Assembly: GCA_042584585.1 (NCBI GenBank)
Contig: JBHOSQ010000001.1
Coordinates: 3,508-67,507 of the forward strand
Reading direction: 5' to 3'
DNA length: 64,000 nucleotides
Source: an archaeon
GTDB lineage: Archaea > B1Sed10-29 > WALL01
Shown here: in pieces, positions 1 through 64,000 of the stretch
How positions within the stretch are numbered: the first letter of the stretch is position 1
How the letters are laid out: the number at the start of each line of letters is the position of its first letter
The notes under the pieces: generated by a model
Database searches by the model: none
What the model was told of the DNA's origin: nothing
What the model saw: only the letters and a program-made list of their open reading frames with translations
Made by a program: the position numbers and the translations under genes

Positions 1-2453
1 CACGCATTTTCCAAAAGGGTTTTTCTTTCTTCGGGCTGGAGCGCGTTGTAGTCCTGGTCGAGCTGGTTTTTCTCCCGGTCGGTGAGCTCAGTGTATTCCT
101 TGCCGTCGAACGCATCTTTGCTGTACTGCTTTAGTGCGATGCGCTTTACCGCGGCTGCCACGGATTCATCGGCATTGTTCAGCGCCGCATCAAGGTCAAC
201 GCGGTCTCCGGTGCGCTTGTACTGCAGCACCTTGTCCCCCTCGGCATCGTCAACAAAGCGGAATTTGCACATTCTCACGTCGTCGCCGAGTGTGTCTTCG
301 GAGAACTTTTGGATGAACTCCCCCTTGTCGAACTGCTTTAAGTATTCCTCGAATTGTGTCTTGGCTTCAGGCGTGGCCCTGCTTTGGCGGAGCTTTAGCC
401 TAAGCAATGAAGCGAGTTCCCTGTGATCAATCTCAACTTCGGGAGCGACTTCGCCTTCGGTCGCGCGCTTGAGCAGAGTGGCCGCGTTCCTGGCGTCCCG
501 TATAAACCCGGCGTAGACCGTATCCTCTGCGACAGTGGAGTAAGCCGCGTGGTTAGCTAGGTCGCTGTCCAGCTCTTCGCGCTTGTCTTCGTCGCTTTGC
601 GCCATCAAGCGGCCCTTGCCGACGGCGACGCTCGACTCTTTCTTCAGCGCGTCGGTGAGGTTTTCCCAGTTCCTGCCTCCGGCGGTGCGCCACAACAAGT
701 TGTACAATTCTTCGTGCCTGCCGCCCGCGTCAATCATTTCGCGGACTCTTTGGTGCAGCTGCTCCGGAGTGAGCTCTTCTTCGGGTTCGGGCTCAGCTCT
801 ACCTGCCGGCGCTGCTTCCACGAAGCCCCTGATGAGCTGTATGTCCCTCTCGTGGTCTGCGATGCGCCGGTTGATTTCCCATTGGCGGTCCTCAAGATCT
901 TTCTTACGTTTGGTCAGGTCGGCTGGCACCGGGGTGCCTTCTTCGACTGCGGCAATCTCACGGTTGACGCGCTGGATTTCACTGGCCACTGCTGCTCTTT
1001 GTTGCGGAAGCCCCAGAGGAGCTACAGCTTCACCAAGGTTTACGCCGACGTAGGCCTCATGGGCTCCTGCGTCGACTTCCTTTGCCTTTGCGTGGGCGCG
1101 GTGGTCCTCAAGCGTTTGTTTCTTGAAGTTTTCGACTGCGTTCTTCAGGCGCACACCGCCCAACTTGTTGAGCGTAGCCTCAATTTCGGGCTGCTTGTCC
1201 CTCAGTGTGGCGAACAAGTTCTTGAGCTTGCCCCGCTGGCTGTCGTCCAGGTCTTTCACGTCGTAGCTGCCCGTGCTGTCGATGTGGTCCTTCAAGTCAA
1301 ACATAAACGCAAGCTTCTCTTTTTCTTCGTCACCAAGCGAGTCCCATACATCCGTCAGATCGTCACGCGTATCGCTAAGTTTTTGGGTGGCTTCGTAAAA
1401 AGCTTGTACCTGGTCCTTGGACAAGTCATCGACATTAATGCTTGCGAGGCCGGTCATCTTATCTAGCTCAGCCTTGACTTCCGCCTTGAACTGGTCGGAC
1501 TGCTCTTGGCCAAACCCACCTTCCTCGGAAAGCGATTTCAAGCTTTCCTCTGGGTTCGTCTCGATGCCCTCGGCCTTTATTGAGTCAGCGAGGTTCTGGA
1601 ACTCGCGCGAAGTAATGTGTGACTTGGGGTCACGCTCGTCAAGCGCCTTGTCTACCAGCCCATTAATGAACTCGTTCGTAAACCTCAGGCCAGTAGCGCT
1701 TGAATGCGTCTCTGGTGCGATGCCCCTGTCCTGCAGGAACTTTTTGTGAATATCAGTGACTTTGGCGCGCTCGTCGGGGGTGAGGGAATCAAGGTTAATC
1801 TCTTTTTCAAGGACCGCGTGAATATGCGCCTGGTTTTCTTCTGAGAGGCCAATGGCGGCAGCGGCCTGGTCCCCACTGTTCTGGAGGATTGCGCTCACAC
1901 CGCGTTGCCCTGCCGTGTTCACGTTCTGCATGTAGTCCACAAGGTCCGTGAGCACAGTGCCCGTGGCGTTGGGAATCTGTTCCGGAGAAAACGATAAGTT
2001 ATTCCTCTGCCATTTTTCCATCGCGGCCTCGACCGACCCTGAGTTCTTAAGGTCCTTGAACAAGTCGTTCATTACAGCGCCATCGACTTTTTGACCAAGG
2101 TGATAAGCATCTTCAGGCCTAAGGTTCTGCTTGATGTTCAGCAGGTGTGCCATGTCGCTGCTGAGCTTGTTCTTGCCGGATTTGACATAAACCGTCCCCA
2201 AGTAAGAGTGCGTTTGCTTCGTTTGGAACAGCCTGTCCGGCCGAGCCCAGAACTTATTGCTGTCGTAATCAATTTTGGTGCTCTTGACGCGGTTCTCCAT
2301 TATGTGGGCGAGCTTGGTTAGCTGATGAATCTCTGCGTCACTTGCACCCCGCTTTCGCGCGGAACGCAAGTTCTTCTTCGCAATGTGTTTGTAGTACTTA
2401 GCCGCCTTCCAGTTTTTTCTCGCCTTAACCGCTTCTTTTTTGAATAAGGGCAT
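1..2453 (-). CDS. Large acidic, coiled-coil-rich hypothetical protein (N-terminal ~817 aa; C-terminus lies beyond window start)
   Basis: Absent from the ORF track because no stop codon falls in the window. Manual reverse-strand translation from ATG 2453..2451 (MPLFKKEAVKARKNWKAAKYYKHIAKKNLRSARKRG ... LQPEERKTLLENA) stayed open to position 1 with the expected 2 leftover nt. GAGGTG Shine-Dalgarno-like motif lies 7 nt upstream. Listed + strand ORFs here (e.g. 597..1466) are its antisense frames. No known domain recognised. Confidence 0.6.
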   Translation of the reverse strand, partial: MPLFKKEAVKARKNWKAAKYYKHIAKKNLRSARKRGASDAEIHQLTKLAHIMENRVKSTKIDYDSNKFWARPDRLFQTKQTHSYLGTVYVKSGKNKLSSDMAHLLNIKQNLRPEDAYHLGQKVDGAVMNDLFKDLKNSGSVEAAMEKWQRNNLSFSPEQIPNATGTVLTDLVDYMQNVNTAGQRGVSAILQNSGDQAAAAIGLSEENQAHIHAVLEKEINLDSLTPDERAKVTDIHKKFLQDRGIAPETHSSATGLRFTNEFINGLVDKALDERDPKSHITSREFQNLADSIKAEGIETNPEESLKSLSEEGGFGQEQSDQFKAEVKAELDKMTGLASINVDDLSKDQVQAFYEATQKLSDTRDDLTDVWDSLGDEEKEKLAFMFDLKDHIDSTGSYDVKDLDDSQRGKLKNLFATLRDKQPEIEATLNKLGGVRLKNAVENFKKQTLEDHRAHAKAKEVDAGAHEAYVGVNLGEAVAPLGLPQQRAAVASEIQRVNREIAAVEEGTPVPADLTKRKKDLEDRQWEINRRIADHERDIQLIRGFVEAAPAGRAEPEPEEELTPEQLHQRVREMIDAGGRHEELYNLLWRTAGGRNWENLTDALKKESSVAVGKGRLMAQSDEDKREELDSDLANHAAYSTVAEDTVYAGFIRDARNAATLLKRATEGEVAPEVEIDHRELASLLRLKLRQSRATPEAKTQFEEYLKQFDKGEFIQKFSEDTLGDDVRMCKFRFVDDAEGDKVLQYKRTGDRVDLDAALNNADESVAAAVKRIALKQYSKDAFDGKEYTELTDREKNQLDQDYNALQPEERKTLLENA

Positions 2454-2507
2454 CAAAAACCACCTCAATGCAAAAATCTTTGCACAAATAGTTAGGGGGG
2501 ACTGCAC

Positions 2508-3452
2508 TTATATACTTTTTGTTAATAAGGCGGCAAAGAACTCTGGATGCTCGGGCAAGCCACTGATTTCATTGGCTCTCGACCAAGCTTTTTCGACAAA
2601 ATCCGTGGAAATCGATTCGTCAACGACAAAAAGAGTGGAATACAGCTCCGTTACCCCATCCGTGTCCCCCAGTCGCTTCTTGGTGGATATCGCTGCCGAT
2701 TTATACTCCTTCACAATGTTGCTCCATCCCGAGAAAACAGTGGACACGCGCGTAAGGAATGGCTCCAAAACCTCTTTTTCGCCCTCGGAGAGCTTGGGCT
2801 GTAAATCAAGCCACGGAATAAGCGTTTTCCCGAATCCGTGCTTTTCTAGTATGGTTATAACGGATGCATCGCGGATTACGTGGGGGGACTTCGAGAGGAA
2901 GGGGTTGTGGTTGATTACATGCATTTTCCCGGCACTGGTGCCCGCAAGGAACCGCGAGAACGGCATGTACTGGGACTTCATGAGCGTAAGGTTTTCGAAC
3001 ACGCCCGTTGGGCCGTAGTCAATGAACAATACTTTGCCTTTGGCCTTCACCGCTTTTTCTGCGTGGCCGAGGAAGTTGTGGAGCTCAAGGGGAATGACTG
3101 CGGACGCGCCGCGCGGGAGCTTAAGGCCGGAGCGCTTCATGAACGCGTGGGCTTGGCGGGACTGCTCTTTCGACAGGTCGACGAGCCGGCCGTCGCGGAC
3201 GGCGTAGAGCTTGTTGTCGATGTTGATTAGCTTTAGCCCGCGGAGCTTTGGGAGGCATTGGATGCAGACCACAAAGTCGTAGTCCGCGCCCTTGAGGGCC
3301 ATGGGGTCAGTGAACACGTGTGGCTCCCAGTTAAGGAACTTCATGTTTTTGGCGGAGGGGCCGATGACCGCGGCTTTGCCTTTGCCAAGCGATTCTTCGA
3401 GCGCGAGCGACAGCATTCCGCCGCAAGTGTCCACAAGGTCAATTTCGAACAT
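2508..3452 (-). CDS. Hypothetical protein; N-terminus resembles methyltransferase motif I but catalytic motifs not found
   Basis: 314-aa ORF with ATG at 3452. FEIDLVDTCGGMLSLALEESLG resembles C5-DNA-MTase motif I (M.HhaI FIDLFAGLGGFRLALESCG), but no PCQ or ENV motif is seen. TATA-like CTTTTATTC lies ~30 nt upstream. Confidence 0.6.
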   Translation of the reverse strand: MFEIDLVDTCGGMLSLALEESLGKGKAAVIGPSAKNMKFLNWEPHVFTDPMALKGADYDFVVCIQCLPKLRGLKLINIDNKLYAVRDGRLVDLSKEQSRQAHAFMKRSGLKLPRGASAVIPLELHNFLGHAEKAVKAKGKVLFIDYGPTGVFENLTLMKSQYMPFSRFLAGTSAGKMHVINHNPFLSKSPHVIRDASVITILEKHGFGKTLIPWLDLQPKLSEGEKEVLEPFLTRVSTVFSGWSNIVKEYKSAAISTKKRLGDTDGVTELYSTLFVVDESISTDFVEKAWSRANEISGLPEHPEFFAALLTKSI

Positions 3453-3690
3453 CGATGCACCACAACGCAGCCACTGAATAAAAGCGTTTTTATTGTTTGG
3501 CCACGAATAACTAGAGTATGTTGTTTGAGGCGGTGGCCGTCGTGCTGGGAATCACGGTGGTTTACACGTGGGTTTTGAACAAGCGGGTTGCCGCTTTGCC
3601 GGCAAACGCGAGGCGCGGCCACGCGTGGCTGAAGGACGAAGAGCTCAAGCTCCCGTAAACATTAAAAAGCGGCGTGGATTATTCAGTTGC

Positions 3691-6126
3691 ATGCGCAAAG
3701 CGCTGGTCGCAATCATTCTTTTGTGTGCCATAGCCTCGGCCACCAGCGTAAACATCACGCTCAACAAAGACAACGACACTCGGTACGAGCATCAAGAGGA
3801 CTACACCATCACGGTCACAATCGTGAACCTCGGGCCCACGAACGACACTTTCGATGTGCGGCTGGACACAGATGGGCAAGACGTCGAGGTCAATGACACG
3901 GACAGGTATGCCTACAACATCACGAACATGTCGGTCAACGCAAGCTACGCGAGAAGCGTCACGATTTATATCAATAAGTCCATGGCGTTCGACGACGAGC
4001 AGTGGTTTACTGTCGAGGTGTACAACGAGTCGGACTTAGTCGGCCAAGAGCACCTCGAAATCAATACAGTGCAATTCTCGTCGATAGTAATGGACTTTGA
4101 CTACGACCCGAACAATGCCTCGAACGCGGACGTGACGCTGACCGGAAAGAATTCGCTGGATGAGGACACGTACAGGTGGAACGCGACGTTCCACGTTTAC
4201 AACGCTAGCGGTGATTGCTACAACATCTCGACGAACACGTCGAGCACCGACCTTGACCTCGAAAACTGCACTTCGGGCGTCTACGACATAAAGGCCATAG
4301 CCACGGCAGACGAGGAATTTGTCGAGAACACGAAGATAAATGACTATTTCCTGTTCAGGTACTTGACGCTCACCGCCGACTTTTACTTATTGGAATTATT
4401 CGACTTCCAACGGCCGTTTTCCGAGGTCTCGCGCATCACAGGCGGAGACACCATAGTCATGAAAGGTGTAGCAAGGTACGACGACGGCACGGCGATTGGG
4501 TACTCGCCGGACACGTCATCGAGCCTGCTGAACCTGACGATTGAGGTGCCGAACATCACCGACCCCGTGCACACTATTACGGTGCAAAGCGACGGCACTT
4601 ATGAGTTCCGGTTCGACGCGCCGGCGAACACGAGCAACTACATCTTGTCGCTTGACGCGTACGGCTATTTGGACTACGAGAAGACGGTGGAGTACACGCT
4701 GAAGGTAAACAACACCCGGGACTACATTCCCGAGCCGGTGAACGAAAGCGAAATAATGACGAGGCTCAATATTTCACTCGGGAACCAAAGCCTTGACTTG
4801 GTCGACGGGGAGCTGGTGCTGGACGTCGCCATATCCAACGACAACCTCATCGGGATTTCGGGCAAGCCAACGCTCGTCGAGGAAGGCACCAACAAGCAGT
4901 TCGCCGTGACGGAGCCGTCGAGGGACAGCGTCAGCGGGAGGGGCTCAAGGAACTACACGCTGGGCATCAGGCCGAAGAACTATACCCGCCCGGGCGACTA
5001 CGCCCTGGATATTCAATTCAGCACTATTTACGGCAGCATCAGCAAGTCAATCCAGCTGACCGTGCCCGAGGAAGAGCTCGTGGCCGGGGAGCTTAACGTG
5101 GTTAGGTACATTGACTACAAGAGCGAGTCGCAGGTCACACTCAAGGTAGTGAACAAGCACGCGGGAGAGGCCCAGGCGCGGATTCGCGAGACAATCAGCA
5201 AAGACATAATGCCTTACATCGTCGAAATCGATAACTTGATCGCGGGGTGCGGGACGACGGACGCAACGTGCAAGCTCGGGAAAATAGTGGACAACGGCAC
5301 GTGCAGCGACTGTGACACAGTGGACTGGAACCAAACCGACTGCTTCCTCGCGTGCGGCGCCGGGAACGAAACGTGCCGCGCGAACTGCACCAGCCTGACA
5401 ACCAACTGCAGCACGGACTGCACGAACCGCACGCGGCTCACGTTTGCGCCTGCCTACGCCCGCTTGATTGAGGCGGACCCGGTGGTCGAGTGGGACGTTG
5501 ACTTGGCGGCGGGGGCGACGACGGAACTGGTGTACACCACCACGGTGCTTGTGGACGAGACTTGGTTCACGGAGCCGGTTATTGACGCGGGGCTTGAGAT
5601 AATCGCGACCCCGACGCCTGCGGCGACTCCAACGCCGACACCTGAGGCGACACCGGAGGCAAACGCGACACAGGTCACGAATGGCGAGCCCGAGCCGCCG
5701 TCCGGAATCCCCATGTGGCTGCTTGTTTTCGTGGGAATAATGTTTTTGGTGTTCGTCGGGGCTGCTGGCGGAATTGCTTATGTGTTCACCAACAAGCGAG
5801 ACCAAGTCGACGACTTTTTGGACAAGTACTTGCCGGAGAGGGAGTTGACCGAGGAAGACATTCAGCGCCGCAAAATCAGGGGCTTGTTCGTCACGGAGGA
5901 AATGACGAAGGAAGCGCCTAAACCCAAGCCTGCGCCGGAGCCCGAGGCCAAGGAGTCTATGCTTGGGCGGCTCGACAAAATGTTTTCGCCGAAGAAGAAG
6001 GAAGAGGCGCCGACGAAGTACGAGCCCAAGAAAGGGGAAGAAAAGCCCAAGAAAGAAGAGAAAAAGAAGATGCCCGATTTCAAGGAGCTAAAGGACATCG
6101 GAAAGGGCTTTGGGGACGGCTCCTAA
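3691..6126 (+). CDS. Large surface glycoprotein-like protein (signal peptide, Cys-rich block, PT linker, C-terminal TM anchor, K/E-rich cytoplasmic tail)
   Basis: Track ORF 3568..6126 trimmed to in-frame ATG 3691, 26 nt downstream of a TTAAAAA box. Signal peptide MRKALVAIILLCAIASATS; dozens of N-x-S/T sequons; CGTTDATCKLG...CSTDCTN block; ATPTPAATPTPTPEATPE linker; TM IPMWLLVFVGIMFLVFVGAAGGIAYVF. Confidence 0.8.
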   Translation: MRKALVAIILLCAIASATSVNITLNKDNDTRYEHQEDYTITVTIVNLGPTNDTFDVRLDTDGQDVEVNDTDRYAYNITNMSVNASYARSVTIYINKSMAFDDEQWFTVEVYNESDLVGQEHLEINTVQFSSIVMDFDYDPNNASNADVTLTGKNSLDEDTYRWNATFHVYNASGDCYNISTNTSSTDLDLENCTSGVYDIKAIATADEEFVENTKINDYFLFRYLTLTADFYLLELFDFQRPFSEVSRITGGDTIVMKGVARYDDGTAIGYSPDTSSSLLNLTIEVPNITDPVHTITVQSDGTYEFRFDAPANTSNYILSLDAYGYLDYEKTVEYTLKVNNTRDYIPEPVNESEIMTRLNISLGNQSLDLVDGELVLDVAISNDNLIGISGKPTLVEEGTNKQFAVTEPSRDSVSGRGSRNYTLGIRPKNYTRPGDYALDIQFSTIYGSISKSIQLTVPEEELVAGELNVVRYIDYKSESQVTLKVVNKHAGEAQARIRETISKDIMPYIVEIDNLIAGCGTTDATCKLGKIVDNGTCSDCDTVDWNQTDCFLACGAGNETCRANCTSLTTNCSTDCTNRTRLTFAPAYARLIEADPVVEWDVDLAAGATTELVYTTTVLVDETWFTEPVIDAGLEIIATPTPAATPTPTPEATPEANATQVTNGEPEPPSGIPMWLLVFVGIMFLVFVGAAGGIAYVFTNKRDQVDDFLDKYLPERELTEEDIQRRKIRGLFVTEEMTKEAPKPKPAPEPEAKESMLGRLDKMFSPKKKEEAPTKYEPKKGEEKPKKEEKKKMPDFKELKDIGKGFGDGS

Positions 6127-6132
6127 CCCAAG

Positions 6133-6148
6133 GGGATGACGACGTCCC
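6133..6148. terminator. Hairpin between convergent genes
   Basis: GGGATG-ACGA-CGTCCC (6 bp including one G.U, tetraloop) lies between the stop at 6126 (+) and the stop at 6186 (-). Confidence 0.35.
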
Positions 6149-6185
6149 ATCGCGTAATGCATGTTCTTGACACGGTTGCAAAGCA

Positions 6186-7025
6186 TCATATTTCCTGGTG
6201 TGGTTGGTATATCACGGCACCACATGACTTGCAGTGTAACGCGTCTTTGTCGTGGTATCGCAGGCTGCATTTCTTGCAGGTGGTATCACTCTTCTCTCTG
6301 GCGAGCGCCCATTCCTTGATTATTTGGCCCGCCTGCCAGGGGATAAGCACGATGCCAGAGATAATCATGAGGACCGTCACTGCCCTGCCCCATAGCCCTG
6401 AGGGAGTGATGTCTCCGAAGCCGACAGTGGCGAGCGTGACGACGATGTAGTAAAAAGCGTCCCCGAAGTTATTTACAGTTGCATTTATCTCGTGTTCAGC
6501 ATAATAGAAGAGCGCCGCACCCACGAAAAAAATCGTTAGTATCGTCACGATGAGCCGGCCGAGTATCAAGAGATGCTTGCTGATTGTCCCGAAAAAGAAA
6601 TCCCGTGTCTCCATGAACCGAATGAAACGGAATATCCTAAAGACTCTGAACACGCGGAATATCTTGATGATTTGCATGAACGCGGCTGTGTGCGGCAGGA
6701 ACAGCACTATGATTGGGATTATCGATAGCAGATCGATGATTGCGTATACTCCAAAGACATGCTTGATGCGGTTTCTCGCGCCGTAGAGTCTTGCGATATA
6801 TTCGACAACGAATAATGCGATGATTGTGATCTCAAGGGGATACAAAAGCTGGATTACGGCAGTGGGCAGTTGGTAGGTCTCTGCCACGAGAACCCCACAT
6901 ATCACCAAGTTTAGGAATAATATGAACATGTCGAGCCACTTGCCCAATGAGGTCTTGGAGTCTATCAAATAGAAGCGTATCGCCTCGCGGAAAGTTTTCT
7001 TCTTGGGCATCATGTGCATAGACAC
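6186..7025 (-). CDS. Voltage-gated-type K+ channel with C-terminal zinc-ribbon
   Basis: Selectivity filter TLATVGFGDITP. S4-like FRVFRVFRIFRFIRF with Arg every third residue. Six hydrophobic segments. C-terminal CKKC...CKSC. The track start is GTG; ATGs at 7019, 7013 and 7010 are alternatives. Confidence 0.85.
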   Translation of the reverse strand: MSMHMMPKKKTFREAIRFYLIDSKTSLGKWLDMFILFLNLVICGVLVAETYQLPTAVIQLLYPLEITIIALFVVEYIARLYGARNRIKHVFGVYAIIDLLSIIPIIVLFLPHTAAFMQIIKIFRVFRVFRIFRFIRFMETRDFFFGTISKHLLILGRLIVTILTIFFVGAALFYYAEHEINATVNNFGDAFYYIVVTLATVGFGDITPSGLWGRAVTVLMIISGIVLIPWQAGQIIKEWALAREKSDTTCKKCSLRYHDKDALHCKSCGAVIYQPHQEI

Positions 7026-7135
7026 CGAACTAACATAAAAAGATGACTATGTCGATTAAAAGAGAAATCATGGCAAACTATACGTACACTCCTGAAAAGC
7101 CAAAGTCTTAATAAGCCACCAACGAATAATCTAAA

Positions 7136-7209
7136 GGGAGCAATGAAATGCCCTATGAGTATTGAAGCCCTTCGGGACTGATGATATCAGACGGGCGGGT
7201 TGAGCTCCC
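7136..7209 (+). ncRNA. Candidate C/D-box-like sRNA (variant boxes)
   Basis: 6-bp terminal stem GGGAGC/GCTCCC. Layout is AATGAAA (C-like), 13 nt, TTGA (D'-like), CCC-UUCG-GGA hairpin, CTGATGA (C'), 15 nt, TTGA (D-like). CTTAATAA box lies ~26 nt upstream. Boxes and spacers are non-canonical. Confidence 0.3.
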
Positions 7210-7213
7210 ACTC

Positions 7214-7555
7214 CTAACACGTTACGTTAAGCGCGTTTTTGTTGAAGAGCAGCTGGTGCTCTCCCTTCTCGAACGAGCCCCAGCACGTGATTATTTGGTT
7301 TCTGTTTGCGATTAAGTAGTTGTTGCCGGAGTGGCATGTGACGTTTTCTCCGGCGACGGTGATGTTTCCAATGAATATCCTTTGGCGCTCGAGGCTGTGG
7401 ATGGAGACGACCAGGCTGGAGTTTGTGCAGACCGCCTTGTAAGTGGCTTCGACATAGTCGACGTCAGTCTGTGAAGAGAGGGACATGAACAGGGCTGTGG
7501 CCCCGCCCGCCAAAAGGACGATGACTGCAATGGTAAAACCCATGTTGGACGCCAC
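7214..7555 (-). CDS. Small secreted/membrane-anchored protein with N-terminal hydrophobic segment
   Basis: 113-aa ORF. N-terminus MGFTIAVIVLLAGGATALFMS followed by a Cys- and N-x-S/T-containing domain. Start is GTG 7555 or ATG 7543. Confidence 0.55.
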   Translation of the reverse strand: MASNMGFTIAVIVLLAGGATALFMSLSSQTDVDYVEATYKAVCTNSSLVVSIHSLERQRIFIGNITVAGENVTCHSGNNYLIANRNQIITCWGSFEKGEHQLLFNKNALNVTC

Positions 7556-7779
7556 AGCGCCTCAACACCATCACGGCTTATAAGCCTTTTTCATAATCAG
7601 CCAAAACGACAGTAGCACGAGCACGAAAAACGAAATGATGGGAATCGTTTGTATCCAGTCCATGCCAAGGCATACGAACCAAGCAAATAAAAACCCTTGC
7701 CACGATGAGGGGCCGCGCTCGGCGGCGGGCTGCTCGCGGTGTTCGCGTCGCTGTATTTCATGGGCTGCTTCAAAAAGTG

Positions 7780-8463
7780 CTAGAGGCTGCGCTTGGCGTC
7801 CCACTTCTGGAACGCCTTGTCGTACACGGATTTGTACATTTTTTGGAGTGCGCGGTTCAAGGGGTTCTTGAACTTTTTCTTGAACACGTCATCGTGCTCG
7901 TGAAACTGGTAGGCCGAATGCAGGTCCAAGTCACGGAACCGTATGTAGCTCCGGCCTGAGTCATCTTTCCCGATTTCCCATTGGCCCTCGCGAGTCATTA
8001 CCATGTAGTTCGAGGGAAAAAACTCTATTTCCACGTCGTCGTGGGGCAGCATCAAAAGCGCTTTGCCGTGGCCCAAACCCTCAAACCGTGAGGGAATTTT
8101 AATGGCTTTCGCGAACGAAATCAGGAGGCCTGCCTTGTCGTTGCAGTTGCCACCCATCTCGTCAAGGACATCAAGGCCATCCTCGCACCACTTTTCTCCG
8201 GCAGGGCGGTCGCGCCAACCAATGTTCTTGTGCACCCAGTCCACAAGCGTGAGCACTGCCTCATGAGAATTTTTTATTTTGCTGTTAAGCGGTAAGTATT
8301 TTTCGACGACCTTGCCGTCCATGTTCCGCATGTAAAAGCTTTCTGTTGCACCAACGTGTTTTGTGTAGTCCGCGGCAGTGACACGCCGCTTGATTGTTTT
8401 TATGTCTGCCTTTGGTATTGCGATAGGAATTCTTTTCTTGCCTGTAGTGATTGTCTTCACCAT
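7780..8463 (-). CDS. Transglutaminase-like (cysteine protease fold) domain protein
   Basis: GGNCNDKAGLLISFAKAIKIPSRF matches the transglutaminase-core G-x-C-x-x-F/A...GIP(A/S)R motif. Track start TTG 8523 trimmed to ATG 8463, ~29 nt downstream of TTTTTAATT. Confidence 0.55.
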   Translation of the reverse strand: MVKTITTGKKRIPIAIPKADIKTIKRRVTAADYTKHVGATESFYMRNMDGKVVEKYLPLNSKIKNSHEAVLTLVDWVHKNIGWRDRPAGEKWCEDGLDVLDEMGGNCNDKAGLLISFAKAIKIPSRFEGLGHGKALLMLPHDDVEIEFFPSNYMVMTREGQWEIGKDDSGRSYIRFRDLDLHSAYQFHEHDDVFKKKFKNPLNRALQKMYKSVYDKAFQKWDAKRSL

Positions 8464-8554
8464 ACAGTTGTTGTTATGGCGCCAAAGAATTAAAAAGCCC
8501 TCGTCCCCGAGTAACGCCTTCAACCGGTAACACTAACCTGTAATAAGAATAAAG

Positions 8555-8630
8555 GGCCGCGGCCGTGATTTGAACACGGGTTAGGCGGACCACAACCACC
8601 CGTACTAGGCCAAGCTATACTACCGCAGCC
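8555..8630 (-). tRNA. tRNA-His (anticodon GTG) with genome-encoded G-1
   Basis: Manual fold: G-1, acceptor GCTGCGG/CCGCGGC, D stem GTAT/GTAC, anticodon stem GGTGG/CCGCC, loop TTGTGGT, T arm CCGTG-TTCAAAT-CACGG, discriminator C. No encoded CCA. Confidence 0.9.
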
Positions 8631-8703
8631 ACACTAGAGATGGAGTTTTGTGGTTTTTAGTTTAAAAAGAAATGCCTCTGGGAGCACGATTGCCTTAATG
8701 GGA

Positions 8704-8764
8704 TGCCTCTGGGGGGTGCCGATTGGCACCCCCCAAGTCTAACGTGCCAGCTTAGTTTAAGCTG
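8704..8764. repeat. Two-hairpin intergenic repeat element, copy A
   Basis: TGCCTCTGG, then hairpin GGGGGGTGCC-GATT-GGCACCCCCC (8711..8734), then AAGTCTAACGTGC, then hairpin CAGCTTA-GTT-TAAGCTG (8748..8764). Near-identical 3' half at 50757..50786. A half copy TGCCTCTGGGAGCACGATTGCC lies at 8674..8695. Confidence 0.8.
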
Positions 8765-8766
8765 AA

Positions 8767-9549
8767 TTACATCCTCGTCTTTTTCTTGCCGAAGCTCTGG
8801 ATCGCGTCCAATATTTCAACCGGAGTCACAAACACAACCGTGTTGCTCTGGTCGCTCGACAAGTCGTTCAGCGTCTGCAGCGTCCGCAAGTGCAAGCCAC
8901 CAGGCGACTTCGCAAGAGTTTGCGCGGCCTTCGACATGTTCTCCGAAGCGATTACCTCGCCCTCCGCCTTGATAATCAAAGCACGCTTTTCCCTTTCGGT
9001 CTCGGCCTGTTTCATAATCGTGCGCTTCAGTTCCTGCGCAATCTCGATGTCCTGCAGCTTAATCTCGGTGACGTCAATTCCCCACGGGTCTGTTCCCTTG
9101 TCAACGATGTCCCGCAAGCGCGTCGCGATTTGGTCACGCTTGGACAACAAGTCGTCAAGCTCTACTTCACCAGCAACGTCACGCAAAGAAGTCTGGCCGT
9201 ACCGCGAGACAGCGTAGTGATAGTCCTCAATGTTCAGGACCGCTTTCTCCGGGTCAAGCACACGGTAGTAAATCACCGCGTTTATTTTGACGGGAACGTT
9301 GTCCTTCGTCATTACTTCCTGTGAAGGAATGTCCAGCGTGCGAATCCGGGTGTCAAGCCGGCGCCACGACTGCAGCACTGGGATGATAACGTTAACGCCC
9401 GGCTCCATTATCCGGGAAAACTTGCCCAGCGTGAACAACACGCCGCGCTGGTACTGCATCACCACTTTCACGAAAGCGGAAATGAAGATTATGCCAAAAA
9501 ACCCTAGAAATATTATTTCAAAAATCACCTTAGAACACCTCGACTGCAT
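8767..9549 (-). CDS. SPFH/band-7 (stomatin/prohibitin-like) membrane protein
   Basis: N-terminal TM followed by YQRGVLFTLGKFSRIMEPGVNVIIPVLQS...LDIPSQEVMTKDNVPVKINAVIYYRVLDPEKAV...ALIIKAEGE, typical of stomatin-family proteins. Confidence 0.9.
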   Translation of the reverse strand: MQSRCSKVIFEIIFLGFFGIIFISAFVKVVMQYQRGVLFTLGKFSRIMEPGVNVIIPVLQSWRRLDTRIRTLDIPSQEVMTKDNVPVKINAVIYYRVLDPEKAVLNIEDYHYAVSRYGQTSLRDVAGEVELDDLLSKRDQIATRLRDIVDKGTDPWGIDVTEIKLQDIEIAQELKRTIMKQAETEREKRALIIKAEGEVIASENMSKAAQTLAKSPGGLHLRTLQTLNDLSSDQSNTVVFVTPVEILDAIQSFGKKKTRM

Positions 9550-9561
9550 AACGCGGCGGAG

Positions 9562-10737
9562 CTATTTATTAGTTACGAAATGCTCGATGCGGTCCAGGGC
9601 AATGGAAAGCGTTTCCACGGGAGCGAGGACGACCATTCGGAAGTGGCCCTTGCCGTATTCCCCGAAACCTGAGCCGTGCACCACCAAAACGTGCTCCTGG
9701 TGCAATAAGTCAAGCACCCATTTCTTGTCGTCAGGGGTGTCGATTTTTGGGAAGGCGTAGAACGCCCCTTTCGGCTCCGTGCACTCCAACCCCATTTCAG
9801 AGAAGCGCTTCAGCACGAAGTCGCGGCGCTCAACCAATCTTTTCTTGGTTTCCGCGATGTGGCCCTGCGGCCCGTCCAACGCGGCCTTGTAGCCCCACGC
9901 ACACGGGGTGTTGACGCACAAGCGGTTGCGGGCGAGTGTGGCACAGGACTCGTAGATGTCGGGGCAGTTTCGGAAGGCCATTGACCCAACGCGCCAGCCC
10001 GGCGCCAAATAGTTCTTGCTGATTCCATTGAGGGTGATTACGGGAGTGTCCTTCACGAGCGAAGAAAGCGAGACCGATTCCTCGAAAGCCAACAAGTCAT
10101 AAATTTCGTCGCTAATGATTGGCAGGGAGTGCTCGCCCGCCAAGTCGATAATTGCCTGCAAAGTTTTTTTGGAATAAACTGCGCCGGTGGGGTTGTTGGG
10201 GTTGATGACAGCGAGGACGCTTGTCTTGCCGGTGATTTTTTTGCGGACGTCGTCGACGTCGGGCTGCCAGCCCTCTTCTTCGACGCAGGCGTACTCCACA
10301 GGATTGCCGCCGCACAAGTTCGCGCGGGACATGTACTGGGGGTAATTGGGGCCGGGAACAAGGGCTTCGCCGCCCGGGGGCACTAGGCATGTGAACGAGA
10401 AGTGGACGCCTTCGCTCGCGCCCTGGGTAAGCAAATAGGAATCGGCTTCGGTTCCGTTCACGCGCTTGTCCCACGCGCGGAGTGATTCAAGCACCGCTGC
10501 GTTGCCGTGGGAGTCACAGTAGCCATTTTTGCCGTTGTTGATTGCGTCACACGCGGCCTTGCGGATGTGCTCAGGGGTATCAAAGTCGTAGTGGTTGGGG
10601 TCGCCTATGTTAAGCTTGATTATTTTGTGGCCCTGGGCCTCCAGCTTCTTGGCGGGAAGCACGACATCGCGGATTGCGTATTTGAGGCCTTTGACGCGGT
10701 CGGTAACCATGTGGCTGCCATTACCGCTGCGGGTCAT
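9562..10737 (-). CDS. Class I PLP aminotransferase, alanine aminotransferase-like
   Basis: KLNIGDPNHYDFDTPEHIRKA, NPNNPTG and the PLP-lysine motif SKNYLAPGWRVG. Overall resembles archaeal AlaAT. Confidence 0.85.
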   Translation of the reverse strand: MTRSGNGSHMVTDRVKGLKYAIRDVVLPAKKLEAQGHKIIKLNIGDPNHYDFDTPEHIRKAACDAINNGKNGYCDSHGNAAVLESLRAWDKRVNGTEADSYLLTQGASEGVHFSFTCLVPPGGEALVPGPNYPQYMSRANLCGGNPVEYACVEEEGWQPDVDDVRKKITGKTSVLAVINPNNPTGAVYSKKTLQAIIDLAGEHSLPIISDEIYDLLAFEESVSLSSLVKDTPVITLNGISKNYLAPGWRVGSMAFRNCPDIYESCATLARNRLCVNTPCAWGYKAALDGPQGHIAETKKRLVERRDFVLKRFSEMGLECTEPKGAFYAFPKIDTPDDKKWVLDLLHQEHVLVVHGSGFGEYGKGHFRMVVLAPVETLSIALDRIEHFVTNK

Positions 10738-10750
10738 AAAAAGCTAACGG

Positions 10751-11023
10751 CTATACGAGAGTCGCCATGTGCCAAAAAATCCCGCCAATGAAAATCATGC
10801 ATATTGATGCGGCCACGGCGACGAACATGTTGGGGATTGGAATGGACTTTCTTTCCATCACGAGGAACGGGCCCAACAGAATGAACGCGGCGCCTAGGAA
10901 CAAAAAGGCCAGTGCCATGTCGAGAATAATCAGCGCGTAGGAAAACGCGAACAAGAACGCGTAAAACACCACGGCCTGTTTCTTCAGCAACGCGGGAATC
11001 ATATTTGGCACTACGAGGCGCAT
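10751..11023 (-). CDS. Small integral membrane protein, hypothetical
   Basis: 90-aa ORF with three hydrophobic segments. ATG 11002 (MIPALL) is better spaced (28 nt) from the ATATATTTAAAAA box than ATG 11023. Confidence 0.5.
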   Translation of the reverse strand: MRLVVPNMIPALLKKQAVVFYAFLFAFSYALIILDMALAFLFLGAAFILLGPFLVMERKSIPIPNMFVAVAASICMIFIGGIFWHMATLV

Positions 11024-11045
11024 ATATTTAAAAACACCCCCTCCC

Positions 11046-12002
11046 TTGCCTAGTTTAGTGTTGTCTCTTGGTAACGGCGTGAGCTACGAAAACAACGGAA
11101 GCCGCGTTTTGTTTGACCCCAGCCGGAAGGCTCGGGAAGGCCTAGTGTGTATCAGCCACGGCCACTCCGACCACGCCAAGAACCACGACACCACAATGCT
11201 CATGACCCAAGAGACCATGGAAATCACGGGGCTCGAGGGCGAGGCGATTAAGTACGGAAAAGAAAAGCACGGGATTACCGCACACAACGCGGGCCACGTG
11301 CTCGGCTCCGCGCAGTTCGAGACCAACGGCATAGTGTACACCGGCGACTTGTTGACCGACAACCCGTTGCTCGGCGGAGCAGACCCGGTGCCGTGCGAAG
11401 AGTTGGTTATCGAAGCCACGTTCGGGCTGCCGGAATACGTTTTCCGCCCGAGGGAAGAAGTCATCGCCGAAATACAGTCATGGGTCAAGGCAAACCACGA
11501 CGCCGGGAGGACCGTGGTGCTCGGCGGATACTCGCTCGGTAAGGCCCAGGAGCTCACGAAAATCGCGTGTGGCGCCGGCTTCACGCCCTTGGTGCACCCC
11601 AAGATTGCGAGGGTGAACGAGGTCTACGAAAGCCACGGAGTGCGGCTGGGGGAATGGGTCGAAACCGGCACGGACGAAGGCAACGAGATGGCGCGGCACA
11701 GCTACGTCGCGGTGATGCCGTTCCACCAGGTCAAGCCCCCACTGATTGAGTCGTTGTCACACGACAGGAAAGTCGTTGCCGGGGTCGCGACGGGGTGGAG
11801 TTTCGGGAACAAGGCAGGCAAAGTATTCCAGTTAAGCGACCACGCGGACTTCCCGCATTTGCTGCGGTACGTCGAAGCCGCCGAGCCCAAGCGGATTTAC
11901 ACGGTGCACGGGTTTGAGAGCGAGTTCGCGAGGCAGCTGCAGCGGAGGGGATGGGCGGCGAGGCCGCTGAAGCACAGGCAAAAAACGCTTGGCGAGTGGT
12001 AA
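11046..12002 (+). CDS. Metallo-beta-lactamase fold, beta-CASP-like nuclease (COG1236-type)
   Basis: ISHGHSDH (HxHxDH), ATFGLPEY and LSDHADFPHLLRYV...IYTVHG, which are beta-CASP-like C-terminal motifs. Start is TTG 11046 or GTG 11058. Confidence 0.6.
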   Translation: MPSLVLSLGNGVSYENNGSRVLFDPSRKAREGLVCISHGHSDHAKNHDTTMLMTQETMEITGLEGEAIKYGKEKHGITAHNAGHVLGSAQFETNGIVYTGDLLTDNPLLGGADPVPCEELVIEATFGLPEYVFRPREEVIAEIQSWVKANHDAGRTVVLGGYSLGKAQELTKIACGAGFTPLVHPKIARVNEVYESHGVRLGEWVETGTDEGNEMARHSYVAVMPFHQVKPPLIESLSHDRKVVAGVATGWSFGNKAGKVFQLSDHADFPHLLRYVEAAEPKRIYTVHGFESEFARQLQRRGWAARPLKHRQKTLGEW

Positions 12003-12034
12003 ATTTATATACCCGTAATTCATAGGTGTTTTTC

Positions 12035-12526
12035 ATGACGCAATACAAGGAACAGGCCCATGTCCGCGACATCTCCAAGGAAGTGATTCTCCACGCAATT
12101 GAAGCGATTTGCGCGGGAATGATCCAGGACGCGCGGTACAACTTCGGCAGAGAGGCGGGGTATTCTTCGCAGCTCCTGGTCAAGGAGGACGAAGGCTTAG
12201 TGTTCTGCGAAGTCAAGTTCATTCCGTATGACTACCGGTTCAGGTGGCTCGTCGAAAAAGAAAAAGACGGCTACCTCGTGACGTTCGTCGGCTCCACGCC
12301 CAACCCGTGGTTCGAGTTCCTGACGCGCCAAAGCGAAAAGCTCCGTGGCCTCGTGGACACGCAGTGGAGTGCGTTCGTCAACTTCGGCATCGGGTTCGTC
12401 ACATGCAACTACTACTACAAAAACGTGCACAGCAAAGCAAAGACCAAGGCCCCGCGCGAGCACATCAAGAAAGCGGCGACTCGCGTCAAGAAAAGAAGCA
12501 GGCACAAAAAGACCAAGATTGACTGA
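12035..12526 (+). CDS. Hypothetical protein with Lys-rich C-terminus
   Basis: Track ORF 12026..12526 (GTG). ATG 12035 sits 27 nt downstream of AAATTTATATACC. No domain recognised. Confidence 0.6.
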   Translation: MTQYKEQAHVRDISKEVILHAIEAICAGMIQDARYNFGREAGYSSQLLVKEDEGLVFCEVKFIPYDYRFRWLVEKEKDGYLVTFVGSTPNPWFEFLTRQSEKLRGLVDTQWSAFVNFGIGFVTCNYYYKNVHSKAKTKAPREHIKKAATRVKKRSRHKKTKID

Positions 12527-12583
12527 GCCAACATTAATTGGGTAGCCACTGCAACATACCTAGGCATAGCAACAGCAACATAC

Positions 12584-12611
12584 GGGGGAGCCGCCAGTTG
12601 GCGGCTCCCCC
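12584..12611. terminator. G-run palindromic hairpin (family member)
   Basis: Perfect GGGGGAGCCGCC-AGTT-GGCGGCTCCCCC, 58 nt downstream of the stop at 12526. Confidence 0.5.
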
Positions 12612-12653
12612 AATCAAACAGAGGTCAACCCAAATCAGGTGACTAGCGGCAGC

Positions 12654-12924
12654 AAAAAACAAGGGAGCCGGGAAGAGCGTTGGCCCTTCCCGGCGTTGCT
12701 TCCATGTGGATAATACCAGAGGCAGGAGACGTCTCTTAGGTTCTCCACTTACTTCCCGTTCGTTGCCTACTAGAGGAAGCCTCAGTACACCTCGCGTGGA
12801 AACACCCCGGCGGGAAATTTGAGCTTTGGCGAGGAAAGTATTTCTCGAACCTCTTTAAAGCAAGTTGGGTACAGCCAGTGGCTGGGGACCTAGCCTGCTG
12901 CCAAAGTTGCTCTTTCCCACCGGG
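12654..12924 (-). ncRNA. Candidate structured ncRNA of unknown class
   Basis: Lies in a 485-bp non-coding gap between convergent genes. Minus-strand TTTATATA box at 12947..12954 and a second CTTTAAAG at 12853..12860. T6 run at 12654..12659, preceded by hairpin GCCGGGAAG...CTTCCCGGC. A 121-nt segment is closed by a ~12-bp helix CCGGGGUGUUUCC/GGAAGCAACGCCGG. Motifs resemble 5S (CGAACGGGAAGUAAG) and SRP (GGUGGG...CUGUACCC; GGAAGCAACG). Class unresolved. Confidence 0.35.
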
Positions 12925-13014
12925 GACTGTACTTACGCTAACCAAATATATAAACCTATCGTGTAATAATGTTCAATAGTTTAGGAGTAATTGCAAGGAC
13001 TGGACAGTTGTCCA

Positions 13015-13749
13015 CTATCTTTTGTGTGTTGCTTTGTATTTGATTGTTTGGTGTGGGCCCTGCACATACCGGTCTTTCATAATCTTGACCGGCAGCTTGC
13101 GGTATGCCTCTACTTTCTGAGGGCTCATCCCGATGTAGTCCGTAACCTTCGAGCCGTATTCTTTCTTGGCCTTGTTCCGCTCCTCGTCCGCTACTTCTTT
13201 TGCCTGTATGGTTGCGGGGCCATGGACGGTCACGTCAATTCCGTTTTTGGCCAGAATCTTCGCGAGCTTATCCACACACGAGTCCAGGACCGTGCCGGCC
13301 AGAACAACTGAGCGCACTTTCTTTTTCTTAAGGAACGGCACGACTTCGTTGGCAATGCGGTCCAGGTCCATGAAAGGCTTAAGCGCCGCCTCCCCCTCGT
13401 CCATTCCCTTGACACACCGGTGCATTATGAACACCTGCTCGCCCGGCAGCTTCAAAAGGCTTGGAGGCTCTCCCGAAGCCACTCGCGAAACATTGGAGCG
13501 CGTGTTGCTCACCAGTAATGGGTCGTCTATTTTTTCGGACTCGTGGTTCCTGTGGTGAATGGTAAGGACGGTGCTGTCCGCGAACTGTTCCTTCAAGCCG
13601 TTTATCTCGTTGGTCACCCGCATGAAGCCCGAGCCATTGCCCTGTTTCTTGAGGATGTTTTGGGCGTGCCTGTCGAAGTGCAGGACAATAAGGCCGTCCG
13701 CATCAATCGGGGTGTGGTGGTCCAAGAGACCGGTCTGTTTCACCATCAA
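13015..13749 (-). CDS. Isochorismatase/cysteine-hydrolase-like protein
   Basis: VRSVVLAGTVLDSCVDKLAKILAKNGIDVTVHG matches the isochorismatase-family vvlaG..td.CV...a..a...G..V.v pattern. ATG 13749 is ~23 nt from TTTTTAAAAG. Confidence 0.5.
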   Translation of the reverse strand: MMVKQTGLLDHHTPIDADGLIVLHFDRHAQNILKKQGNGSGFMRVTNEINGLKEQFADSTVLTIHHRNHESEKIDDPLLVSNTRSNVSRVASGEPPSLLKLPGEQVFIMHRCVKGMDEGEAALKPFMDLDRIANEVVPFLKKKKVRSVVLAGTVLDSCVDKLAKILAKNGIDVTVHGPATIQAKEVADEERNKAKKEYGSKVTDYIGMSPQKVEAYRKLPVKIMKDRYVQGPHQTIKYKATHKR

Positions 13750-13783
13750 CTAATTTATACCCGAACGGCTTTTAAAAAGCCTT

Positions 13784-14308
13784 ATGCGAAACGTGTTGAT
13801 TGTACTTGCTGTACTACTGCTTGCCGGGTGTGCGGGCACGTCTGAAGAAGCGACTCCCACTCCCGCCGCTACCCCAGTGGCGACGCCGGTCGTGACGCCG
13901 GAGCCAACTGCGACCCCAACGCCTGAGCCCACGCCAATGCCGGCCGGGCACGACTGCTACGTTGATTACGATCACGAGCTGTCTGACGCAATCCGGATAC
14001 AGGAGTGCTTCATGGAAGCAGGCGACCATGTGGAGTGTGTTTACTTCATGCTCAAGGGCGCCCGCGAAGCGGAAAAGACTGGCGAGACGCTCCAGGCCGG
14101 GTGGGCCATGAGGCTCTACTCAAAGGCGATTATCTGCGCCAAAGAAGCCGAACAGCACGAGAACGCGGCCCTCTTGCCGGAAAACATGGCTAACACAATC
14201 AACGACTACTTCATGTGCTACCACGCCGACGCCGTGTGCGGCGCTACGACTGACGATGTAGACGAGATTCTTGTTGAGCTGGAAGAAGTAAGGCAGGACT
14301 TCGCGTAG
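13784..14308 (+). CDS. Secreted lipoprotein-like protein with PT-rich linker
   Basis: MRNVLIVLAVLLLAGCAG (lipobox LAGC), then ATPTPAATPVATPVVTPEPTATPTPEPTP, then a Cys-containing helical domain. Confidence 0.7.
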   Translation: MRNVLIVLAVLLLAGCAGTSEEATPTPAATPVATPVVTPEPTATPTPEPTPMPAGHDCYVDYDHELSDAIRIQECFMEAGDHVECVYFMLKGAREAEKTGETLQAGWAMRLYSKAIICAKEAEQHENAALLPENMANTINDYFMCYHADAVCGATTDDVDEILVELEEVRQDFA

Positions 14309-14338
14309 AAAAAGCAAGTCGGCAGAAAAAGTAGGATT

Positions 14339-14366
14339 GGGGACTCCGCCAATTGGCGGAGTCCCC
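14339..14366. terminator. G-run palindromic hairpin (family member) between convergent genes
   Basis: Perfect 28-nt palindrome GGGGACTCCGCC-AATT-GGCGGAGTCCCC. A T5 run follows on the minus strand. Confidence 0.5.
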
Positions 14367-14395
14367 GGATTATCTTCGAAAAGTTTGATTACTTC

Positions 14396-15076
14396 TTAGC
14401 TGACGAAGTCAGCGATTATTTCGGTTGTAATCAGCAGTGCCTTTTCGACTTCATCTTCTGAGCGAGCGCCTGTGCAAATCACTTTGCCGTTCTTGAACAA
14501 CAGCAGCGACGCCTTCACGCCATTGCCGTCCTTGGAAAGCTTCAGGATTGCTCCAGGGAATTGTTCTGGCTCGTACTCAATCGTGTCCACTTCGCGGGCG
14601 AGCGCGAACAAGTCGAGCTCTACGTTGAAGTTGGCCGAAGCGACCATGTTCACGATTTTGATGTTGTAAGGGTTATCACCAGTCGCGGGCTCTGGCGGGC
14701 GCGTCGGGACAATACGGTCGAACATGGGCCCGGTGCGCTTGACCTTCTTTTTGGCTGCCTTGCGGGGAGTTGCCTTCTTCACGGCCTTCTTCGCAGGCTT
14801 TTTCTTGACAACCTTTTTCTTGGCCACCTTTTTCTTGGTGACTTTTTTCACGGGCTTCTTCTTGATGACCTTTTTCTTCGTCACCTTCTTTTTGGTTGCC
14901 TTCTTCTTGACGGCCTTCTTTTTGACAACCTTTTTCTTGACAACCTTTCTCTTCGTTGCCTTCTTCTTGACCGTCTTCCTAGAAGTAGCCTTCTTCTTGA
15001 CTGTCTTCTTTTTCACTGCCTTGCTCTTGGTCTTTTTAGCAGCAGTTTTCCTCGCGCGTTTAACAGTTTTGGCCAT
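14396..15076 (-). CDS. Single-repeat TATA-binding-protein-like protein with ~120-aa Lys-rich N-terminal tail
   Basis: C-terminal ~90 aa [77 protein letters not shown] aligns with one TBP repeat (compare P. woesei [63 protein letters not shown]). The N-terminus is KKKxVKKK repeats. No second repeat is present. Confidence 0.85.
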   Translation of the reverse strand: [226 protein letters not shown]

Positions 15077-15095
15077 AAGCCAATCACCTCACCCC

Positions 15096-15152
15096 ATTTA
15101 TAAATGGATTCATTTATAAAGGATTCGTTTTTAAAGGATAATCCTTTTAAAG
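15096..15152. promoter_or_regulatory. Four tandem TATA-like boxes in a divergent promoter
   Basis: ATTTATAAAT (15096), ATTTATAAAG (15112), GTTTTTAAAG (15127) and CCTTTTAAAG (15143), spaced 15-16 nt apart. The first three are followed by GGAT. Box 1 is 25 nt from ATG 15076 (-); box 4 is ~27 nt from GTG 15175 (+). Confidence 0.6.
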
Positions 15153-15174
15153 CGCCACGGAAACAATACCCACG

Positions 15175-15396
15175 GTGTTTCAAATGCCCGAATTCGTTAC
15201 TATTAAGGCGGAAGAAGTCAAATACGGCAACAACTTCATGGAAGTGTCGCGCAAAAAGGTTGACGACAACGAGTTCCTCATGATATCAAAGGGATACTTT
15301 GCCCAGGACGGCTCAAAACGCTACAAGGGCGGCGTCGGCATCCCAGACCGCGATGAAGTCAAAAAGTTCCTATCGGAAAAGCTCTTACAAATGTGA
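15175..15396 (+). CDS. Small hypothetical protein, possibly PC4/YdbC-like
   Basis: 73-aa ORF (GTG 15175 or ATG 15184). YGNNFMEVSRKKVDDNEFLMISKGYFAQDGSKRYKGGVGIP weakly recalls PC4/YdbC-like ssDNA-binding proteins. Confidence 0.45.
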   Translation: MFQMPEFVTIKAEEVKYGNNFMEVSRKKVDDNEFLMISKGYFAQDGSKRYKGGVGIPDRDEVKKFLSEKLLQM

Positions 15397-15402
15397 TGCT
15401 TA

Positions 15403-16452
15403 ATGCTTGAAACCGTTTTCTTTGGAAATACTGTAATGCAGTACCTAGAAGTGCTAGGAATCGCCATCGGCTCGCTCGTGGGCGCGAAACTGCTGTACTT
15501 CCTACTGAAAAACGTTATTGGTGCGGCAGTCGCACAAACCGAAACCAAGTTGGACGACGAAGTGGTCTCCAAGGCCGAGGGGCCGCTCGTAGTGCTCCTC
15601 GTCGTCGCGGGACTGTACTTGGGCATAACCCGCCTCACACTGGACGGTGGGCTGGAATGGGTCAACAAAGCCACTTACCTGCTTGTCTCGCTCGTGCTCA
15701 CGTGGCTCGCAATGCGCCTCGCGGACGTCGCCGTGAAGTACACGCTGAAGCCACTCGCCAAAAAAAGCAAGAGCCACGTCGACGACCAGTTGCTCCCGAT
15801 TGCGGACAAGCTGCTGAAGGTAGTCATCCTCGCGTTCGCAGCGATAATGATATTGTCGCACTTTGGGTACAACGTTGACGCCCTGATTGCAGGGCTTGGG
15901 GTAGGAGGCCTGGCCGTCGCATTGGCGACCAAAGACTATCTCGAAAACATTGTCGGGGGGCTAACGATTTTCACTGACAAGCCGTTCCGCGTCGGCGACC
16001 GGATTAAAGTCGGGGAAGTCGAGGGCACGGTCAAGGAAGTCGGCATCCGGTCGACACGCATCATGACGTTCGATAACACACTCGTCATTATCCCGAACGT
16101 GCAGATGGTCACCAGCAAGATTGTGAACGTGTCCGAGCCGAACCGCACAATTGCGGTCAAGATGGAGCTTGGGCTGGTGTACAGCACAAGCGTCGACAAA
16201 ATAGAGAAGGCAAAGACAATCATCAAAAAGGCAATCCTCAAGAACGACGGGATTGACGAAAAATACGAGCCACTCATTTTCTTCAGTGAATTCGGTGACT
16301 CCGCGCTCAAGCTTTGGGTGAAGTACCGCATCAAGGACTACGGCCAGAAGCTTGCCATTACCGACAAAATCAACACAAGCATCAAGCGCGAGTTCGAAAA
16401 GGCAAAGATAGACCTGGCTTATCCGACACAAACCGTGTACCTAAAGAAGTGA
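15403..16452 (+). CDS. Small-conductance mechanosensitive channel (MscS family)
   Basis: Multiple N-terminal TMs, then GGLTIFTDKPFRVGDRIKVGEVEGTVKEVGIRSTRIMTFDNTLVIIPNVQMVTSKIVN. Confidence 0.9.
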   Translation: MLETVFFGNTVMQYLEVLGIAIGSLVGAKLLYFLLKNVIGAAVAQTETKLDDEVVSKAEGPLVVLLVVAGLYLGITRLTLDGGLEWVNKATYLLVSLVLTWLAMRLADVAVKYTLKPLAKKSKSHVDDQLLPIADKLLKVVILAFAAIMILSHFGYNVDALIAGLGVGGLAVALATKDYLENIVGGLTIFTDKPFRVGDRIKVGEVEGTVKEVGIRSTRIMTFDNTLVIIPNVQMVTSKIVNVSEPNRTIAVKMELGLVYSTSVDKIEKAKTIIKKAILKNDGIDEKYEPLIFFSEFGDSALKLWVKYRIKDYGQKLAITDKINTSIKREFEKAKIDLAYPTQTVYLKK

Positions 16453-16497
16453 GCTGGTTTTTTATTCTTTTATGGAGATTGGCTAGTGGTGAACATA

Positions 16498-18141
16498 ATG
16501 AGACGATTATTGTTGTTGCTTCTTATCTTATCCCTTGCAGCGTGCGACGGGTTCAAGCTGCCCACAGAGGTTGCTGGTGACGTGGTCGAAACGAGTCAGC
16601 TCGCAGTAATAACCCCGAGCGGCGACACCGCGGAGTACCAAATGTTTCTCGCGCTGGAGAGGTACTCTGGTGAAGAGCCTGAGCCGCGAGCGTACGGAGA
16701 AGCAGAAGTTGAAGAGATGGCGTCTGGGGAGCCCATTGCGTGGGTACTGGCGCTGCGGGAAAAAGCCAGTTACATGGAAAGCGACGAGGCAACGCTGCCC
16801 GACTTCAAGGACGCAACTGGGATAAGCTTGGTTGAGGACGCAATTAAAGCCGACAAAAAGTACATGGAACAGTCCGATGACCATCTCGGAAACCTGATGC
16901 TTGCCGCGGGCTTAACGTACATGATGCCATTTGGCGCCGCCGCGCCACTGGGGCTGTACTTCTGGGTTGGGGGCCTCGCCACGAGGCAGCCAACAGCCAG
17001 TGGCCCAATAGAGGAATATGAAGTCGCGAGGGGCCACGTCGAGGTCTACAATGTCACAGAGTCGAACATGGGCGCATTGTTTGATAAGTACGGTTTAAGC
17101 GAAAGCGTGAAGCAACAATTTATGGACTACGGCCAAATGTACCTCTACGTGTTCACGCTCCAGCCCTTCGAGCGCGAGGGGAAGGAAGTGTACGACTTGC
17201 TCAAGGAAGGGTGTGACGACCCAGACGGCGCGATGGAGCTGCTGCAGAAGGACTTGATAACAGAACGCGAGTGGGACGCGCTTGGGTGTACAATACCGCT
17301 TAGTAGCCATGACTGGCACCGCCGCTGGGAATACGAAGGCCTATCAGTGGAAAGCCTTAGGGAGCGCCTAGAGAACACGGAAGGCATCTCATTGAAGTTC
17401 GACCAGGCGGCTGGAGAGGACGGGTTCTGGTACCCGCTTGGCACCGGACAGTTCTGGGAAAAGCCAATAGCAATGACGGGCGTGTACGTGTTCCCGCCCG
17501 AAGGCACTGCAGTAGATGGAATGCAAAGAGTGCGGATAGAAGACGGGGACGCGTTCATGGCCGAGTACATTGGCTCGAACCCATCTGAAGACTTGCTTGT
17601 AAAAGTCACGCCGAAAGGAATTGGTGCACAAGCTGCAGACATTGTGCGCCCTGCAACAGCGTTCCTCCTTGACACTGTGCCCTACCTAGTGTGGGTTGTG
17701 CCTCTGGCATCCTGCATCTTTGGGGCATGGGCACTTCTCGTGTTCTGGCAAAAGAAAGAAAAGATGGTGGCGCTGAAAGCAGCCGCAGGAATGTGGCTTG
17801 GCTTGGACGCGTCTGGGCTGGCTATGGGCTTTGTAGTTGCAGTGATCTTGTTCGCTGCAGTATGGACGAGCTATGAAGTTGGTGCAATCGGGATGGTGGC
17901 AGCACCAGTCATTGCGCTCATTGGGATAGTGGCTTCTGTGGCAGTCAGCATCGCGGCATCAGAACACTTGTTTTACTCCGCGCTTGGCGAAAAGCAGGGA
18001 ATCATCGAAATACTGAAAAAGCACGAAATAAAGTGGCTTTACTGGAAGGTGCTGATTGGCTCCCTCATGATTTCGCTGATGCTGTCAACACTGTTTTACG
18101 TGAAGTTAATAGTCCTGATGTCGCTGTACTACGCGCTTTAA
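16498..18141 (+). CDS. Hypothetical lipoprotein-like membrane protein
   Basis: MRRLLLLLLILSLAACDG (lipobox), a large soluble domain, then 4-5 C-terminal TM segments. The track start is GTG 16486. Confidence 0.7.
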   Translation: MRRLLLLLLILSLAACDGFKLPTEVAGDVVETSQLAVITPSGDTAEYQMFLALERYSGEEPEPRAYGEAEVEEMASGEPIAWVLALREKASYMESDEATLPDFKDATGISLVEDAIKADKKYMEQSDDHLGNLMLAAGLTYMMPFGAAAPLGLYFWVGGLATRQPTASGPIEEYEVARGHVEVYNVTESNMGALFDKYGLSESVKQQFMDYGQMYLYVFTLQPFEREGKEVYDLLKEGCDDPDGAMELLQKDLITEREWDALGCTIPLSSHDWHRRWEYEGLSVESLRERLENTEGISLKFDQAAGEDGFWYPLGTGQFWEKPIAMTGVYVFPPEGTAVDGMQRVRIEDGDAFMAEYIGSNPSEDLLVKVTPKGIGAQAADIVRPATAFLLDTVPYLVWVVPLASCIFGAWALLVFWQKKEKMVALKAAAGMWLGLDASGLAMGFVVAVILFAAVWTSYEVGAIGMVAAPVIALIGIVASVAVSIAASEHLFYSALGEKQGIIEILKKHEIKWLYWKVLIGSLMISLMLSTLFYVKLIVLMSLYYAL

Positions 18142-18287
18142 ACCCCGACCATAACCCCGGGTCCGGTGTACTGCAGCACAAACAGGATTAGCACTGCGAC
18201 GAAAACAATTACCATTAGCGCCGCAAGCGGCTTGTCCCACCACGCGGGACCTTCGTCTTTTTTTGTTTTCAGTGGAACAACTGCCAT
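18138..18287 (-). CDS. Candidate 49-aa single-TM micro-protein
   Basis: Below the ORF-track threshold. Manual translation gives MAVVPLKTKKDEGPAWWDKPLAALMVIVFVAVLILFVLQYTGPGVMVGV. ATG lies 6 nt after the stop of the zinc-ribbon ORF. Confidence 0.3.
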   Translation of the reverse strand: MAVVPLKTKKDEGPAWWDKPLAALMVIVFVAVLILFVLQYTGPGVMVGV

Positions 18288-18292
18288 ACAAA

Positions 18293-18463
18293 TCACTTCA
18301 CTAAGCTTTCGTCTACCTCAATAATCATGAACGGCGGAAAACTCTTGCCGCACACGTTACAGTGATAACCCGATACCTCGCTTCCAGTGCGGAGCGCGGT
18401 CGCGCCCTCACTCTCAATATTCTTCGACCTGCAAAACGGGCACACACGAACAAATTCTACCAT
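18293..18463 (-). CDS. Candidate 56-aa zinc-ribbon protein
   Basis: Below the ORF-track threshold. Manual translation gives MVEFVRVCPFCRSKNIESEGATALRTGSEVSGYHCNVCGKSFPPFMIIEVDESLVK (CPFC...CNVC). Its ATG overlaps the last pyrF codons (CCATGGTAG). Confidence 0.45.
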   Translation of the reverse strand: MVEFVRVCPFCRSKNIESEGATALRTGSEVSGYHCNVCGKSFPPFMIIEVDESLVK

Positions 18464-19389
18464 GGATAAATCCCCTTCCTCATCAAAGCGTCGTTCAAGT
18501 CCTTCTTCATCGCCAACGCAGCCTCACGCGCCGCAACGTCAAACTCCCCGCCCTTCTTCTGGTAAGCAAAAATAATCCCGCGCGAAGAATTCACGATTGC
18601 GCCGTAGCCGTCGTCGTTGAAGCACGGCATGGTGTCGTCCGCGCCACCACCCTGCGCGCCGTAGCCCGGCACGAGAATCGGGGCCTTCGGCATCAACAGC
18701 CTCAAGCGCGCCGCCTCTTGGGGGTAAGTCGCGCCCACGACCGCGCCGATTGAAGAATAGCCTCTGGCCCCCACAACTTCCTCGCCCCACTTGTCCACCA
18801 ACTTGGCCATGGCCTCGTAAACAGTCGTGCCTTCCTGGAGGCGCCGGTCCTGCAGCTCACCGCTCGATGGGTTGCTGGTCTTGACGAGAAGGAAAGCGCC
18901 TTTGCCGTTCTTTGCCTCCTCGACGAACGGCTTCACGCCGTCGCTCCCGAGATAGGAATTGACCGTCAGCGCGTCCAGTGTGTGGACGGTTGCGCTGCCC
19001 TTGATTGTCTTGACCTCGCCGAGGAAGGCCTTGGCGTACGCCGTGGCAGTGGAGCCAATGTCGTTGCGCTTCGCGTCGCCGATTACGACGAGGCCGTTGT
19101 CGTGCGCGTACTTGCACGTGATTTGAAACGCCTCGATGCCGTACGGGCCGTAAGCCTCGTAAAACGCCATCTGTGGCTTGACAGCGGGGACAACGCCCTT
19201 GATCGCGTCAATGATTTTTTTGTTGAACGCCACGAAACTCGCGGCGACTGCCTGCGGGGTGTCGCCGAACTTCGCGACACGGTCCTGCTTTATCGAGTCT
19301 GGAATCTGGGAAATGCGCGGGTCCAACCCAACGACGCTCGGGTTCTGCTTTTCCTCGACCGCGGCGAACAACCGGTCAGCGAAATTCAT
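18457..19389 (-). CDS. pyrF: Orotidine-5'-phosphate decarboxylase (long type)
   Basis: VVGLDPR, GDAKRNDIGSTA and a PGYGAQGG-type C-terminal motif. ATGA overlap with the pyrE stop. Confidence 0.9.
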   Translation of the reverse strand: MNFADRLFAAVEEKQNPSVVGLDPRISQIPDSIKQDRVAKFGDTPQAVAASFVAFNKKIIDAIKGVVPAVKPQMAFYEAYGPYGIEAFQITCKYAHDNGLVVIGDAKRNDIGSTATAYAKAFLGEVKTIKGSATVHTLDALTVNSYLGSDGVKPFVEEAKNGKGAFLLVKTSNPSSGELQDRRLQEGTTVYEAMAKLVDKWGEEVVGARGYSSIGAVVGATYPQEAARLRLLMPKAPILVPGYGAQGGGADDTMPCFNDDGYGAIVNSSRGIIFAYQKKGGEFDVAAREAALAMKKDLNDALMRKGIYPW

Positions 19390-20045
19390 TTGCTCGCCTC
19401 CGTATACTCGCGCACCTTGCCCGCGAGCTCCGCGTCCAACAGCCCCTCGGACTCAAGCGCGGCGACGATATCAAGCACGTCAACAATGTAATGCACGTTA
19501 AGGCCCTCGGCCTTCAGCTTTTCGATGCCACCCATCTGGCGGTCCACCAAGAAATAAACGTCCGAAACAGGATGGCCGTTGCGCTCCATCGCGGCCTTTG
19601 CCTTTAGGTTCGAGCCGCCCGTCGACACCAAGTCATCCACAAGGACGGGGGCCATGCCGTCACGGATTACCCCCTCAATATCCTTTCCGGTCCCGTGCTC
19701 GCGTGACTCGCCGTTAAGCGCTTCCTTGCGAATGTACGCCACCGGGAGCTTGGCCTTAAGGCCCACGACGCTCGCGAACGGGACGCCCGCGGTCGGGACC
19801 CCGACGAGAGTGCATTTTGGGCCGCACTCGTTCAGCACCAATTCCTTGTACGCGTCAGTAATCACGTCGAACTGCTCGGGATAGCTCGGCACAGCGCGCA
19901 AGTCAATGTAGTAAGGCGACTTCTTTCCCGAAGTAAGGGTAAAGTCACCGAACTTGATTGCGTTGCTCTCGAACAATGCCTTCGCGACCGTTTTCGCAAG
20001 CTCTTTTTTCTGTTCTTCCCACGACAATTCAAACACCTCTATCAT
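19386..20045 (-). CDS. pyrE: Orotate phosphoribosyltransferase
   Basis: FGDFTLTSGKKSPYYIDLR and PRPP motif VLVDDLVSTGGS. Track start 20069 trimmed to ATG 20045. Confidence 0.9.
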   Translation of the reverse strand: MIEVFELSWEEQKKELAKTVAKALFESNAIKFGDFTLTSGKKSPYYIDLRAVPSYPEQFDVITDAYKELVLNECGPKCTLVGVPTAGVPFASVVGLKAKLPVAYIRKEALNGESREHGTGKDIEGVIRDGMAPVLVDDLVSTGGSNLKAKAAMERNGHPVSDVYFLVDRQMGGIEKLKAEGLNVHYIVDVLDIVAALESEGLLDAELAGKVREYTEASK

Positions 20046-21330
20046 AAGCTTCGACGCCGGCCGGGTCACCGAACCCGCCGTCGAACACGACGCTGCCGTT
20101 CACGATTGTGTGCGTCGGCACGCCCTGCAATTGCAGCCCGTCGTACGGCGTCCAGCCGCACTTGGCAACAACGTTCTCATTTGTAATGGTTTGCTTTGCG
20201 TCCATGTCGACAACGACCATGTCCGCGGCAAAGCCCTCGCGGATCTCACCCCTGCCCTTCAGGCGGAAGATTCTCGCGGGATTAGTGCTCATGCGCGCCA
20301 CCATTTCCGGCAGCGTCTCGAGGCCCTGGTTCACCGCGTCCAAATGCAAGGGCAACAGCGTCTCGACGCCAGGCACCCCGGACGGCGCGTGCCAGTAGTC
20401 CCGGTCCTTTTCTTCCTTGGTGTGGCCGGCGTGGTCGGTGCACCAGCACGAAATCAGCGCGCGGTTCTCCCAAAGCGCCATGCGGTCCTCGTGGCTCCGC
20501 AGCGGGGGGTTCATCTTCGCGTAGTTCTTCAGGCGGTTCATGTCCGTGTCCTCAAGGAACAAGTGGTGCGTCGTGGCCTCGCACGTGATTCGGCCGGCCG
20601 CCCTTCGGATTATGTCCAGTTCCTGGCGCGTGCTGATGTGGCAAATGTGAATCCTGTTCCCGACCTCCTTGGAAACAATCGCGGCAAGCGAAGCGCCCTC
20701 GGCGGCAACGACGTTCCTCCGGATTTTTGTGTGCACAATCGGGTCGGCCTCGCAGGCCTGTTTCGCCTCCGCAGTGAAAGTGTGGATTAATTCGTTGTCT
20801 TCCGCGTGCACGGTCACCAAGTGCCCGCCGACACGCGCGGCATGGAAAACGTTGTACAGGTCGCCCGCGTCCGGGACCAATAAGTCACCGGTCGAAGACG
20901 CCATGTATACCTTGACCGACGCAACACCGGTTACGTCCGATATTTCGTCCAGGTTGTGCGCGGTCGCGCCAAAGTGAAACCCGTAGTTCACGAGGCTTTT
21001 TCCGGCGACGGCGTCGCGCTTCCTGTCCAGGAGCAGGGGGCTCGTTATGCTGGGCTGGTTGTTTGGCATGTCGAGGACCGTTGTCACGCCGCCCTTTGCC
21101 GCGGCGCGGGACCCGGTCTTCCAGTCCTCTTTGTATTCTTCTCCCGGCACGCGAAAGTGCACGTGCGGGTCAATGACGCCGGGCAGAACGATTTTGCCGC
21201 TGGCGTCAATTGCTTTGTCGCCTTTCAGGCCTTTGCCGACTTTTTTGATTGTTCCCTTGTCGCACAGCACATCGGCCGCAACGAGCTTCCCGCCCATGAA
21301 CGCCCTGCCGTTCTTGACGACTAAGCTCAA
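20029..21330 (-). CDS. pyrC: Dihydroorotase
   Basis: VVKNGRAF...LPGVIDPHVHFRVPG plus downstream His/Asp metal ligands. The track N-terminal extension overlaps pyrK. TTG 21330 overlaps the pyrK stop (CTTTGA); ATG 21297 is an alternative. Confidence 0.9.
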   Translation of the reverse strand: MSLVVKNGRAFMGGKLVAADVLCDKGTIKKVGKGLKGDKAIDASGKIVLPGVIDPHVHFRVPGEEYKEDWKTGSRAAAKGGVTTVLDMPNNQPSITSPLLLDRKRDAVAGKSLVNYGFHFGATAHNLDEISDVTGVASVKVYMASSTGDLLVPDAGDLYNVFHAARVGGHLVTVHAEDNELIHTFTAEAKQACEADPIVHTKIRRNVVAAEGASLAAIVSKEVGNRIHICHISTRQELDIIRRAAGRITCEATTHHLFLEDTDMNRLKNYAKMNPPLRSHEDRMALWENRALISCWCTDHAGHTKEEKDRDYWHAPSGVPGVETLLPLHLDAVNQGLETLPEMVARMSTNPARIFRLKGRGEIREGFAADMVVVDMDAKQTITNENVVAKCGWTPYDGLQLQGVPTHTIVNGSVVFDGGFGDPAGVEAYDRGV

Positions 21331-22091
21331 AGCTTCACCTCGCGGCCAGCCTGGTCGCGCTTGTAGTTGAAGAACTCGGAGTCGCGGAGTATTTTGCTGT
21401 CGGCGACGGGGCCTTCCTTGCACACCCTCCAGCCAGTGGGGTCCACGGAACAGTGGCCGCACACGCCGAACCCGCACTTCATCCAGCGCTCCATTGAAAA
21501 GTACACGGGCACATTTGCCTCTTCGCAAATCTTGAACAGGAACTTAAGCATTATTTCTGGACCGCACGCCGCGACCGCATCGAATTCTTGTTCTTTGAGC
21601 AGCCGCTCGGCCACAACCGTGGTGAAGGCTTTTTCGCCTTCGGACCCGTCGTCGGTGCACACGTGCAGGCCGGGAAAGTATTTCTTGTAAAACAATTCGG
21701 TTTTGTCCTGCGCGCCGATTATCGAAGTGAAGTCTTTCTCGCCGCTGTGCGCGAGTGCCTTCATGGGCGCGATTCCGACTCCGCCGCCGACGAGGAGGAC
21801 GCGGTGGCCCTCGATGGCGAACCCGTTGCCGTACGGGCCGCGCACGCCGATGAAGTCGCCCTTTTTGAGGTTGAGGAGCGCGTTGGTCGCGTCGCCCACT
21901 CTCTTGACCGTGATTTGGTTTGGTGCGGATAGGCTGATTGGGATTTCGTCGACTCCCGGCACCCACACCATGATGAATTGGCCGGGCACGAAGTCGAATT
22001 CCGTGTCGAACTCGATGGCGTTGATTGTTGGGGTGAGCTTTTTCACGCCGGTTATGCGGTAGCTTTGGGGGAACTCAGTGGGCACTGCCAA
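21327..22091 (-). CDS. pyrK: Dihydroorotate dehydrogenase electron-transfer subunit
   Basis: FAD/NAD-binding fold (LLVGGGVGIAP) and a C-terminal 2Fe-2S cluster motif MKCGFGVCGHCSV. Confidence 0.85.
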   Translation of the reverse strand: MAVPTEFPQSYRITGVKKLTPTINAIEFDTEFDFVPGQFIMVWVPGVDEIPISLSAPNQITVKRVGDATNALLNLKKGDFIGVRGPYGNGFAIEGHRVLLVGGGVGIAPMKALAHSGEKDFTSIIGAQDKTELFYKKYFPGLHVCTDDGSEGEKAFTTVVAERLLKEQEFDAVAACGPEIMLKFLFKICEEANVPVYFSMERWMKCGFGVCGHCSVDPTGWRVCKEGPVADSKILRDSEFFNYKRDQAGREVKL

Positions 22092-22980
22092 CCAGCTCCT
22101 TCAGTGACTTTATGCCGTTTTTCTTCATCCAGGCCTCGGTTTCCGCGCAGGCCTTGCTGAAGACGTCGATTCCACGGTAGTGTATTCCGGAGCCGATTTC
22201 GACTGCGGTGGCGCCCGCCATCATTGCCTCGATGATGTCGATGCCGTACATGATTCCGCCGACGGCGACGATTGGCACGTCGATTTTTTCGTACAAGTCG
22301 TAGATGCCTTTGACCATTAGTGGGCGCACCGCGGGGCCGCTCAGCCCGCCGGTCTTGAACCCCATGACTGGCTTGCGGACGTTGACGTCGATGACCATTC
22401 CCGGGCCCCATGTGTTGAACCCTGCGATTGCGTCGGCGCCGTTGTCGACGCAGGCCTTTGCGACCTCGAGCATGTTGTCGGTGTTTGGGGTGAGCTTGGG
22501 CATGACCGGGATTTTTCCGGCGACTTCCTTTATTTTGTTGACGAGCTTTCCCGCGACCGCGGGGTCTTTTCCGAAGACGTCGCCGTGCTTTTTGGAGTTG
22601 GGGCAGCCGATGTTCACGTCTAGCATCGCTGGCTTGTGCTCCACGATTGCGGCCGCGACTTCTGCGAACTCGTCGATTGACCCGGCGTAGAAGGACGCGA
22701 TTACCGGAACGTCGATTTTTTCCAGCTCTTGCCACTCGCGGTCCATGTTTTTGTAGCCCGGCGTCGGGAGCCCGACTGCGTTGATTATTCCGTCGCCCCA
22801 GCAGAGTACCGTGGGGTTGGCGTTGCCCTCGCGGGGCTCTGGGCCAATGGACTTGATGGTTACTGCTCCGGCGCCTGAATCGGCAACCCTCTTGAGAATA
22901 GAGGCGCTTGTGCCGAGAAAGCCGGCCGCCAAAATGGTTGGGTTTTTGAGCTTCAGGCCAGCAATTTCTGTAGTAAGCAT
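22075..22980 (-). CDS. pyrD: Dihydroorotate dehydrogenase 1B catalytic subunit
   Basis: LKNPTILAAGF, NIGCPN, PKLTPN, GGLSGPAVRP and VGGI. Confidence 0.9.
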   Translation of the reverse strand: MLTTEIAGLKLKNPTILAAGFLGTSASILKRVADSGAGAVTIKSIGPEPREGNANPTVLCWGDGIINAVGLPTPGYKNMDREWQELEKIDVPVIASFYAGSIDEFAEVAAAIVEHKPAMLDVNIGCPNSKKHGDVFGKDPAVAGKLVNKIKEVAGKIPVMPKLTPNTDNMLEVAKACVDNGADAIAGFNTWGPGMVIDVNVRKPVMGFKTGGLSGPAVRPLMVKGIYDLYEKIDVPIVAVGGIMYGIDIIEAMMAGATAVEIGSGIHYRGIDVFSKACAETEAWMKKNGIKSLKELVGSAH

Positions 22981-23004
22981 TAGGAACAGTTTAAGTCAAA
23001 CCGA

Positions 23005-23056
23005 GTTTATAAAAACACTCGTTTCACGGCGTATGCCGGTAGAACCTTTATATATC
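23005..23056. promoter_or_regulatory. Divergent TATA boxes for the pyr operon and the NAD genes
   Basis: GTTTATAAAAAC (23005..23016) is ~30 nt from pyrD ATG 22980. CTTTATATATC (23046..23056) is ~29 nt from ATG 23080. Both imply leaderless mRNAs. Confidence 0.6.
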
Positions 23057-23079
23057 CCGATTAGAACAACTTTTACTCA

Positions 23080-23481
23080 ATGAAAGCTGTTTTTGTCGGC
23101 AGGTTCCAGCCTTTCCACAAGGGCCACCTGCACGCCATTGAGGCCGCGAGGGAGCAGTTCGGCGACGTGACAGTCGTAGTCGGGAGCGCCCAAAAGTACG
23201 GGACTGCCGTGAACCCGCTGCCCGTGGGCCAGCGAATCGAGGCAATCAAAAGGGAGCTGCCGGACGTCCGCATCGTCACCCAAAACGACGTGTTCAACGA
23301 CCGCGAGTGGGTGAGGCAAATCCAGGAAAAAGTAAATTTCGACGTCGCAGTCACCGGCAACGACTGGGTGCGCGACTGCTTCCGCAAGTTCGGGCACAGC
23401 GTCGAAGAGCCTGAGTTCCTGAGCCCCGAAAAATACAACGGCACCGCCATACGAAAGAGGAAACTCGATGAAAATCCTTGA
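23080..23481 (+). CDS. nadM: Nicotinamide-nucleotide adenylyltransferase (archaeal type, short)
   Basis: VFVGRFQPFHKGHLHAI and NGTAIRKR (ISGTxIR-like). Only 133 aa; the end overlaps the nadC start by 14 nt. Confidence 0.85.
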   Translation: MKAVFVGRFQPFHKGHLHAIEAAREQFGDVTVVVGSAQKYGTAVNPLPVGQRIEAIKRELPDVRIVTQNDVFNDREWVRQIQEKVNFDVAVTGNDWVRDCFRKFGHSVEEPEFLSPEKYNGTAIRKRKLDENP

Positions 23482-24268
23482 CTACGCGCTTGCCCTGGAC
23501 ATTGGCAACGGCGACATAACAAGCAACGCGCTTTTTTCGAAGAACCACAAGACAAAAGCCGCCATCTTTGCGAAGAGCAGCGGCACGCTCGCCGGCGCGG
23601 AAGAAGCGAAGTACTTGTTCGCGAAATGCGGAGCCAAAGCACGAATCCTCAAGCGCGACGGCACGTGCATCAAGAAAGGCGAAAAAGTAATCACAATCAC
23701 AGGCCCGACCCGCGCCGTGCTCGAGGCAGAGCGCACAGCACTGAACATCTTGTCGCGGATGAGCGGCATCGCGACCGAGACAAGCAAAATGGCGAAGCAC
23801 TGTGTGGTCGCGGCGACGCGAAAGACCGGGCCCGGCCTCGCGCTGCTGGACAAGAAAGCCGTGGAAATCGGCGGGGGGGTCTCGCACCGCCTCGGGTTGT
23901 GGGACATGACGCTTATCAAGGACACTCACTTGGATTCAATGAAGATGCCCCGCAGGAAGGCGATTAAGGAGGCACTTGCTAAGGCGAAGCCCCCCGTAGA
24001 AATCGAGGTCGAGAGCAAAGCAGAAGCGTTGCTTGCCGCGACGCTGGGCGCGGACATAGTGATGCTCGACAACTTTTCTCCGGCAAAAGCGAAAGCCACC
24101 GTCAAGGAACTAAACAAAAAGTACCCTGACGTTTGCATTGAATTAAGCGGCGGGATTAACAAGAAAAACATTCGTGCGTACGCAAAAGCGGGCGCGGACT
24201 ACGTTTCGCTTGGCGCGCTGACCCACACGGTGAAGCCACTGGACTTTTCGATGAAAATCATAAAGTAG
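23468..24268 (+). CDS. nadC: Nicotinate-nucleotide (quinolinate) pyrophosphorylase
   Basis: ERTALNILSRMSGIAT, ATRKTGPG, GGGVSHRLGLWDMTLIKDTH, IEVE, VMLDN and LSGGIN. Confidence 0.9.
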   Translation: MKILDYALALDIGNGDITSNALFSKNHKTKAAIFAKSSGTLAGAEEAKYLFAKCGAKARILKRDGTCIKKGEKVITITGPTRAVLEAERTALNILSRMSGIATETSKMAKHCVVAATRKTGPGLALLDKKAVEIGGGVSHRLGLWDMTLIKDTHLDSMKMPRRKAIKEALAKAKPPVEIEVESKAEALLAATLGADIVMLDNFSPAKAKATVKELNKKYPDVCIELSGGINKKNIRAYAKAGADYVSLGALTHTVKPLDFSMKIIK

Positions 24269-24914
24269 GCGGCATCTTCTTCTTGTGCCGCGCTTGTTTT
24301 TTCCACCGCGTTACTTTCGCGCTCTTTTTCTTTCCCTTGAGAGCGGCATCGATTTTTTCGTACGAAATACCGAGCTCTTTTTCGTCGGTCTGGCCGCGCC
24401 ACAATCCCGCGCTTGGCTTCTTGCGGACAATGTTTTCTGGTATGCCCAGCTTGCGCGCGAGAACCGGAAGGTCGGTCTTGTAGATGTGCGCAATGGGAAA
24501 GAAGTCCGCCGCGCCGTCGCCCCACTTCGTGAAGTAGCCGATTTCCTTTTCGCTCTTGTTGCCGGTTCCTGCGACGCGCCTGTTGAGTAAGTTAGAATAA
24601 TAGTAAAGCAACGTCATCCTGGTCCGCGCCCTTATGTTCGCTCTTGCAGTCTTGTCCGCTGGAGTGCAGCGCTTGTCGAACTCGCGGACGATGGGCTTGA
24701 TGTCAATGACTTTGTACTCGATACCCAGCGCCTTGGCAAAGGCCACGGCGTCCTTGTAGTGCGAGTCCTTTCGCTCCGGCATGATTAAGGCCAAGACTTT
24801 TTTCTTGCCGAGGGCTTTCGCGCACAATGCTGCGACCACGGCGGAGTCAATGCCCCCAGACAGGCCGAGGACTACGGCTTTTGCGTTGCGCTTGATGAAG
24901 GCGGTTTCCCTCAT
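24258..24914 (-). CDS. nadE: NH3-dependent NAD+ synthetase (short form)
   Basis: PP-loop VLGLSGGIDSAVVAAL. The 3' end overlaps the nadC 3' end by 11 nt (convergent). Confidence 0.85.
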   Translation of the reverse strand: MRETAFIKRNAKAVVLGLSGGIDSAVVAALCAKALGKKKVLALIMPERKDSHYKDAVAFAKALGIEYKVIDIKPIVREFDKRCTPADKTARANIRARTRMTLLYYYSNLLNRRVAGTGNKSEKEIGYFTKWGDGAADFFPIAHIYKTDLPVLARKLGIPENIVRKKPSAGLWRGQTDEKELGISYEKIDAALKGKKKSAKVTRWKKQARHKKKMPPTL

Positions 24915-24921
24915 TGCCCCC

Positions 24922-25743
24922 TCACTCCTTCTTTTTCCGGGACCTGATGATGGCGGCGAACATCGCGCCCACCGCGGAGATGACGCCCATGATGACGAAG
25001 CTCAGCATCAGTACGAACATGTCGACCTGGCTCGGGTCAAGGAACTTGATGATTCCGGTGAGCGAGACCATCGAGGTCAACGCATAAACGCCGAAGAACA
25101 GCGACGGCATGAACGCGCCGTAAACGATTTCGGGAATGAACCCGATTTCATATTTTTCTTTTACGGCGAGCAGTGTCGTGGCAAACGAAACAAGGAACAC
25201 GAAGATATAGAAGCTCCAGAAATGGGTTTGGAGCACGGGCTTTTCGCCGAGGAACACACGGTAGTCGTTCATGTTAACGTCGAATCCCCTGAACTCGTTG
25301 CGGCCCCACCACCCTGCGGTGCCAAGGACTTCTTCGGTGTCCAAAGCCCCAAAGGCCTCGACGGTTTCGTCGGGCAGCCCGATAATTTTGGGGTTGAGCG
25401 TCAATTCCGTGAACGCAGCACTGGCTATCCAGTAATTGAGATACGTGTAGGCACTTGGCGAGACTGGCGGCGCCTTAATGAGTTTGCTTAATTCGTCGGC
25501 ACGGTTGGACGCGTCCCTGAAAGCCATGGCCTCGGTTGCCCTGCCGTCGGAGTACGCGGTGCTGGCCTTTACCTCCATCAAGTCGGAAACGAACAGCAAG
25601 TCGTTCTGGACCCCTTCGACCTGCGATGCGTACATCGCGTGGAGGAAGACGCCGTAGCCGAACCCGAAAATCAGGAGCAGGGACGACCCAATAAGCAGCA
25701 CTCGGACTAAGTCATTGAAGCTGAAAAAGTCCTTTAGCTGCAT
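24922..25743 (-). CDS. Hypothetical multi-pass membrane protein
   Basis: ORF 24922..25758 (GTG), or ATG 25743. One N-terminal TM, an extracytoplasmic domain, then 4 C-terminal TMs. Confidence 0.65.
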   Translation of the reverse strand: MQLKDFFSFNDLVRVLLIGSSLLLIFGFGYGVFLHAMYASQVEGVQNDLLFVSDLMEVKASTAYSDGRATEAMAFRDASNRADELSKLIKAPPVSPSAYTYLNYWIASAAFTELTLNPKIIGLPDETVEAFGALDTEEVLGTAGWWGRNEFRGFDVNMNDYRVFLGEKPVLQTHFWSFYIFVFLVSFATTLLAVKEKYEIGFIPEIVYGAFMPSLFFGVYALTSMVSLTGIIKFLDPSQVDMFVLMLSFVIMGVISAVGAMFAAIIRSRKKKE

Positions 25744-25776
25744 AGAAAGGAAGAACACCGGACGGGAATAAAAAGG

Positions 25777-28512
25777 TTATGCCCTCGACACGCCAATCGC
25801 GATTTCCTTGCCCTGGAACTTGATTTTCGCCGCCTCGTCGCCGCCATCGCCGACTGACGCTTTGGCTGCGTTGACCTTCTTCTGCACGAACGGCAAGGCA
25901 TTGTCCAGCAAGTCGTGGCCAGAAACAAACAAAGTAATCTTGTCCTCGACGTTCAAGCCCATCTTCTTGCGCACTGACTGCACCTGCCGGGCGACGTCCG
26001 AAGCGAGAGCTTCGGCGAGAAGCGAGTCGTCCATCTTGGTGTCCAGCGCAAGCTCCTTGCCGCGGACGACTTCCTTCACGTTGCACTGGCTCTTCAGCAC
26101 ATGCGAAAAGTTCTTGAACTCCCCAGGAACGGTTAGTGTCTTCAATGGCCAGCGCAGCTTGACCTCGGCGTCCTGGCGCATCGTCGCGACCTTTTCGATT
26201 ATGTCGCGGGCCACAGCCATCTCCTCGTCGAGAGCAGGGTCAAGGTATTTCTCGTCCACTGCCGGCCAGTCCGCCAAGTGCACACTTTCCCCGCCGAAAA
26301 TCTCGAGGTTCGAGCTTTCGGATAAGTAGGGGAGTGCGGGGGCAAGCAAGCGGTTCACACGCTCCAACGTGTAGTACAGCGTCGCGAATGCCTCTTGCTT
26401 GTCCGCGCCGTCGTAGGTGGGCCACGTGCGGCCGCGGATTAATTTAATGTAAAAGCGGGACAAGTCGTTGATGACGAAGTCCGAAACGACGCCCATCGCC
26501 TTGTAGCCCATGAACTTGTCGTTGTATTCCGTTGCCTCTTTGACGACTGCATTGACGCGCGACAAGAGCCAGCGGTCCTCGGCGGACGGGTTTTTCAGCT
26601 CCGCTTTCTTGCAGTACAACGTGAAGAACTTGAACGAGTTCTGCAGAATCGTGAAGAACCGGCGCACGTCATCCACTTTTTCCCACGCCCAGTCAAAGTC
26701 CGCAGACGGGTCGAACTCCAACAAGTAATACCGGAGGGTGTCGCGGGAATGCTTCTCGATTACTTCTTCGGGCGACACGACGTTGCCCTTGCTCTTGCTC
26801 ATCTTGATGCCGCCCTGCGAAAGCACAAGGCCGTGCTGCAAAATGTTCTCGAACGGGATGCGGCCGAACGTGATGTAGCCACAGATAGCGAGCGAATTCC
26901 ACCAGCCACGGGTTTGGTCCGGGCCTTCAAGCACGAACTTAACGGGCCACAACGACTCGAACGGCTCCTTTTTCCGGGGGTAGCCAAGCGACGACCACGG
27001 CGCGGTGCCGGAGTCGAACCACACGTCCAAAACGTCCTCGACGCGCGTCATTTCCTTGCCGCATTTGCACGGGAGCTTGATTTTGTCGATGTGCGGGCGG
27101 TGCAGGTCCTCGGGGACTGAAGGGAGCTCGTCCGTGGAGCCAACGACTTTTACTTCGCCGCACTCGCACTCCCAAATCGGGAGCGGGATGCCCCAGTAGC
27201 GCTGGCGGCTGATTGGCCAGTCGCCAAGCGACTGCAGCCAGTTGTCGAACCGCTTGCCGGCCCACGACGGGACCCACGGGATCTTGCTGTTCTGCTCAAT
27301 CAAGTCTTTTTTCATGTCGCTTACTTTGAAGAACCACTGCGGCATGTTAAGGAAGAGTAACGGCGAGTTGCAGCGCCAGCACATTGGGTAGTCGTGGTCG
27401 AACTCCTGCTGGAGCAAGAGGTTGCCACTGCCCTTGAGGTCGTTGATTATTACGGGGTCCGCGTCCTTCACGTACTTTCCCGCGTACGCGCCCACAGTGT
27501 CGTCGTAGTGCCCGTTGGGGAGCACGGGGCAAAGGATTTCGAGGCCTTTTTCCTTTCCGACGCGCCAGTCCTCTTCGCCGTGTCCCGGCGCGGTGTGAAC
27601 CAAACCTGTTCCTTCCTCAAGGTGGACGTAGCGCTCGCTCATGACGACGCGGTTCTTGACTTTTTCCTGGAGCGGGAGCTTCAGGGGGTGGTCGTACTCC
27701 CAGTCCTCCATTTCCGCGCCCTTGATTGTCTTGATTAGTGTGTAGCCGGTCTCCATTTTTTCCATGACTTTGGGGAGCAGGTCCTTGGCCATCCACAATT
27801 TTCCGGCCATGGTCTCGACGAGCACGTAGTCAAACTTGGGGTTTGCCATCACGCCAGTGTTCGCGGGAAGCGTCCACGGGGTGGTGGTCCAGATTAATAG
27901 AAATTCATCTTTGCCTTTTAGCTGGAACTTGACGTAAACAGAAGTGTCGCGCCTTTTCTCGTACTCGATTTCGTTGTACGCCACAACGGTCTCGCAAGAG
28001 GGGCAGACGTGCAATGGATAAGTGCCCTTGTAAAGCAGTCCCTTGTCGAACGCGATTTTGAACGTGTGCCACGCGCCCTCCATGTATTCGTTGTCGAGGG
28101 TGACGTACGGCTTTTCCCAGTCCATCCACACCCCAAGGTTGTCGAACTGCTTGTTCATGACGTCGATGAACTTGGTGGCGTAGTCCTTGCACTCGGCGTT
28201 GAACTTGTCCACGCCCAGTTTTTCGATGTCGTCTTTGCCGCGAATGCCGAGCTGCTTCTCGACCTTTACCTCAATCGGCAGGCCGTGCGTGTCGTACCCT
28301 GGCTGGCACCAGACGTCGAAGCCCTTCATGCGCAGAAAGCGAATGTAATAGTCCTTAAGGATTTTGTTGAACGTGGTCCCCATGTGGATGTAGCCAGTGG
28401 CATACGGCGGCCCGTCCAAAAAGTAGTACTTTTCCTTGCCGCTGTTGCGCTTGAGTGCCTTCTTGCGCAAATCGTTCTTTTGCCAGTACTCAATGACTTC
28501 GTTCTCGTCCAT
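25777..28512 (-). CDS. ileS: Isoleucyl-tRNA synthetase (compact, ~911 aa)
   Basis: GYDTHGLPIE, TTTPWTLPAN, WPISRQRYWGIPLPIW and KMSKSKGN. The HIGH position reads HMGT. Start is GTG 28521 or ATG 28512. Confidence 0.9.
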   Translation of the reverse strand: MDENEVIEYWQKNDLRKKALKRNSGKEKYYFLDGPPYATGYIHMGTTFNKILKDYYIRFLRMKGFDVWCQPGYDTHGLPIEVKVEKQLGIRGKDDIEKLGVDKFNAECKDYATKFIDVMNKQFDNLGVWMDWEKPYVTLDNEYMEGAWHTFKIAFDKGLLYKGTYPLHVCPSCETVVAYNEIEYEKRRDTSVYVKFQLKGKDEFLLIWTTTPWTLPANTGVMANPKFDYVLVETMAGKLWMAKDLLPKVMEKMETGYTLIKTIKGAEMEDWEYDHPLKLPLQEKVKNRVVMSERYVHLEEGTGLVHTAPGHGEEDWRVGKEKGLEILCPVLPNGHYDDTVGAYAGKYVKDADPVIINDLKGSGNLLLQQEFDHDYPMCWRCNSPLLFLNMPQWFFKVSDMKKDLIEQNSKIPWVPSWAGKRFDNWLQSLGDWPISRQRYWGIPLPIWECECGEVKVVGSTDELPSVPEDLHRPHIDKIKLPCKCGKEMTRVEDVLDVWFDSGTAPWSSLGYPRKKEPFESLWPVKFVLEGPDQTRGWWNSLAICGYITFGRIPFENILQHGLVLSQGGIKMSKSKGNVVSPEEVIEKHSRDTLRYYLLEFDPSADFDWAWEKVDDVRRFFTILQNSFKFFTLYCKKAELKNPSAEDRWLLSRVNAVVKEATEYNDKFMGYKAMGVVSDFVINDLSRFYIKLIRGRTWPTYDGADKQEAFATLYYTLERVNRLLAPALPYLSESSNLEIFGGESVHLADWPAVDEKYLDPALDEEMAVARDIIEKVATMRQDAEVKLRWPLKTLTVPGEFKNFSHVLKSQCNVKEVVRGKELALDTKMDDSLLAEALASDVARQVQSVRKKMGLNVEDKITLFVSGHDLLDNALPFVQKKVNAAKASVGDGGDEAAKIKFQGKEIAIGVSRA

Positions 28513-28606
28513 TCTAACCACGCGTAGCGTAAGATTTTGTTGGATTTGTATAAAAAGCAGGTGGGAGCAACAGCCTTTAAAAACACGGCGTGCATATATT
28601 TTACTA

Positions 28607-30643
28607 ATGGTGAATGTGCGGTTGCCTGGGCACAGTCTCGAAATAATTCACGCTAGCCGGCGCAGGCTCGCACCGAGTGGCAAGAAAATGGAAAAGCACG
28701 TACTTGGCTTTATCGATCCTGAAGGCAACGACACTGGGCGTTTCGTGGTCGGCACTCGGGTGGACAAGATTACTGACCTTAACTTTTTGCCGTTGCTTGG
28801 CTCTCGCCGCGGGAGGAACAGGGACGTTGTTTCTGTGAAAACCCATGATGGGCGGTTCGTTTACAAGTTCACGAAGAATATCCCCACGGAGGACTATACT
28901 GTTCAATCGGTGGATGAAAAGATTTATCCGCTTCTTGAGGAATCGATTCCTTGCGCAAAGCACGAGAAAACCATTGAATTGCCGTACGTGGAATACAAAG
29001 ACGATGACGGAGCCATCCACACCAAAGGGATGAGGGTGATTGTTGAGGAGGATGTTGGGCACAAAAACTTGTCTGAGGAACGGTTCAACATTCACGTCTC
29101 GAAAAAAGGGCTTAAGCGTATGAAACGGGCGCTGAGGGACATCACAAACCATTCCATTACAATGATCCAAAAAGGATTATTGCTTGACATAAAGCCGGAG
29201 AACTTCGTGCTTAAACAAGAAGGTTGGGCGGAGAAATTGTTGTTGGTCGACAAGGACCACTTAGTCAGATTAACGGAAGAAAACCGGGCGGAAAAACTTG
29301 CGACGCTCGGTAAAGACATAGGGAGGTCATTTGCTGACCTGTATTTGTTGAACGATCCGTTACTGGATGCCAAGCGCTATGAAGACATCAAGGACTATTT
29401 AACTAATAAAATTCGCTCTTGGACAATCGCTCCACCGCGGGACCTGGACGGAAACGAAATGAAAGAACTTTCGGACAAGGACGCCAAAAAAATAATCAAT
29501 GGAATGGATGCCTATCTCACGAAAAAGTTCCACACAAGTTATAACGAGCTATATTCCGCAGCTAAGCTAAAGATAAACCGTGAGCCCACACCCAGTATTG
29601 AGTCAAGTCCGTTTAAGTTTACGGGCGGGAAAAAATCAGAGATTATTCGGGGCCTTAAGTCTTCGTACAAACAGAAGACCAAAAATATTGCGAATCTGGA
29701 ACAGCATATAATGCGTTTGGAGATGGAACTCCAAAAAGGCTCCGACATAGGCTTGATTTCGGCTGGAAGAAAAAACCAGATAAACCGGTCTTTCCACCAC
29801 CACAAGCTTGCCATGATGGAAGCCAAAATGAATACTTTCAATGAAATATTAGATGACTTGGAAAAAGCGAAGCCGAAGACTGAATCCTCAAAAAAAGAGG
29901 TCGATAAAACCCGTAAAAAACTCAAGAGATTACTGTCAGACTCAATTAGTAAATACACTGATATGAACGAAGCGTTCGAGAAAGAAGAACTGGCAATTGG
30001 GGACCAAGAGGCAGTGAAGTTAAACCAGTACATTATCCCATTCAAACATAACGAGGTAGTGAAGACCTTGGCGTTATACAAGCAGACGATGGCCGGAACC
30101 ATCACAAAAGAAGCACAGGGACTGGAAAAAACGCTTAGGAGCGCAGAAGAACAAGGGCAATTAGAAGAGGGAACGGCAGCGAGGCTGGGTGTGCCAATGG
30201 CCATGCAAAACCTTTCGCTTCTCGAAAACGAATACGACTTGTACGAAAACATGTCTACGGGATTGAAAGAAGAGAAAAATGAGTTAATGCAATCGCGTTA
30301 CGACGAGTTCAGGTACCTTGTGGAAACACAAAGCATTGATGGGCTTCTGGAGAGCATCAGAAGAAACAAGAAAAGACCGTCGGTTGAAGACTATCTCGAG
30401 ACGAACTTCATCGGGAAGCAAATCAAAGTAGTTATCCAGAACAAGGACGTTGGAGGGTTCCAGTGGCTGCTTAAGTCCATGAGCGAGGGAGAACTGGACG
30501 AGCTAAGCAAGGCAGTCAGTAGCCTCCCCAAGCAAAGCGAAGACGCGCTCGACTACAACATCAAGCACTGCAAAAAGCAACTCGATGAACTGGTGGGCCT
30601 AATCGCTCCAGTAAAAGAACTAACTGACAAGTACTATCAATAA
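28607..30643 (+). CDS. Protein-kinase-like domain fused to a ~400-aa coiled-coil region
   Basis: Track ORF 28436.. overlaps ileS, so it is trimmed to ATG 28607, ~26 nt after TTTAAAAA (ATG 28688 is an alternative). LGSRRGRNRDVVSV...FVYKFTK (G-loop/beta3-like), GLLLDIKPENFVL (catalytic-loop-like) and LLLVDKDHL (DFG position). The C-terminus is heptad-like K/E/L-rich. Visibly AT-rich. Confidence 0.6.
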   Translation: MVNVRLPGHSLEIIHASRRRLAPSGKKMEKHVLGFIDPEGNDTGRFVVGTRVDKITDLNFLPLLGSRRGRNRDVVSVKTHDGRFVYKFTKNIPTEDYTVQSVDEKIYPLLEESIPCAKHEKTIELPYVEYKDDDGAIHTKGMRVIVEEDVGHKNLSEERFNIHVSKKGLKRMKRALRDITNHSITMIQKGLLLDIKPENFVLKQEGWAEKLLLVDKDHLVRLTEENRAEKLATLGKDIGRSFADLYLLNDPLLDAKRYEDIKDYLTNKIRSWTIAPPRDLDGNEMKELSDKDAKKIINGMDAYLTKKFHTSYNELYSAAKLKINREPTPSIESSPFKFTGGKKSEIIRGLKSSYKQKTKNIANLEQHIMRLEMELQKGSDIGLISAGRKNQINRSFHHHKLAMMEAKMNTFNEILDDLEKAKPKTESSKKEVDKTRKKLKRLLSDSISKYTDMNEAFEKEELAIGDQEAVKLNQYIIPFKHNEVVKTLALYKQTMAGTITKEAQGLEKTLRSAEEQGQLEEGTAARLGVPMAMQNLSLLENEYDLYENMSTGLKEEKNELMQSRYDEFRYLVETQSIDGLLESIRRNKKRPSVEDYLETNFIGKQIKVVIQNKDVGGFQWLLKSMSEGELDELSKAVSSLPKQSEDALDYNIKHCKKQLDELVGLIAPVKELTDKYYQ

Positions 30644-32067
30644 GCGCTGCTCAGCAATCCGATGTTCTCGGCTTTTTTGCCGCAGCCAACGCACTTGCCG
30701 CTGACCCTTGACGTTGACTTTCGGTCAACGTCATAAACCACGGTGCCGCGGAACTCAAGCTTCTTCATCTTGCCTTCCAATGCCTGCCAGCAGTCCTTGC
30801 TGCCGCACACCGGAACGGTCACGGGCAGCGACGCCTTGTCCGCCTCCTTCAGCGAGTCCATAGACTTCGCGTTGACGATTGCCTGCCCGTGGAACTCAAG
30901 CGCTTTTTTCTTCATGGCTTTCGTGACGTCCGCCAAAATCTTCGCGACTTCCTTGTTAACATCCTTGAGGGCCACCGCTTTCTTTTGGCGCGTGTCCCTG
31001 CGCACCAAAACCGCTTCGCCTTTCTCGACGTCACGCGGCCCAATCTCTATGCGGACGGGCACGCCCTTTAGCTCCCAGCGGTAATACTTCGCGCCGGGGT
31101 TGTCGTCGCTGGTGTCGATTTCTTTGCGGCACGTAAGTGAATCGAAAATCTTTTTTGCTGCGGACTCTATTTTTTTCTTGTCGCCCTTGAACACGACGGG
31201 AACGACAACCGCTTGAATCGGCGCGAACTCCGGCGGAAGCACGAGGCCGTGCTCGTCGCCGTGCACCCCAATCAACGCCGCGATTATTCTTGACGAAATC
31301 CCGTGGCTGTTGAGGTGGCACAGTTGCTGTTCGCCCTTTTCGTTTTCGTACGTTACCTCGAAAGTCTTTGCGAACCCGGTGCCGAGGTCGTGGCTCGTTG
31401 CGGATTGTAATGTCTTGTAGTCGGGCATGACAACGTCCCACGCCACTGTCTTGACTGCGCCGGGGAAACGGTCCCAGTCCGGCCGCTCCACAACAAGCGC
31501 GGGAACGCCGAGCGCGGCGAAGAATTCGTTGTACGCCTTTTCGATTGTCTTCATTTCTTCGTCCACTGTTTTTTGGTCCGCGTGCGCACAGTGCGCTTCC
31601 TTGAAAGTAGAGATTTCGCGGTCGCGGATAAGCGGGCGGGTGTGCTTTGTCTCGTAGCGGAACGTGTTCACGATTTGATAAATCTTGAGTGGCAGGTCGG
31701 CGTGGCTGCGTATCCATAACTTGAACATCGGGTACATCACGGTCTCGCTGGTTGGGCGCAACGCGAGGGGGACCTCAAGGTCGGTGAGCCCGCCTTTGGT
31801 GACCCAGTACACGCCGTCTTCGAATCCCTTGATGTGCTGTGCTTCCTTCATTAGCTGGGGTTGCGGGATGAGCATTGGGAACAACGTTTCTTCGTGGCCC
31901 GTCTCGTCCATTAGGCGGCCGAGCTCGCCGAACACCAGCTTGCGCAGCTTGAACCCGAACGGGCGCCAGGCATACGTGCCCTTAAGGTTGTACCTGGAGT
32001 CGATGACTTCGGCGTCCTCCAGCACAGAGTGGTACCAGTCAGAAAAGTTAGCTCTTGACGTTTCCAT
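30637..32067 (-). CDS. proS: Prolyl-tRNA synthetase (archaeal/eukaryotic type)
   Basis: FSDWYHSVLEDAEVIDSRYNLKGTYAWRPFG, class II motifs, C-terminal Zn domain with CGSKDC...CVGCG, and a terminal Tyr. Confidence 0.9.
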   Translation of the reverse strand: METSRANFSDWYHSVLEDAEVIDSRYNLKGTYAWRPFGFKLRKLVFGELGRLMDETGHEETLFPMLIPQPQLMKEAQHIKGFEDGVYWVTKGGLTDLEVPLALRPTSETVMYPMFKLWIRSHADLPLKIYQIVNTFRYETKHTRPLIRDREISTFKEAHCAHADQKTVDEEMKTIEKAYNEFFAALGVPALVVERPDWDRFPGAVKTVAWDVVMPDYKTLQSATSHDLGTGFAKTFEVTYENEKGEQQLCHLNSHGISSRIIAALIGVHGDEHGLVLPPEFAPIQAVVVPVVFKGDKKKIESAAKKIFDSLTCRKEIDTSDDNPGAKYYRWELKGVPVRIEIGPRDVEKGEAVLVRRDTRQKKAVALKDVNKEVAKILADVTKAMKKKALEFHGQAIVNAKSMDSLKEADKASLPVTVPVCGSKDCWQALEGKMKKLEFRGTVVYDVDRKSTSRVSGKCVGCGKKAENIGLLSSAY

Positions 32068-32144
32068 TGAAAAACCCCCTTTCCCAAGGATTGAGGAAAT
32101 AAAGGTCGTGGGGATATAAAAGTGTGCTGGGGAAACAGGTTACC

Positions 32145-32312
32145 CCACCACAAGGACTTGGGGGGCGCCACAACTGGCCTCTGGGGGGATACCAATTGGC
32201 ATCCCCCAAGTCCTTTGGGCTGTCGGAAGCGCCCCCACTGCCACCCGGGGGTTGGGCTTCTGCGCCGGAGGGCGAGCCAGCAGAACAGGAGGGCAAACGG
32301 AGCCGGGTTTTT
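32145..32312 (+). ncRNA. Candidate GC-rich structured RNA in a divergent intergenic region
   Basis: GATATAAAAG box at 32113..32122 and a T5 run at 32308..32312. Contains nested inverted repeats AAGGACTT(32153)/AAGTCCTT(32208), GGGGGCGC/GCGCCCCC, and a G-run family hairpin GGGGGATACC-AATT-GGCATCCCCC (32184..32207). Strand and ends are uncertain. Confidence 0.3.
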
Positions 32313-32387
32313 CCTGCGTTCTGCAGCGATTCTCCTGCATAGGTTTTTATAGGGAGGATGGTTAAACAGTATTAAGGGGGGCTGTTA

Positions 32388-32774
32388 ATGCCTGAAGAAG
32401 AGAAAAAGACCGAAGAAACCGAGGAAGAGGACGAATCACTGGCTTTCGCCAACGCCCAAGTAGTTAGGGTGATGAGGGCCAACGTGGCGCAGGACAAGAT
32501 GATCAAGTCCGCCGTCAAGAAGGAAATGAACCTGTTCCTCGAACAGGTGTGTGGCGACGTGTCCAAGAGAATGGACAAGTTCCCGTACGCAATGATTGAC
32601 CGCAGAATGTTCGACGAGGCCACCGAGGCCTACAGGACCATGGACAAAGTCGTCGAGGAAAAGAAGCGCATAATCGCGCACCTCGAAGCAATCAAGGAAG
32701 ACTGCAACAAGCTCATCCGCGATGTCGACGAAACGTTCAAGTCCGACGACGAAGAAGAAGAAGCCGCGGAATAA
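32388..32774 (+). CDS. Histone-fold-like protein with acidic tails
   Basis: LAFANAQVVRVMRANVAQDKMIKSAVKKEMNLFLEQVCGDVSKRMDKFPYAMIDRRMFDEA fits a helix-loop-long helix-loop-helix histone-fold/NF-YB-like pattern. Poly-E N- and C-termini. Confidence 0.5.
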   Translation: MPEEEKKTEETEEEDESLAFANAQVVRVMRANVAQDKMIKSAVKKEMNLFLEQVCGDVSKRMDKFPYAMIDRRMFDEATEAYRTMDKVVEEKKRIIAHLEAIKEDCNKLIRDVDETFKSDDEEEEAAE

Positions 32775-32792
32775 AGCTCGTTCTGGTGACTA

Positions 32793-33974
32793 ATGGACGC
32801 CGAGAAGCTCAGCAAGAATATTTCCAAGATTTACGCATTCTCGTTCCTGTGGCACCTGCATTTCATGGCTGGCGTGCTGATTCCGTTCTTCACGCTGTGG
32901 GGCAAAATCTCGTTTACCGAGATAATGCTCCTCCAATCCTTTTTTGTTGTATCAGTGTTTTTGCTGGAAATTCCGACCGGCGCAGTCGCCGATAGGTTCG
33001 GCCGCAAAACGTCGCTGATTCTTTCGTCACTAGTCAGCATGGTCGGCGTGATTGTCTATTCGTCTTATCCATCAATAGCGGTGTTCGCGCTCGGCGAATT
33101 CATTTTCGCGATAGGCTCGTCGCTCATAAGCGGTGCGGACGAGGCCTTGATGTACGACACCCTCAAAAAAACGGGGAGGGTCCGGGAATCCAAAAAGATT
33201 CTGCCGCGCATGCACTCGTTCCGCATACTCGGCGTGATGGTTGGCGCGCCAATCGGCGGCATAATCGGGTACTACCTCGGGCTGCAGTACGCCGTGATGC
33301 TAATGGCCATTCCAATGGCACTGTCCGCGCTCGTCGCGTGGACCCTGGAAGAGCCAAAAACAAGGAAGAGCAAGGAGTCCACACGGTACATCGACACGCT
33401 CATCAGCGGGGTCACGTACTTCCGCAAGCACAAAATACTGAGAAAACTAGCGGCAGACGAAATCACGATAGGCGCGGTCATCTTCTTCATTATTTGGCTG
33501 TACCAGCCCGCGCTGCAGAGCGCAGGCGTCGCGATTATTTGGTTCGGGTTCGTCCACGCGTTGATAGCCGTCGCCCAAATCGTTTTCCAGAACAACTTCG
33601 AGCGGCTCGAAAAGTTCTTCGGGAAAAAGGGGTACATCAAGTACAGCGCGATCATTCCGGGGATTTGTTTCATCTTGCTGGCATTGGGAGTTGGCGCATG
33701 GGCCATGGTGGGGCTGATTACGTTGATTGCGGCGTTCGGGCTGTCGCGCAGGGCATTGTACGCCAACTACTACAACAAGCACATTGAAAGCAAGAACCGG
33801 GCCACGGTGCTTTCCACGATTCGGATGGTGGGCAGCTTCGTGCGGGCGCTGCTGTACCCCCTCGTTGGGGTAATGGTCGACTTTTCATTGCCGCTGGCGC
33901 TTGGGGCGATTGGAGTGGTTTTGGTCGCTGCGGCGCTGCTGAGCAGGGTTGAAGATTACATGCTGGTGGACTAG
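32793..33974 (+). CDS. MFS transporter
   Basis: 12 predicted TMs and loop 2-3 motif GAVADRFGRK. Confidence 0.85.
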   Translation: MDAEKLSKNISKIYAFSFLWHLHFMAGVLIPFFTLWGKISFTEIMLLQSFFVVSVFLLEIPTGAVADRFGRKTSLILSSLVSMVGVIVYSSYPSIAVFALGEFIFAIGSSLISGADEALMYDTLKKTGRVRESKKILPRMHSFRILGVMVGAPIGGIIGYYLGLQYAVMLMAIPMALSALVAWTLEEPKTRKSKESTRYIDTLISGVTYFRKHKILRKLAADEITIGAVIFFIIWLYQPALQSAGVAIIWFGFVHALIAVAQIVFQNNFERLEKFFGKKGYIKYSAIIPGICFILLALGVGAWAMVGLITLIAAFGLSRRALYANYYNKHIESKNRATVLSTIRMVGSFVRALLYPLVGVMVDFSLPLALGAIGVVLVAAALLSRVEDYMLVD

Positions 33975-34012
33975 CGCGTGCTAGCAAGCGTAAAGAAAAA
34001 AAAATAGATGGT

Positions 34013-34036
34013 CGGGACGCAGCAAGCCGCGTCCCG
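34013..34036. terminator. Hairpin between convergent genes
   Basis: CGGGACGC-AGCAAGCC-GCGTCCCG, preceded by an A9 run (33997..34005). Confidence 0.4.
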
Positions 34037-34052
34037 GGAGTTTTGACGAAAT

Positions 34053-34244
34053 TTAGAGGTCGGCTGCGCGAACGGTCTTGCGGCCGTTTGCCTTCGCACG
34101 CGAAATCGCGTTGTCAACCATGTCCGCAACATTCTTCGAGAGAGCCTCGCAGAAGTCACCGGCCATGTTAGCCTTCTTCTTCTTCACTTCGTCCCTAACC
34201 TTGCTCTGAACAACTAATACATCCATTTGAATTACCTCTGGCAT
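34053..34244 (-). CDS. Small histone-fold-like (DUF1931-type) protein
   Basis: MPEVIQMDVLVVQSKVRDEVKKKKANMAGDFCEALSKNVADMVDNAISRAKANGRKTVRAADL. The GRKTV...D C-terminal motif is typical of histone-fold proteins. ATG 34244 is 24 nt from CCTATATAAATG. Confidence 0.55.
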   Translation of the reverse strand: MPEVIQMDVLVVQSKVRDEVKKKKANMAGDFCEALSKNVADMVDNAISRAKANGRKTVRAADL

Positions 34245-34301
34245 ATTTGCTAACCACGTCATTTATATAGGTTTCGCTCAAAATGCCCTTTTTGGAGGGG
34301 T

Positions 34302-34766
34302 TTAGGCGGTTTTTAAGAGGCTAGATTTGTCAATATTTTTCACTTCGCCGGTCTTCATGTCCAGGTCCACCCTCAGCATCCGCAGGGTTTTCGTGACAAT
34401 AGCGACCTTCCACTCGCCCTCACGAAGCGTGATAATGACTTTGGTCGGCACCTCGCGCTGCTCGACCAGGACTTCGGTGAGGCGCGACAACAACTCTTTT
34501 ACCCCCAACGCGCCGCTGGGGTCCAGCTCCGGATAATGGCCCTCGACCAGTGGGGCGCTGGCCTCCCCTTTCGAGACATTGCCGTCAGTTACGTCCACGG
34601 AAAACACTTTTTGCTCCGCGGGATTGAAGTACACCAGGGTCCACTGCTTGATTTCGGCCAATGTCTCGGGAATAGCCATCAGGCTGCTCAAGTAATACCC
34701 GCTCTTGAGGTGGCTCTGGATGCCTTCGTCGGCTTCTGCTTGTTCAACGGCTTTCGCTATCTCCAT
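34302..34766 (-). CDS. Hypothetical protein
   Basis: 154-aa ORF abutting the upstream small membrane ORF (stop 34767 / start 34766). No domain recognised. Confidence 0.6.
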   Translation of the reverse strand: MEIAKAVEQAEADEGIQSHLKSGYYLSSLMAIPETLAEIKQWTLVYFNPAEQKVFSVDVTDGNVSKGEASAPLVEGHYPELDPSGALGVKELLSRLTEVLVEQREVPTKVIITLREGEWKVAIVTKTLRMLRVDLDMKTGEVKNIDKSSLLKTA

Positions 34767-34952
34767 TCAAAACAGCCCGAGGAAAACAATCGCCAGCCCC
34801 GCGGTGAACGCAAGGCCGCCGTAAACGCGATACGTCAAGTCGTCGTACTTAAGCCACTTCTTGAGCCGCTTCCGCGCGACCTTCGGCGAAAACAAGTACG
34901 GGAGCCCCTTCGTAAGGGCCACCAAGCCAATCATTAGCACAATGTAGTCCAT
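34767..34952 (-). CDS. Small two-TM membrane protein (DUF2065-like)
   Basis: Track ORF 34767..35240 overlaps the GT4 gene, so it is trimmed to ATG 34952: MDYIVLMIGLVALTKGLPYLFSPKVARKRLKKWLKYDDLTYRVYGGLAFTAGLAIVFLGLF. Confidence 0.5.
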   Translation of the reverse strand: MDYIVLMIGLVALTKGLPYLFSPKVARKRLKKWLKYDDLTYRVYGGLAFTAGLAIVFLGLF

Positions 34953-34977
34953 ACCCCAGAATACGGCAAAGCGGTAT

Positions 34978-36111
34978 TTAACGCTTTGCGGCGGCCTCAT
35001 AAAGGCCGACGAGCTGCTTCGTGCGCTTTTGGATAGTGTTTTTTTCCGCGGTTTTGCGCGCGTTCTTGGCGAGGCGCCGCCGCCGCTTCTTGTCGTACAG
35101 CAACAGGTTCGCGTCGTGCGCGATTTCCCGCCAGTCGTGCAAGCGGAACAACAAGCCGTTGGAGTTGTTTGCCACGGTCTCAGGAATAGCAAGCGAGTCC
35201 GCGCCCACCACCGGGCACTCACACGCCATGCCCTCCACAATCACAAGACCCTGGGTTTCGGCTTCGGAAGCAATCACGGAAAACGCCGCTTCCTTGTACA
35301 GCTTAACCAAGTCCTTGTCGTCAATGAACCCCGTGAAAATGACGTTGTCTGGAGCCAATTTCTTCAACCGCTCCATGTCCGGCCCGCGGCTCGTCACTAC
35401 AAGCGGGGCGTCTACTGTTTCCCACGCCTTCAGGACGTCAGCCACGTTTTTTTCGCGCGAGAGCCTGCCAGAGTGCAGCACGAAGTCGCCGTCGATGCCG
35501 AACTTCTTTCGCACGCTTTTCGTGGACTTTACTTTGTCGAACCTCTTCAGCTCGATGCCCGTGGGGATCACGGGAATGGGCGCCTTGATGCCCTTGTCCT
35601 CGAGCAACAGCTTGATGGTCTTTGAGGGAGTGATTACCGCGTCGTAGCGGTTGTAATGCTTCGTGGAATACGCCCACGACACTTTTTGGCCGAGCAGGTG
35701 CAGGTGCTTGCCCTTGAACAAGTAATGCACGTAGTCGGACAGCGGCGTGTGGAACGTGGTGACCGCGGGGATTTTGTTTCGCTTCGCCGCGTACAGCCCC
35801 GCCAGGCCGATGGAGAACGGGCCATGGGTGTGGACAACGTCGAAGCCCTTGCCCGCGACTAATTTGTTGATTCGCATTGGGGGGACGGTGGCACGGAACT
35901 CCGGGTACGGGCGAAAAGTAAAAGACTTGAACCGGTGCACCTTCATTTTGTTGTACCGCTTTTTCCCGGGGGTGGGCGCGAAGATTTCAACTGTGTGGCC
36001 CTGCCTCACCAATTCGTCTGCGAACCACGAAGTGCTGGAGACCACACCGTTTACCTGGGGGTGCCAAGTCTCCGTGAACATCCCTATTTTCATTTGAGTC
36101 ACTTTAGCCAT
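34978..36111 (-). CDS. Family 4 glycosyltransferase
   Basis: N-terminal MKIGMFTETWHPQVNGV and the C-terminal E-x7-E region SEAETQGLVIVEGMACECPVVGAD. ATG 36093 is a possible start. Confidence 0.85.
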   Translation of the reverse strand: MAKVTQMKIGMFTETWHPQVNGVVSSTSWFADELVRQGHTVEIFAPTPGKKRYNKMKVHRFKSFTFRPYPEFRATVPPMRINKLVAGKGFDVVHTHGPFSIGLAGLYAAKRNKIPAVTTFHTPLSDYVHYLFKGKHLHLLGQKVSWAYSTKHYNRYDAVITPSKTIKLLLEDKGIKAPIPVIPTGIELKRFDKVKSTKSVRKKFGIDGDFVLHSGRLSREKNVADVLKAWETVDAPLVVTSRGPDMERLKKLAPDNVIFTGFIDDKDLVKLYKEAAFSVIASEAETQGLVIVEGMACECPVVGADSLAIPETVANNSNGLLFRLHDWREIAHDANLLLYDKKRRRRLAKNARKTAEKNTIQKRTKQLVGLYEAAAKR

Positions 36112-36128
36112 ATAGAAAATAAAAAGGA

Positions 36129-36146
36129 GGGGGGCGTTAGCCCCCC
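36129..36146. terminator. G-run hairpin (family member)
   Basis: GGGGGGC-GTTA-GCCCCCC, 9 nt after the stop at 36155 (minus), followed by T-runs on the minus strand. Confidence 0.5.
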
Positions 36147-36154
36147 ACTGGTTT

Positions 36155-38014
36155 CTAAGACGCGTGTCCGGTCTCGTTCAAGCGCAGTACCCAGATGTTG
36201 TCGTTTACGCCTCCGACCCTGGTCTGGCCGCTCATGATGAAACCGCCGGCCGAGACGCTCTGCAGCGAGTAGCCGTAGTCGTTGTCGTTGTCGTGCGCAC
36301 GAGTCCACTCGGTCGCGCCGTCTGCCTTCGCGACCTTCCATACGAAGTAGTCGTAGTCCGCGCCGTTGTGCTCGTAGCCGCCCGCAACATAGCCGTCACT
36401 TACCTCGACAATCCCGAAGCCAAAGTCGTGTTCCGTGCCGCCGTCGTACGTCACGTTCCACGTGAGCACGCCACTCGTGTCGGTCTTCATGATGAGCACG
36501 TCGTTGTCCGGGTTGTTGTTCGTGGTGTACCCGCCAATGGCGAACCCGGCGCCCGCGCCAAGCTCGACAATCGCTGTGCCCTCGTCCTCACGGTTGTAGC
36601 CGACGTCGTACGTCTTGTTCCAAATCTGGGCGCCCGTGGCCTTGTCGACCTTCCAGATGAGCAGGTCGTTGTCCGAAAGCCCGGTCGCGACGTATCCGTC
36701 ACTCACTTCGATTATGTCACTCACCCAGCTGGACGCACCGCTCTGGTTGAACGTCACGTTCCACTGCTCGACGAGGCTGGAGTCATACTTGACAATCAAC
36801 CCACGGTTGATGGCCGTCTTGTTCTTGCCGGCGAACACCAAGTCCGTTCCGTCCTCAATGACCGCGTTGAACTCGTCCTGGTCACCTGTGGAATCGAAGG
36901 TCGCGTTTCGCACCTCGTTTCCGCTGGAGTCCAGCACCAGTGCCCAGGCCTCCTGGTCACCCGCAGTGCCGCAGGTCCCGGCAATCGCGAAGCCGCCTGA
37001 AGCCAAAACCACGAACTCAAGGCCCTGGTCATGGTTTCCCGGGCCGTCGTAGCAGTCGAACGTCGAATTCCACAGCTCGCTTCCGTCGCTCGCGTTCAGG
37101 CTCGAAACGAAGACATCCCAGTCGAGCACGCCAGCGTCTTCCTGGTAGCCCATAGTGTAAAGGCTGCCTTCACCCCCGCCATAGCCGACTTCGTTCCTGC
37201 CACTGTCGAGTGATGCCGCCCAAGGCGCAACCGCTGCGCCGCCGGCGCAGTCCGCGTCGGCTCCGTCGACGTCGCCGTCACAGTCGTTGTCCAAAGTGTC
37301 CCCGCAGCTGGCTTCGTTGGCGCCTTCGTTGGCGACACAGTCGCACGTACCCGCGCCGTCACACTTAGCGCCCGGCGGGTACGAGGGGTCGTCAATACAA
37401 ATTGTTCCCGCGGCTTCGTTCGCGGCGGCTTGGTCGCACACGCCCGCACCGTCACACTGTGATACCAAACAGTCGTCAGCGGTTGTGTCAGTGCACGCCG
37501 TGGTTATCACATCAAACGTACAACTCGAGTCACAGCAGTCACCGTCATCGGTGTTGCCGTCGTCGCACGTTTCACCAACATCGACTACTCCGTCGCCGCA
37601 GCCAGGAGTTCCAGCGGTAATTGCGGCTGTTTGGAGCACGACTTGGCTTACGTCTGGCCCCCACAGCGTCACTATTAATCCTTCGGTTCCGCTGGTGTTA
37701 CATGCTTCTTGTCCAACGATTGGATAGTTACATGCAATACTTCCACTTGTTAAGTATAATGGGCCGGCAATGGGTTCCGAGCCGAGGTTTGCCACAAGTA
37801 TTTTTCCGCCGCCAATTGGTGTCGCAGTGATTGCGATTGGCGTGTTTGGGGTGGATTGTTTCGTGGCAAGGCCCGCACCCCAAAAGTAAAGGGCGACCGC
37901 CGCAACAACAGCAATTGCGATTAGCAGAACAACAGCAACAACGGGGGAAATCCCTTTCGGGTTTTCCGGTTGTTTCTTCTGCAACCGCTTGTCAGTAGAA
38001 GTTCCGCGTTTCAT
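36155..38014 (-). CDS. Archaeal pilin-like (class III signal peptide) large surface protein with Cys-rich repeats and six beta-propeller-like repeats
   Basis: KGISPVVAVVLLIAIAVVAAVALYFW (DUF1628-type N-terminus). CGDGVVDVGETCDDGNTDDGDCCDSSC (Myxococcus Cys-rich repeat-like). CGDTLDNDCDGDVDGADADC (MopE-like motif). Six ~55-aa repeats each end in x-W-N-x-T-(F/Y)-D. Start is GTG 38023 or ATG 38014. Confidence 0.75.
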   Translation of the reverse strand: MKRGTSTDKRLQKKQPENPKGISPVVAVVLLIAIAVVAAVALYFWGAGLATKQSTPNTPIAITATPIGGGKILVANLGSEPIAGPLYLTSGSIACNYPIVGQEACNTSGTEGLIVTLWGPDVSQVVLQTAAITAGTPGCGDGVVDVGETCDDGNTDDGDCCDSSCTFDVITTACTDTTADDCLVSQCDGAGVCDQAAANEAAGTICIDDPSYPPGAKCDGAGTCDCVANEGANEASCGDTLDNDCDGDVDGADADCAGGAAVAPWAASLDSGRNEVGYGGGEGSLYTMGYQEDAGVLDWDVFVSSLNASDGSELWNSTFDCYDGPGNHDQGLEFVVLASGGFAIAGTCGTAGDQEAWALVLDSSGNEVRNATFDSTGDQDEFNAVIEDGTDLVFAGKNKTAINRGLIVKYDSSLVEQWNVTFNQSGASSWVSDIIEVSDGYVATGLSDNDLLIWKVDKATGAQIWNKTYDVGYNREDEGTAIVELGAGAGFAIGGYTTNNNPDNDVLIMKTDTSGVLTWNVTYDGGTEHDFGFGIVEVSDGYVAGGYEHNGADYDYFVWKVAKADGATEWTRAHDNDNDYGYSLQSVSAGGFIMSGQTRVGGVNDNIWVLRLNETGHAS

Positions 38015-38101
38015 GAGTATCACTGCTCCCTAGAAAGGCTTCCCGGCTATTTAAGCTTTTCGTGGCAAGAATTAAATACGCGCTCTGTGTTTTTGTTGGC
38101 G

Positions 38102-38323
38102 ATGAAGACGTATCTCGTGGTGTGGTTCAGCACCGAGGGCCAGCCCGTGTCGGAAGTTACGGGGCGGCTCATGTCCATGGGGTTCAGGCCCATGAACGGA
38201 AACTACGACTACGTGTACGACTGGAGCCGCGACGTGCCGATGGACGAAGTGCTTTCCATTGGGGAGCAGGTCCAGGAGACGCTGCGCGGGTGCGGCGTTA
38301 CGTTCAAGCTGGAGACGGTATAA
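38102..38323 (+). CDS. Small hypothetical protein
   Basis: Track ORF trimmed to ATG 38102 (MKTYLVVWFSTEGQPVSEVTGRLMSMGF...). Its stop abuts the next ATG at 38324. Confidence 0.5.
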   Translation: MKTYLVVWFSTEGQPVSEVTGRLMSMGFRPMNGNYDYVYDWSRDVPMDEVLSIGEQVQETLRGCGVTFKLETV

Positions 38324-39172
38324 ATGATTCCCCCCGGAGTAATTGAGTTCGCGCAGTCTTACCTGCAGGCGATTCCCTCGCTTGTGATACAGGGCGACGT
38401 TGGCGCGATAGTGATTGGATTGATTTTGTTTTACGTCGGGTTAATCGTGGTCAACAAACTTAGTTTTTACATGCTTCGTGTGCTGAAGTACGTGGTCATC
38501 GTCGCGATTGTGGTCAGCGCGTTTTATGCCGTCGTGATGACGTTCATCACTAAAATGGCCGGCGCGGAAGTGCTTTACATTCTCCTCGGGCTAGTGGGAA
38601 TCGGAATCGGGTTCGCGGGAGTCGTCGCGGCGCTTTACACACTGTACCGCGAGGCCACGAAGAACGTGGACATCGCGAAGATTCGCCAGGAAAAAATGCT
38701 GGCGTACCACAAGGAGCTCTTGCAGGAAGAAAAGGACAAGCTCGAGGCCGCGAAGGAACAGCTTGAGGAGCAGAAGGAAGAGCTCGAGAAAAAGGGCTCG
38801 ATACAAAAAATCATTAAGCAGCAAAGCGTGCTGCTGACGATTATTACTTACATTCTTATCGCGGAGTTCGGCGTGTTTTCGTCAATCACTGTGAGTGCGC
38901 CGACCGTGGAAATCGGGATGATTATGTTTGCCTTGTTCACGGTTGGTGTGGTCGTCTACACGCTCAAGAATTATCCGGACCCGCGGCAGGGACTGGTTTA
39001 CTTGGCGGCGGCGTTCGTGTTCGCGTTCGTGATGTCCGTTGTGCTGGGGCACTTTTGGGTGGGGCACGCGCTCGGGGAACTGCTGTCCACTGCATACTTC
39101 GCGCTGGACTCACTGGTAGCGTTCATCACAGGGATTGCCTTGAGCTTGTTTATGGGAAGCAAAAGCTCATAG
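38324..39172 (+). CDS. Hypothetical membrane protein with central coiled coil
   Basis: TM segments flank KMLAYHKELLQEEKDKLEAAKEQLEEQKEELEKK. Confidence 0.65.
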   Translation: MIPPGVIEFAQSYLQAIPSLVIQGDVGAIVIGLILFYVGLIVVNKLSFYMLRVLKYVVIVAIVVSAFYAVVMTFITKMAGAEVLYILLGLVGIGIGFAGVVAALYTLYREATKNVDIAKIRQEKMLAYHKELLQEEKDKLEAAKEQLEEQKEELEKKGSIQKIIKQQSVLLTIITYILIAEFGVFSSITVSAPTVEIGMIMFALFTVGVVVYTLKNYPDPRQGLVYLAAAFVFAFVMSVVLGHFWVGHALGELLSTAYFALDSLVAFITGIALSLFMGSKSS

Positions 39173-39973
39173 CATTTTCTTGAGCTTCAGGGAGTCGGTT
39201 TCAAGATTGGGCGACTCGCAAATAGCTGTGCCCTCTAGGTGCCACTTTTTCATTGCGTCGGCAATCGGCTTGAACCCGGGCTCGCCGCACTCGTCCATTT
39301 CGCAGTGCTTGAGCTCGCCTTTTTCGGAGTAAATGATTCCAGAGAAATGCATGTGCAGGTCGTGCAGGAAGCTCGCGCCCAACTCTTTTTTCATGCGCTT
39401 GAACACGTCGTCGTAATTCACTTTGCCCGCGACGCGCGCGTACACGTGAGAAAAGTCAAGAGTCATTCCCAGCCCAGGCACGTCGCTGCACAACAGCATC
39501 AATTCTTCCCACGACCCGAACTGCGTGGGCTTGCCCGTCGTCTCGGGGCAGAGGCGCACGTCCCACCCCTTTTTCTCGACTACTTCGGTGAGTGCCATTA
39601 ACTCGTCGTACATCGTGGTGAAGACTTGCCCGGGGTCTTGCTTGAGGTAAAACCCGGGGTGGAAGCAAATGTTTCGCGCGCCCATCAAGTGGCCTTTTTC
39701 GCACGAGTCAAGAATTCTTTTTTCAGAGTCCTTGCGCTTCTGTGCCTCGCGCGCGTTGAGGTTGATGAAGTACGGGCCGTGTACGGACAAAGAGACGTTG
39801 TGCTCCTCGGCGTGCTCGCGCAATTGCCGTGCGGTGCCGTTGCCCATGTGCACCCCGTGAGTGAACTCGACTTCCATGGCGTCCAAGCCCAGTTCGCGGA
39901 TGCGTGTGACTCCGTCAAAAGAAGTGCGCTTTTTCGCGGACCACGGCGTGCCTGCTGTCCCGAACTTAATCAT
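39167..39973 (-). CDS. nfo: Endonuclease IV family AP endonuclease (TIM barrel)
   Basis: The collinear metal-ligand motifs HGPYFINL, FHPG, PETTG, LDFSH, HMHFS and ICESP match Nfo HxxYLINL, FHPG, ENTAG, DTCH, HLND and LET. Confidence 0.75.
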   Translation of the reverse strand: MIKFGTAGTPWSAKKRTSFDGVTRIRELGLDAMEVEFTHGVHMGNGTARQLREHAEEHNVSLSVHGPYFINLNAREAQKRKDSEKRILDSCEKGHLMGARNICFHPGFYLKQDPGQVFTTMYDELMALTEVVEKKGWDVRLCPETTGKPTQFGSWEELMLLCSDVPGLGMTLDFSHVYARVAGKVNYDDVFKRMKKELGASFLHDLHMHFSGIIYSEKGELKHCEMDECGEPGFKPIADAMKKWHLEGTAICESPNLETDSLKLKKML

Positions 39974-40371
39974 TACTTAAGTGCCTCAATCGCTTTTTCG
40001 AACAAGTGCTTGTTGTTGCCGGCGGACTTCATTTCCTTGCGGACCGTGGCAAGAAGCGAAAGCTTTTGCGCGGGCGTAAGCCCGTTTTTGCCGGCGAGTG
40101 TTGACACGAGGCCAAAAGTTTCCGTGAGGACCTCGGCGTCTCGTTTGTGGCGCTGTATGTTTTTCCCCAGTAAAAGAGGCAAATTCGGAATAGTTTTTCC
40201 GTTGACTTTTTCATTTTCTTTCGCGGCAATGTGAATGGTTTTTGTCGCAGTGCACACAATGTTGGCCCGTGGGTTCTTCAAGGCGTCCACGTTGGTCTTT
40301 ATGTCAAGCACGGTCTGGCCCTTCCGGGGCACTGCACCCCTTATGTCTCGTTTTTTTCCACCTTTTGCCAT
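39973..40371 (-). CDS. Basic hypothetical protein
   Basis: 132-aa ORF; its stop overlaps the nfo start. No domain recognised. Confidence 0.55.
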   Translation of the reverse strand: MAKGGKKRDIRGAVPRKGQTVLDIKTNVDALKNPRANIVCTATKTIHIAAKENEKVNGKTIPNLPLLLGKNIQRHKRDAEVLTETFGLVSTLAGKNGLTPAQKLSLLATVRKEMKSAGNNKHLFEKAIEALK

Positions 40372-40391
40372 TTAATTCACCTGTTTAACTG

Positions 40392-41174
40392 TTAGGAAAG
40401 ATTCTGAATCAGATCCTCAAGGCTCGCGTGGTGCTGCTCGTGTATTTTCTCGATTTTCCCTAGCGTTCGTTCCAGCCCCCACAACTTGATCCTCATTGTC
40501 TTGCGTTTGGCTTCCTCGGCCTCGATGTCGCGGTCCGCCTCAGCGCCCAGAAGCACATACTGGTTAACCGTTTCAGTGACTTTGGGCTTTTGTTCCGGCA
40601 CCGCTTTTCTCCGCACGTTATCAGTCCGCTTCCGCAACTTTTCCGCGGTCCGTTTCTTCCTCGTGTACTTCAGGACGTTTGCATGGATGTCCCCCACCAG
40701 TTTCCCAACGTGGCCCATTTCCTTCTCGGAGTCCTCCTGGATGCCTTCGAGACTCGTTTTGGACAGCTTAAGGCCTGCTTTCGCCTTCTTCTTCAGTTTT
40801 TTGCGGTTCTCGGAAGACAGCTCGTTCGTTGCCATGAACTTGTTCAAAACGTGAATCGCCATCTGCCTGACCTCTACATCAGAATTCGTCAAGTGCCTTT
40901 TCCCGAGGCGCATGACCCGCGTCTCGTTGAGCAAGCCGGCGTCGGCAAGCTCCACCAAAAGCGAGTGGGTTTGCGCGCGGACGCCTTCGTGTGAGTGCCC
41001 CCGTTCGTCCTTGCGCTCCAGGTTGTTCAGCAAAGCAGTGAAAACGCCTCGGACTTCCTTGGACGTGAACTTTCCTTTCCTCACGCGCTCCCGAAGCTTC
41101 CTAGTCCTCTTCTCGACAACAGAGTGCTTCTTGCCCTCAAGGCCCATACTCTTCCGAACTGTAATCATGAGCAT
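40392..41174 (-). CDS. Basic K/R-rich hypothetical protein
   Basis: 260-aa ORF. TATA-like TTTTTTATTCC lies ~22 nt upstream. No domain recognised. Confidence 0.55.
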   Translation of the reverse strand: MLMITVRKSMGLEGKKHSVVEKRTRKLRERVRKGKFTSKEVRGVFTALLNNLERKDERGHSHEGVRAQTHSLLVELADAGLLNETRVMRLGKRHLTNSDVEVRQMAIHVLNKFMATNELSSENRKKLKKKAKAGLKLSKTSLEGIQEDSEKEMGHVGKLVGDIHANVLKYTRKKRTAEKLRKRTDNVRRKAVPEQKPKVTETVNQYVLLGAEADRDIEAEEAKRKTMRIKLWGLERTLGKIEKIHEQHHASLEDLIQNLS

Positions 41175-41240
41175 AGTAATGCAGTAGGGGAATAAAAAAG
41201 AGCAAGATTATTTATACCCAATTCCACAGAGTTTAATGCA

Positions 41241-42260
41241 ATGGCCCTTACTCCGGACGAGGAAAAGATTCTCGAATCCATCAAAGTCGCTTCTGAAAAC
41301 GACCCCAACAACCCCGAGTACCCGCCATGGCAGCCAAAATGGCCGTCCACGCCCACATACCAAATCGACGTGCCCGGGTTCACCAACGTGTGGCTGAAGG
41401 ACGAGAGCCACAACCCCACCGGCACGCACAAAGACCGAATGGCGTGGGAAATGGTGGTCACCTACCGCGACTTTTTATTGGCTAAACAAAACAGCCAAAT
41501 AAGCGAACTCCCCCATCTATCGATAATTACTTCAGGCTCAGCGGGAATCGCAATACAAACAATGCTCAAGAAATACGAATTGCCTGCACTGAAGTGCCTT
41601 ATCGACGCCGGGCTCGACGAAAAAATCAAGGCGTCGCTCCAAAAAATCGGCTGCGAATTGTACGAAACCGCTTTGGCGAAAAAGCCGTTCACGTGGCAGG
41701 AAATCCTCGCGCTCACACACAACGAAAACGGCTTCGACATTACTTCGTCGGAAGCGCTTGACCCCACCACGCGGTTTTATGATTGGCTTAGCTACGACAT
41801 AATCAACCAGTCGGCCGACTACTGCTTCATCCCGTTCGGCACGGGAAACCTATACGAAAACGTGCTCAATATTAGTAAACGCGAAGTGAGCACAGCGGAC
41901 CACGACCCGCGGTTCAGGGGCGACGTGGAAACGCTCCGCAAATGCAACTTTGTTGGCGCGACTTCGAACAACCCCGGCACAACGGCGGACAAGCTGTACT
42001 CACCGCATTTGCCGTTCGTGCACTACGACGAGCAGTGGATACGGTTTTACAGGCATGCCGCGTTCTGCGGGCCCGAGAGCGACGTGCGGCTGCTGCAGGA
42101 AGAGTACTTACCTAAGGCAAAAGAAATCGCGGGCGCGAACAGCGTTGACTGCGAGCCATCGGGAATCGCGGGGCTCGCGATGATGCTGCAGATGCAAGAG
42201 TCATTGCCGAAAGACAAGAAGATGCTTGTTGTAAACACGGGAAAAACTAAGTACCCTTGA
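41241..42260 (+). CDS. Fold-type II PLP-dependent enzyme (Trp-synthase-beta/threonine-synthase-like)
   Basis: WLKDESHNPTGTHKDRMAWE is the PLP-lysine motif (NPTGS/HxKDR). Glycine-rich loop TSGSAG. Confidence 0.7.
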   Translation: MALTPDEEKILESIKVASENDPNNPEYPPWQPKWPSTPTYQIDVPGFTNVWLKDESHNPTGTHKDRMAWEMVVTYRDFLLAKQNSQISELPHLSIITSGSAGIAIQTMLKKYELPALKCLIDAGLDEKIKASLQKIGCELYETALAKKPFTWQEILALTHNENGFDITSSEALDPTTRFYDWLSYDIINQSADYCFIPFGTGNLYENVLNISKREVSTADHDPRFRGDVETLRKCNFVGATSNNPGTTADKLYSPHLPFVHYDEQWIRFYRHAAFCGPESDVRLLQEEYLPKAKEIAGANSVDCEPSGIAGLAMMLQMQESLPKDKKMLVVNTGKTKYP

Positions 42261-42786
42261 GAACCAGCCACACCGTGTCGATGTATTCGCCGTAATGGTC
42301 TTCCCATTCCTTCAGGACAACGAATTCCTTGAATCCCAGGTCTTCGTAAAGCTTAAGTGCGGCTTTGTTCTGTGGGTTCGCGCGAAGAAACAGGTGATGT
42401 GGGCTCCACTTTTCTTTGGCCGCTTCAATCATCAAAGACATTAATTCGTGGCCGAGCCCCTGGCCCCGCACTTCCTTCGCCAAAGCGATGCCGACTTCGA
42501 CGTTGCCGCGTTCCTTCCACTTGCCCTGCTGCGCGTTGACGCCGCCGACGTGCCTGCCGTCCAGCAAAACGCGCCACGAAATCAAGCGCCCCGCCTCGAT
42601 TTCACTCATTTGGCCGCGCAGCCAATCCGCCTCTTCCTCCGGCGACTGCTTCTCGTCATAAACCAAAAAGGCTTTTTCTTCGATTAAGCCGTTAAAAAAA
42701 TTGGTGATGCCGATGACGTCCTCGTTCGGCTGCAAGTCCCGGACCAAAACAGTGCGGCCGTCCTTCAAGCCGATTTCCTTTTCCAT
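42247..42786 (-). CDS. GNAT family N-acetyltransferase
   Basis: Motif A VRGQGLGHELMSLMIEAA; size is typical at 179 aa. Confidence 0.8.
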   Translation of the reverse strand: MEKEIGLKDGRTVLVRDLQPNEDVIGITNFFNGLIEEKAFLVYDEKQSPEEEADWLRGQMSEIEAGRLISWRVLLDGRHVGGVNAQQGKWKERGNVEVGIALAKEVRGQGLGHELMSLMIEAAKEKWSPHHLFLRANPQNKAALKLYEDLGFKEFVVLKEWEDHYGEYIDTVWLVLKGT

Positions 42787-44216
42787 AAGTAGCCACTTAA
42801 CTCAGTGATTTTTACGCGCTCCTGCTTCTGCGTGTCGCGCTCACGCACAGTCACGGCGTTGTCCTTCAAGGAATCGAAGTCAAAAGTAATCCCGAACGGC
42901 ACGCCCACCTCGTCGGCACGCGCGTACCTGCGCCCGATGGAGCCACCGGCGTCGAAAAACACTTTGATGCCCTCGTCGCGCAATGTTTGGAGAACAATGC
43001 GCGCCTTCTCGGGCAAGCCCTCCTTGTTGACCAACGGATACACACCGGCGTCAAACGGCGCGAGCCGCGGCGGCAAAGCAAAGTACCAGCCATCCTTCCC
43101 CTCCTTAAGAGAAGTGTCTAACAAAGCGAACACGAGGCGGTCCACCCCAAAGGAGAGCTCAAGCACGTGGGGGTTGTAGTCCTTCCCCGGCACAAGCATT
43201 TTTTGGCCGCTTACTTTTTGGTGGCCCTTCAGGTCGTGGTCAGTGCGGTAATGAAAGCCAGCGATTTCGACCCACTTGTCGAACGACGGCAGTTTTACCT
43301 CGAGGTCAATGTGGTACTGGTTGTAAAACGCTTTTTCCTCGTCCGAGAGTTGGGCGAGGCGCAAGTGCTTCCCGAGGCCGATGTATTCCATGAACTCCCA
43401 GTCCTTCGCCAGGTAATACAGCAAGAACTCGGGCATCTTGGTTGCCTTTTTCACTTCGTCGATGGTCATGGCTTTTTCTTTCTTGCCGGGAAGCGCGAAC
43501 AATACTTTCTTTTTCTTTATGGACTTGTAGTCGATGTCCGGCGTGGCCTTGGGGTCGAAAAAGATTTGTAATTCAGCCTGCGTGAACTCGCGGGCGCGGA
43601 TCGTTAGTTGGCGGGGCGAGATTTCGTTGCGGAACGCCTTGCCGATTATTGCGAGGCCCAGTGGCAGCTTCTCGCGGTTCGCGCGGAACTCGCGCTTGTA
43701 CGCAGTGAACGGGCCTTGCGCGGTCTCGGGCCGGAGGTACGCGGTTGTTTTTGCGTCGCCGGCGCCGACGCTGACGGGGAACATTAGTGTGAACGACTCG
43801 ATGTCCTTGAATTTTGCTTTGCACTTGGGGCAGACTGCCTTGTGCTTTTTGATTACGGCATTTAATTCGTTGGCCGAGAGGCCCTCGAACTTTTCGCCGA
43901 GGAATTCTTCGAGCAGGTGGTCGGCGCGGACCTGTGTCTTGCACTTGCCGCATTCCGCGATTGGGTCGTTGAAGTGCTCGAGGTGGCCGGAGGCCTTGAA
44001 CACGCTTTGGGGCATGATGAGGGAGGAGTCGATTTCGTGGAAGTTGTCTGCAAGCGAGAGAAAGAAGCTGCGCCACTCGGTCTCGAGCCGGCGCTTTATT
44101 TCGGAGCCGGTGGAGCCATAGTCGTAAAACCCGGCGACTGGGTTGTGTGGCTCAGCTGTCGGGTAAATGATTGCCCTCTTCAGCAGCAGTTCCTGCAGCT
44201 TTTCGTAGTGGCTCAT
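42765..44216 (-). CDS. glyS: Glycyl-tRNA synthetase (archaeal/eukaryotic alpha2 type)
   Basis: VAGFYDYGSTGSEIKRRLETEWRSFF, class II motifs, and an anticodon-binding C-terminus. Track start 44291 trimmed to ATG 44216 (MSHYEKLQ). Confidence 0.9.
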   Translation of the reverse strand: MSHYEKLQELLLKRAIIYPTAEPHNPVAGFYDYGSTGSEIKRRLETEWRSFFLSLADNFHEIDSSLIMPQSVFKASGHLEHFNDPIAECGKCKTQVRADHLLEEFLGEKFEGLSANELNAVIKKHKAVCPKCKAKFKDIESFTLMFPVSVGAGDAKTTAYLRPETAQGPFTAYKREFRANREKLPLGLAIIGKAFRNEISPRQLTIRAREFTQAELQIFFDPKATPDIDYKSIKKKKVLFALPGKKEKAMTIDEVKKATKMPEFLLYYLAKDWEFMEYIGLGKHLRLAQLSDEEKAFYNQYHIDLEVKLPSFDKWVEIAGFHYRTDHDLKGHQKVSGQKMLVPGKDYNPHVLELSFGVDRLVFALLDTSLKEGKDGWYFALPPRLAPFDAGVYPLVNKEGLPEKARIVLQTLRDEGIKVFFDAGGSIGRRYARADEVGVPFGITFDFDSLKDNAVTVRERDTQKQERVKITELSGYLWKRKSA

Positions 44217-44240
44217 GCAGTGTTGGTTTAATCGCCACGC

Positions 44241-44250
44241 TTTTATATAA
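44241..44250. promoter_or_regulatory. Single palindromic TATA box shared by divergent glyS and nop5
   Basis: TTTTATATAA is centred 30 nt from glyS ATG 44216 and 31 nt from nop5 ATG 44277. Confidence 0.55.
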
Positions 44251-44276
44251 CTAAGCGAAGAACATAGGTGATTTCT

Positions 44277-45068
44277 ATGGACATCCGTCAACTACGCAGA
44301 AAAGCCCTGGTCAAGGCCAAGCAAAAGGTCAGGGAAAAAAAGGCGGGGAGAGACTACGCAGTCATACAGGCAGTCGAAGCCATTGACGAACTGGACGACA
44401 TTGCCAACATCATGACCGAGCGAGTCAGGAACTGGTACGCGTTCCACTACCCCGAGCTCTCGAAGCTCGTGCGGAGCGTCGACACTTACCTCGAAATAAT
44501 CACTGTGCTGAAGGGGCGGAAGGACATGCGCGTCGCGGCACTCACCAAGTACTTGCCTGAGGCACAAGCCAAAAAAGTTGAGCTGATTGCAGAGCAGACA
44601 ATGGGTGCCGACCTCAGCGACACCGACCTCGAGAGCATAGCCAAGTTTGCGTCGCTCGCGGCACACGCGCACAAAGAACGCGAAGAATTGGCGCAATACG
44701 TCGACGACACCACCGAAGACATCTGCCCCAACATGAAGTCACTCGTCGGGGGATTATTGTCAGCAAGGCTGATTGCCAAGGCCGGCTCGTTGGAGCGGCT
44801 CGCGGAAATGCCGGCGTCGACCGTGCAAGTCCTCGGCGCGGAAAAAGCGTTGTTCGCACACATCAAGAAAGGCGTGAAGCCCCCGAAGCACGGCCTGATT
44901 TTCGCTTACCCGGCTATTCACCAGGCGCCCAAGAACAGGAAAGGCAAGATTTCCCGCGTGGTCGCGGGCAAACTGGCCATCGCGGCGCGAATGGACTTTT
45001 TCAAGCACGGCCTGGACAAGACCCTTGCCGTAGAGCTCGAGAAAAAGATTGCGGGCGCGCTTAAATGA
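44277..45068 (+). CDS. nop5: Nop56/58 (Nop5) C/D-box RNP core protein lacking the N-terminal fibrillarin-binding domain
   Basis: AVIQAVEAIDELDDIANIMTERVRNWYAFHYPEL and AEKALFAHIKKGVKPPKHGLIFAYPAIHQAPKNRKGKISRVVAGKLAIAARMD. Only 263 aa. The alignment starts at about residue 125 of P. furiosus Nop5. Confidence 0.9.
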   Translation: MDIRQLRRKALVKAKQKVREKKAGRDYAVIQAVEAIDELDDIANIMTERVRNWYAFHYPELSKLVRSVDTYLEIITVLKGRKDMRVAALTKYLPEAQAKKVELIAEQTMGADLSDTDLESIAKFASLAAHAHKEREELAQYVDDTTEDICPNMKSLVGGLLSARLIAKAGSLERLAEMPASTVQVLGAEKALFAHIKKGVKPPKHGLIFAYPAIHQAPKNRKGKISRVVAGKLAIAARMDFFKHGLDKTLAVELEKKIAGALK

Positions 45069-45709
45069 ACGAAGCGTTCCACAACGTGTTCCGCGACGGA
45101 AAGCAATTGTATACACTGTCGTTTGACCCCGGGCAGCGAGTCTACGGCGAACGATTACTGAAGCACAACTCTGGCGAGCTGCGGCAGTGGGACCCGAACC
45201 GGTCCAAGCTGGCGGCCGCGATTCTGAAGGGATTGAAAAAGTTTCCGTTCGAGGCGGGCACCGGTGTGTTGTACCTCGGCGCTGCGCAGGGAACCACTCC
45301 GTCGCACGTGAGCGACGTGGTAAACAAGGGAGTTGTTGTTTGCGTCGAAATCTCGCAGAAGGCGTTCGAGAAATTACTTCCTTTGTGCGAACGGCGGGAG
45401 AACATGGTTCCCGTGCTGGCGGACGCGAACCAGCCGGGAGAGTACGCGGATTATTTGGACGGCGTGTCCGTTGTTTACCAGGACGTCGCGCAGCCGAACC
45501 AGGCAGCCATTTTTGTGAAGAACATGGCAAAAATCAAGGGGTACGGGATTCTGTGCATCAAGGCGCGGAGCGTGAACGTCGCGGAGCTTCCGAAGAACGT
45601 GTTCAAACGCGAAATCAAAGTATTGGAAGACGCGGGGCTGGACGTGCTGGAAGTTATTCCGTTGGAGCCGTTCGAAAAAGACCATGTGCTAGTGGTCTGC
45701 AAGAATTGA
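45065..45709 (+). CDS. flpA: Fibrillarin (rRNA/tRNA 2'-O-methyltransferase)
   Basis: WDPNRSKLAAAIL, VLYLGAAQGTTPSHVSD and QDVAQPNQ. ATGA overlap with the nop5 stop. Confidence 0.92.
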   Translation: MNEAFHNVFRDGKQLYTLSFDPGQRVYGERLLKHNSGELRQWDPNRSKLAAAILKGLKKFPFEAGTGVLYLGAAQGTTPSHVSDVVNKGVVVCVEISQKAFEKLLPLCERRENMVPVLADANQPGEYADYLDGVSVVYQDVAQPNQAAIFVKNMAKIKGYGILCIKARSVNVAELPKNVFKREIKVLEDAGLDVLEVIPLEPFEKDHVLVVCKN

Positions 45710-45729
45710 TTCTAGAAAAATAAGTAGAA

Positions 45730-45749
45730 CGGCAGCCGAATGGCTGCCG
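45730..45749. terminator. Hairpin between convergent genes
   Basis: CGGCAGCC-GAAT-GGCTGCCG, followed by GGTTTGTTT. Confidence 0.45.
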
Positions 45750-45759
45750 GGGTTTGTTT

Positions 45760-46896
45760 CTAACAAGAGCCACTTGCACTGCCGGTAGCCGTGCCAATGG
45801 ATTCGGCGCATGCCTCTGGCGTGTTGGTGAAGCCAGTGCATATGGAGGTCTTGTAGTCCTCCGGTGCGCGTCCGCCGTTGTGCTTCACGCCGTTGACGAA
45901 AACAGCAGGTGAGCCACTTACGTCTTTCTCGACGTTAAGCGCCCTCTCCGCAGCCATCAATGCAACGCCGTCCTCTTCCTGGCAGGTGCTTACTGCGTCG
46001 GAGTCAACGTTGGCATCTTCGGCAGCATCGAGCCAGCAAGTGTTGATGTCCGAGAGCTGGCAGTTGTCGTACACATACTTGAGGTACTCCCACAGCGTCG
46101 AGCTGTCGTAGTCCCTGGCGATGCAGGCCTGCCTGATGTTCTCGTTCAACTCGTCGATGCCGTGCATCGCGCACAAATTGCCGTCGTCGATACAGTAGTC
46201 CTCGCCGCCACCGCGGTAGTTCTCGTAAATCACGAAATGCGGTGTCCAGTCAACAGAGTCGCCGAGCAGCTGGTAGACCGGCTCAAGCCCTTTCTCGGCC
46301 TGCTGGCCGTACGGGCAAAAGCTCATCACGAAAAACTCGACTTCCGGAACCGCCATGTCAGGCGCGTCAAAGCTCGCCGTCTGCGGGGTTTCGGGGGCCT
46401 GAGGCGCTTGCGCCTCAGGTGATTCCTCGACCTCGGCAACGCCGTAGAAAAACAGCTTGCCGTCCTTTGTCAAGTAGCCAACGACTTCGTCGTCGCCCGC
46501 GTCAGAAGACAGGATGATGTCAAGCTTGTACACGCCAGACTCTTCCTCGACGCTCGTGACTTTGGCAGTCACTCCCGGCGGAACCAGGTTCTGTGCGATG
46601 AACTCTTCCGAAATCTCGATGACTTCGGAGTCGGTCATACTTCCCGTTGCTCCGTCCAAGTAAACTATCTTTGGGACCTCAATGATGGAGGTTCCCGAGC
46701 CGGAAGCAAGCTTCGCCGCAGTCGCCGCCATGCCAATGATGACTATGGCCGCAACGATGACGATTGCCCAGTTCCACATGCTTGGCGTGACCTTGGTCTT
46801 TGCAAAGCTCACAGCTGAGCTTGGCTTCGCCTTGTGTGTGGGGGCGTGTTTAACCGGCTTTTTTGTTGTTTTCTTTTTTGTTGTTTTCTTTGCCAT
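45760..46896 (-). CDS. Membrane-anchored extracytoplasmic thioredoxin-fold (DsbA-like) protein
   Basis: K-rich N-terminus, then TM WNWAIVIVAAIVIIGMAATAA, then FFVMSFCPYGQQAEKGLEPV (CPYG at the CxxC position) and a Cys-rich C-terminus. Confidence 0.5.
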   Translation of the reverse strand: MAKKTTKKKTTKKPVKHAPTHKAKPSSAVSFAKTKVTPSMWNWAIVIVAAIVIIGMAATAAKLASGSGTSIIEVPKIVYLDGATGSMTDSEVIEISEEFIAQNLVPPGVTAKVTSVEEESGVYKLDIILSSDAGDDEVVGYLTKDGKLFFYGVAEVEESPEAQAPQAPETPQTASFDAPDMAVPEVEFFVMSFCPYGQQAEKGLEPVYQLLGDSVDWTPHFVIYENYRGGGEDYCIDDGNLCAMHGIDELNENIRQACIARDYDSSTLWEYLKYVYDNCQLSDINTCWLDAAEDANVDSDAVSTCQEEDGVALMAAERALNVEKDVSGSPAVFVNGVKHNGGRAPEDYKTSICTGFTNTPEACAESIGTATGSASGSC

Positions 46897-46927
46897 TCTA
46901 TATCCCTCGCGAAGGGGTTTTTACGGA

Positions 46928-47041
46928 TGGGCGTGCCGAGATTTGAACTCGGGACCTCCGGTTGTCTCCGGCTCGCGGCCGAATGTCTGGAACGCTGCCA
47001 TATAAGACCGGCGCTCTGAAACCAGGCTAAGCTACACGCCC
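46928..47041 (-). tRNA. tRNA-Ile (anticodon TAT) with a 37-nt intron at the canonical 37/38 position
   Basis: Manual fold: acceptor GGGCGTG/CACGCCC, A73, D stem GCTT/GAGC, anticodon stem CCGGT/ACCGG, spliced loop CTTATAA, T arm CCGAG-TTCAAAT-CTCGG. Intron at 46964..47000 has 3-nt bulges flanking a central helix (CUU/GAG) plus an inner GGC/GCC helix. CTTTTTAAAAAC box lies 30 nt upstream. Confidence 0.8.
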
Positions 47042-47080
47042 CTCCCGCTGGGAGAATTGAGTTGTTTGTTTTTAAAAAGG

Positions 47081-47875
47081 TTAGCCTTTAGTGATGAGGT
47101 ATTCCTTGCAGTGTTCCCTCAGGGCGTTGCGCAGCTTGAGCTGGTAGTCCTTGCCCGACTCGACCACATCCTCCGGATTTTCCGGAAAGAATGTCTTCTC
47201 GACCTTTACGTCTATCGCCGGAAAGTACCTGTTAAGCGAGGAACTCAGTATATCATCGATGAACGAGTCGAGGTCCACGTGCGACCCCCTCCCCCTATTC
47301 TCGTGCTTTCTTACTATCTTTCCCACTTCAGTGACGACGCGTGACCTCTGGGCATTTTCGGGGTTTTCGGTGCTGTCAATAATGACGTTAATCAAATCAA
47401 TCGGGTTTTTCTTGAGCTCGCTGATTGGCACGGAACCCGAGGGCGGGGGCGGCAGAGGCCTAGTGCTTTCGTCCTTTTCGTAAACGGGCTGATCGTCTTC
47501 CGCCTCCCCCTCGTAGGTAGGAGCAGTGGGGTTTTCCAGCTCTTCGGATGTTAGCTCGATTTCGCCCATCTCGGACTTTTCTAGGAGGAGGCCATCCATG
47601 AAGGGCTTTGTCACCGCGAGATATGACTGCTTGGCGTTCATGCCTTTTTCCGACGCAGTCACAAGGGCCTCGGCCATGTCCTTGCGAAGATCTCTGACCA
47701 CGGCAAGCGAATAGTCCCGCACCTTGCCGTTTGGGTCGACCTTGTTCCGGCCGAGATGGTGGTCCCTCACAGTTTTGGGGATAAGGCTGAGACTCAAAAA
47801 CTTCTTCATGCTCATCTCGTGATGCAGTCCTTCCACCATTGTGCATAATTTTGGCAAGCCCCGAATATAAACCAT
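47081..47875 (-). CDS. Hypothetical protein
   Basis: 264-aa ORF with an acidic centre and PPPPSG. The start is ambiguous because a TATA box sits only 5 nt from ATG 47875; ATG 47839 or 47815 is possible. Confidence 0.55.
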   Translation of the reverse strand: MVYIRGLPKLCTMVEGLHHEMSMKKFLSLSLIPKTVRDHHLGRNKVDPNGKVRDYSLAVVRDLRKDMAEALVTASEKGMNAKQSYLAVTKPFMDGLLLEKSEMGEIELTSEELENPTAPTYEGEAEDDQPVYEKDESTRPLPPPPSGSVPISELKKNPIDLINVIIDSTENPENAQRSRVVTEVGKIVRKHENRGRGSHVDLDSFIDDILSSSLNRYFPAIDVKVEKTFFPENPEDVVESGKDYQLKLRNALREHCKEYLITKG

Positions 47876-47912
47876 TAGGTATAAAAACCGCGGCGCGGCT
47901 AATCCGAGTCAC

Positions 47913-48536
47913 ATGATTATAGACCTAGAGACACGGCGGCAGGCAGTACACCTGTTTTCCGGATTGTTCTTTGCTTCCGTTGTCCACTTGACGACAATGG
48001 AGGAAGGTTTCGCTTTCCTTGGAATCGCGGCGCTCCTGACGTTCGCGTTCTCAAAAATGATTAAGGGCGGAAAAAAGGTTCCGTTCTTGTCGTGGCTGGT
48101 CGACAAGACCGAGCGCAAGGGCAAGCCGCCCGCGTCCGGGGTCACTTGGTACTTCCTTGGAGTGCTGTTTATTTTCGTGGCGTCAATGTACTTGGGCATC
48201 GCAAAAGAGTTTGTGGTCGCCGCCATGCTAATCGTCGCGATTGGCGACTCGATTTGCACTGGGCTCGGAAGAAAAATCGGGCGCAAGAAACTGCCGCGCA
48301 CTAAAACAAAAAGCTACGAGGGGAGCCTCGTCGGTTTCGGCGCAGCGTTTTTCGGAGCGGCTTTTGTTTTGAAATTGTTGTTGCCGACGACTGAGGCAAT
48401 GATAATCGCTGGCGCGGGCGCAATCGTGGGAATGATTGCGGAAGCGTACCTGACAATGATTGACGACAACCTGTCAATCCCAATCCTGGCGTGGCTAGCA
48501 ATGGTAATTGCCGCCAGTGTGATTGGCGCGCTATAA
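47913..48536 (+). CDS. Polyprenol (dolichol) kinase / CTP-transferase-1 family membrane protein
   Basis: 6 TMs. IGDSICTGLGRKIGRKKLPRTKTKSYEGSLVGF matches the COG0170 / cytidylyltransferase-family motif. Confidence 0.65.
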   Translation: MIIDLETRRQAVHLFSGLFFASVVHLTTMEEGFAFLGIAALLTFAFSKMIKGGKKVPFLSWLVDKTERKGKPPASGVTWYFLGVLFIFVASMYLGIAKEFVVAAMLIVAIGDSICTGLGRKIGRKKLPRTKTKSYEGSLVGFGAAFFGAAFVLKLLLPTTEAMIIAGAGAIVGMIAEAYLTMIDDNLSIPILAWLAMVIAASVIGAL

Positions 48537-48578
48537 CACGCCTGCTTTTTTAATTGCAAACTTCATAGAGTATCAGTA

Positions 48579-49838
48579 ATGGGCATGCATGAGTTCAGGC
48601 AGCGTTACGGCAGGGGCATAAGTGCATCACCCATCGAATTGCATTCCCGCATCGAGGGATACATTGGGAACTTGTCAAGAAAAGGCACGCAGCGAGCCAC
48701 GCGGGACATAGAGCTCATTCGTGACATCCAAGACTATGACAGGCGAGGAACGCCTTTGGATTATATCACGCTTCAGGCCCACCTCGTTGAGGAAGCTGGG
48801 ACACGTGACGGCGATGCGTTAAAGCCCTACGCCAACACTTTTTCCAGCCTCTGCAGGAAACAAGATTTTTTCACTGGTCAGGAGAAACAGACCCCGATTG
48901 TCAAGGGCAAGGCGTACATACACTTTAGCGGGGTTTGTAGCAGGAATCTCTTGAAGCGCATTCCGGATTTGCTGAAAAAGAAAAAAACGCCAATCACGAT
49001 TCCTGAGATGATGGAGTCGCTCTCACTGGAGAACAAGAGCTACGACAAGAGCTCACTAATCACAGCACTCAATGTTTTGGACGTGCTGGGCGTGGTGAAC
49101 AAGCTACCGTTGCACTCGACCGCGGGAAAGGCAAAGCACTTCAGTTACGTGCACGCGGATTACGCGATGCCGTTGCCCACCGAAAACTGTCCGTTTTCAA
49201 TAATGCAGGCGTTGTACGACGGGCCAAAAGGAAAAACTGACATCACGCGCCACGCCTCGATGCAGAAGTTTGAGTTCCTCCAGCAGTACACCCCCACTAC
49301 ACCTTACAAGGGAGCGGATACGCAGGTCGCGGAAATAAACCACGCTATCAGCGGGCTGGCCGACGAGGGACTTATCACGTTCAAGAAAGCGCCCCCGTCA
49401 AAGAAAGGAATCAAGTTCCTTTACACACTCACGCGCACAGGCAAGCGGCTCATGAAAAAAGCCTTGGAGACCGAAGAACTAAGCGAAGAGTTCCGCCAAA
49501 AGCTGCTTGGGACCAAGCAATACGAAAAGCTAACCAAAATGGAAAAGGGCCGTGTTGCAGAGATCACCAGATGGGCCAACATAATGATGACTGCCGAGCA
49601 AATAGCCGAGCCCAGTGAAGGCGGAACCAGGCGGAAGAGAGGGACGGGCGCACTCGCGGTCGCCAAAAAGCTGAAGATGAGCAGGAGGTACGTCCAAAAC
49701 GTGATGGAGATTGGCTCGCGCCCAGCCACCCTAACCCGCTCAGGGCCAGAGCGGCTGGAACGGATACTATTTCACATCCCCTCCCCAGAGATTAAGCTGT
49801 GGCTCACTGACTACTTGAAGAAAAACAAGATGCTATAG
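48579..49838 (+). CDS. Hypothetical protein with two or three winged-helix-like modules
   Basis: IPEMMESLSLENKSYDKSSLITALNVLDVLGVVNKL and IMQALYDGPKGKTDITRH...ISGLADEGLITFKKAPPSKKGIKFLYTLTRTGKRL look like MarR/PadR-type wHTH patterns. No exact family recognised. Confidence 0.6.
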   Translation: MGMHEFRQRYGRGISASPIELHSRIEGYIGNLSRKGTQRATRDIELIRDIQDYDRRGTPLDYITLQAHLVEEAGTRDGDALKPYANTFSSLCRKQDFFTGQEKQTPIVKGKAYIHFSGVCSRNLLKRIPDLLKKKKTPITIPEMMESLSLENKSYDKSSLITALNVLDVLGVVNKLPLHSTAGKAKHFSYVHADYAMPLPTENCPFSIMQALYDGPKGKTDITRHASMQKFEFLQQYTPTTPYKGADTQVAEINHAISGLADEGLITFKKAPPSKKGIKFLYTLTRTGKRLMKKALETEELSEEFRQKLLGTKQYEKLTKMEKGRVAEITRWANIMMTAEQIAEPSEGGTRRKRGTGALAVAKKLKMSRRYVQNVMEIGSRPATLTRSGPERLERILFHIPSPEIKLWLTDYLKKNKML

Positions 49839-49850
49839 CATGCTCTTTAT

Positions 49851-49908
49851 CAGCCCTTTTTCTGTTACTCGCTAGCGCTCGCTCGATGAAAAAGCGCTGG
49901 CGGAAAAG
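49851..49908. repeat. Stem-closed 3'-UTR repeat element, copy A
   Basis: CAGCCCTTTTTC-TGTTAC-(19 nt)-GAAAAAGCGCTG-GCGGAAAA, 12 nt after the stop at 49838. The second copy is at 55661..55723. Confidence 0.75.
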
Positions 49909-49909
49909 C

Positions 49910-50371
49910 TCAAAGCATGCTTTTTATCAAGTCACTTCGCGTGACGAGGCCCACCAATTTGTCGTCCTCGATTACTGGGACGTGTGTGAGGTTTGCTTCG
50001 GTCATCAAGTCCGCGACTTCCGACACGTGGGTCGACGGAGCGACTGTCACGACTTCTGGGCTCATGACTGTTTCTGCCGTTGCCTTGCGGAGCTTCTCGA
50101 ACTCCTTGCGGACCTCGTAGACCTCTTGCTTGGCGTCAAGGACTGCCTCGATGAAGTCGAAGGGCGCGGGGAGCCAAAGCTTGCCGCCGAACTCGTGGAG
50201 TTCCATGAAGTCCAGCAGGTCATATTCCGTGATGATGCCGACCAACTGGTGCTTTTTGACGACGGGCACGCCGCGAATGCGATGCTTCCTGAACAATTCC
50301 ACGACCTCGTGGACCGTAGTGTCCGCATCAACCGTTTTTGGGTTTTTGGTCATAATCTCCTTGACAAGCAT
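49910..50371 (-). CDS. CBS-domain pair protein
   Basis: Two CBS repeats: IMTKNPKTVDADTTVHEVVELFRKHRIRGVPVV and VMSPEVVTVAPSTHVSEVADLMTEANLTHVPVI. Confidence 0.9.
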   Translation of the reverse strand: MLVKEIMTKNPKTVDADTTVHEVVELFRKHRIRGVPVVKKHQLVGIITEYDLLDFMELHEFGGKLWLPAPFDFIEAVLDAKQEVYEVRKEFEKLRKATAETVMSPEVVTVAPSTHVSEVADLMTEANLTHVPVIEDDKLVGLVTRSDLIKSML

Positions 50372-50437
50372 GAAAAACCGTTACTATCCAAAAGTATTTA
50401 AACCATAACCATTACAATACTCGCCTTGGTGGTTACC

Positions 50438-50725
50438 ATGAAAGTAAACGAACTACAAGTAAGGCAGGCATGCGACAGCATCGAACTGGAAATCGTCGAC
50501 TTGGACGAGCCCAGGGAATGGAGCAACGCCCGCGGAAACGGCAATGTGTGCAGCGCCACAGCAAAGGACGACACCGGCGAAGTCAAGATCACCCTTTGGA
50601 ACGACGACATCGGAAAAGTCAAGAAAGGCGACAAGATTATCATTGAAAACGGATGGGTAGGCGAATACCAGGGCGACAAGCAACTGTCAACCGGGCGATT
50701 CGGCAAGCTCACCGTCAAAGAATAA
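50438..50725 (+). CDS. Single OB-fold ssDNA-binding protein
   Basis: VCSATAKDDTGEVKITLWNDDIGKVKKGDKIIIENGWVGEYQGDKQLSTGRFGKLTV is a typical short archaeal OB-fold. The track start is TTG 50426. Confidence 0.75.
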   Translation: MKVNELQVRQACDSIELEIVDLDEPREWSNARGNGNVCSATAKDDTGEVKITLWNDDIGKVKKGDKIIIENGWVGEYQGDKQLSTGRFGKLTVKE

Positions 50726-50727
50726 TC

Positions 50728-50786
50728 GCCTCTGCCTCTGGAGGCCTTGTGCCTCCAAGTCTAACGTGCCAGCTGAGTTTCAGCTG
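50728..50786. repeat. Two-hairpin intergenic repeat element, copy B
   Basis: GCCTCTGCCTCTGG, then hairpin GGAGGC-CTTGT-GCCTCC (50740..50756), then AAGTCTAACGTGC, then hairpin CAGCTGA-GTT-TCAGCTG (50770..50786). Lies between convergent genes. Confidence 0.8.
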
Positions 50787-50789
50787 TAA

Positions 50790-51443
50790 TCAGCCAAGAA
50801 TCGTGTCCAGAAGCTCGTACGCCTTTAGGGCGTCCTTCTTCTCCAGGACAAACACTGTGTCAGTATAGCACGAATAATATTCCCTAATGTTAATGCCGTC
50901 ACGGGCCAACAATTCGGTCAGGAAGGCAACCCACCCCGGCGTCGACTCAATCCCCTCCGGCGAAGTCAACATCAAAATGTACTGGTTTTTTGCCGACTCA
51001 ATCACGTTCTTCGCGCCGATTGCCGTCTTTACCTCACCCAAATTCTTTTGGTTAATTATCAAAGTGATGGCGCTAGCAGAGCTAATCATCGAAAACTCCG
51101 TGCCCAAAATCTTTGAGACCTTCTGCGCCGCAAGCAGCGAGTCAAGCGAAGGCCGCAGAATCAAAACCGCCACATCGCTCTTCAAAACCAACTGCGTCCC
51201 CGAAAACAACTTCTTCAATCCCTTTGAGTAGTCGTGGTACTCCAGCTGCTCCGCGTACCGGCGCACCGCCGCCTTTACAGCCGCTTCGCCGGCCTTGACG
51301 CCCAATTTCTTGGCAATCGCCGAATGGTTCGCGATGCCGTACTTGATTGCCTGCTTCATGTACGGGTTCGCGTCCAACGCAGCGAAAACCTGCTTAGTCA
51401 CACTTTGTTTCATTCTATACACCTTTTGTCTATTCTGCGTCAT
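50790..51443 (-). CDS. HTH plus ACT-domain-like regulatory protein
   Basis: N-terminal helix-turn-helix-like IANHSAIAKKLGVKAGEAAVKAAVRRY. The C-terminal ILMLTSPEGIESTPGWVAFLTELLARDGINIREYYSCYTDTVFVLEKKD is ACT-like. Confidence 0.5.
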   Translation of the reverse strand: MTQNRQKVYRMKQSVTKQVFAALDANPYMKQAIKYGIANHSAIAKKLGVKAGEAAVKAAVRRYAEQLEYHDYSKGLKKLFSGTQLVLKSDVAVLILRPSLDSLLAAQKVSKILGTEFSMISSASAITLIINQKNLGEVKTAIGAKNVIESAKNQYILMLTSPEGIESTPGWVAFLTELLARDGINIREYYSCYTDTVFVLEKKDALKAYELLDTILG

Positions 51444-51561
51444 TTATGCCGAAAATGATATATAAAGATTTCGGGACAATATGGGCATGGGCTCTGGAAG
51501 TCCGATTGCAGAGAGGCGCTGAAGCGCCCCTGGTTCTATGTAGCGTGTGGGGTTGAACAAA

Positions 51562-52791
51562 ATGGATTTAGTTGAAAAAATAAAGTCAAAAGTTGTTGCG
51601 GGCCAGTACGATGGCGTGGAAAAAGTGGTCCTCGCGTACAGTGGTGGGGTCGACACGAGCGTCATGATCCCGCTAATCCAGGACGTGTGCGGCGCGGAAG
51701 TCGTCGCGGTCACGATTGGATTGGGGCAGGAAGAGTACAGCGGCAGCGGCTGGAAAAAAGCGAAGGAAAAGGCAGAAGTCCTTGACGCGAAGTACTACTT
51801 TTTTGACGCGACCCAGGAGTTTGTGGAGGGCCCGTGCTGGCAGGCCGTGAAGGCGAACTGTTTGTACCAGGGGACGTACCCGAATTCCACTGCGCTGGGA
51901 CGGCCGATTATTGTCGAGAAGCTAGTGGAGGTCGCGCAGCAGGAGGGCGCGGACGCAATTGCACACGGCTGCACCGGAAAAGGAAACGACCAGGTGCGCT
52001 TCGACGTTTGCATTCACTCGCTGATGCCGGAAGCGAAAATAATCGCGCCGGTGCGTGACTGGAACTTGGGCCGCGACGAGGAAATCGTGTGGGCCACGAG
52101 CCAGGGAATTCATTTGCCGGTGAAGGCGCACAGCCCTTACTCGGTGGACAGCAACATTTGGGGCAAGTCAAGCGAGTGCGGGCCGCTGGAGAACCCGGCG
52201 AATGAGCCGCCAGAAGACGTGTTCGACTGGGTGGCGCTGCCCGAAAACACGCCGGACGTTCCCGAGACGGTTACTGTCAAGTTCGAGGGCGGGCAGCCGG
52301 TCGGCGGCGTGGAGACGCTCAAGAAATTGAACGAGTTGGGCGCGAAGCACGGCATCGGAATAATTGACGCCATGGAGGACCGGACAATCGGGCTGAAGAG
52401 CCGTGAGATTTACGAGTGCCCGGGCTCGACGATGCTGCTCAACGCGCACAAGGACCTGGAGAAGTACGTGTTCACGAAGGAAGAGAACCACTTCAAGCCG
52501 TTCGTCGACAAGCAGTGGGCCGAGATGGTCTACTACGGGCTGTGGTTCAACCCATTGATGGACTCGATGAACGCGTTTATCGACGAGTCGCAGAAAAAGG
52601 TGACGGGCGAAGTGACGCTGAAGCTGTTCAAAGGCCAGGCAAAAGTAGTCGGAAGAAAGAGCGGCAACGCGATTTACGACCACGACCTGATCAAGTACTC
52701 GGCGGACAGCTCGTTCGACCAATTGCACTCACACGGGTTTATCAAGCTGTGGGGGTTGAACACCGTAACGGCCAAGAAGGTGATGGTGTGA
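51562..52791 (+). CDS. argG: Argininosuccinate synthase
   Basis: VVLAYSGGVDTSV, AHGCTGKGNDQVRF and GRDEEI. The track start is GTG 51547. Confidence 0.95.
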   Translation: MDLVEKIKSKVVAGQYDGVEKVVLAYSGGVDTSVMIPLIQDVCGAEVVAVTIGLGQEEYSGSGWKKAKEKAEVLDAKYYFFDATQEFVEGPCWQAVKANCLYQGTYPNSTALGRPIIVEKLVEVAQQEGADAIAHGCTGKGNDQVRFDVCIHSLMPEAKIIAPVRDWNLGRDEEIVWATSQGIHLPVKAHSPYSVDSNIWGKSSECGPLENPANEPPEDVFDWVALPENTPDVPETVTVKFEGGQPVGGVETLKKLNELGAKHGIGIIDAMEDRTIGLKSREIYECPGSTMLLNAHKDLEKYVFTKEENHFKPFVDKQWAEMVYYGLWFNPLMDSMNAFIDESQKKVTGEVTLKLFKGQAKVVGRKSGNAIYDHDLIKYSADSSFDQLHSHGFIKLWGLNTVTAKKVMV

Positions 52792-54014
52792 AGGTATGGA
52801 GCAAGAACGGCGAAGACGTTTCGAAGAGTATTGAAGAGTTCACGGCGGGAAAGGACGTCGAGCTCGACAAGCAGCTCTTGAAGTACGACGTAGCGGCAAG
52901 CATTGCGCACGCCAAGATGCTTCACAAGATTGGCGTGGTCAGCGAAGAGGAGTTAAATGAATTGCTGGCGGCGCTGGAAAAGGCGAAGTCGATGGAGTTG
53001 GACCCGGCGCTCGAGGACGTGCACGCAAACGTCGAGGCGTTCGTCACGAAAGAAACCCCAGCGGGGAAAAAGCTGCACACCGCGCGCTCGCGGAACGATT
53101 TGGTTGCTACTGACATGCTGTTGTACAGCAAGGAAAAATTAGTGGAAACAGTGAAGGTCTTGAAGGAGTTGGCGGGGGAACTGCAAGCCCTCCCGCCTCT
53201 CCCCGTGCCCGGATTCACGCACATGCAGAAGGCCATGCCGACGACGCTGGAGCACTGGGGGTGCAGCCACGCGGAGTCCTTGGTGAACGACTGCGAGTAC
53301 ATTGATGCGACGATTAAAGTTATTGACAAGTGCCCGCTCGGCGCGTGCGCGGGTTTTGGGTCCGTGTTTCCTGTGGACCGTGAGATGCTCGCGGAAGAGC
53401 TCGGGTTTTCGGGCGTGCACTGGAACACCCTTAGTGCTGTTAATTCGCGCGGCAAGAATTCCTCCTTTGCTTTGAACGCGCTGGCGGCGGTAGGCCTTGA
53501 CTTAAGTAAGTTGGCTCAGGACCTACTGCTGCTTTATTTATTGGACATGGTGTCGTTCGACGACAGCGTGTGCACTGGTAGCAGCGTGATGCCGCAAAAA
53601 AAGAATTGTGACGCGCTTGAATTGGTGAAGGCGAAGGCCAGCGTGGTCATGGGGCTGCAGGCCGCGATGCTCGGGGTTTGCGTTGGGCTGCCGTCGGGAT
53701 ACAACCGTGACGAGCAAGAAACCAAAAAGCTGTTGATGCAGGCGTTCGGCGAAATCATTCCCGCCGTGAAAGCGGTGTCGGAGGTTGTGGCGGCCATGGA
53801 GCCACACCCCGACAAGATGCTTGCCGGGTGCAGCGAAGAAGTTCTTGCTACTGACAAGGCCGCGCTCGAGGCGTTGAAGGGAACGCCGTGGCGTGACGCG
53901 TACAAAAGCAACGCGGGCAGCATTTCTGTGGAGGACAGCATTGGAATGAAAAAAGTGCAGGGCTTCCCGGGAAACCCCTCGAAACCATTAAAAAAGACGG
54001 AAACGAAGTCTTAG
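52788..54014 (+). CDS. argH: Argininosuccinate lyase (short, ~408 aa)
   Basis: Signature GSSVMPQKKNCDALE, TARSRNDLVATD and DVAASIAHAKML. The track N-terminal extension lies inside argG. GTG 52788 overlaps the argG stop (GTGA). Confidence 0.9.
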   Translation: MKVWSKNGEDVSKSIEEFTAGKDVELDKQLLKYDVAASIAHAKMLHKIGVVSEEELNELLAALEKAKSMELDPALEDVHANVEAFVTKETPAGKKLHTARSRNDLVATDMLLYSKEKLVETVKVLKELAGELQALPPLPVPGFTHMQKAMPTTLEHWGCSHAESLVNDCEYIDATIKVIDKCPLGACAGFGSVFPVDREMLAEELGFSGVHWNTLSAVNSRGKNSSFALNALAAVGLDLSKLAQDLLLLYLLDMVSFDDSVCTGSSVMPQKKNCDALELVKAKASVVMGLQAAMLGVCVGLPSGYNRDEQETKKLLMQAFGEIIPAVKAVSEVVAAMEPHPDKMLAGCSEEVLATDKAALEALKGTPWRDAYKSNAGSISVEDSIGMKKVQGFPGNPSKPLKKTETKS

Positions 54015-54017
54015 GGT

Positions 54018-55658
54018 ATGCTTGAGCTCAAGCGCGAGGCGGCAAAGGTTTTGTCGGAAGCGACCGGGAAAACAGTGACTGTGGAGAGCCTCAGCCCTGC
54101 GCCGAAGCCAGAGATGGGCTTTTTCTCCAGCCGCGTGGCTTTTGAGTTGGGTGGAAACCCGGCGGAAAAGGCGAAGGAAGTCGCCGCGAAAATCAAGAGC
54201 CCGCTGTTCACGGCAAAGGCGATTGGGCCGTACGTCAATTTTTTTCCTTCTGAAGATTACTCAAAGCAATTAGCCGAAAAGATTCTTGCCGAACGGGATG
54301 CTTACGGCAAGGGCGAAAAGAAAAAAGAAAAAGTAATGGTCGAGTACTCGCAGCCGAACACGCACAAGGCTTTTCACATTGGGCATATCCGCGGGACGAG
54401 TTTGGGGTATTCGCTTGCGGAGATTATGGAGCACGCCGGGTATGAGGTAGTAAAAGCAAACTACCAGGGAGACGTGGGCGCGCACATCGCGAAGTGCTTG
54501 TGGGCGATGCAAAAGTTCCACGCCGGCGAAGAGCCGCCGGCCGCGAAGGGCAAGTGGCTCGCCGAGATTTACCGCGAGGCGAACCAGAAACTAAAGGACA
54601 ATCCGGATTACGAGGAAGAGGTCAAGGCCGTCTTCCACAAAATGTTTTTCGACAAGGACCCGGAATTGACGAAATTGTGGCAGGAGACGCGGCAGTGGAG
54701 CCTGGACGAGTTTGAAGGGATTTACAAGGAAATGGGCGTTTCGTTTGACGTGAACTTCTTTGAGTCGCAGGTGGAGAACGAAGGCGTCAAAATCGTGAAC
54801 AAGATGCTTGCGGACGGCCTCGCCAAGAAAGACGATGGCGCGATTATCATTGACTTGGACAAGCTTGGGGTATTTTTGCTGTTGCGGAGCGACGGCACGC
54901 CGCTTTACTCGACGAAGGACATCGAGCTTGCGGCAAAGAAGTTCAAGGAGTACAAGGTCGACAAAAGCATTTACGTCACCGGCTCCGAGCAGAAGCATTA
55001 CTTCCAGCAGTTGTTCAAGGCGCTTGAGGTGATGGGGTTCGAGCAGGCAAAGAAGTGCGTGCACATCCCGTTCGAATTGGTCATGCTTCCCGAGGGAAAA
55101 ATGCAGACGCGGGAAGGAACAGTTATTTTTTACGAAGACTTCGCGAAGGAAGCGAAGGACCGGGCCTTGAAGGAAGTGCAGGCAAAGAACCCCGACTTGG
55201 AGGACAAGGAAGGCGTCGCGCGTGCGGTGGGGATTGGCGCCATTAAATATTCAATGTTAAAAGTATCGAACACGAAGACGATTGTGTTCGACTGGGAAAA
55301 GGCTTTGTCGTTCGAGGGAGAGACCGCGCCGTACATTCAGTACGCGAACGTGCGTTGCCACAGCATTTTGGAAAAGGCGGGGAAGAAAGGAAAAGCCGGC
55401 ACAGTAAATGCACCTGAGTTGATTTACGAATTGTCGCGGTTTGATGACGTTGTTGCGGAGGCCGCGAAGGAGTATTCCCCTCACGTTCTCGCGCTGTACG
55501 CTTATTCGTTGGCGGACGCGTTCAGCGGGTTTTACACGAAGCAGCAGGTAATCGGCAGCGACGACGAGGACGCATTATTGGCCCTCGTGGAAGCGGCGAG
55601 CGTTGTTTTGGAGAACACGCTGCGGCTTCTTGGCATCGAGGCGCCGAGAAGAATGTAA
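54018..55658 (+). CDS. argS: Arginyl-tRNA synthetase
   Basis: YSQPNTHKAFHIGHIRGT (HIGH), an N-terminal Arg-tRNA-binding-like domain, and a DALR-type C-terminus. Confidence 0.9.
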   Translation: MLELKREAAKVLSEATGKTVTVESLSPAPKPEMGFFSSRVAFELGGNPAEKAKEVAAKIKSPLFTAKAIGPYVNFFPSEDYSKQLAEKILAERDAYGKGEKKKEKVMVEYSQPNTHKAFHIGHIRGTSLGYSLAEIMEHAGYEVVKANYQGDVGAHIAKCLWAMQKFHAGEEPPAAKGKWLAEIYREANQKLKDNPDYEEEVKAVFHKMFFDKDPELTKLWQETRQWSLDEFEGIYKEMGVSFDVNFFESQVENEGVKIVNKMLADGLAKKDDGAIIIDLDKLGVFLLLRSDGTPLYSTKDIELAAKKFKEYKVDKSIYVTGSEQKHYFQQLFKALEVMGFEQAKKCVHIPFELVMLPEGKMQTREGTVIFYEDFAKEAKDRALKEVQAKNPDLEDKEGVARAVGIGAIKYSMLKVSNTKTIVFDWEKALSFEGETAPYIQYANVRCHSILEKAGKKGKAGTVNAPELIYELSRFDDVVAEAAKEYSPHVLALYAYSLADAFSGFYTKQQVIGSDDEDALLALVEAASVVLENTLRLLGIEAPRRM

Positions 55659-55660
55659 AG

Positions 55661-55723
55661 CAGCCCTTTTCCTGTTACAGGGGCACAAGGCCCCTGAACG
55701 GTGGAAAAGCGCTGGCGGAAAAA
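55661..55723. repeat. Stem-closed 3'-UTR repeat element, copy B
   Basis: CAGCCCTTTTCC-TGTTAC-(inner hairpin CAGGGGC..GCCCCTG)-GGAAAAGCGCTG-GCGGAAAA, 2 nt after the argS stop. Followed by CTTTTAAAG, the tRNA-Arg TATA box. Confidence 0.75.
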
Positions 55724-55757
55724 CCTTTTAAAGCGTGCAGTCAAAATAAGTGGTTAC

Positions 55758-55832
55758 GGGCTCGTAGCCTAGTCTGGATAAGGCACCGGCCTTCTAAGCC
55801 GGCGATCGAGGGTTCAAATCCCTCCGGGCCCG
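55758..55832 (+). tRNA. tRNA-Arg (anticodon TCT)
   Basis: Manual fold: acceptor GGGCTCG/CGGGCCC, D arm GCCT-AGTCTGGATA-AGGC, anticodon arm CCGGC-CTTCTAA-GCCGG, T arm GAGGG-TTCAAAT-CCCTC, discriminator G. Confidence 0.92.
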
Positions 55833-55852
55833 CTGAGTTTCTCCCTATTCTG

Positions 55853-55876
55853 GGGGGGCGTCGGTTGACGCCCCCC
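55853..55876. terminator. G-run hairpin (family member) after tRNA-Arg
   Basis: GGGGGGCGTC-GGTT-GACGCCCCCC, followed by TTTTTGTTTTT at 55886..55896. Confidence 0.55.
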
Positions 55877-55971
55877 AAATAGAATTTTTGTTTTTAAGGG
55901 GCTAGTTTTGCAAAAATGGCGTAACCTTTATAAATGAAAACCCCTTTTTAAAGCTCGGGTATGGTGGGATT

Positions 55972-56259
55972 ATGTCTCTTGGAAGTTTTGAGACACGCCT
56001 AGTGGCGTCAGCGAAGCTAACATCCATGGAAAAATATGGGTGGGCTTACAACGAAGACTTATTAGTCGTAAAGGGAATGCTGGGTGACGAAGTCGAAATA
56101 ATCGACGACGGAACCGGCATAATCAAAATACGCGATAGCCTCGCAGAGTATACAGTGCACATACGTGACTACCAAAAAAAGATTGAGTCCACCTCCATAC
56201 CCACTGCGCCGGAGCGCGAGGGCAAGTACATTTCGGTGTGGGACGTCGCGAACCACTAA
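55972..56259 (+). CDS. Small hypothetical protein
   Basis: 95-aa ORF. CCCTTTTTAAAGC box lies ~24 nt upstream. No domain recognised. Confidence 0.5.
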   Translation: MSLGSFETRLVASAKLTSMEKYGWAYNEDLLVVKGMLGDEVEIIDDGTGIIKIRDSLAEYTVHIRDYQKKIESTSIPTAPEREGKYISVWDVANH

Positions 56260-56270
56260 CCCTTGAGTGC

Positions 56271-57923
56271 CTAGTCCATGTCGTCTATTCTCTTTAGCTT
56301 GAGAGCGGGACGCAACTTCTTCCCAGCCAACAACTTTTCCAATTCTTTTTCAGTGGGTGGGCGAATCTCTTCCCGCAACTTACGCCCCAATCTCGAGGAA
56401 GTGTACAACCCCTTCTTTGCTTTCTTGAAGTAGCCCTTATTCGTGTGGTGTTCGACAAGAATACGCAGAGCCTTAAGAGGGGACATACCTGCTTTGTTTG
56501 CCACGTGCATGTACGGAAGCGGCTTCTCGTCCATGAAAGATAATAACAGCTCTGCCTCGTCCTGTGGCAGCCGGCGCGTCTGTAGTTCTTTCAGCTCTTC
56601 CGCAGCCTTGAGGTCTGCCTCCAACTTCTGGGCCAGTTCTTCCGCCAGTTTTTTCTCTGCCGCGAGCTTCTCCCTCGCAGCCGCTTTCTCTGTTTTAAGC
56701 TTCTCCACCTCAGCCTTCTTCGCAGCCCTAATTTGTTCCTTCTTCAACTTCTCTGCCGCTTTAAGCTTCTGCTTTTCAGCTTTCTCCGCAACCTTAAGCG
56801 CTTGCTTCGCCAACCTATCCCCCATCCTGATGGCCTTGGCCTTCCCTTTCACAGCCTTCGCCTCTGCCTTGAGGAGCAACTCTTCCAGCCTCGCTTCAGA
56901 CTTGGTTTTTTCCTTGACTCGGTTCTTGTTGTAGTCCACAGCAGCCTTGAATCGCTTTGCATACCTCTCGTCCATGCCCTCAATCACTCGCGTGACTACC
57001 TGGAGTGACTCACCAACCCGCCTACCCAAAAACGTGACGGGGATGCCATCTTTGCGAGTAACCAACTTCGAATCCCACCCCCCAACAGAAAGTTCGTTCG
57101 CCAAGACGCGCAAATAATCCTCGAGCCGATCTGCTTTGATTTGCCTCAGCTTCTTCTCGTGCAGTGCGTTGTTTTTCGCGATGACTTTTGCAAACTCTTT
57201 TTTGTAATCGTCGTCCGCCAAGTCAAACACGTCAGAAATGTTTCCCTTAGCCATGTCAAACTCTTCGGAAAGAGGTTGGAGTGGGAAACCATCCTCGCGC
57301 GGAGTCGTGCCCGGATTCCAACCCCCCTTACTGACTTCTTTCTTCAAGTGAACAAGGAACTTGTCCAGCTTCTCGCGAGTCTTGGGCGTAAGCTCCCGAG
57401 CAAGACCCTTTATCTTCTTTAGTTCCCCAGGAGTCGGCAAAACCGCTTGGCGCTTAAGGCCGTGCGCAGTCACGTAATACAGCTTCCCCGTTTTCCTGAC
57501 GACCGACTTCTTGGAAATCTTTATGTGGCGAATAACCGTAGAGCTGGCAGTGGCGTACCCCCGCTTGGAAAAATAGTTGCCCGCTTCCGTGAGGAGGTCC
57601 TGCAAATTGTAGCCCTTGCCTTTTTCCATGAACGGCAGGATTTCTTCCGCAGGGCCGCGGGGATACTCCTTGTCACCAAGCTGAGTGTGAATATCGAGAT
57701 TGCGCTTGCCTTTTGGCGTAAACGTGTGCACGCCTTTCTCGACGACCAAGTCACCGTTCACCTTCATGTTGTCAATGGCGATATCAATCTTTTTGGCGGC
57801 CTCGGCGTCACGCTCAGCCACCCACGCCTTAATCTCTTTTCGCTTGAAAGCCGGAGAAATCTTTCCGTACTCGTACACCAGCCGCCGTGGACTGTGCTTG
57901 CCAACCGTTTTTTCGCCTTTCAT
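56271..57923 (-). CDS. K/E-rich hypothetical protein with winged-helix-like modules (paralogous to parts of the 1060-aa neighbour)
   Basis: 550 aa. Its ATG overlaps the upstream stop (ATGA). The N-terminal block LVYEYGK...IKAWVAERDA...GVHTFTPKGKRNL...LGDKEYP...MEKGKGYNLQDLL...GKLYYVTAHG parallels KIYEFGR...IRWIKQRDA...SVYTFTEKGKRRIL...LGKKRVP...MAEGKGYSNRWLL...GRFYYLNERG in the 1060-aa protein. Two internal GGW...DG(F/I)P repeats. AEKxKK coiled-coil stretch. Confidence 0.7.
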   Translation of the reverse strand: MKGEKTVGKHSPRRLVYEYGKISPAFKRKEIKAWVAERDAEAAKKIDIAIDNMKVNGDLVVEKGVHTFTPKGKRNLDIHTQLGDKEYPRGPAEEILPFMEKGKGYNLQDLLTEAGNYFSKRGYATASSTVIRHIKISKKSVVRKTGKLYYVTAHGLKRQAVLPTPGELKKIKGLARELTPKTREKLDKFLVHLKKEVSKGGWNPGTTPREDGFPLQPLSEEFDMAKGNISDVFDLADDDYKKEFAKVIAKNNALHEKKLRQIKADRLEDYLRVLANELSVGGWDSKLVTRKDGIPVTFLGRRVGESLQVVTRVIEGMDERYAKRFKAAVDYNKNRVKEKTKSEARLEELLLKAEAKAVKGKAKAIRMGDRLAKQALKVAEKAEKQKLKAAEKLKKEQIRAAKKAEVEKLKTEKAAAREKLAAEKKLAEELAQKLEADLKAAEELKELQTRRLPQDEAELLLSFMDEKPLPYMHVANKAGMSPLKALRILVEHHTNKGYFKKAKKGLYTSSRLGRKLREEIRPPTEKELEKLLAGKKLRPALKLKRIDDMD

Positions 57924-60900
57924 TTCTTCGCCTTCTTTTTTGTTTCTTTCTTAATGGCTTCTTTTGCTAGTCTTACTGCGTCAGCTTCCCCACAGTGAGC
58001 CGTGGCTTTTATGAAGCCAGTCAGTGAGAGTACGGCTTTACTGGGGCTTTGCTTGAGGAAGTAACGGGCCTGAACGTCGATGTTGTACTGGACTCCGGGC
58101 GACAAGTCCTTCAGCGAAAGGAGTGGGAGGGCCTTCCCGAATTCCGCCCTGTCCGGCTTGTCCTCATCCGCAAAGTCGTCGCGAGGGGGTCTCTTCTTGT
58201 CTTCCTCTTCTTTCTGCCTCGCCTTCATCTCCGCCCAGAGGTCTTCTTCTGTAGGCCCTCCTTCTTCAACCGTGGCCTCGACCAACGGCTTTTCTATCAC
58301 AACCCCTCTTTCGGCAAGTTGGGCTTGCGCGTTAGCCACAACTTTGTCGGCGGCCGCTTTGTTGGAGCTAGTGTAAAACGTGTACAATTTGCGCCGCAGC
58401 TTGTTCAGCCCGGCAACAGTGGGATTCCCCCCAAGGAACTTCAAAGCCAATTCCTCAACTTCGGGCATCAGCAAAGCCCGGTTGTGCAGGATCAGCCGTT
58501 CATCAACGACAAACCGCATGTTTCCCTTCTTGAATCCAGCTCGGAGCCGCTCAAGGAGTTCTTCCTCGGAAGTGCTGATGAATTCCTTCCTCGATGCGGC
58601 GGGGCGCTCAACCGGCTCGCCCAAAATCTCTTTTATCTCCCACGGCGAGGCAACAGACTTCTGGCACTCAATGCCCCGCTCATTCAAGTAATAAAAACGC
58701 CCTTTCTTCTTGAACAAAGACGTGCGGCCCCCCGCATAGCCGCCAATCAAATTCAGGAATTTCGGGAAACCCTCCTCCTCGTTTTTGAATTTCTTGGCCT
58801 CTTCTGTATAGTGCTTGAGCAAGTTCTCCAAAAGCCATCGGTTTGAATAGCCCTTCCCCTCCGCCATCAACAACGCGACTTTTTCGGAGAAGGTCTCGGG
58901 AACCCGCTTCTTGCCGAGGCGCTCGTGAAGCAGTATCCTGCGCTTGCCTTTTTCAGTGAAGGTATACACGGAACCAACCTTGGACTTGGACAGCTCTCCT
59001 GTTTTTCCAACCATTGTCTGGAGGTTATGAGTGACCGTGCCGTCGCCGAAAGTCGCGTCACGCTGTTTTATCCACCGTATTAACTCAAACGGCCGGAAAG
59101 GCAGTTTGTGGGTGCGGCCGAACTCGTAAATCTTTTGCGGGGTAGGCCACAAGTTGAAATGGAGTGGCGCGCTGACGTCGGTGAGCCCCTTCATTAGTTT
59201 CGCTTCTTTATTGGCTTTTTTCGCTGCCGCGGCCTTCACCTTCTCCACCCGTTGTTTCTCCCGCTCTTCGTCACTCATCTGTTTTTCCAAGCGCTCCTGT
59301 TCCAGGGCCTTCTGTCTCTCCGCCCGGTCCTTCTGCCTCGCCAGCTCCTGTTCCGCCTTCTCCACTTCCTTCTCCGCTTTTTTCCTTGCCTGTATTTTTT
59401 CGTTCGCGTCCGCCGCCAGGTTAAAGCGGTCCCATTGCTCCGGCGACATAGTAGACAAGTAGTCCGTGAGCGTTTTGGTAGCCCTGCCCTTTTTCCTCGA
59501 CAAAAACGAAAGCGGAAGACGGTCGGCACGCGGCTTCGAGGCAATCTCCCATCCATCGCCACTCGCCGAGTCCTCTATGTAACCAAGCACATCCTCCACA
59601 AACTCTGCGATTTCCTTTTGCTTCGCCAGAAGCTTCTGCCGCTTCGCCTCTTGCTTGCGGAGGGCGGCTTGCTGCTTCTCAAACTCCCTCTGCGCCTCGA
59701 TCTCCTGGCGCTTCTTTTCTTTCTCGGCGAGCTTCCTCGCTTCTTCTGCCAGCTTATACTCCCGTTTTTGCCTGGCGCGCTCCTCCCTTTCTTTCCTGAG
59801 CCGCTCCGTTCTCTCCTGCTTTCTTTGCTGTTTACGCTTCTCCGCCATTAAGCGCCTGGTCTCGGCCCCCCTCCGCTTCTCTTCTTCGGCCGTCTTCTTG
59901 GCCAATTGGCGCTTAACATCGTCCGCTGCCTTTTTCCGCAGCTCTTCTTCCAGCAGCTCTTTCTCCCATTGCTTAATCCTTTTCTGGTTCTCCAGCCTAT
60001 GGCGCTCCCGCTGCTTGTCCCAATTGTCTTCTCCCGCCATCCACTCCTCCTCGCCAAACGGGGCTTCATCAAAAATTTCCAGGAGCTTAGATGACACGTA
60101 CGGACGCAACTGGTCCCTCTCCCTCATGGTCAGCCCGGAAACCCCTTTCTTGAACGACACGTTGTAATCCGCTTCGGTTGGGTCGAGGCGCGAAATAAGC
60201 TTAATCCGCACATAAGGGTTGAGCAGCGGCAGCACAGCAAGGCCACGCCGCAAACCCCCCAATGCTGCCATTTTTACAAAAGCCCCTGCGTCAAGATTGA
60301 ATTTATCGGCAATCGTCCTGTCGTCGCTGCTTACTTTCTCCCGCTTTTGGAGCAGCGGCCGGTCAAGCGGAAAATACCGGTAACGCTTGACAACCCCGGA
60401 CTCCGAGTCTTCCTCCAAGCCCCACTGCCTGCGGATTGTCTTGATGTCTTCCTGGAGGCCTTTGTCAAAGTCCTCGAAGCGGGAGTACTTCGGGTTGAAA
60501 AGTTGGTAAAGCGTGCGGTAGTTGATGCCCGTGTACTCTTCCGCGAGCTTCAGCAAGTAACGGTAGCTGACCCGCTGGGGAGAGTTGCCGAACACCCTGA
60601 GGTGCAAGTTGTGCAAGTCCTCGCCAATGTCCTCAGGGCCCTTGACGCGCTTAATCACGCGAACCGCGTTTTGAATGCTCCTGACCTCGTACTTGGCCGG
60701 CTTGGTCTTGATTAGCTTGTCCGAAAACCCACCCACGCGAAGCGTGTCATGAAGGCCCTTAAGGTCCGGAAGCGCCGCCTCAAGGGCATTTTTTTTCGAG
60801 CCAAAAACCCTGAGCGCGCTCCCCATCCCAAAATCATGGAAATGCTGTTGGGTAATTTCACTTACCTGCAGGCCCTTGTCCCGCACAAGCTTCCCCACAA

Positions 60901-61102
60901 GCATGCGCACCGCCGTCTTTCTCTGGTCGTCGTGCGTCCAGAAGCCGTCCGGAAGGTCCGCTACCTCCCGCTCAGTTTTCTCCCCGGCCTTCGTCTTGAG
61001 GTAGTCCTTAATCAGTGGCCGCAGCTCGTCTGGGTGGACCTTAGGGAACTTAAAGCCTTCGGGGCGGCCGCGCTTGGGCCCCTCAGTGGGTTCCTTAGGC
61101 AT
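57920..61102 (-). CDS. Giant (1060 aa) K/E/R-rich hypothetical protein with coiled-coil stretches and winged-helix-like modules
   Basis: Long uninterrupted ORF. Contains ~130 aa of charged heptad-like sequence (EKRKQQRKQERTERLRKEREERARQKREYKLAEEARKLAEKEKKRQEIEAQREFEKQQAALRKQEAKRQK). Shares modules with the 550-aa protein. No signal peptide, TM or P-loop seen. Leaderless ATG 61102 lies ~27 nt from TCTTTATATACC. Confidence 0.75.
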   Translation of the reverse strand: MPKEPTEGPKRGRPEGFKFPKVHPDELRPLIKDYLKTKAGEKTEREVADLPDGFWTHDDQRKTAVRMLVGKLVRDKGLQVSEITQQHFHDFGMGSALRVFGSKKNALEAALPDLKGLHDTLRVGGFSDKLIKTKPAKYEVRSIQNAVRVIKRVKGPEDIGEDLHNLHLRVFGNSPQRVSYRYLLKLAEEYTGINYRTLYQLFNPKYSRFEDFDKGLQEDIKTIRRQWGLEEDSESGVVKRYRYFPLDRPLLQKREKVSSDDRTIADKFNLDAGAFVKMAALGGLRRGLAVLPLLNPYVRIKLISRLDPTEADYNVSFKKGVSGLTMRERDQLRPYVSSKLLEIFDEAPFGEEEWMAGEDNWDKQRERHRLENQKRIKQWEKELLEEELRKKAADDVKRQLAKKTAEEEKRRGAETRRLMAEKRKQQRKQERTERLRKEREERARQKREYKLAEEARKLAEKEKKRQEIEAQREFEKQQAALRKQEAKRQKLLAKQKEIAEFVEDVLGYIEDSASGDGWEIASKPRADRLPLSFLSRKKGRATKTLTDYLSTMSPEQWDRFNLAADANEKIQARKKAEKEVEKAEQELARQKDRAERQKALEQERLEKQMSDEEREKQRVEKVKAAAAKKANKEAKLMKGLTDVSAPLHFNLWPTPQKIYEFGRTHKLPFRPFELIRWIKQRDATFGDGTVTHNLQTMVGKTGELSKSKVGSVYTFTEKGKRRILLHERLGKKRVPETFSEKVALLMAEGKGYSNRWLLENLLKHYTEEAKKFKNEEEGFPKFLNLIGGYAGGRTSLFKKKGRFYYLNERGIECQKSVASPWEIKEILGEPVERPAASRKEFISTSEEELLERLRAGFKKGNMRFVVDERLILHNRALLMPEVEELALKFLGGNPTVAGLNKLRRKLYTFYTSSNKAAADKVVANAQAQLAERGVVIEKPLVEATVEEGGPTEEDLWAEMKARQKEEEDKKRPPRDDFADEDKPDRAEFGKALPLLSLKDLSPGVQYNIDVQARYFLKQSPSKAVLSLTGFIKATAHCGEADAVRLAKEAIKKETKKKAKK

Positions 61103-61105
61103 TAA

Positions 61106-61163
61106 TTAGTTGTAATGTCTAGACGGTATATAAAGATTAGGGTTTTAGTTGTAATGTCTAGAC
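61106..61163. promoter_or_regulatory. Perfect 19-bp direct repeat bracketing the TATA box of the 1060-aa gene
   Basis: TTAGTTGTAATGTCTAGAC occurs at 61106..61124 and again at 61145..61163. Each copy contains the palindrome GTCTAGAC. GGTATATAAAG lies between them. The distal copy overlaps the stop codon of the 596-aa gene. Confidence 0.7.
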
Positions 61164-62948
61164 AAAATCAGGCTTTTTTCCCGCCACTTCTTCCTGGAGC
61201 TGGTACTTGGCGCTGCGGGGGTTCACCAGGTAGTTCGCGAGATGGCGCAGCTGGAACCACATGGCTGACTCTTCTTTTGCGTCTTTGTGCTTCTTCTTTT
61301 CTTCGTCAGTCATCTGGCTTTCGTCCCGGCTCCTCCCCAACTCCGCGTGTTTCATCGAGGCCTCGTGCAGGCGCTCTATAAAGTTGTCATGCGTCAGCGG
61401 CCTGATTTTGATCTTGAGCTTGACAAAATCACCAAACAAGCCCTCAATTTTGTCGAACGCGCGTATCTTCTCTTGGTTGTTTGAGTTAATCCGGGGGTGG
61501 TCCATAATCTTGAACAAGCGCAGTGCCTCGTAGCACTCTACATCGGTCACGGGCCGCTTCCCATCCTCCACTTCCTCAACGGCTTCCTTTTTTCCAGCAA
61601 TGCCGCGCAGCAAAAACCGCATGCTCCCGAAGCCCTTCACGTCCTTCTTCGGCAATGTCTTGGGGTCAGTGGACTCCATCACGCCATGGTAATTGTTTTT
61701 CACGAACTCTTTTTCCTTAAGGGAAAGCTCTTGCCTCGCGGCAACTTTTTCGGTGATGTCCAGCAGCTTGTTTAACGGCCCGGAATTGACAGTGGGCGTG
61801 TCCCCCAGAAGCAGACTACCAGGGTCCTCTTCCGGACTGGCCCAGCGGTGCGGCCTGCCCGGCCGCCTCGTGGAAACTTGCTCGTCGTCCTTGTCGTCCT
61901 TGTCGTCCTTGTCGCCTTCGGACGGGCTGCCGTCCTGCAACCCACCCCCCTCCTCATTCAGCTTGAGCACCATGGGCTCCGAGCGGGTTACATCCATCGT
62001 GATGCCCTCTTCCTTGAGCTCCGCGGCTATTGCGTCCATGATGGCATTGGTGCGCCTTATTGAGTTGCTCCTGAACCCGTCGCCCACGCGCTTGGAGACT
62101 GTGGCGGTATCGTCCGGGTGCTCTCGGATGTAGTCCGCGCCGATCTTAGTGAGTATTCCGGGCAGTCGCGGGTCCGAAACCCTCTGCCCAGCATGCCTCC
62201 CAAGCTTTTGCTGGCGGAGGTCCTTCATGTTGTCACCGCGAAAAAGCTTCTCCACATATGCAGCAAGCCCCTTGCCCCCCTCAACTTTTGGCTTTTTGGG
62301 CATCCCGACCAATCGCAGCAGTTCCTTGTGGGCGCTGACGTCCCTCATGAGATCCGGGAACGTGAACGACTTCACGCCGCGCACGAGGTCCATAAGCTCC
62401 GGGTGCTTTTGCTTGTGCTCGTCAATCCACTTTTTTATCTCGCTGTCGCGCTTGAGCAATTCAGTGGAGTATCCCCCGCCGGCGCCGACCTCAATGTCCG
62501 CCGTCTTTCCCGGGCCGTGCATGAAGCAGTTCGCGAAGCGCGTCGCGTCGGCCTCCAAGTGGTTTTCCGTAATTGCCTTGTACTCGTCCTTCAGGGCCTC
62601 GAACTTCGTCACGGGCCTGGTCTCCATGGGCTCGATTGGCACGTGCGAGATTATGAGCTTCCGCAGCTGCATGCCGTCCGGCGTCAAGTGGTAGTAGCCG
62701 TCCCACACCGCCCTCTTGACGAAGGGCTTGGGCATGGCGGCCTGGTTTGCCAGGGCCGCGTTTAGCTCGTCGGGAGTGATTTTGAAGTGCTTCGAGACCG
62801 CGGCATAGATGTCGCCGGTGGAGTGCGCCCTTTCTTCCTTCATGAAGTTGACTGCCGCCTCGAAAGGGGTCTTGGGGGTGAACGGGCTGCCGCGCTCGAA
62901 CCTCTTCCGGGTGTCGGGCCTCCACGCCTTGTCGAGTTCCTTGACCAT
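61158..62948 (-). CDS. Hypothetical 596-aa protein (paralogous segment shared with the next-but-one upstream gene)
   Basis: FANCFMHGPGKTADIEVGAGGGYS...KKWIDEHKQKHPELMDLVRGVKSFTFPDLMRD aligns with FINLFHDGVEGTVNKQYPPTGMGS...RQWIEKHKQHQPLVDLVTGKREFAYPELMKG of ORF 63459... Acidic KDDKDDKDDE linker. Leaderless ATG 62948 lies 27 nt from TCTTTTATAC. Confidence 0.7.
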   Translation of the reverse strand: MVKELDKAWRPDTRKRFERGSPFTPKTPFEAAVNFMKEERAHSTGDIYAAVSKHFKITPDELNAALANQAAMPKPFVKRAVWDGYYHLTPDGMQLRKLIISHVPIEPMETRPVTKFEALKDEYKAITENHLEADATRFANCFMHGPGKTADIEVGAGGGYSTELLKRDSEIKKWIDEHKQKHPELMDLVRGVKSFTFPDLMRDVSAHKELLRLVGMPKKPKVEGGKGLAAYVEKLFRGDNMKDLRQQKLGRHAGQRVSDPRLPGILTKIGADYIREHPDDTATVSKRVGDGFRSNSIRRTNAIMDAIAAELKEEGITMDVTRSEPMVLKLNEEGGGLQDGSPSEGDKDDKDDKDDEQVSTRRPGRPHRWASPEEDPGSLLLGDTPTVNSGPLNKLLDITEKVAARQELSLKEKEFVKNNYHGVMESTDPKTLPKKDVKGFGSMRFLLRGIAGKKEAVEEVEDGKRPVTDVECYEALRLFKIMDHPRINSNNQEKIRAFDKIEGLFGDFVKLKIKIRPLTHDNFIERLHEASMKHAELGRSRDESQMTDEEKKKHKDAKEESAMWFQLRHLANYLVNPRSAKYQLQEEVAGKKPDFV

Positions 62949-62986
62949 TGAATAAATTAATGGTGCGCGGGTATAAAAGAATTAGT

Positions 62987-63436
62987 CTACCTGTACTCGT
63001 TTTTAATCGCCCAGCTGTTGCCCCGCTTTTCCATGTGCTTGGCAACAAGGAACTTGAAGTCTTCGTGAACGTTCTTGAGCCCCGCGAGGCCGGGATACTT
63101 CCCCAACAGGCGCACCATAAATTCATCCGCCTCTTCAGGAGTGTAATTCCGGGTGAACTTGTAGTACCCACGAACATACGCACCCCTGCCGCCCTTATCG
63201 TTACGGGCTTGGCTGATTGCCTTATTCATAATCTCCTCTTTTGACGGCTCCACCATGGCGTCAGGATGGCCAAACTCCACACAAAACGCGTTTTTTCCCT
63301 TGACCGCAAAAGTAGAAAACATCCGTGCAAACCCCTTATGCTGCTCGGGGTTCATGCTCTTGAACTTGGAGCCATGCACGCTCTTGGCGACCGTGTAATA
63401 ATGCTCCCGCGCCTTCAGCTCTTTTTTGCTAACCAC
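62987..63436 (-). CDS. Hypothetical 149-aa protein
   Basis: ORF with a GTG start. GGTGGG SD-like motif lies upstream. Probably co-transcribed with the gene at 63459... No domain recognised. Confidence 0.55.
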   Translation of the reverse strand: MVSKKELKAREHYYTVAKSVHGSKFKSMNPEQHKGFARMFSTFAVKGKNAFCVEFGHPDAMVEPSKEEIMNKAISQARNDKGGRGAYVRGYYKFTRNYTPEEADEFMVRLLGKYPGLAGLKNVHEDFKFLVAKHMEKRGNSWAIKNEYR

Positions 63437-63458
63437 TTATCCCACCAATAAGCACTTG

Positions 63459-64000
63459 CTATAACGGCGACTTAGTTTGCGTGTGCTTTTTCTTGACCCA
63501 GTTCACGACAACGCCGCGCAAGTACTCCCGCTGGTCGCCCCCTTCATAAGCGCCTGGGAGCGAGGACCTCCCGGCCTTTACCACCAACCCGTTGAGCATG
63601 TTTCTCCGCCGCTCAGCGTCCATGGCAAATCCACCTGCAACGTGGGAGGTGCCAGCCACCTTTTCCTCGTAGAGTGCGCGAATTGCCTCGTTGTACTTTT
63701 CGTCCATGTCCCACTGCTGTGGCGCGATCCCGACCCGCATTTTTTCCTGGGGCTTGCTGATTATCTCCACCAATTCAGGGTGCGGCTTGGCGCCCTTCAT
63801 TAGTTCGGGATACGCGAACTCGCGTTTCCCCGTCACCAAGTCCACGAGCGGCTGGTGCTGCTTGTGCTTCTCAATCCATTGCCTCAAGCCCTTCCTCTTC
63901 GCGGTGGCGCGGCTCCCCATGCCCGTTGGGGGATACTGCTTGTTCACCGTGCCCTCGACACCGTCATGGAAAAGGTTAATGAATGTTTGTGCCGACTTCT
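63459..64000 (-). CDS. Hypothetical protein, C-terminal part (N-terminus beyond window end); paralog of a segment of the 596-aa protein
   Basis: The track lists 63459..63947 from an internal GTG. The same frame stays open to 64000 (KSAQTFINLFHDGVEGTVNKQY...), and the extension continues the alignment with the 596-aa protein. Confidence 0.6.
   Translation of the reverse strand, partial: KSAQTFINLFHDGVEGTVNKQYPPTGMGSRATAKRKGLRQWIEKHKQHQPLVDLVTGKREFAYPELMKGAKPHPELVEIISKPQEKMRVGIAPQQWDMDEKYNEAIRALYEEKVAGTSHVAGGFAMDAERRRNMLNGLVVKAGRSSLPGAYEGGDQREYLRGVVVNWVKKKHTQTKSPL

What the first reader, a model, noticed from the sequence alone, without database searches (positions are those of the whole stretch)
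14396..15076. TBP homolog with a single TBP repeat fused to a ~120-aa histone-H1-like lysine tail
Canonical archaeal and eukaryotic TBP is a pseudo-dimer of two ~90-aa repeats. This ORF has one clear repeat ([10 protein letters not shown]...[14 protein letters not shown]...[24 protein letters not shown]). It is preceded by ~110 residues of KKKxVKKK repeats and a Pro-rich linker.

A monomeric half-TBP would have to homodimerise to form the saddle. The poly-Lys tail would add non-specific DNA affinity.

It could be the cell's general TBP in a reduced genome, a TBP paralog with chromatin-like function, or a living example of the proposed single-repeat TBP ancestor.
Basis: partly seen in the sequence, partly recalled or inferred. 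Interest (0 to 1): 0.7.

Follow-up and report, generated by a model that had tools for sequence, protein, structure and literature searches.

The report
Lysine-tailed half-TBP paralogue in DPANN archaeon
This is a real, conserved archaeal gene for half of a TATA-binding protein carrying a very long lysine-rich tail; it is a second copy beside an untailed half-TBP, and it led to the finding that one-repeat TBPs occupy the main TBP gene position in most related genomes sampled here, which the searchable literature does not describe.

Summary
Window 14396-15076 (-) encodes 226 aa: a 117-aa disordered tail (54% K+R, no acidic residues), a 20-aa Pro-rich linker and one complete TBP repeat.

It is not an artefact. 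Independent assemblies hold orthologues with the same layout, including tails just as long, and the domain has dN/dS 0.02-0.1.

The interpretation needs revising:
- One-repeat TBP genes are common in Micrarchaeota/Iainarchaeota: 58 of the 80 best GTDB loci.
- They and the two-repeat genes sit at the same KsgA-DUF655-RpoF-L21e locus, so they are positional orthologues of the main TBP gene.
- The window's protein belongs to a separate paralogue lineage (T1) that never lies at that locus.
- T1 coexists with an untailed half-TBP (T2) in 4 of 5 T1-bearing MAGs, including WALL01, a Lys-tailed relative.
- Basic tails on TBPs recur in several lineages; this one is the longest N-terminal tail found.

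Best reading: an accessory half-TBP that dimerises, with itself or with T2, to form the saddle, while the tail adds non-specific DNA affinity. It is probably not the sole TBP, and nothing here shows it is an ancestral relic. Dimerisation and DNA binding are inferred, not shown.

The parts
14396..15076 (-). Complete CDS, 226 aa plus stop: Lys-tailed single-repeat TBP paralogue (T1 lineage)
   Evidence: ORF. Orthologues with the same architecture. Conserved synteny.
14726..15076 (-). Residues 1-117: intrinsically disordered Lys-rich tail (57 K, 6 R, 0 D/E; about 5-aa period xVKKK)
   Evidence: Composition. AF2 gives no secondary structure and block-mean pLDDT about 41-66. Pfam HC2 and NCBIfam H1-like hits fall well below their cut-offs, so the resemblance is compositional only. 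Tail length is 50-119 aa in orthologues but always 43-54% K+R.
14774..15022 (.). Degenerate 15/30/60-nt tandem repeat in the tail-coding DNA
   Evidence: TRF: period 15 x 17 copies (65% matches), period 60 x 3.1 copies (77% matches). An N-gap interrupts this same region in the scaffolded assembly L003. Expansion and contraction of the repeat is the likely source of tail-length variation (inference).
14666..14725 (-). Residues 118-137: Pro-rich linker [20 protein letters not shown], the signature of the tailed subfamily
   Evidence: Conserved as [ML]F[DE]xI.[10 protein letters not shown][DG]NPY in P0009, P0012, P0014, L004, L084 and P0251 (more divergent in P0013). Absent from tail-less T1 proteins, which start M(V)ENKYN.
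14399..14665 (-). Residues 138-226: one complete TBP repeat (S1-H1-S2-S3-S4-S5-H2)
   Evidence: PF00352, 80.8 bits. AF2 block-mean pLDDT 86-97. Foldseek rmsd 1.3-1.6 A over 84-88 columns to one repeat of solved TBPs. N143, V145, F173 and F194 plus the E167-Y-E-P-E-Q-F-P-G stirrup are invariant in alignment A1; T202 is retained. dN/dS 0.02-0.1.
15077..15174 (.). Divergent promoter region shared with the 73-aa ORF. TATA-like boxes at 15097-15104 and 15113-15120 (both palindromic TTTATAAA) and 15128-15135 (TTTTTAAA); 15-nt repeat CATTTATAAAGGATT x2.9
   Evidence: 4 TTTATAAA in the window against 0.44 expected, two of them here. Paired boxes also lie upstream of the orthologue in L003 and of tail-less T1 in L005. 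That two opposed promoters are being served is inferred.
15083..15093 (-). Shine-Dalgarno-like GGTGAGGTGAT, 7-17 nt upstream of the ATG
   Evidence: Read directly from the sequence. A similar GAGGGCGAGGTG lies upstream of the L003 orthologue. Function inferred.
14339..14366 (.). Perfect 12-bp-stem palindromic hairpin between the convergent stop codons, followed by CUUUUUC on the TBP transcript: terminator-like element
   Evidence: RNA fold -31.2 kcal/mol, z = -6.4 against shuffles. Function inferred.

Best explanation
The gene encodes an accessory half-TBP of an Iainarchaeota-related DPANN archaeon.

Shown:
- One intact, strongly constrained TBP repeat keeps the residues that contact and kink TATA DNA and the acidic stirrup that binds TFB in canonical TBPs.
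- It is preceded by a 117-aa disordered tail of 54% K+R, encoded by degenerate 15-nt repeats.
- It belongs to paralogue lineage T1, which sits at its own locus (MscS / 73-aa ORF neighbourhood) and not at the conserved KsgA-DUF655-RpoF-L21e locus.
- In the related tailed MAG WALL01 an untailed 89-aa half-TBP (T2) occupies that locus.

Inferred:
- Two half-saddles must pair to form the 10-stranded DNA-binding saddle. T1 therefore acts as a homodimer, as a heterodimer with T2, or both. Two genes could give up to three saddle species.
- The tail or tails bind flanking DNA electrostatically and without sequence preference, much as a linker-histone C-terminal domain does. This would raise the affinity and residence time of an otherwise transient archaeal TBP-DNA complex, or tether the factor to the nucleoid.
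- The tail probably grew from the short basic N-terminal segment that most one-repeat TBPs in this group carry, by repeat expansion.
For: Architecture and integrity:
-.

Independent orthologues with the same layout:
- P0009, P0012, P0013, L004, L084 (228 aa) and P0251 (223 aa).
- Synteny is conserved, and the TBP domain is the best-conserved protein locally: 84.5% identity against 49-80% for neighbours.

Selection:
- Domain dN/dS is 0.02-0.1.
- Tail dN/dS is about 0.14, with K+R held at 43-54% over lengths of 50-119 aa.

Functional residues:
- Invariant N143, V145, F173, F194 and the EYEPEQFPG stirrup.

Paralogue status:
- T1 is 0 of 5 at the RpoF-L21e cluster, against 47 of 50 other one-repeat and 19 of 20 two-repeat genes.

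Coexistence with T2:
- JAUVIW01 (L005 + L009) and JAGGYF01 (L006 + L016).
- JAIOSL01 (locus tags K8R43_02165 and K8R43_02730).
- WALL01: tailed T1 on contig 27 and T2 on contig 11. GC is 50.9 vs 51.8% and tetranucleotide r is 0.85-0.90, against 0.29-0.40 for other T2 contigs of the same sample.

Context:
- Ordinary TATA boxes precede the window's genes.
- Basic tails recur on other TBPs: P0177/P0178, P0189-type, P0325, P0255, P0279, L082.
- Archaeal TBP-DNA complexes are short-lived, and one may lean on TFB to bend DNA (PMC5501381).
Against:
- T2 was not found for the window's own genome. The 64-kb window lacks the RpoF-L21e cluster, so coexistence rests on a related MAG and on bracketing by sister lineages. 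MAG binning can also be wrong.
- No expression data are available.
- DNA binding by the tail is inferred from composition alone.
- T1 could have lost TBP function in ways that conserved residues do not reveal.
Confidence: 0.6

Rival explanations
1. It is the organism's only, general TBP: a homodimer replaces the canonical two-repeat protein, and the tail compensates for a reduced set of chromatin or initiation factors.
For: - All DNA- and TFB-contact residues are kept, and purifying selection is very strong.
- No other TBP lies in the 64-kb window.
- The window's genes use TATA boxes.
- In most related genomes sampled, a one-repeat gene occupies the TBP locus, so homodimeric TBPs are plausible in this group.
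Against: - T1 genes never occupy the conserved TBP locus.
- The tailed relative in MAG WALL01 has an untailed T2 at that locus, with matching GC and tetranucleotide composition.
- Three tail-less T1 MAGs also carry T2.
Confidence: 0.15
2. It is mainly a nucleoid or chromatin architectural protein. The TBP fold serves as a DNA-bending module and the tail as a compaction or bridging module, with no role in recruiting TFB or RNA polymerase.
For: - The tail matches linker-histone C-terminal domains in size and charge. About +62 per chain would mean about +124 per dimer.
- It shows weak compositional hits to Hc2 and H1-like models.
- It is an extra copy beside T2.
- T1-specific substitutions lie in S1, H1 and H2, away from the DNA-contact residues and stirrup, so partner specificity may differ.
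Against: - The TFB-binding stirrup EYEPEQFPG is fully conserved, which a pure architectural protein would not need.
- Tail-less T1 proteins exist and are equally constrained, so the T1 function predates the tail.
- The H1/Hc2 models score far below their cut-offs.
Confidence: 0.2
3. It is a surviving example of the pre-duplication, single-repeat ancestor of all TBPs.
For: - The repeat matches N- and C-repeats of canonical TBPs equally well.
- All Micrarchaeota/Iainarchaeota repeats form one clade apart from the reference N and C repeats.
- Single-repeat ancestry of TBP is an established hypothesis (PMC3597702).
Against: - Two-repeat TBP is standard across Archaea and Eukarya (PMC3597702 abstract), so a derived collapse is more parsimonious (inference).
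- Within this clade N and C repeats are 48-81% identical, against 42-55% in references, which points to recent collapse, re-duplication or gene conversion rather than ancient retention.
- T1 is a lineage-restricted paralogue, and the tail is restricted to one T1 sublineage.
- An 85-aa alignment cannot resolve the deep branching.
Confidence: 0.03
4. It is an artefact: a truncated or frameshifted two-repeat TBP, or a mis-assembly joining low-complexity DNA to half a gene.
For: The tail-coding DNA is repetitive, and one scaffolded assembly has an N-gap there.
Against: - At least seven independent sequences share the architecture. Stop codons fall directly after the repeat, and a conserved convergent gene lies downstream.
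- dN/dS is 0.02-0.1.
- No TBP-like sequence lies in other frames or nearby.
Confidence: 0.01

Closest known systems
Canonical archaeal TBP (e.g. M. jannaschii 2Z8U, S. acidocaldarius 1MP9, P. woesei 1PCZ/1AIS)
   Same: - Same Pfam domain and same fold: rmsd about 1.4-1.8 A per repeat.
- About 38-49% identity to either repeat over the repeat alignment.
- The intercalating Phe pair, minor-groove Asn/Thr and acidic stirrup are all present.
   Different: - One repeat per chain instead of two.
- Scores reach only 48-74 bits against NCBIfam TBP cut-offs of 181-347.
- A 137-aa basic N-terminal extension is present.
- The gene is not at the conserved RpoF-L21e locus.
Halobacterium TbpA-type monopartite TBP-domain proteins (Brindefalk et al. 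2013, PMC3597702)
   Same: - A single TBP domain whose sequence is close to bona fide TBP repeats.
- It coexists with other TBP genes, so it is an accessory copy.
   Different: - Different phylum.
- No basic tail is reported for TbpA.
- Here the partner gene (T2) is itself a half-TBP rather than a full two-repeat TBP.
Thermococcales monopartite TBP-domain proteins of about 95 aa (Brindefalk et al. 2013)
   Same: Stand-alone single TBP-fold proteins in archaea.
   Different: Those are highly diverged from TBP, with only weak local similarity. This repeat is about 38-49% identical to canonical repeats and keeps all the functional motifs.
Untailed one-repeat TBPs of Micrarchaeota/Iainarchaeota at the RpoF-L21e locus (T2, T3 and others; defined here, not found in the searchable literature)
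   Same: - Same clade of repeats, 58-68% identical.
- Same one-repeat architecture.
- Most carry a short basic N-terminal segment of 10-25 aa.
   Different: - Those are positional orthologues of the main TBP gene.
- The window's gene is a paralogue elsewhere in the genome, with a tail 5-10 times longer.
Linker histone H1 C-terminal domain; bacterial H1-like proteins (Chlamydia Hc2, Burkholderia H1-like)
   Same: A long, disordered segment rich in Lys, Ala, Val, Thr and Pro, with short-period repeats and weak compositional model hits. The presumed mode of action is charge neutralisation of DNA (background knowledge plus inference).
   Different: - Scores are far below family cut-offs: 16.4 vs 40 bits and 23.7 vs 80 bits.
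- No winged-helix globular domain.
- No evidence of common descent.

Membership tests
TBP domain (Pfam PF00352) | Sequence match above the Pfam gathering score | tested here: met
   80.8 bits against 22.9, model positions 1-84 of 85, residues 138-223.
TBP domain (Pfam PF00352) | Helix-grip alpha/beta fold of one TBP repeat (S1-H1-S2-S3-S4-S5-H2) | tested here: met
   AF2 domain block-mean pLDDT 86-97 with that order of elements. Foldseek top 44 hits are all TBPs, rmsd 1.0-1.9 A over 81-90 columns.
Canonical TATA-box-binding protein (general transcription factor) | Two tandem repeats in one chain forming the saddle | tested here: not met
   One repeat only. NCBIfam TBP models score 48-74 bits against cut-offs of 181-347.
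Canonical TATA-box-binding protein (general transcription factor) | DNA-kinking Phe pair and minor-groove Asn/Val/Thr contacts conserved | tested here: met
   N143, V145, F173 and F194 are invariant in alignment A1, and T202 is retained in all T1 and T2 sequences. Their role is assigned by homology to solved TBP-DNA complexes (background knowledge).
Canonical TATA-box-binding protein (general transcription factor) | Acidic stirrup that binds TFB/TFIIB (E-x-E-P-E-[QL]) | tested here: met
   E167-Y-E-P-E-Q-F-P-G is invariant. Actual TFB binding was not tested.
Canonical TATA-box-binding protein (general transcription factor) | Gene at the lineage's conserved TBP locus (KsgA-DUF655-RpoF-L21e in Micrarchaeota/Iainarchaeota) | tested here: not met
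   0 of 5 informative T1 loci, against 47 of 50 one-repeat and 19 of 20 two-repeat TBP genes. The window has no such cluster.
Canonical TATA-box-binding protein (general transcription factor) | Binds and bends TATA DNA and supports initiation with TFB and RNAP | not testable with these tools
   Needs biochemistry.
Monopartite TBP-domain proteins (Brindefalk 2013), TbpA-like class | Stand-alone single TBP domain that clusters with genuine TBP repeats and coexists with other TBP genes | tested here: met
   Single domain. About 38-49% identity to canonical repeats and about 55-70% to Micrarchaeota TBPs. Coexists with T2 in a related MAG. Common descent with halobacterial TbpA was not tested.
Monopartite TBP-domain proteins (Brindefalk 2013), Thermococcales class | Highly diverged from the TBP of the same genome (only weak local similarity) | tested here: not met
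   T1 and T2 of the same MAG are 65-68% identical.
Histone H1-like / Hc2 nucleoproteins | Match above family cut-off (Pfam PF07382 HC2; NCBIfam NF038053) | tested here: not met
   16.4 bits against 40, and 23.7 bits against 80. The resemblance is compositional only.
Histone H1-like / Hc2 nucleoproteins | Non-specific DNA binding and compaction by the Lys-rich segment | not testable with these tools
   Inferred from 54% K+R, no acidic residues, predicted disorder and composition-preserving evolution.

The most novel reading that the evidence does not exclude
Micrarchaeota and Iainarchaeota initiate transcription with dimeric half-TBPs: homodimers, or two-gene T1/T2 combinations. These would be natural equivalents of the postulated pre-duplication TBP. 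The tandem duplication has been lost and regained several times within the group. The Lys-tailed T1 would then be a TBP and linker-histone hybrid that couples TATA recognition to charge-driven DNA tethering or compaction.
Probability: 0.35. Interest if true: 0.85.

Novelty: new variant of a known kind. Interest (0 to 1): 0.68.

Why it matters
TBP's internal two-fold symmetry has long been read as the trace of an ancient duplication of a homodimeric ancestor. The stand-alone TBP-domain proteins described so far are either dispensable extra copies (Halobacterium TbpA) or highly diverged (Thermococcales).

In this group, by contrast, one-repeat proteins with fully canonical functional residues occupy the main TBP locus in most genomes sampled. 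Some genomes carry two different halves, and several lineages appear to have re-formed tandem repeats. That gives natural material for several tests:
- whether a symmetric homodimeric TBP supports directional initiation, with TFB-BRE contacts alone setting orientation;
- how heterodimerisation creates asymmetry;
- how duplication and fusion proceed.

The Lys-tailed paralogue adds a separate question. Charge-rich disordered tails have been attached to the same DNA-bending factor repeatedly, at either end. This suggests selection for longer DNA residence or nucleoid tethering in small-genome DPANN archaea.

For annotation, current pipelines label these genes 'hypothetical protein', 'partial TBP' or full 'TFIID TBP'.

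Tried and rejected
- **Second, degenerate repeat in the tail.** Rejected: Pfam, a clade HMM and AF2 all show none.
- **Frameshift or assembly artefact.** Rejected by the orthologues. The 105-aa call P0014 looked tail-less, but that came from an N-gap inside the repetitive tail DNA.
- **Exact-protein look-up.** Not on record.
- **Short linker-centred homology query.** It returned only 9 tail-less T1 proteins and, unexpectedly, none of the known tailed ones. It helped define T1 but not count the tailed family.
- **Absence from the top-80 GTDB list as evidence that T2 is absent.** Rejected once the T2 of JAIOSL01 proved to exist outside that list.
- **T2 of the tailed lineage among JGI hits.** P0135, P0136, P0139 and P0144 came from unrelated samples. 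P0162 and P0176 came from the right sample but from other MAGs with 40-44% GC. P0159 finally matched WALL01.
- **N and C repeats as reciprocal nearest neighbours.** Supported only for L011 (bootstrap 0.74). Other cases indicate older, subclade-level duplications, so 'repeated re-duplication' stays suggestive.
- **Autoregulation through multiple TATA boxes.** Considered, but two divergent promoters explain the boxes more simply.
- **Palindromic TATA as a genome-wide match to a symmetric TBP.** Not supported: most promoters here read TTTATA(T/C)A.
- **Identity of the 73-aa neighbour.** No Pfam, NCBIfam or PDB sequence hit, and only non-significant PC4/Pur-alpha-like fold matches.
- **Literature.** Eight searches found no description of DPANN one-repeat or Lys-tailed TBPs. 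Subscription-only papers are not covered.
Full report
**1. The observation**

Window 14396-15076 (minus strand) is an intact ATG-to-TAA ORF of 226 aa. Pfam finds exactly one TBP repeat, PF00352: residues 138-223, model positions 1-84 of 85, E 6.4e-23, 80.8 bits against a cut-off of 22.9. NCBIfam's full-length TBP models score only 48-74 bits against cut-offs of 181-347. They align the repeat to their N-half or their C-half about equally often.

Residues 1-117 contain 57 Lys and 6 Arg with no Asp or Glu, in a roughly five-residue period. Residues 118-137 ([20 protein letters not shown]) form a Pro-rich linker. Over residues 1-137 the net charge is +62; the domain is -5. The tail-coding DNA is a degenerate 15/30/60-nt tandem repeat.

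Nothing suggests a cryptic second repeat. A clade-specific HMM finds one domain. AlphaFold2 predicts no secondary structure before residue 119, with block-mean pLDDT of about 41-66 over residues 1-120. The domain is modelled at block-mean pLDDT 86-97. It superimposes on a single repeat of solved TBPs at 1.3-1.6 A over 84-88 columns, with TM-score normalised to the target of about 0.44, which is half a saddle. The 64-kb window has no other TBP-like sequence.

**2. It is a real, conserved gene**

Relatives with the same three-part layout come from independent assemblies:
- P0009 (187 aa), P0012 (165 aa, on ENA and JGI contigs L001/L002) and P0013 (177 aa);
- L004 on NCBI MAG contig WALL01000027 (155 aa);
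- L084 from JGI Ga0233415 (228 aa, 119-aa tail);
- P0251 (223 aa).

P0014 (105 aa) looked tail-less, but only because an N-gap falls inside the repetitive tail DNA of that scaffold.

Gene order is conserved in the closest loci: MscS channel, then (where present) a 73-aa ORF, then the TBP gene, then a convergent lipoprotein-like gene, near pyrimidine-biosynthesis genes. The TBP domain is the best-conserved protein in the neighbourhood, at 84.5% identity against 49-80% for the neighbours.

Pairwise dN/dS for the domain is 0.02-0.1. The tail evolves faster (about 0.14 for window vs L084) and varies from 50 to 119 aa, yet it always stays 43-54% K+R with at most one acidic residue. That is the signature of selection on composition, not on sequence.

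The gene has TATA boxes and a Shine-Dalgarno-like GGTGAGGTGAT upstream. A strong hairpin followed by a U-run lies downstream.

**3. Host and promoters**

The nearest genome records are MAGs labelled Nanobdellati (the DPANN kingdom), Candidatus Iainarchaeum or Candidatus Diapherotrites. The window carries aminoacyl-tRNA synthetase and pyrimidine genes, many ORFans and a likely intron-containing tRNA. Its genes are preceded by ordinary archaeal (C/T)TTTATA(T/C)A boxes about 25-30 nt upstream of the start codons. The organism therefore uses TBP-dependent promoters.

**4. One-repeat TBPs are the rule in this group**

Among the best 80 loci, 58 encode a one-repeat ORF of 89-129 aa and 21 encode a two-repeat ORF. 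One more is a two-repeat gene interrupted by an in-frame stop. No one-repeat locus has a second TBP-like ORF within the fetched flanks of up to 10 kb.

Apart from T1, almost all of these genes lie 0.1-2 kb from a conserved cluster, KsgA(RrnaAD)-DUF655-RpoF(Rpb4)-L21e:
- 47 of 50 informative one-repeat genes;
- 19 of 20 informative two-repeat genes.

One- and two-repeat genes are therefore positional orthologues of the same, presumably principal, TBP gene. No MAG in the list carries both kinds. The list is truncated, though, so this is only suggestive.

In a neighbour-joining tree, all repeats of the group (single, N and C) form one clade apart from the N and C repeats of M. jannaschii, S. acidocaldarius and P. 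woesei. N and C repeats of the group's two-repeat proteins are 48-81% identical, against 42-55% in those references. In several subclades the N clade and C clade are sisters, and in one protein N and C are reciprocal nearest neighbours (bootstrap 0.74). This pattern fits collapse and re-duplication, or gene conversion, within the group. An 85-residue alignment cannot prove that.

Eight literature searches found no description of any of this. The known monopartite TBP-domain proteins are Halobacterium TbpA, which is TBP-like and non-essential, and a diverged Thermococcales family (PMC3597702).

**5. The window's gene is a paralogue**

It falls in a clade called T1 here. The other T1 members are tail-less proteins of about 90 aa from Iainarchaeota MAGs (L005-L008, P0121-P0129).

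T1 genes are never at the RpoF-L21e cluster: 0 of 5 loci with at least 3 kb of flank. That locus holds a different one-repeat gene, T2 (about 89 aa, untailed, 65-68% identical to T1).

T1 and T2 coexist in four MAGs:
- JAUVIW01 (L005 + L009) and JAGGYF01 (L006 + L016);
- JAIOSL01 (locus tags K8R43_02165 and K8R43_02730);
- WALL01, which matters most. Contig 27 carries a Lys-tailed T1 (L004) and contig 11 carries T2 (P0159) in the canonical context.

Both WALL01 contigs also occur in ENA sample ERZ23495671. They share GC content (50.9 and 51.8%) and tetranucleotide usage (r 0.85-0.90). Other T2 contigs from that sample have 40-44% GC and r 0.29-0.40.

So 4 of the 5 T1-bearing GTDB genomes have T2, including a member of the tailed subfamily. 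The window itself lacks the RpoF-L21e cluster, so T2 could not be checked in this exact genome.

The tail is confined to one T1 sublineage. L005 shares the window's four-residue loop insertion but has no tail-coding DNA upstream.

**6. Basic tails recur**

Most one-repeat TBPs of the group begin with a short basic segment of 10-25 aa, such as MPKKKKHKRIN. It resembles the basic inter-repeat linker of the two-repeat proteins.

Longer tails arose several times and at either end:
- N-terminal, about 30-65 aa (P0177, P0178, P0188, P0256, L064, L080);
- C-terminal, about 40 aa (the P0189/P0197/P0200/P0223 group);
- C-terminal, about 95 aa on a one-repeat protein (P0325);
- on two-repeat proteins (L082, P0255, P0253, P0279).

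The window's family has the longest N-terminal tails found. Hits to Hc2 and H1-like models are far below their cut-offs, so the resemblance to linker histones is one of composition, not ancestry.

**7. Mechanism**

Shown:
- The repeat keeps the residues that in solved complexes insert into and read the TATA minor groove: N143, V145, F173, F194 and T202.
- It keeps the acidic stirrup E167-Y-E-P-E-Q-F-P-G, which binds TFB/TFIIB.
- T1-specific substitutions lie in strand S1 and helices H1 and H2, and spare those DNA-contact and stirrup residues.

Inferred:
- A single repeat is half a saddle, so function requires pairing, either T1:T1 or T1:T2. With two genes, up to three saddle species are possible. 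A T1:T2 pair would restore the asymmetry of a canonical TBP and carry one tail.
- A homodimer would present two identical TFB-competent stirrups, leaving orientation to TFB-BRE contacts. This is plausible because archaeal TBPs are already nearly symmetric (background knowledge).
- Each tail carries about 63 positive charges and could neutralise about 30 bp of flanking DNA. Archaeal TBP-DNA complexes are short-lived, and the S. acidocaldarius one may lean on TFB for bending (PMC5501381). Extra electrostatic contacts would lengthen residence, aid one-dimensional search, or tether the factor to the nucleoid.

Whether the protein is mainly an initiation factor variant or mainly an architectural protein cannot be decided here.

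**8. Verdict**

The protein is a new variant of a known kind: monopartite TBP-domain proteins. One-repeat TBPs occupy the housekeeping TBP locus across Micrarchaeota and Iainarchaeota, sometimes as two-gene sets, and often carry basic tails. That makes the homodimeric-ancestor hypothesis for TBP experimentally approachable with natural proteins.

The main caveats are MAG-based linkage, no multimer modelling, no biochemistry, a distance tree on a short alignment, and a literature search limited to open-access text.

Noticed in passing
window 15175-15396 (+): A 73-aa ORF is transcribed divergently from the TBP gene and shares its TATA-rich intergenic region. It is 85% identical in L003/L004 and 59% in L006, where it also neighbours a tail-less T1 gene. 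It has no Pfam, NCBIfam or PDB sequence hit. A single-sequence AF2 model (pLDDT 72, only 1 of 5 models confident) gives four beta-strands and a C-terminal helix. The top Foldseek hits are Pur-alpha and PC4/Sub1 homologues, but none is significant (E 0.2-2, TM 0.35-0.45). It may be a small nucleic-acid-binding partner.
   Followed up: partly
L009, L012, L016, L086, L087, L091, L094, L096, L099, L102, L103 and most of L010-L083: A conserved gene cluster, KsgA(RrnaAD)-DUF655-RpoF(Rpb4)-L21e, lies next to the main TBP gene in Micrarchaeota and Iainarchaeota. In Iainarchaeota a membrane-like ORF of about 110 aa sits between the cluster and the TBP gene. The cluster holds whether the TBP gene has one repeat or two.
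   Followed up: yes
L068 9950-10582 (JAZDMN010000049.1): A two-repeat TBP gene is interrupted by a single in-frame stop between the repeats, leaving adjacent ORFs of 131 and 79 aa in the same frame. It could be a sequencing error, a pseudogene, or a snapshot of fission into two half-genes.
   Followed up: no
P0252 (272 aa); P0261 (317 aa): P0252 has three tandem TBP repeats. P0261 has two repeats separated by an insertion of about 150 aa. Both are unusual TBP architectures that turned up in the exhaustive search.
   Followed up: no
L057 (JAADDC010000025.1, Ca. Iainarchaeum): This two-repeat protein has an N repeat that groups with the T1 paralogue clade and a divergent C repeat (N-C identity 0.48). 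It is not at the RpoF-L21e cluster. It may be a T1-derived fusion.
   Followed up: no
window 46928-47041 (-): Rfam tRNA hit of 114 nt (56.6 bits) that ARAGORN did not call, most likely an intron-containing archaeal tRNA. Conversely, ARAGORN's tRNA-His at 8554-8629 (-) was not reported by Rfam at the gathering threshold.
   Followed up: no
window 14339-14366: A perfect 28-nt palindrome (12-bp stem, AAUU loop; -31 kcal/mol, z = -6.4) lies between the convergent TBP and lipoprotein-like genes. It is a candidate bidirectional terminator or protein-binding site.
   Followed up: partly
window 3568-6126 (+), 56271-57923 (-), 57920-61102 (-), 16486-18141 (+): Several large ORFs (550-1060 aa) have no Pfam match at all. 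This is typical of DPANN genomes, and they were not characterised further.
   Followed up: no
L093 3013-3222, L095 1332-1541 (sister MAG WAME01 and the same study's metagenome): A histone-fold gene (PF00125/PF00808, 69 aa) lies about 1-2 kb from the T2 half-TBP gene in a related 42% GC population. These lineages therefore do encode histones, which bears on any chromatin-substitute idea for the Lys tail.
   Followed up: no

Follow-up and report, generated by a model that had tools for sequence, protein, structure and literature searches.

What could a set of very large, basic and fast-evolving proteins, encoded side by side on the chromosome of a tiny DPANN archaeon, be doing there? Archaeal chromosome segregation is generally poorly understood (PMC5120986), DNA organisation and partition in tiny-genome DPANN archaea are largely unknown, and the locus analysed here provides a concrete, testable candidate. 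It lies at the end of a 64,000-nucleotide stretch of DNA, referred to as the window, to which all positions below refer. Positions 56271-64000 are filled by five co-directional minus-strand genes, all present as the ORFs named by an initial annotation of the region, with significant module sharing among four of the five.

Gene layout and domain content

The first of the five genes, p550 (56271-57923; all cluster features in this section lie on the minus strand), is predicted to encode a pair of winged helices (wHTH), two HTH modules, a charged helix and a C-terminal wHTH-like unit. Winged helix 1 spans aa 12-82 (57678-57890), and winged helix 2, homologous to the N-terminal wHTH of p596 and of the related protein D_308, spans aa 91-161 (57441-57653). 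They are followed by tandem ~90-aa tri-helical HTH modules of the 'GGW' type (aa 180-261 and 265-344; 56892-57386) and a charged helical spacer (aa 345-450; 56574-56891; 48% charged, 21% hydrophobic, two Gly+Pro). The giant protein p1060 (57920-61102) is translationally coupled to p550 through an ATGA overlap, as the initial annotation had read it. Its best-conserved part is an N-terminal domain (aa 1-350; 60053-61102) enclosing a single putative HNH_repeat-type unit (aa 53-114; 60761-60946). Next come an ER/K-rich helical spacer of 141 residues (aa 360-500; 59603-60025; 58% charged, 15% hydrophobic, one Gly+Pro), an HTH module (aa 502-580; 59363-59599), a wHTH pair (aa 658-828; 58619-59131) and a C-terminal tail domain (aa 985-1057; 57932-58150). 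The tail is common to the relatives D_1029, D_655 and D_347 (its HMM scores 108-132 bits for p1060, D_1029 and D_655, and matches D_347 at iE 4e-4) and is possibly a common docking element.

Upstream lies p596 (61158-62948), with a predicted N-terminal wHTH (aa 22-109; 62622-62885), a module termed M4 (aa 129-215; 62304-62564) and a C-terminal half that is unique. The small basic protein p149 (62987-63436) has no detectable relatives. It is probably co-transcribed with the edge gene, given a 22-nt gap and a GGTGGG ribosome-binding-like motif. The 3' part of the edge gene (63459-64000, running off the window end) encodes at least 179 aa and is an orthologue of D_308 (38% identity) and, through M4, a paralogue of p596. 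All cluster proteins are basic (pI 8.4-10.2) and have no transmembrane segments. TATA boxes at 62969-62981 and 61125-61135 serve p596 and p1060, respectively, and the cluster thus comprises more than one transcription unit, in agreement with the initial annotation.

Pairwise comparison bears out each of the shared blocks that had been proposed by eye. The ~170-aa collinear block corresponds to p550 16-173 and p1060 658-828 (E=6e-15), a further match joins p550 264-386 to p1060 499-618 (E=6e-8), and p596 134-218 matches residues 2-84 of the edge gene (E=1e-11). With an HMM built solely from a Diapherotrites orthologue, the HTH module (~70-90 aa) is found twice in p550 (iE 2e-13 each) and once in p1060 (iE 7.5e-16). 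The two paralogue pairs are themselves linked, with hhalign aligning the N-terminal wHTH of p596 to winged helix 2 of the block that p550 and p1060 share (probability 81%, E=1.3e-5). The claim that all five genes are related holds for these four; p149 has no module in common with the others. MAFFT hinted that the HTH module resembles the latter half of the wHTH block, but hhalign ruled this out (probability 0.1%).

The class of the HTH module is best defined in D_1282, a relative from locus L001 with 12 module copies, which exceeds the cut-offs of Pfam HTH_Tnp_4 (45.6 bits, cut-off 27), HTH_23 (35.8 bits, cut-off 24.6), HTH_72 (34 bits, cut-off 27) and Homeodomain (33 bits, cut-off 22.9). The copies in the window match the module HMM (iE 2e-13 to 7.5e-16) and have no Pfam hit themselves, so that their HTH membership is transitive via D_1282. 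AlphaFold2 (AF2) models the tandem modules of p550 (aa 180-350) at pLDDT 85-94, with helices 215-222/226-234 and 296-303/307-315 packed against long flanking helices. The exposed positions of the recognition helix are variable in the module alignment and frequently Arg or Lys, and the alignment as a whole is too variable for pattern scanning.

Winged helix 1 of p550 is modelled at pLDDT 86-91 with an H-H-H-beta-beta topology, and its best Foldseek matches are AspA (5k5q, 4rs8, 5k1y; probability 1.0), PadR, MarR and the forkhead protein FOXN1. Target-normalised TM values of 0.41-0.68 (0.63-0.68 for the top matches) and rmsd of 2.8-6 A come with E-values of at least 0.07, and thus support the fold class alone and not homology. 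Winged helix 2 has a wHTH-like predicted topology at a pLDDT of just 40-58, and p596 aa 32-82 weakly match Mrr_N (E=8e-4; 19.9 bits, below the 29.5-bit cut-off). The HNH_repeat assignment comes from reciprocal profile searches, in which p1060 aa 53-114 are matched (iE 1.3e-10) by an HMM of 238 units drawn from a protein set with Pfam-positive HNH_repeat members among them; the Pfam model itself (PF18780) gives no match on p1060 at E up to 1. The AF2 model of the p1060 N-terminal domain, made with a 3-sequence alignment, reached a pLDDT of 53.6 and was kept out of the fold search. The final alignment, A11, has one row joining two p1060 segments, which touches the depth of the alignment and not the target sequence.

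Searches of whole proteins against Pfam, PHROGs, NCBIfam and PADLOC gave nothing significant, and neither did profile searches of PDB sequences with the module, the N-terminal domain, the wHTH pair and the p596 and p95 families. Word-indexed protein searches with p550 and p1060 drowned in matches to K/E-rich low-complexity sequence, and one with the module profile returned nothing, missing even D_1282. The statement that the proteins lack any assignable motif nevertheless fails, since HTH, wHTH and HNH_repeat types can be assigned. As far as sequence profiles and models can define it, the repertoire consists of paired winged helices, a tri-helical HTH module of ~90 aa, a single putative unit of the HNH_repeat type and ER/K-rich spacers predicted to be helical. 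Across the cluster the spacers are 48-61% charged and 12-21% hydrophobic, with 1-2 Gly+Pro per 80-141 residues, a composition that fits an ER/K single alpha-helix. AF2 models, Pfam HTH matches and spacer composition agree with the earlier picture of giant, K/E-rich paralogues with wHTH-like modules set between charged stretches. From the folds, we infer that the cluster proteins bind DNA; the HTH and wHTH domains may instead mediate protein contacts.

Relatives and genomic frame

Outside the window, relatives of the giant genes are confined to four assemblies or contigs of Diapherotrites (Iainarchaeota), where they occupy the same chromosomal locus every time. The distribution is very narrow, with five assemblies or contigs including the window, and no further relatives came up when JGI metagenomes and IMG/VR were scanned with patterns from the N-terminal domain. 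The label 'ORFan' is still too strong for proteins with orthologues and paralogues in four other assemblies or contigs and one probable unit from the widespread HNH_repeat family. p1060 is 47% identical to P0002 (D_1029) over its full length, and p550 is the positional counterpart of the 1282-aa, 12-module protein of L001. Module number varies from 2 to 12. The giant genes evolve ~1.8 times faster than ArgRS at non-synonymous sites, and they are under purifying selection (dN/dS 0.28-0.33 at dS ~1; 0.33 for p1060).

On one side the locus is bounded by p95 (55972-56259, plus strand), which encodes a small acidic (pI 4.9) conserved protein and converges on the last giant gene. Its TATA box (55923-55934, plus strand) lies within a promoter-plus-gene block (55908-56264) that is 91% conserved. 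p95 homologues stand tail-to-tail with their neighbours in all five related loci (L001, L003, L004, L006 and L007) at 40-92% identity. Searches of Pfam, NCBIfam, PHROGs, PADLOC and PDB sequences gave no match to the protein, and Rfam gave none to its hyper-conserved region.

On the other side, L001 and L003, the two loci whose upstream side is visible, each have an upstream, co-directional gene for a ~790-aa HerA/DUF87 ATPase, the two proteins being 61% identical; the expected position of this gene in the locus of the window lies beyond base 64000. In L007, a distant relative, the ATPase directly adjoins p95 and there are no giant genes. The ATPases of the related loci (54-61% identity overall) pass the cut-offs of Pfam DUF87 (at 59-72 bits) and HerA_C, with intact Walker motifs, a C-terminal wHTH and no membrane anchor. 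They lie far under the NCBIfam HerA equivalog cut-offs (47 bits vs 800), and no NurA, Mre11 or Rad50 family members were found among their neighbours in L001, L003 and L007. A homologue of the ATPase on a Haloplanus plasmid has no further gene in common with the cluster.

Judged by gene order, then, the giant genes are a variable expansion within a conserved two-gene frame of ATPase and p95, both of which fell outside the region that the initial annotation had described. The synteny comparison that it recommended places the relatives at the same locus and, in L001 and L003, between these two genes, and the position is kept across genomes whose ArgRS, encoded near the locus in three genomes, is merely 54% identical. 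Two further ORFs that it had put forward as possible relatives, 48579..49838 and 1..2507 on the minus strand (given there as 1..2453), are unrelated to the cluster.

Candidate functions

In relatives, the cluster is framed by the genes for a HerA-type DNA-motor ATPase and for a small conserved protein, and its role is therefore probably to organise or move DNA. We tentatively favour, as a first choice held with less than even confidence, the reading that the giant proteins, as an accessory to a HerA-type DNA translocase, bridge or coat DNA in a polyvalent manner. They would be DNA-binding proteins that are specific to the lineage and diversify rapidly, each carrying several independent DNA-reading heads (winged helices, tri-helical HTH modules and the HNH_repeat unit) along rigid, highly charged alpha-helical spacers of 60-140 residues. 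Since there are multiple heads per chain, one molecule could hold several DNA segments or coat a long DNA stretch, and the chromosome would be bridged, looped or stiffened as a result. Most likely, the giant proteins would serve the HerA/FtsK-family translocase as DNA-organising adaptors or be its substrates, in chromosome compaction, segregation or a related step of DNA handling. Domain composition, paralogy, conservation of the locus and purifying selection are direct observations, to which this proposal adds bridging and a putative functional link to the ATPase, drawn from gene order in the two assessable loci and from the arrangement in L007. Of the roles suggested earlier, a chromatin- or nucleoid-type one comes closest, in that DNA organisation remains the best reading, and nothing favours a cytoskeleton-like one. 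Since L007 lacks the giant genes, they must be dispensable, contrary to what one would expect of core chromatin.

A more specific version of this proposal, which we consider unlikely as a whole, is an undescribed Diapherotrites DNA-handling machine in which a winged-helix HerA/FtsK-type translocase and p95 would work with variable giant poly-HTH 'tethers' to compact or segregate the small chromosome. Here the charged helical rods would fix the distances between DNA-binding heads, and 12-module arrays could read long DNA tracts one module after another. Such a machine would give this lineage its own alternative to the SMC, ParABS and SegAB systems.

Fast evolution and variable module number also fit a conflict system, in which the ATPase and p95 would form the core and the poly-HTH proteins would be sensors or decoys for foreign DNA, diversified by an arms race. 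The absence of giant genes from L007 and the rapid domain shuffling would accord with this, as would the matches of the ATPase to PADLOC models (HerA 84 bits, mad8 69 bits), weakly to NCBIfam anti-phage HerA, and to several recently solved HerA-family entries among its PDB sequence matches. Its closest plasmid homologue, moreover, adjoins a BREX-like ATPase and a PD-(D/E)XK nuclease and helicase pair. However, effector domains, whether nuclease, Sir2, TIR, protease or others, are absent from all of the loci, and no PADLOC model is matched by the five window proteins or by D_347, D_308 and D_453. The ATPase alone matches generic HerA and mad8 models, and its HerA matches are confined to the generic ATPase core and lie far under the NCBIfam equivalog cut-offs. 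Defence islands are usually patchy and horizontally mobile, whereas the ATPase and the position of the locus are conserved in a housekeeping-like manner, and nothing in the dN/dS of p1060 points to positive selection on the gene as a whole. We therefore think it improbable that the locus is a defence system; if it were, it would represent a new, effector-less HerA-associated type.

The promoters bear on another reading, in which the proteins would be ordinary though oversized autoregulated transcription factors with no functional link to the neighbouring ATPase and p95. Upstream of p1060, two exact copies of GTCTAGACATTACAACTAA (61106-61124 and 61145-61163, minus strand) flank the TATA box; 0.01 copies would be expected by chance, and the core, GTCTAGAC, is a palindrome. 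D_1029, D_655 and K_1424 are preceded by the same operator-TATA-operator arrangement and J_1128 by a degenerate version of it, and the promoter is conserved in four genomes. We propose that p1060-type genes are controlled through this conserved palindromic operator pair. A dual operator around the TATA box is what repressor control would predict, and HTH and wHTH are standard transcription-factor folds. A typical archaeal transcription factor, however, is about 100-300 residues long with a single DNA-binding domain, in contrast to the charged rods of 140 residues and the tandem arrays of up to 12 HTH modules seen here. The sharing of modules by every giant gene at the locus and the maintained position between ATPase and p95 also speak against this explanation, to which we give little credence.

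The initial annotation had also raised a domesticated mobile element beside tRNA-Arg. An integrated provirus or plasmid could have entered at this tRNA gene (tRNA-Arg(TCT), 55758-55833, 440 nt from the cluster), with the HerA/FtsK-type ATPase as packaging or transfer motor and the HTH proteins as its DNA-binding proteins. FtsK/HerA ATPases do power packaging and conjugation, the ATPase weakly matches, in tblastn (24% identity, E 2e-5 to 2e-4), the ATPase of Haloarcula virus PH1 and a phage terminase, and L001 carries a variable islet with a HEPN/nucleotidyltransferase pair between the tRNA and p95. Against this, no integrase, capsid, replication or conjugation genes were found in any locus (the far end of the cluster lying outside the window), the window has no tRNA-derived repeat of at least 12 nt, and two profiles found no relatives in IMG/VR, with generic matches only in BFVD. 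The tRNA is indeed present beside the cluster, yet its adjacency is incidental, since in L001 3.7 kb of other genes separate the two. The ArgRS neighbourhood recurs in three genomes, and divergence tracks the host. Gene GC (52-58% vs 54.6% for the window), GC3 (0.70 vs 0.72) and codon usage (RSCU r=0.90 vs null 0.94 +/- 0.02) are host-like, as the initial annotation had noted for GC. These features, together with dN/dS ~0.3, the lack of an integrase or att repeat and of viral or defence-model matches, and the conserved palindromic operator pair, argue for a native locus, and the mobile-element reading is largely refuted and very improbable.

Spurious or decaying ORFs, suggested by charged low-complexity stretches and many opposite-strand shadow ORFs, are refuted by conservation and purifying selection, with ORFs of 550-1424 aa intact in all five assemblies or contigs, conserved promoters and confidently folding domains, and have practically no probability left.

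Comparison with known DNA-organising systems

The preferred reading of bridging or coating proteins has partial parallels in several known systems. Sso10a, a wHTH on a coiled-coil rod, acts on DNA by bending, bridging or stiffening it and shows no apparent sequence specificity (PMC4941522), and the cluster proteins resemble it in having putative DNA-binding winged helices spaced by what would be a rigid helical rod. However, Sso10a is a ~10 kDa protein with one wHTH per chain and a rod formed by dimerisation, whereas the cluster proteins and their relatives have 550-1424 aa, 3 to 13 or more predicted DNA-binding units per chain, ER/K-type spacers and no detected sequence similarity to it. AspA, part of the segregation machine of the Sulfolobus plasmid pNOB8, uses a palindrome in front of its own gene as a nucleation site and spreads along DNA (PMC5120986). 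The likeness to AspA-ParB-ParA extends from the fold of winged helix 1 of p550, whose best structural match is AspA, to the palindromic operator pair upstream of p1060-type genes and to a motor ATPase encoded in related loci. The motor, though, is of the HerA/FtsK type and not a ParA Walker ATPase, and there is no ParB-like protein. Matches to ParA or ParB were absent, which limits the likeness to partition systems to the wHTH fold and the palindromic upstream site.

The ATPase itself combines a motor with a C-terminal winged helix, formally like FtsK and its gamma winged helix, by which FtsK reads KOPS (PMC3384302). Unlike FtsK/SpoIIIE it has no membrane anchor, and unlike HerA it lacks the NurA, Mre11 and Rad50 partners in these loci. 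Families of the SMC, Muk and Jet type were not found with Pfam, NCBIfam or PADLOC models, and MukE/F and JetABCD appear only as low-probability Foldseek matches (0.13-0.21).

At the level of single domains, p1060 has one putative unit of the HNH_repeat ('homing endonuclease associated repeat') inside a 350-aa domain peculiar to the giant proteins, whereas HNH_repeat proteins have 3-8 tandem units in 240-700 aa. The head-to-tail tri-helical HTH units resemble Myb/homeodomain-type repeats and the paired HTH of transposases, and differ from the latter in the absence of a catalytic transposase domain. They also differ from such tandem arrays in that the archaeal protein D_1282 sets twelve ~88-aa units on continuous long helices, each with an invariant G-G-W loop. 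This is an extreme tandem HTH amplification for an archaeon. The narrow distribution limits the present significance of the locus. Its conserved operator-TATA-operator promoter could serve to identify the regulator.

Gene layout and modular architecture

The window comes from a 122,693-nt contig of an unclassified 'archaeon' MAG (locus tags ACFLQ2_; p1060 is ACFLQ2_00325), and the closest relatives for its cluster region are Candidatus Diapherotrites/Iainarchaeum (DPANN) MAGs. The 55.7-64.0 kb region begins on the plus strand with ArgRS and also carries there tRNA-Arg(TCT) (55758-55833) and p95, a 95-aa gene (55972-56259). Convergent to these lie five minus-strand genes: p550 (56271-57923), p1060 (57920-61102), p596 (61158-62948), p149 (62987-63436) and an edge gene encoding at least 179 aa in the window (63459 to beyond 64000). 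As initially described, the p1060 stop and p550 start share an ATGA, the p596 and p1060 genes have TATA boxes of their own (62969-62981 and 61125-61135), and GC content is host-like (52-58% in cluster genes vs 54.6% in the whole window). The likely transcription units are edge gene-p149, p596 and p1060-p550.

BLASTP bears out the proposed paralogy, aligning p550 16-173 with p1060 658-828 (E=6e-15), p550 264-386 with p1060 499-618 (E=6e-8), and p596 134-218 with edge gene residues 2-84 (E=1e-11). In addition, the predicted N-terminal winged helix of p596 and of its 308-aa relative D_308 has a homologue in the predicted second winged helix of the p550/p1060 block (hhalign probability 81%, E=1.3e-5). 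Four of the five cluster genes are therefore joined by common modules; p149 shows no such link, and the claim that all five are related stands for these four. A 75-aa C-terminal tail is common to p1060 and to D_1029, D_655 and D_347, proteins of the related Diapherotrites locus L001. Another protein of that locus, D_1282, contains 12 copies of a ~90-aa module by its own HMM and passes Pfam cut-offs for HTH_Tnp_4, HTH_23, HTH_72 and Homeodomain, which identifies the module as a tri-helical helix-turn-helix (HTH). An HMM built from D_1282 alone recovers the predicted copies, two in p550 (180-261 and 265-344) and one in p1060 (502-580), with iE 2e-13 to 7.5e-16.

An AlphaFold2 model of p550 1-350, computed from an MSA of paralogous fragments, has a mean pLDDT of 74.9. 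Within the shared block, unit one (aa 12-82) adopts an H-H-H-beta-beta topology at pLDDT 86-91, and the putative second winged helix (aa 91-161) shows this topology too, at low confidence. The two modules (aa 180-350, pLDDT 85-94) are each built of a long helix, an invariant G-G-W loop, an HTH and a long helix that continues into the next module. The top Foldseek matches in the PDB are all winged-helix DNA binders (AspA of pNOB8, PadR, MarR, DtxR, FOXN1), with target-normalised TM up to 0.68 and E >= 0.07, values that support the fold class alone. Charged residues make up 48-61% and hydrophobic ones 12-21% of the charged stretches in p1060 (360-500, 561-640) and p550 (345-450), which contain 1-2 Gly+Pro; such a composition would suit single helices of the ER/K type or weak coiled coils. 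The initial annotation's picture of winged helices strung between charged coiled coils thus holds for the modules and charged helical stretches, with a coiled coil as one of two readings. Every protein of the cluster is basic, with a pI of 8.4-10.2, and lacks transmembrane segments.

These proteins are not quite the ORFans they were first taken for. A profile of the p1060 N-terminal domain, run exhaustively with HMMER over 1.84 billion cluster representatives, gave 56 matches. Only five span it at length: p1060 itself, P0002 (D_1029) and P0003 from L001, P0005 and P0020, all from Diapherotrites MAGs. The remaining 51 match repeatedly within each protein, and only at profile positions ~45-112; they belong to Pfam HNH_repeat (best E=2.4e-47) or Frankia_peptide. 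A reciprocal HMM of 238 repeat units finds one unit per giant-protein N-terminal domain, in p1060 a probable HNH_repeat-type unit at aa 53-114 (iE 1.3e-10). Among P0006-P0057 is a sizeable family of repeat proteins of 240-700 aa with 3-8 tandem ~70-aa units of the pattern W..ENR..A...LV..L.K...IT..DF...GL.GLL..Y..S...AL..AGY. Among 53 matched proteins, giants P0005 and P0020 included, Pfam assigns HNH_repeat to 9 and Frankia_peptide to 14, so its models under-cover this family.

A conserved ATPase-p95 frame

Gene order in five related loci identifies a DUF87/HerA-type ATPase and p95 as a conserved frame, within which the giant HTH genes form an expansion that varies between loci. In L001 the ATPase (787 aa) is followed by genes for proteins of 347, 308, 655, 1029 and 1282 aa, then by a convergent gene of 95 aa, the variable islet, tRNA-Arg and ArgRS. 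L003 has a DUF87 ATPase (794 aa), then genes for 335, 878 and 1128 aa and a convergent 110-aa p95 homologue, and L004, where ArgRS lies at a distance of 2.5 kb, encodes proteins of 935 (cut at the contig end) and 1424 aa and a convergent p95 homologue of 103 aa. A D_1282-like gene lies tail-to-tail with a p95 homologue (87% identity) in L006, and in L007 (GC 40%) an ATPase 56% identical to that of L001 lies directly tail-to-tail with the p95 homologue, the giant genes being absent. Because the edge gene corresponds to D_308, upstream of which L001 continues with D_347 and then the ATPase, the window's own ATPase should by synteny lie just past base 64000. We found no earlier description of this frame in a limited literature search.

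The locus ATPase has Walker A and B motifs, passes DUF87 and HerA_C cut-offs and carries a C-terminal winged helix; its PDB relatives, matched over the ATPase core only, are hexameric HerA-type helicases. The closest annotated homologue of this core is a 389-aa protein (33% identity; E=3e-50 by tblastn, 4e-68 by BLASTP) on Haloplanus sp. HW8-1 plasmid NZ_CP098519.1 (116089-117258). It is flanked by a BREX-like ATP-binding protein, a GNAT and a PD-(D/E)XK nuclease and helicase pair, in what looks like a defence island; that locus shares no further gene with the giant-gene cluster. An Orc1/Cdc6-like AAA gene (AAA_16, AAA_22, Cdc6_lid) occupies L001 1-702, ~3 kb upstream of the ATPase, so in this one genome the locus might adjoin a replication origin. 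In the window, a homologue of D_127, a small gene near the L001 ATPase, is found 40 kb away from the giant genes (15184-15393, +; 51% identity across 71 aa), indicating that gene order around the frame is incompletely conserved.

Candidate functions of the giant proteins

The cluster is a new, narrowly distributed one, built from known DNA-binding folds within this conserved frame. The initial annotation's observations are confirmed and its interpretation is supported in part: an arrangement of many independent predicted DNA-reading heads on putatively rigid charged rods, in basic cytoplasmic proteins, is best explained by polyvalent DNA binding that would bridge, loop or coat DNA. Since the cluster has a fixed position between the motor ATPase and p95, we tentatively propose, on gene order alone, that the giant proteins may act as DNA-organising adaptors for this HerA/FtsK-family translocase, which has a winged helix of its own. 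Two archaeal precedents share this logic but not the sequence. In Sso10a a winged HTH (wHTH) is joined to a coiled coil, and the protein stiffens or bridges DNA (PMC4941522); AspA, a wHTH component of a segregation machine, nucleates on a palindrome and then spreads (PMC5120986). The cluster combines an unusual, testable architecture with a predicted function and a very small taxonomic range.

A HerA-based conflict system would fit the fast evolution of the giant genes, in which non-synonymous changes accumulate at ~1.8 times the rate of ArgRS, and their dispensability in L007; however, no effector was found, the frame is conserved like housekeeping genes, and we consider this rather unlikely. 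PADLOC models gave no match from giant proteins. The giant proteins are also unlikely to be autoregulated transcription factors of outsize length with no tie to the ATPase.

Two exact copies of GTCTAGACATTACAACTAA, with the palindromic core GTCTAGAC, lie on either side of the p1060 TATA box (61106-61124 and 61145-61163; 0.01 copies expected by chance). This putative operator-TATA-operator layout recurs upstream of D_1029, D_655 and K_1424 (the 1424-aa protein of L004) and, in degenerate form, of J_1128 (the 1128-aa protein of L003), with no further copies of the core in the window or L001.

A domesticated mobile element at tRNA-Arg, an option raised initially, is improbable: we found no integrase, virus or plasmid hallmark genes (Pfam/PHROGs on the window's cluster proteins and L001 neighbours), no tRNA-derived repeat of >=12 nt within the window and no relatives in IMG/VR with two profiles, and matches in BFVD are generic small winged helices. 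The locus instead appears native, as first supposed, with host-like codon usage (RSCU r=0.90 vs a null of 0.94 +/- 0.02, minimum 0.86; GC3 0.70 vs 0.72) and an ArgRS neighbourhood kept in three genomes. Spurious ORFs can be dismissed, since p1060 and D_1029 diverge at dN/dS 0.33 (dS 1.17; ArgRS 0.21 at dS 1.03), indicating real genes under purifying selection.

The p95 unit and other features of the window

The p95 gene and its promoter (55908-56264) are 91% identical in nucleotide sequence to L001 17357-17000 (ORF alone 93.75%), compared with 87% for tRNA-Arg and 75% for ArgRS. Conservation ends exactly at the stop codon, and dS is 0.16 for p95 vs 1.03 for the adjoining ArgRS (~0.7 for p95 against L006). 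Two explanations suggest themselves: a recent gene conversion or transfer confined to this unit, or constraint acting on the nucleotide sequence or the RNA; Rfam gave no match for the unit. Upstream of its promoter, a hairpin, GGGGGGGCGTCGGTTGACGCCCCCC (55852-55876), is retained in L001 with compensatory changes as GGGGGACGCCAATTGGCGTCCCCC, and its upstream neighbour is a NikR-like gene in L001 and tRNA-Arg in the window. This hairpin could act as a terminator, or be a palindrome for protein binding that travels with p95. Between p95 and tRNA-Arg, L001 carries an islet (17449-20700) absent from the window that encodes a NikR_C protein, a HEPN/nucleotidyltransferase pair and two paralogous small membrane proteins; thus, although the giant genes are probably not a mobile cluster, the site beside tRNA-Arg varies.

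Positions 3-2507 on the minus strand are taken up by another giant gene without an explanation, which encodes at least 835 aa and is cut by the start of the window; Pfam gave no match for it and, despite a suggested kinship, it is unrelated to the cluster. A 114-nt tRNA at 46928-47041 (minus strand; Rfam 56.6 bits), missed by ARAGORN, is presumably an intron-containing archaeal tRNA, and a tRNA-His at 8554-8629 was called by ARAGORN only.
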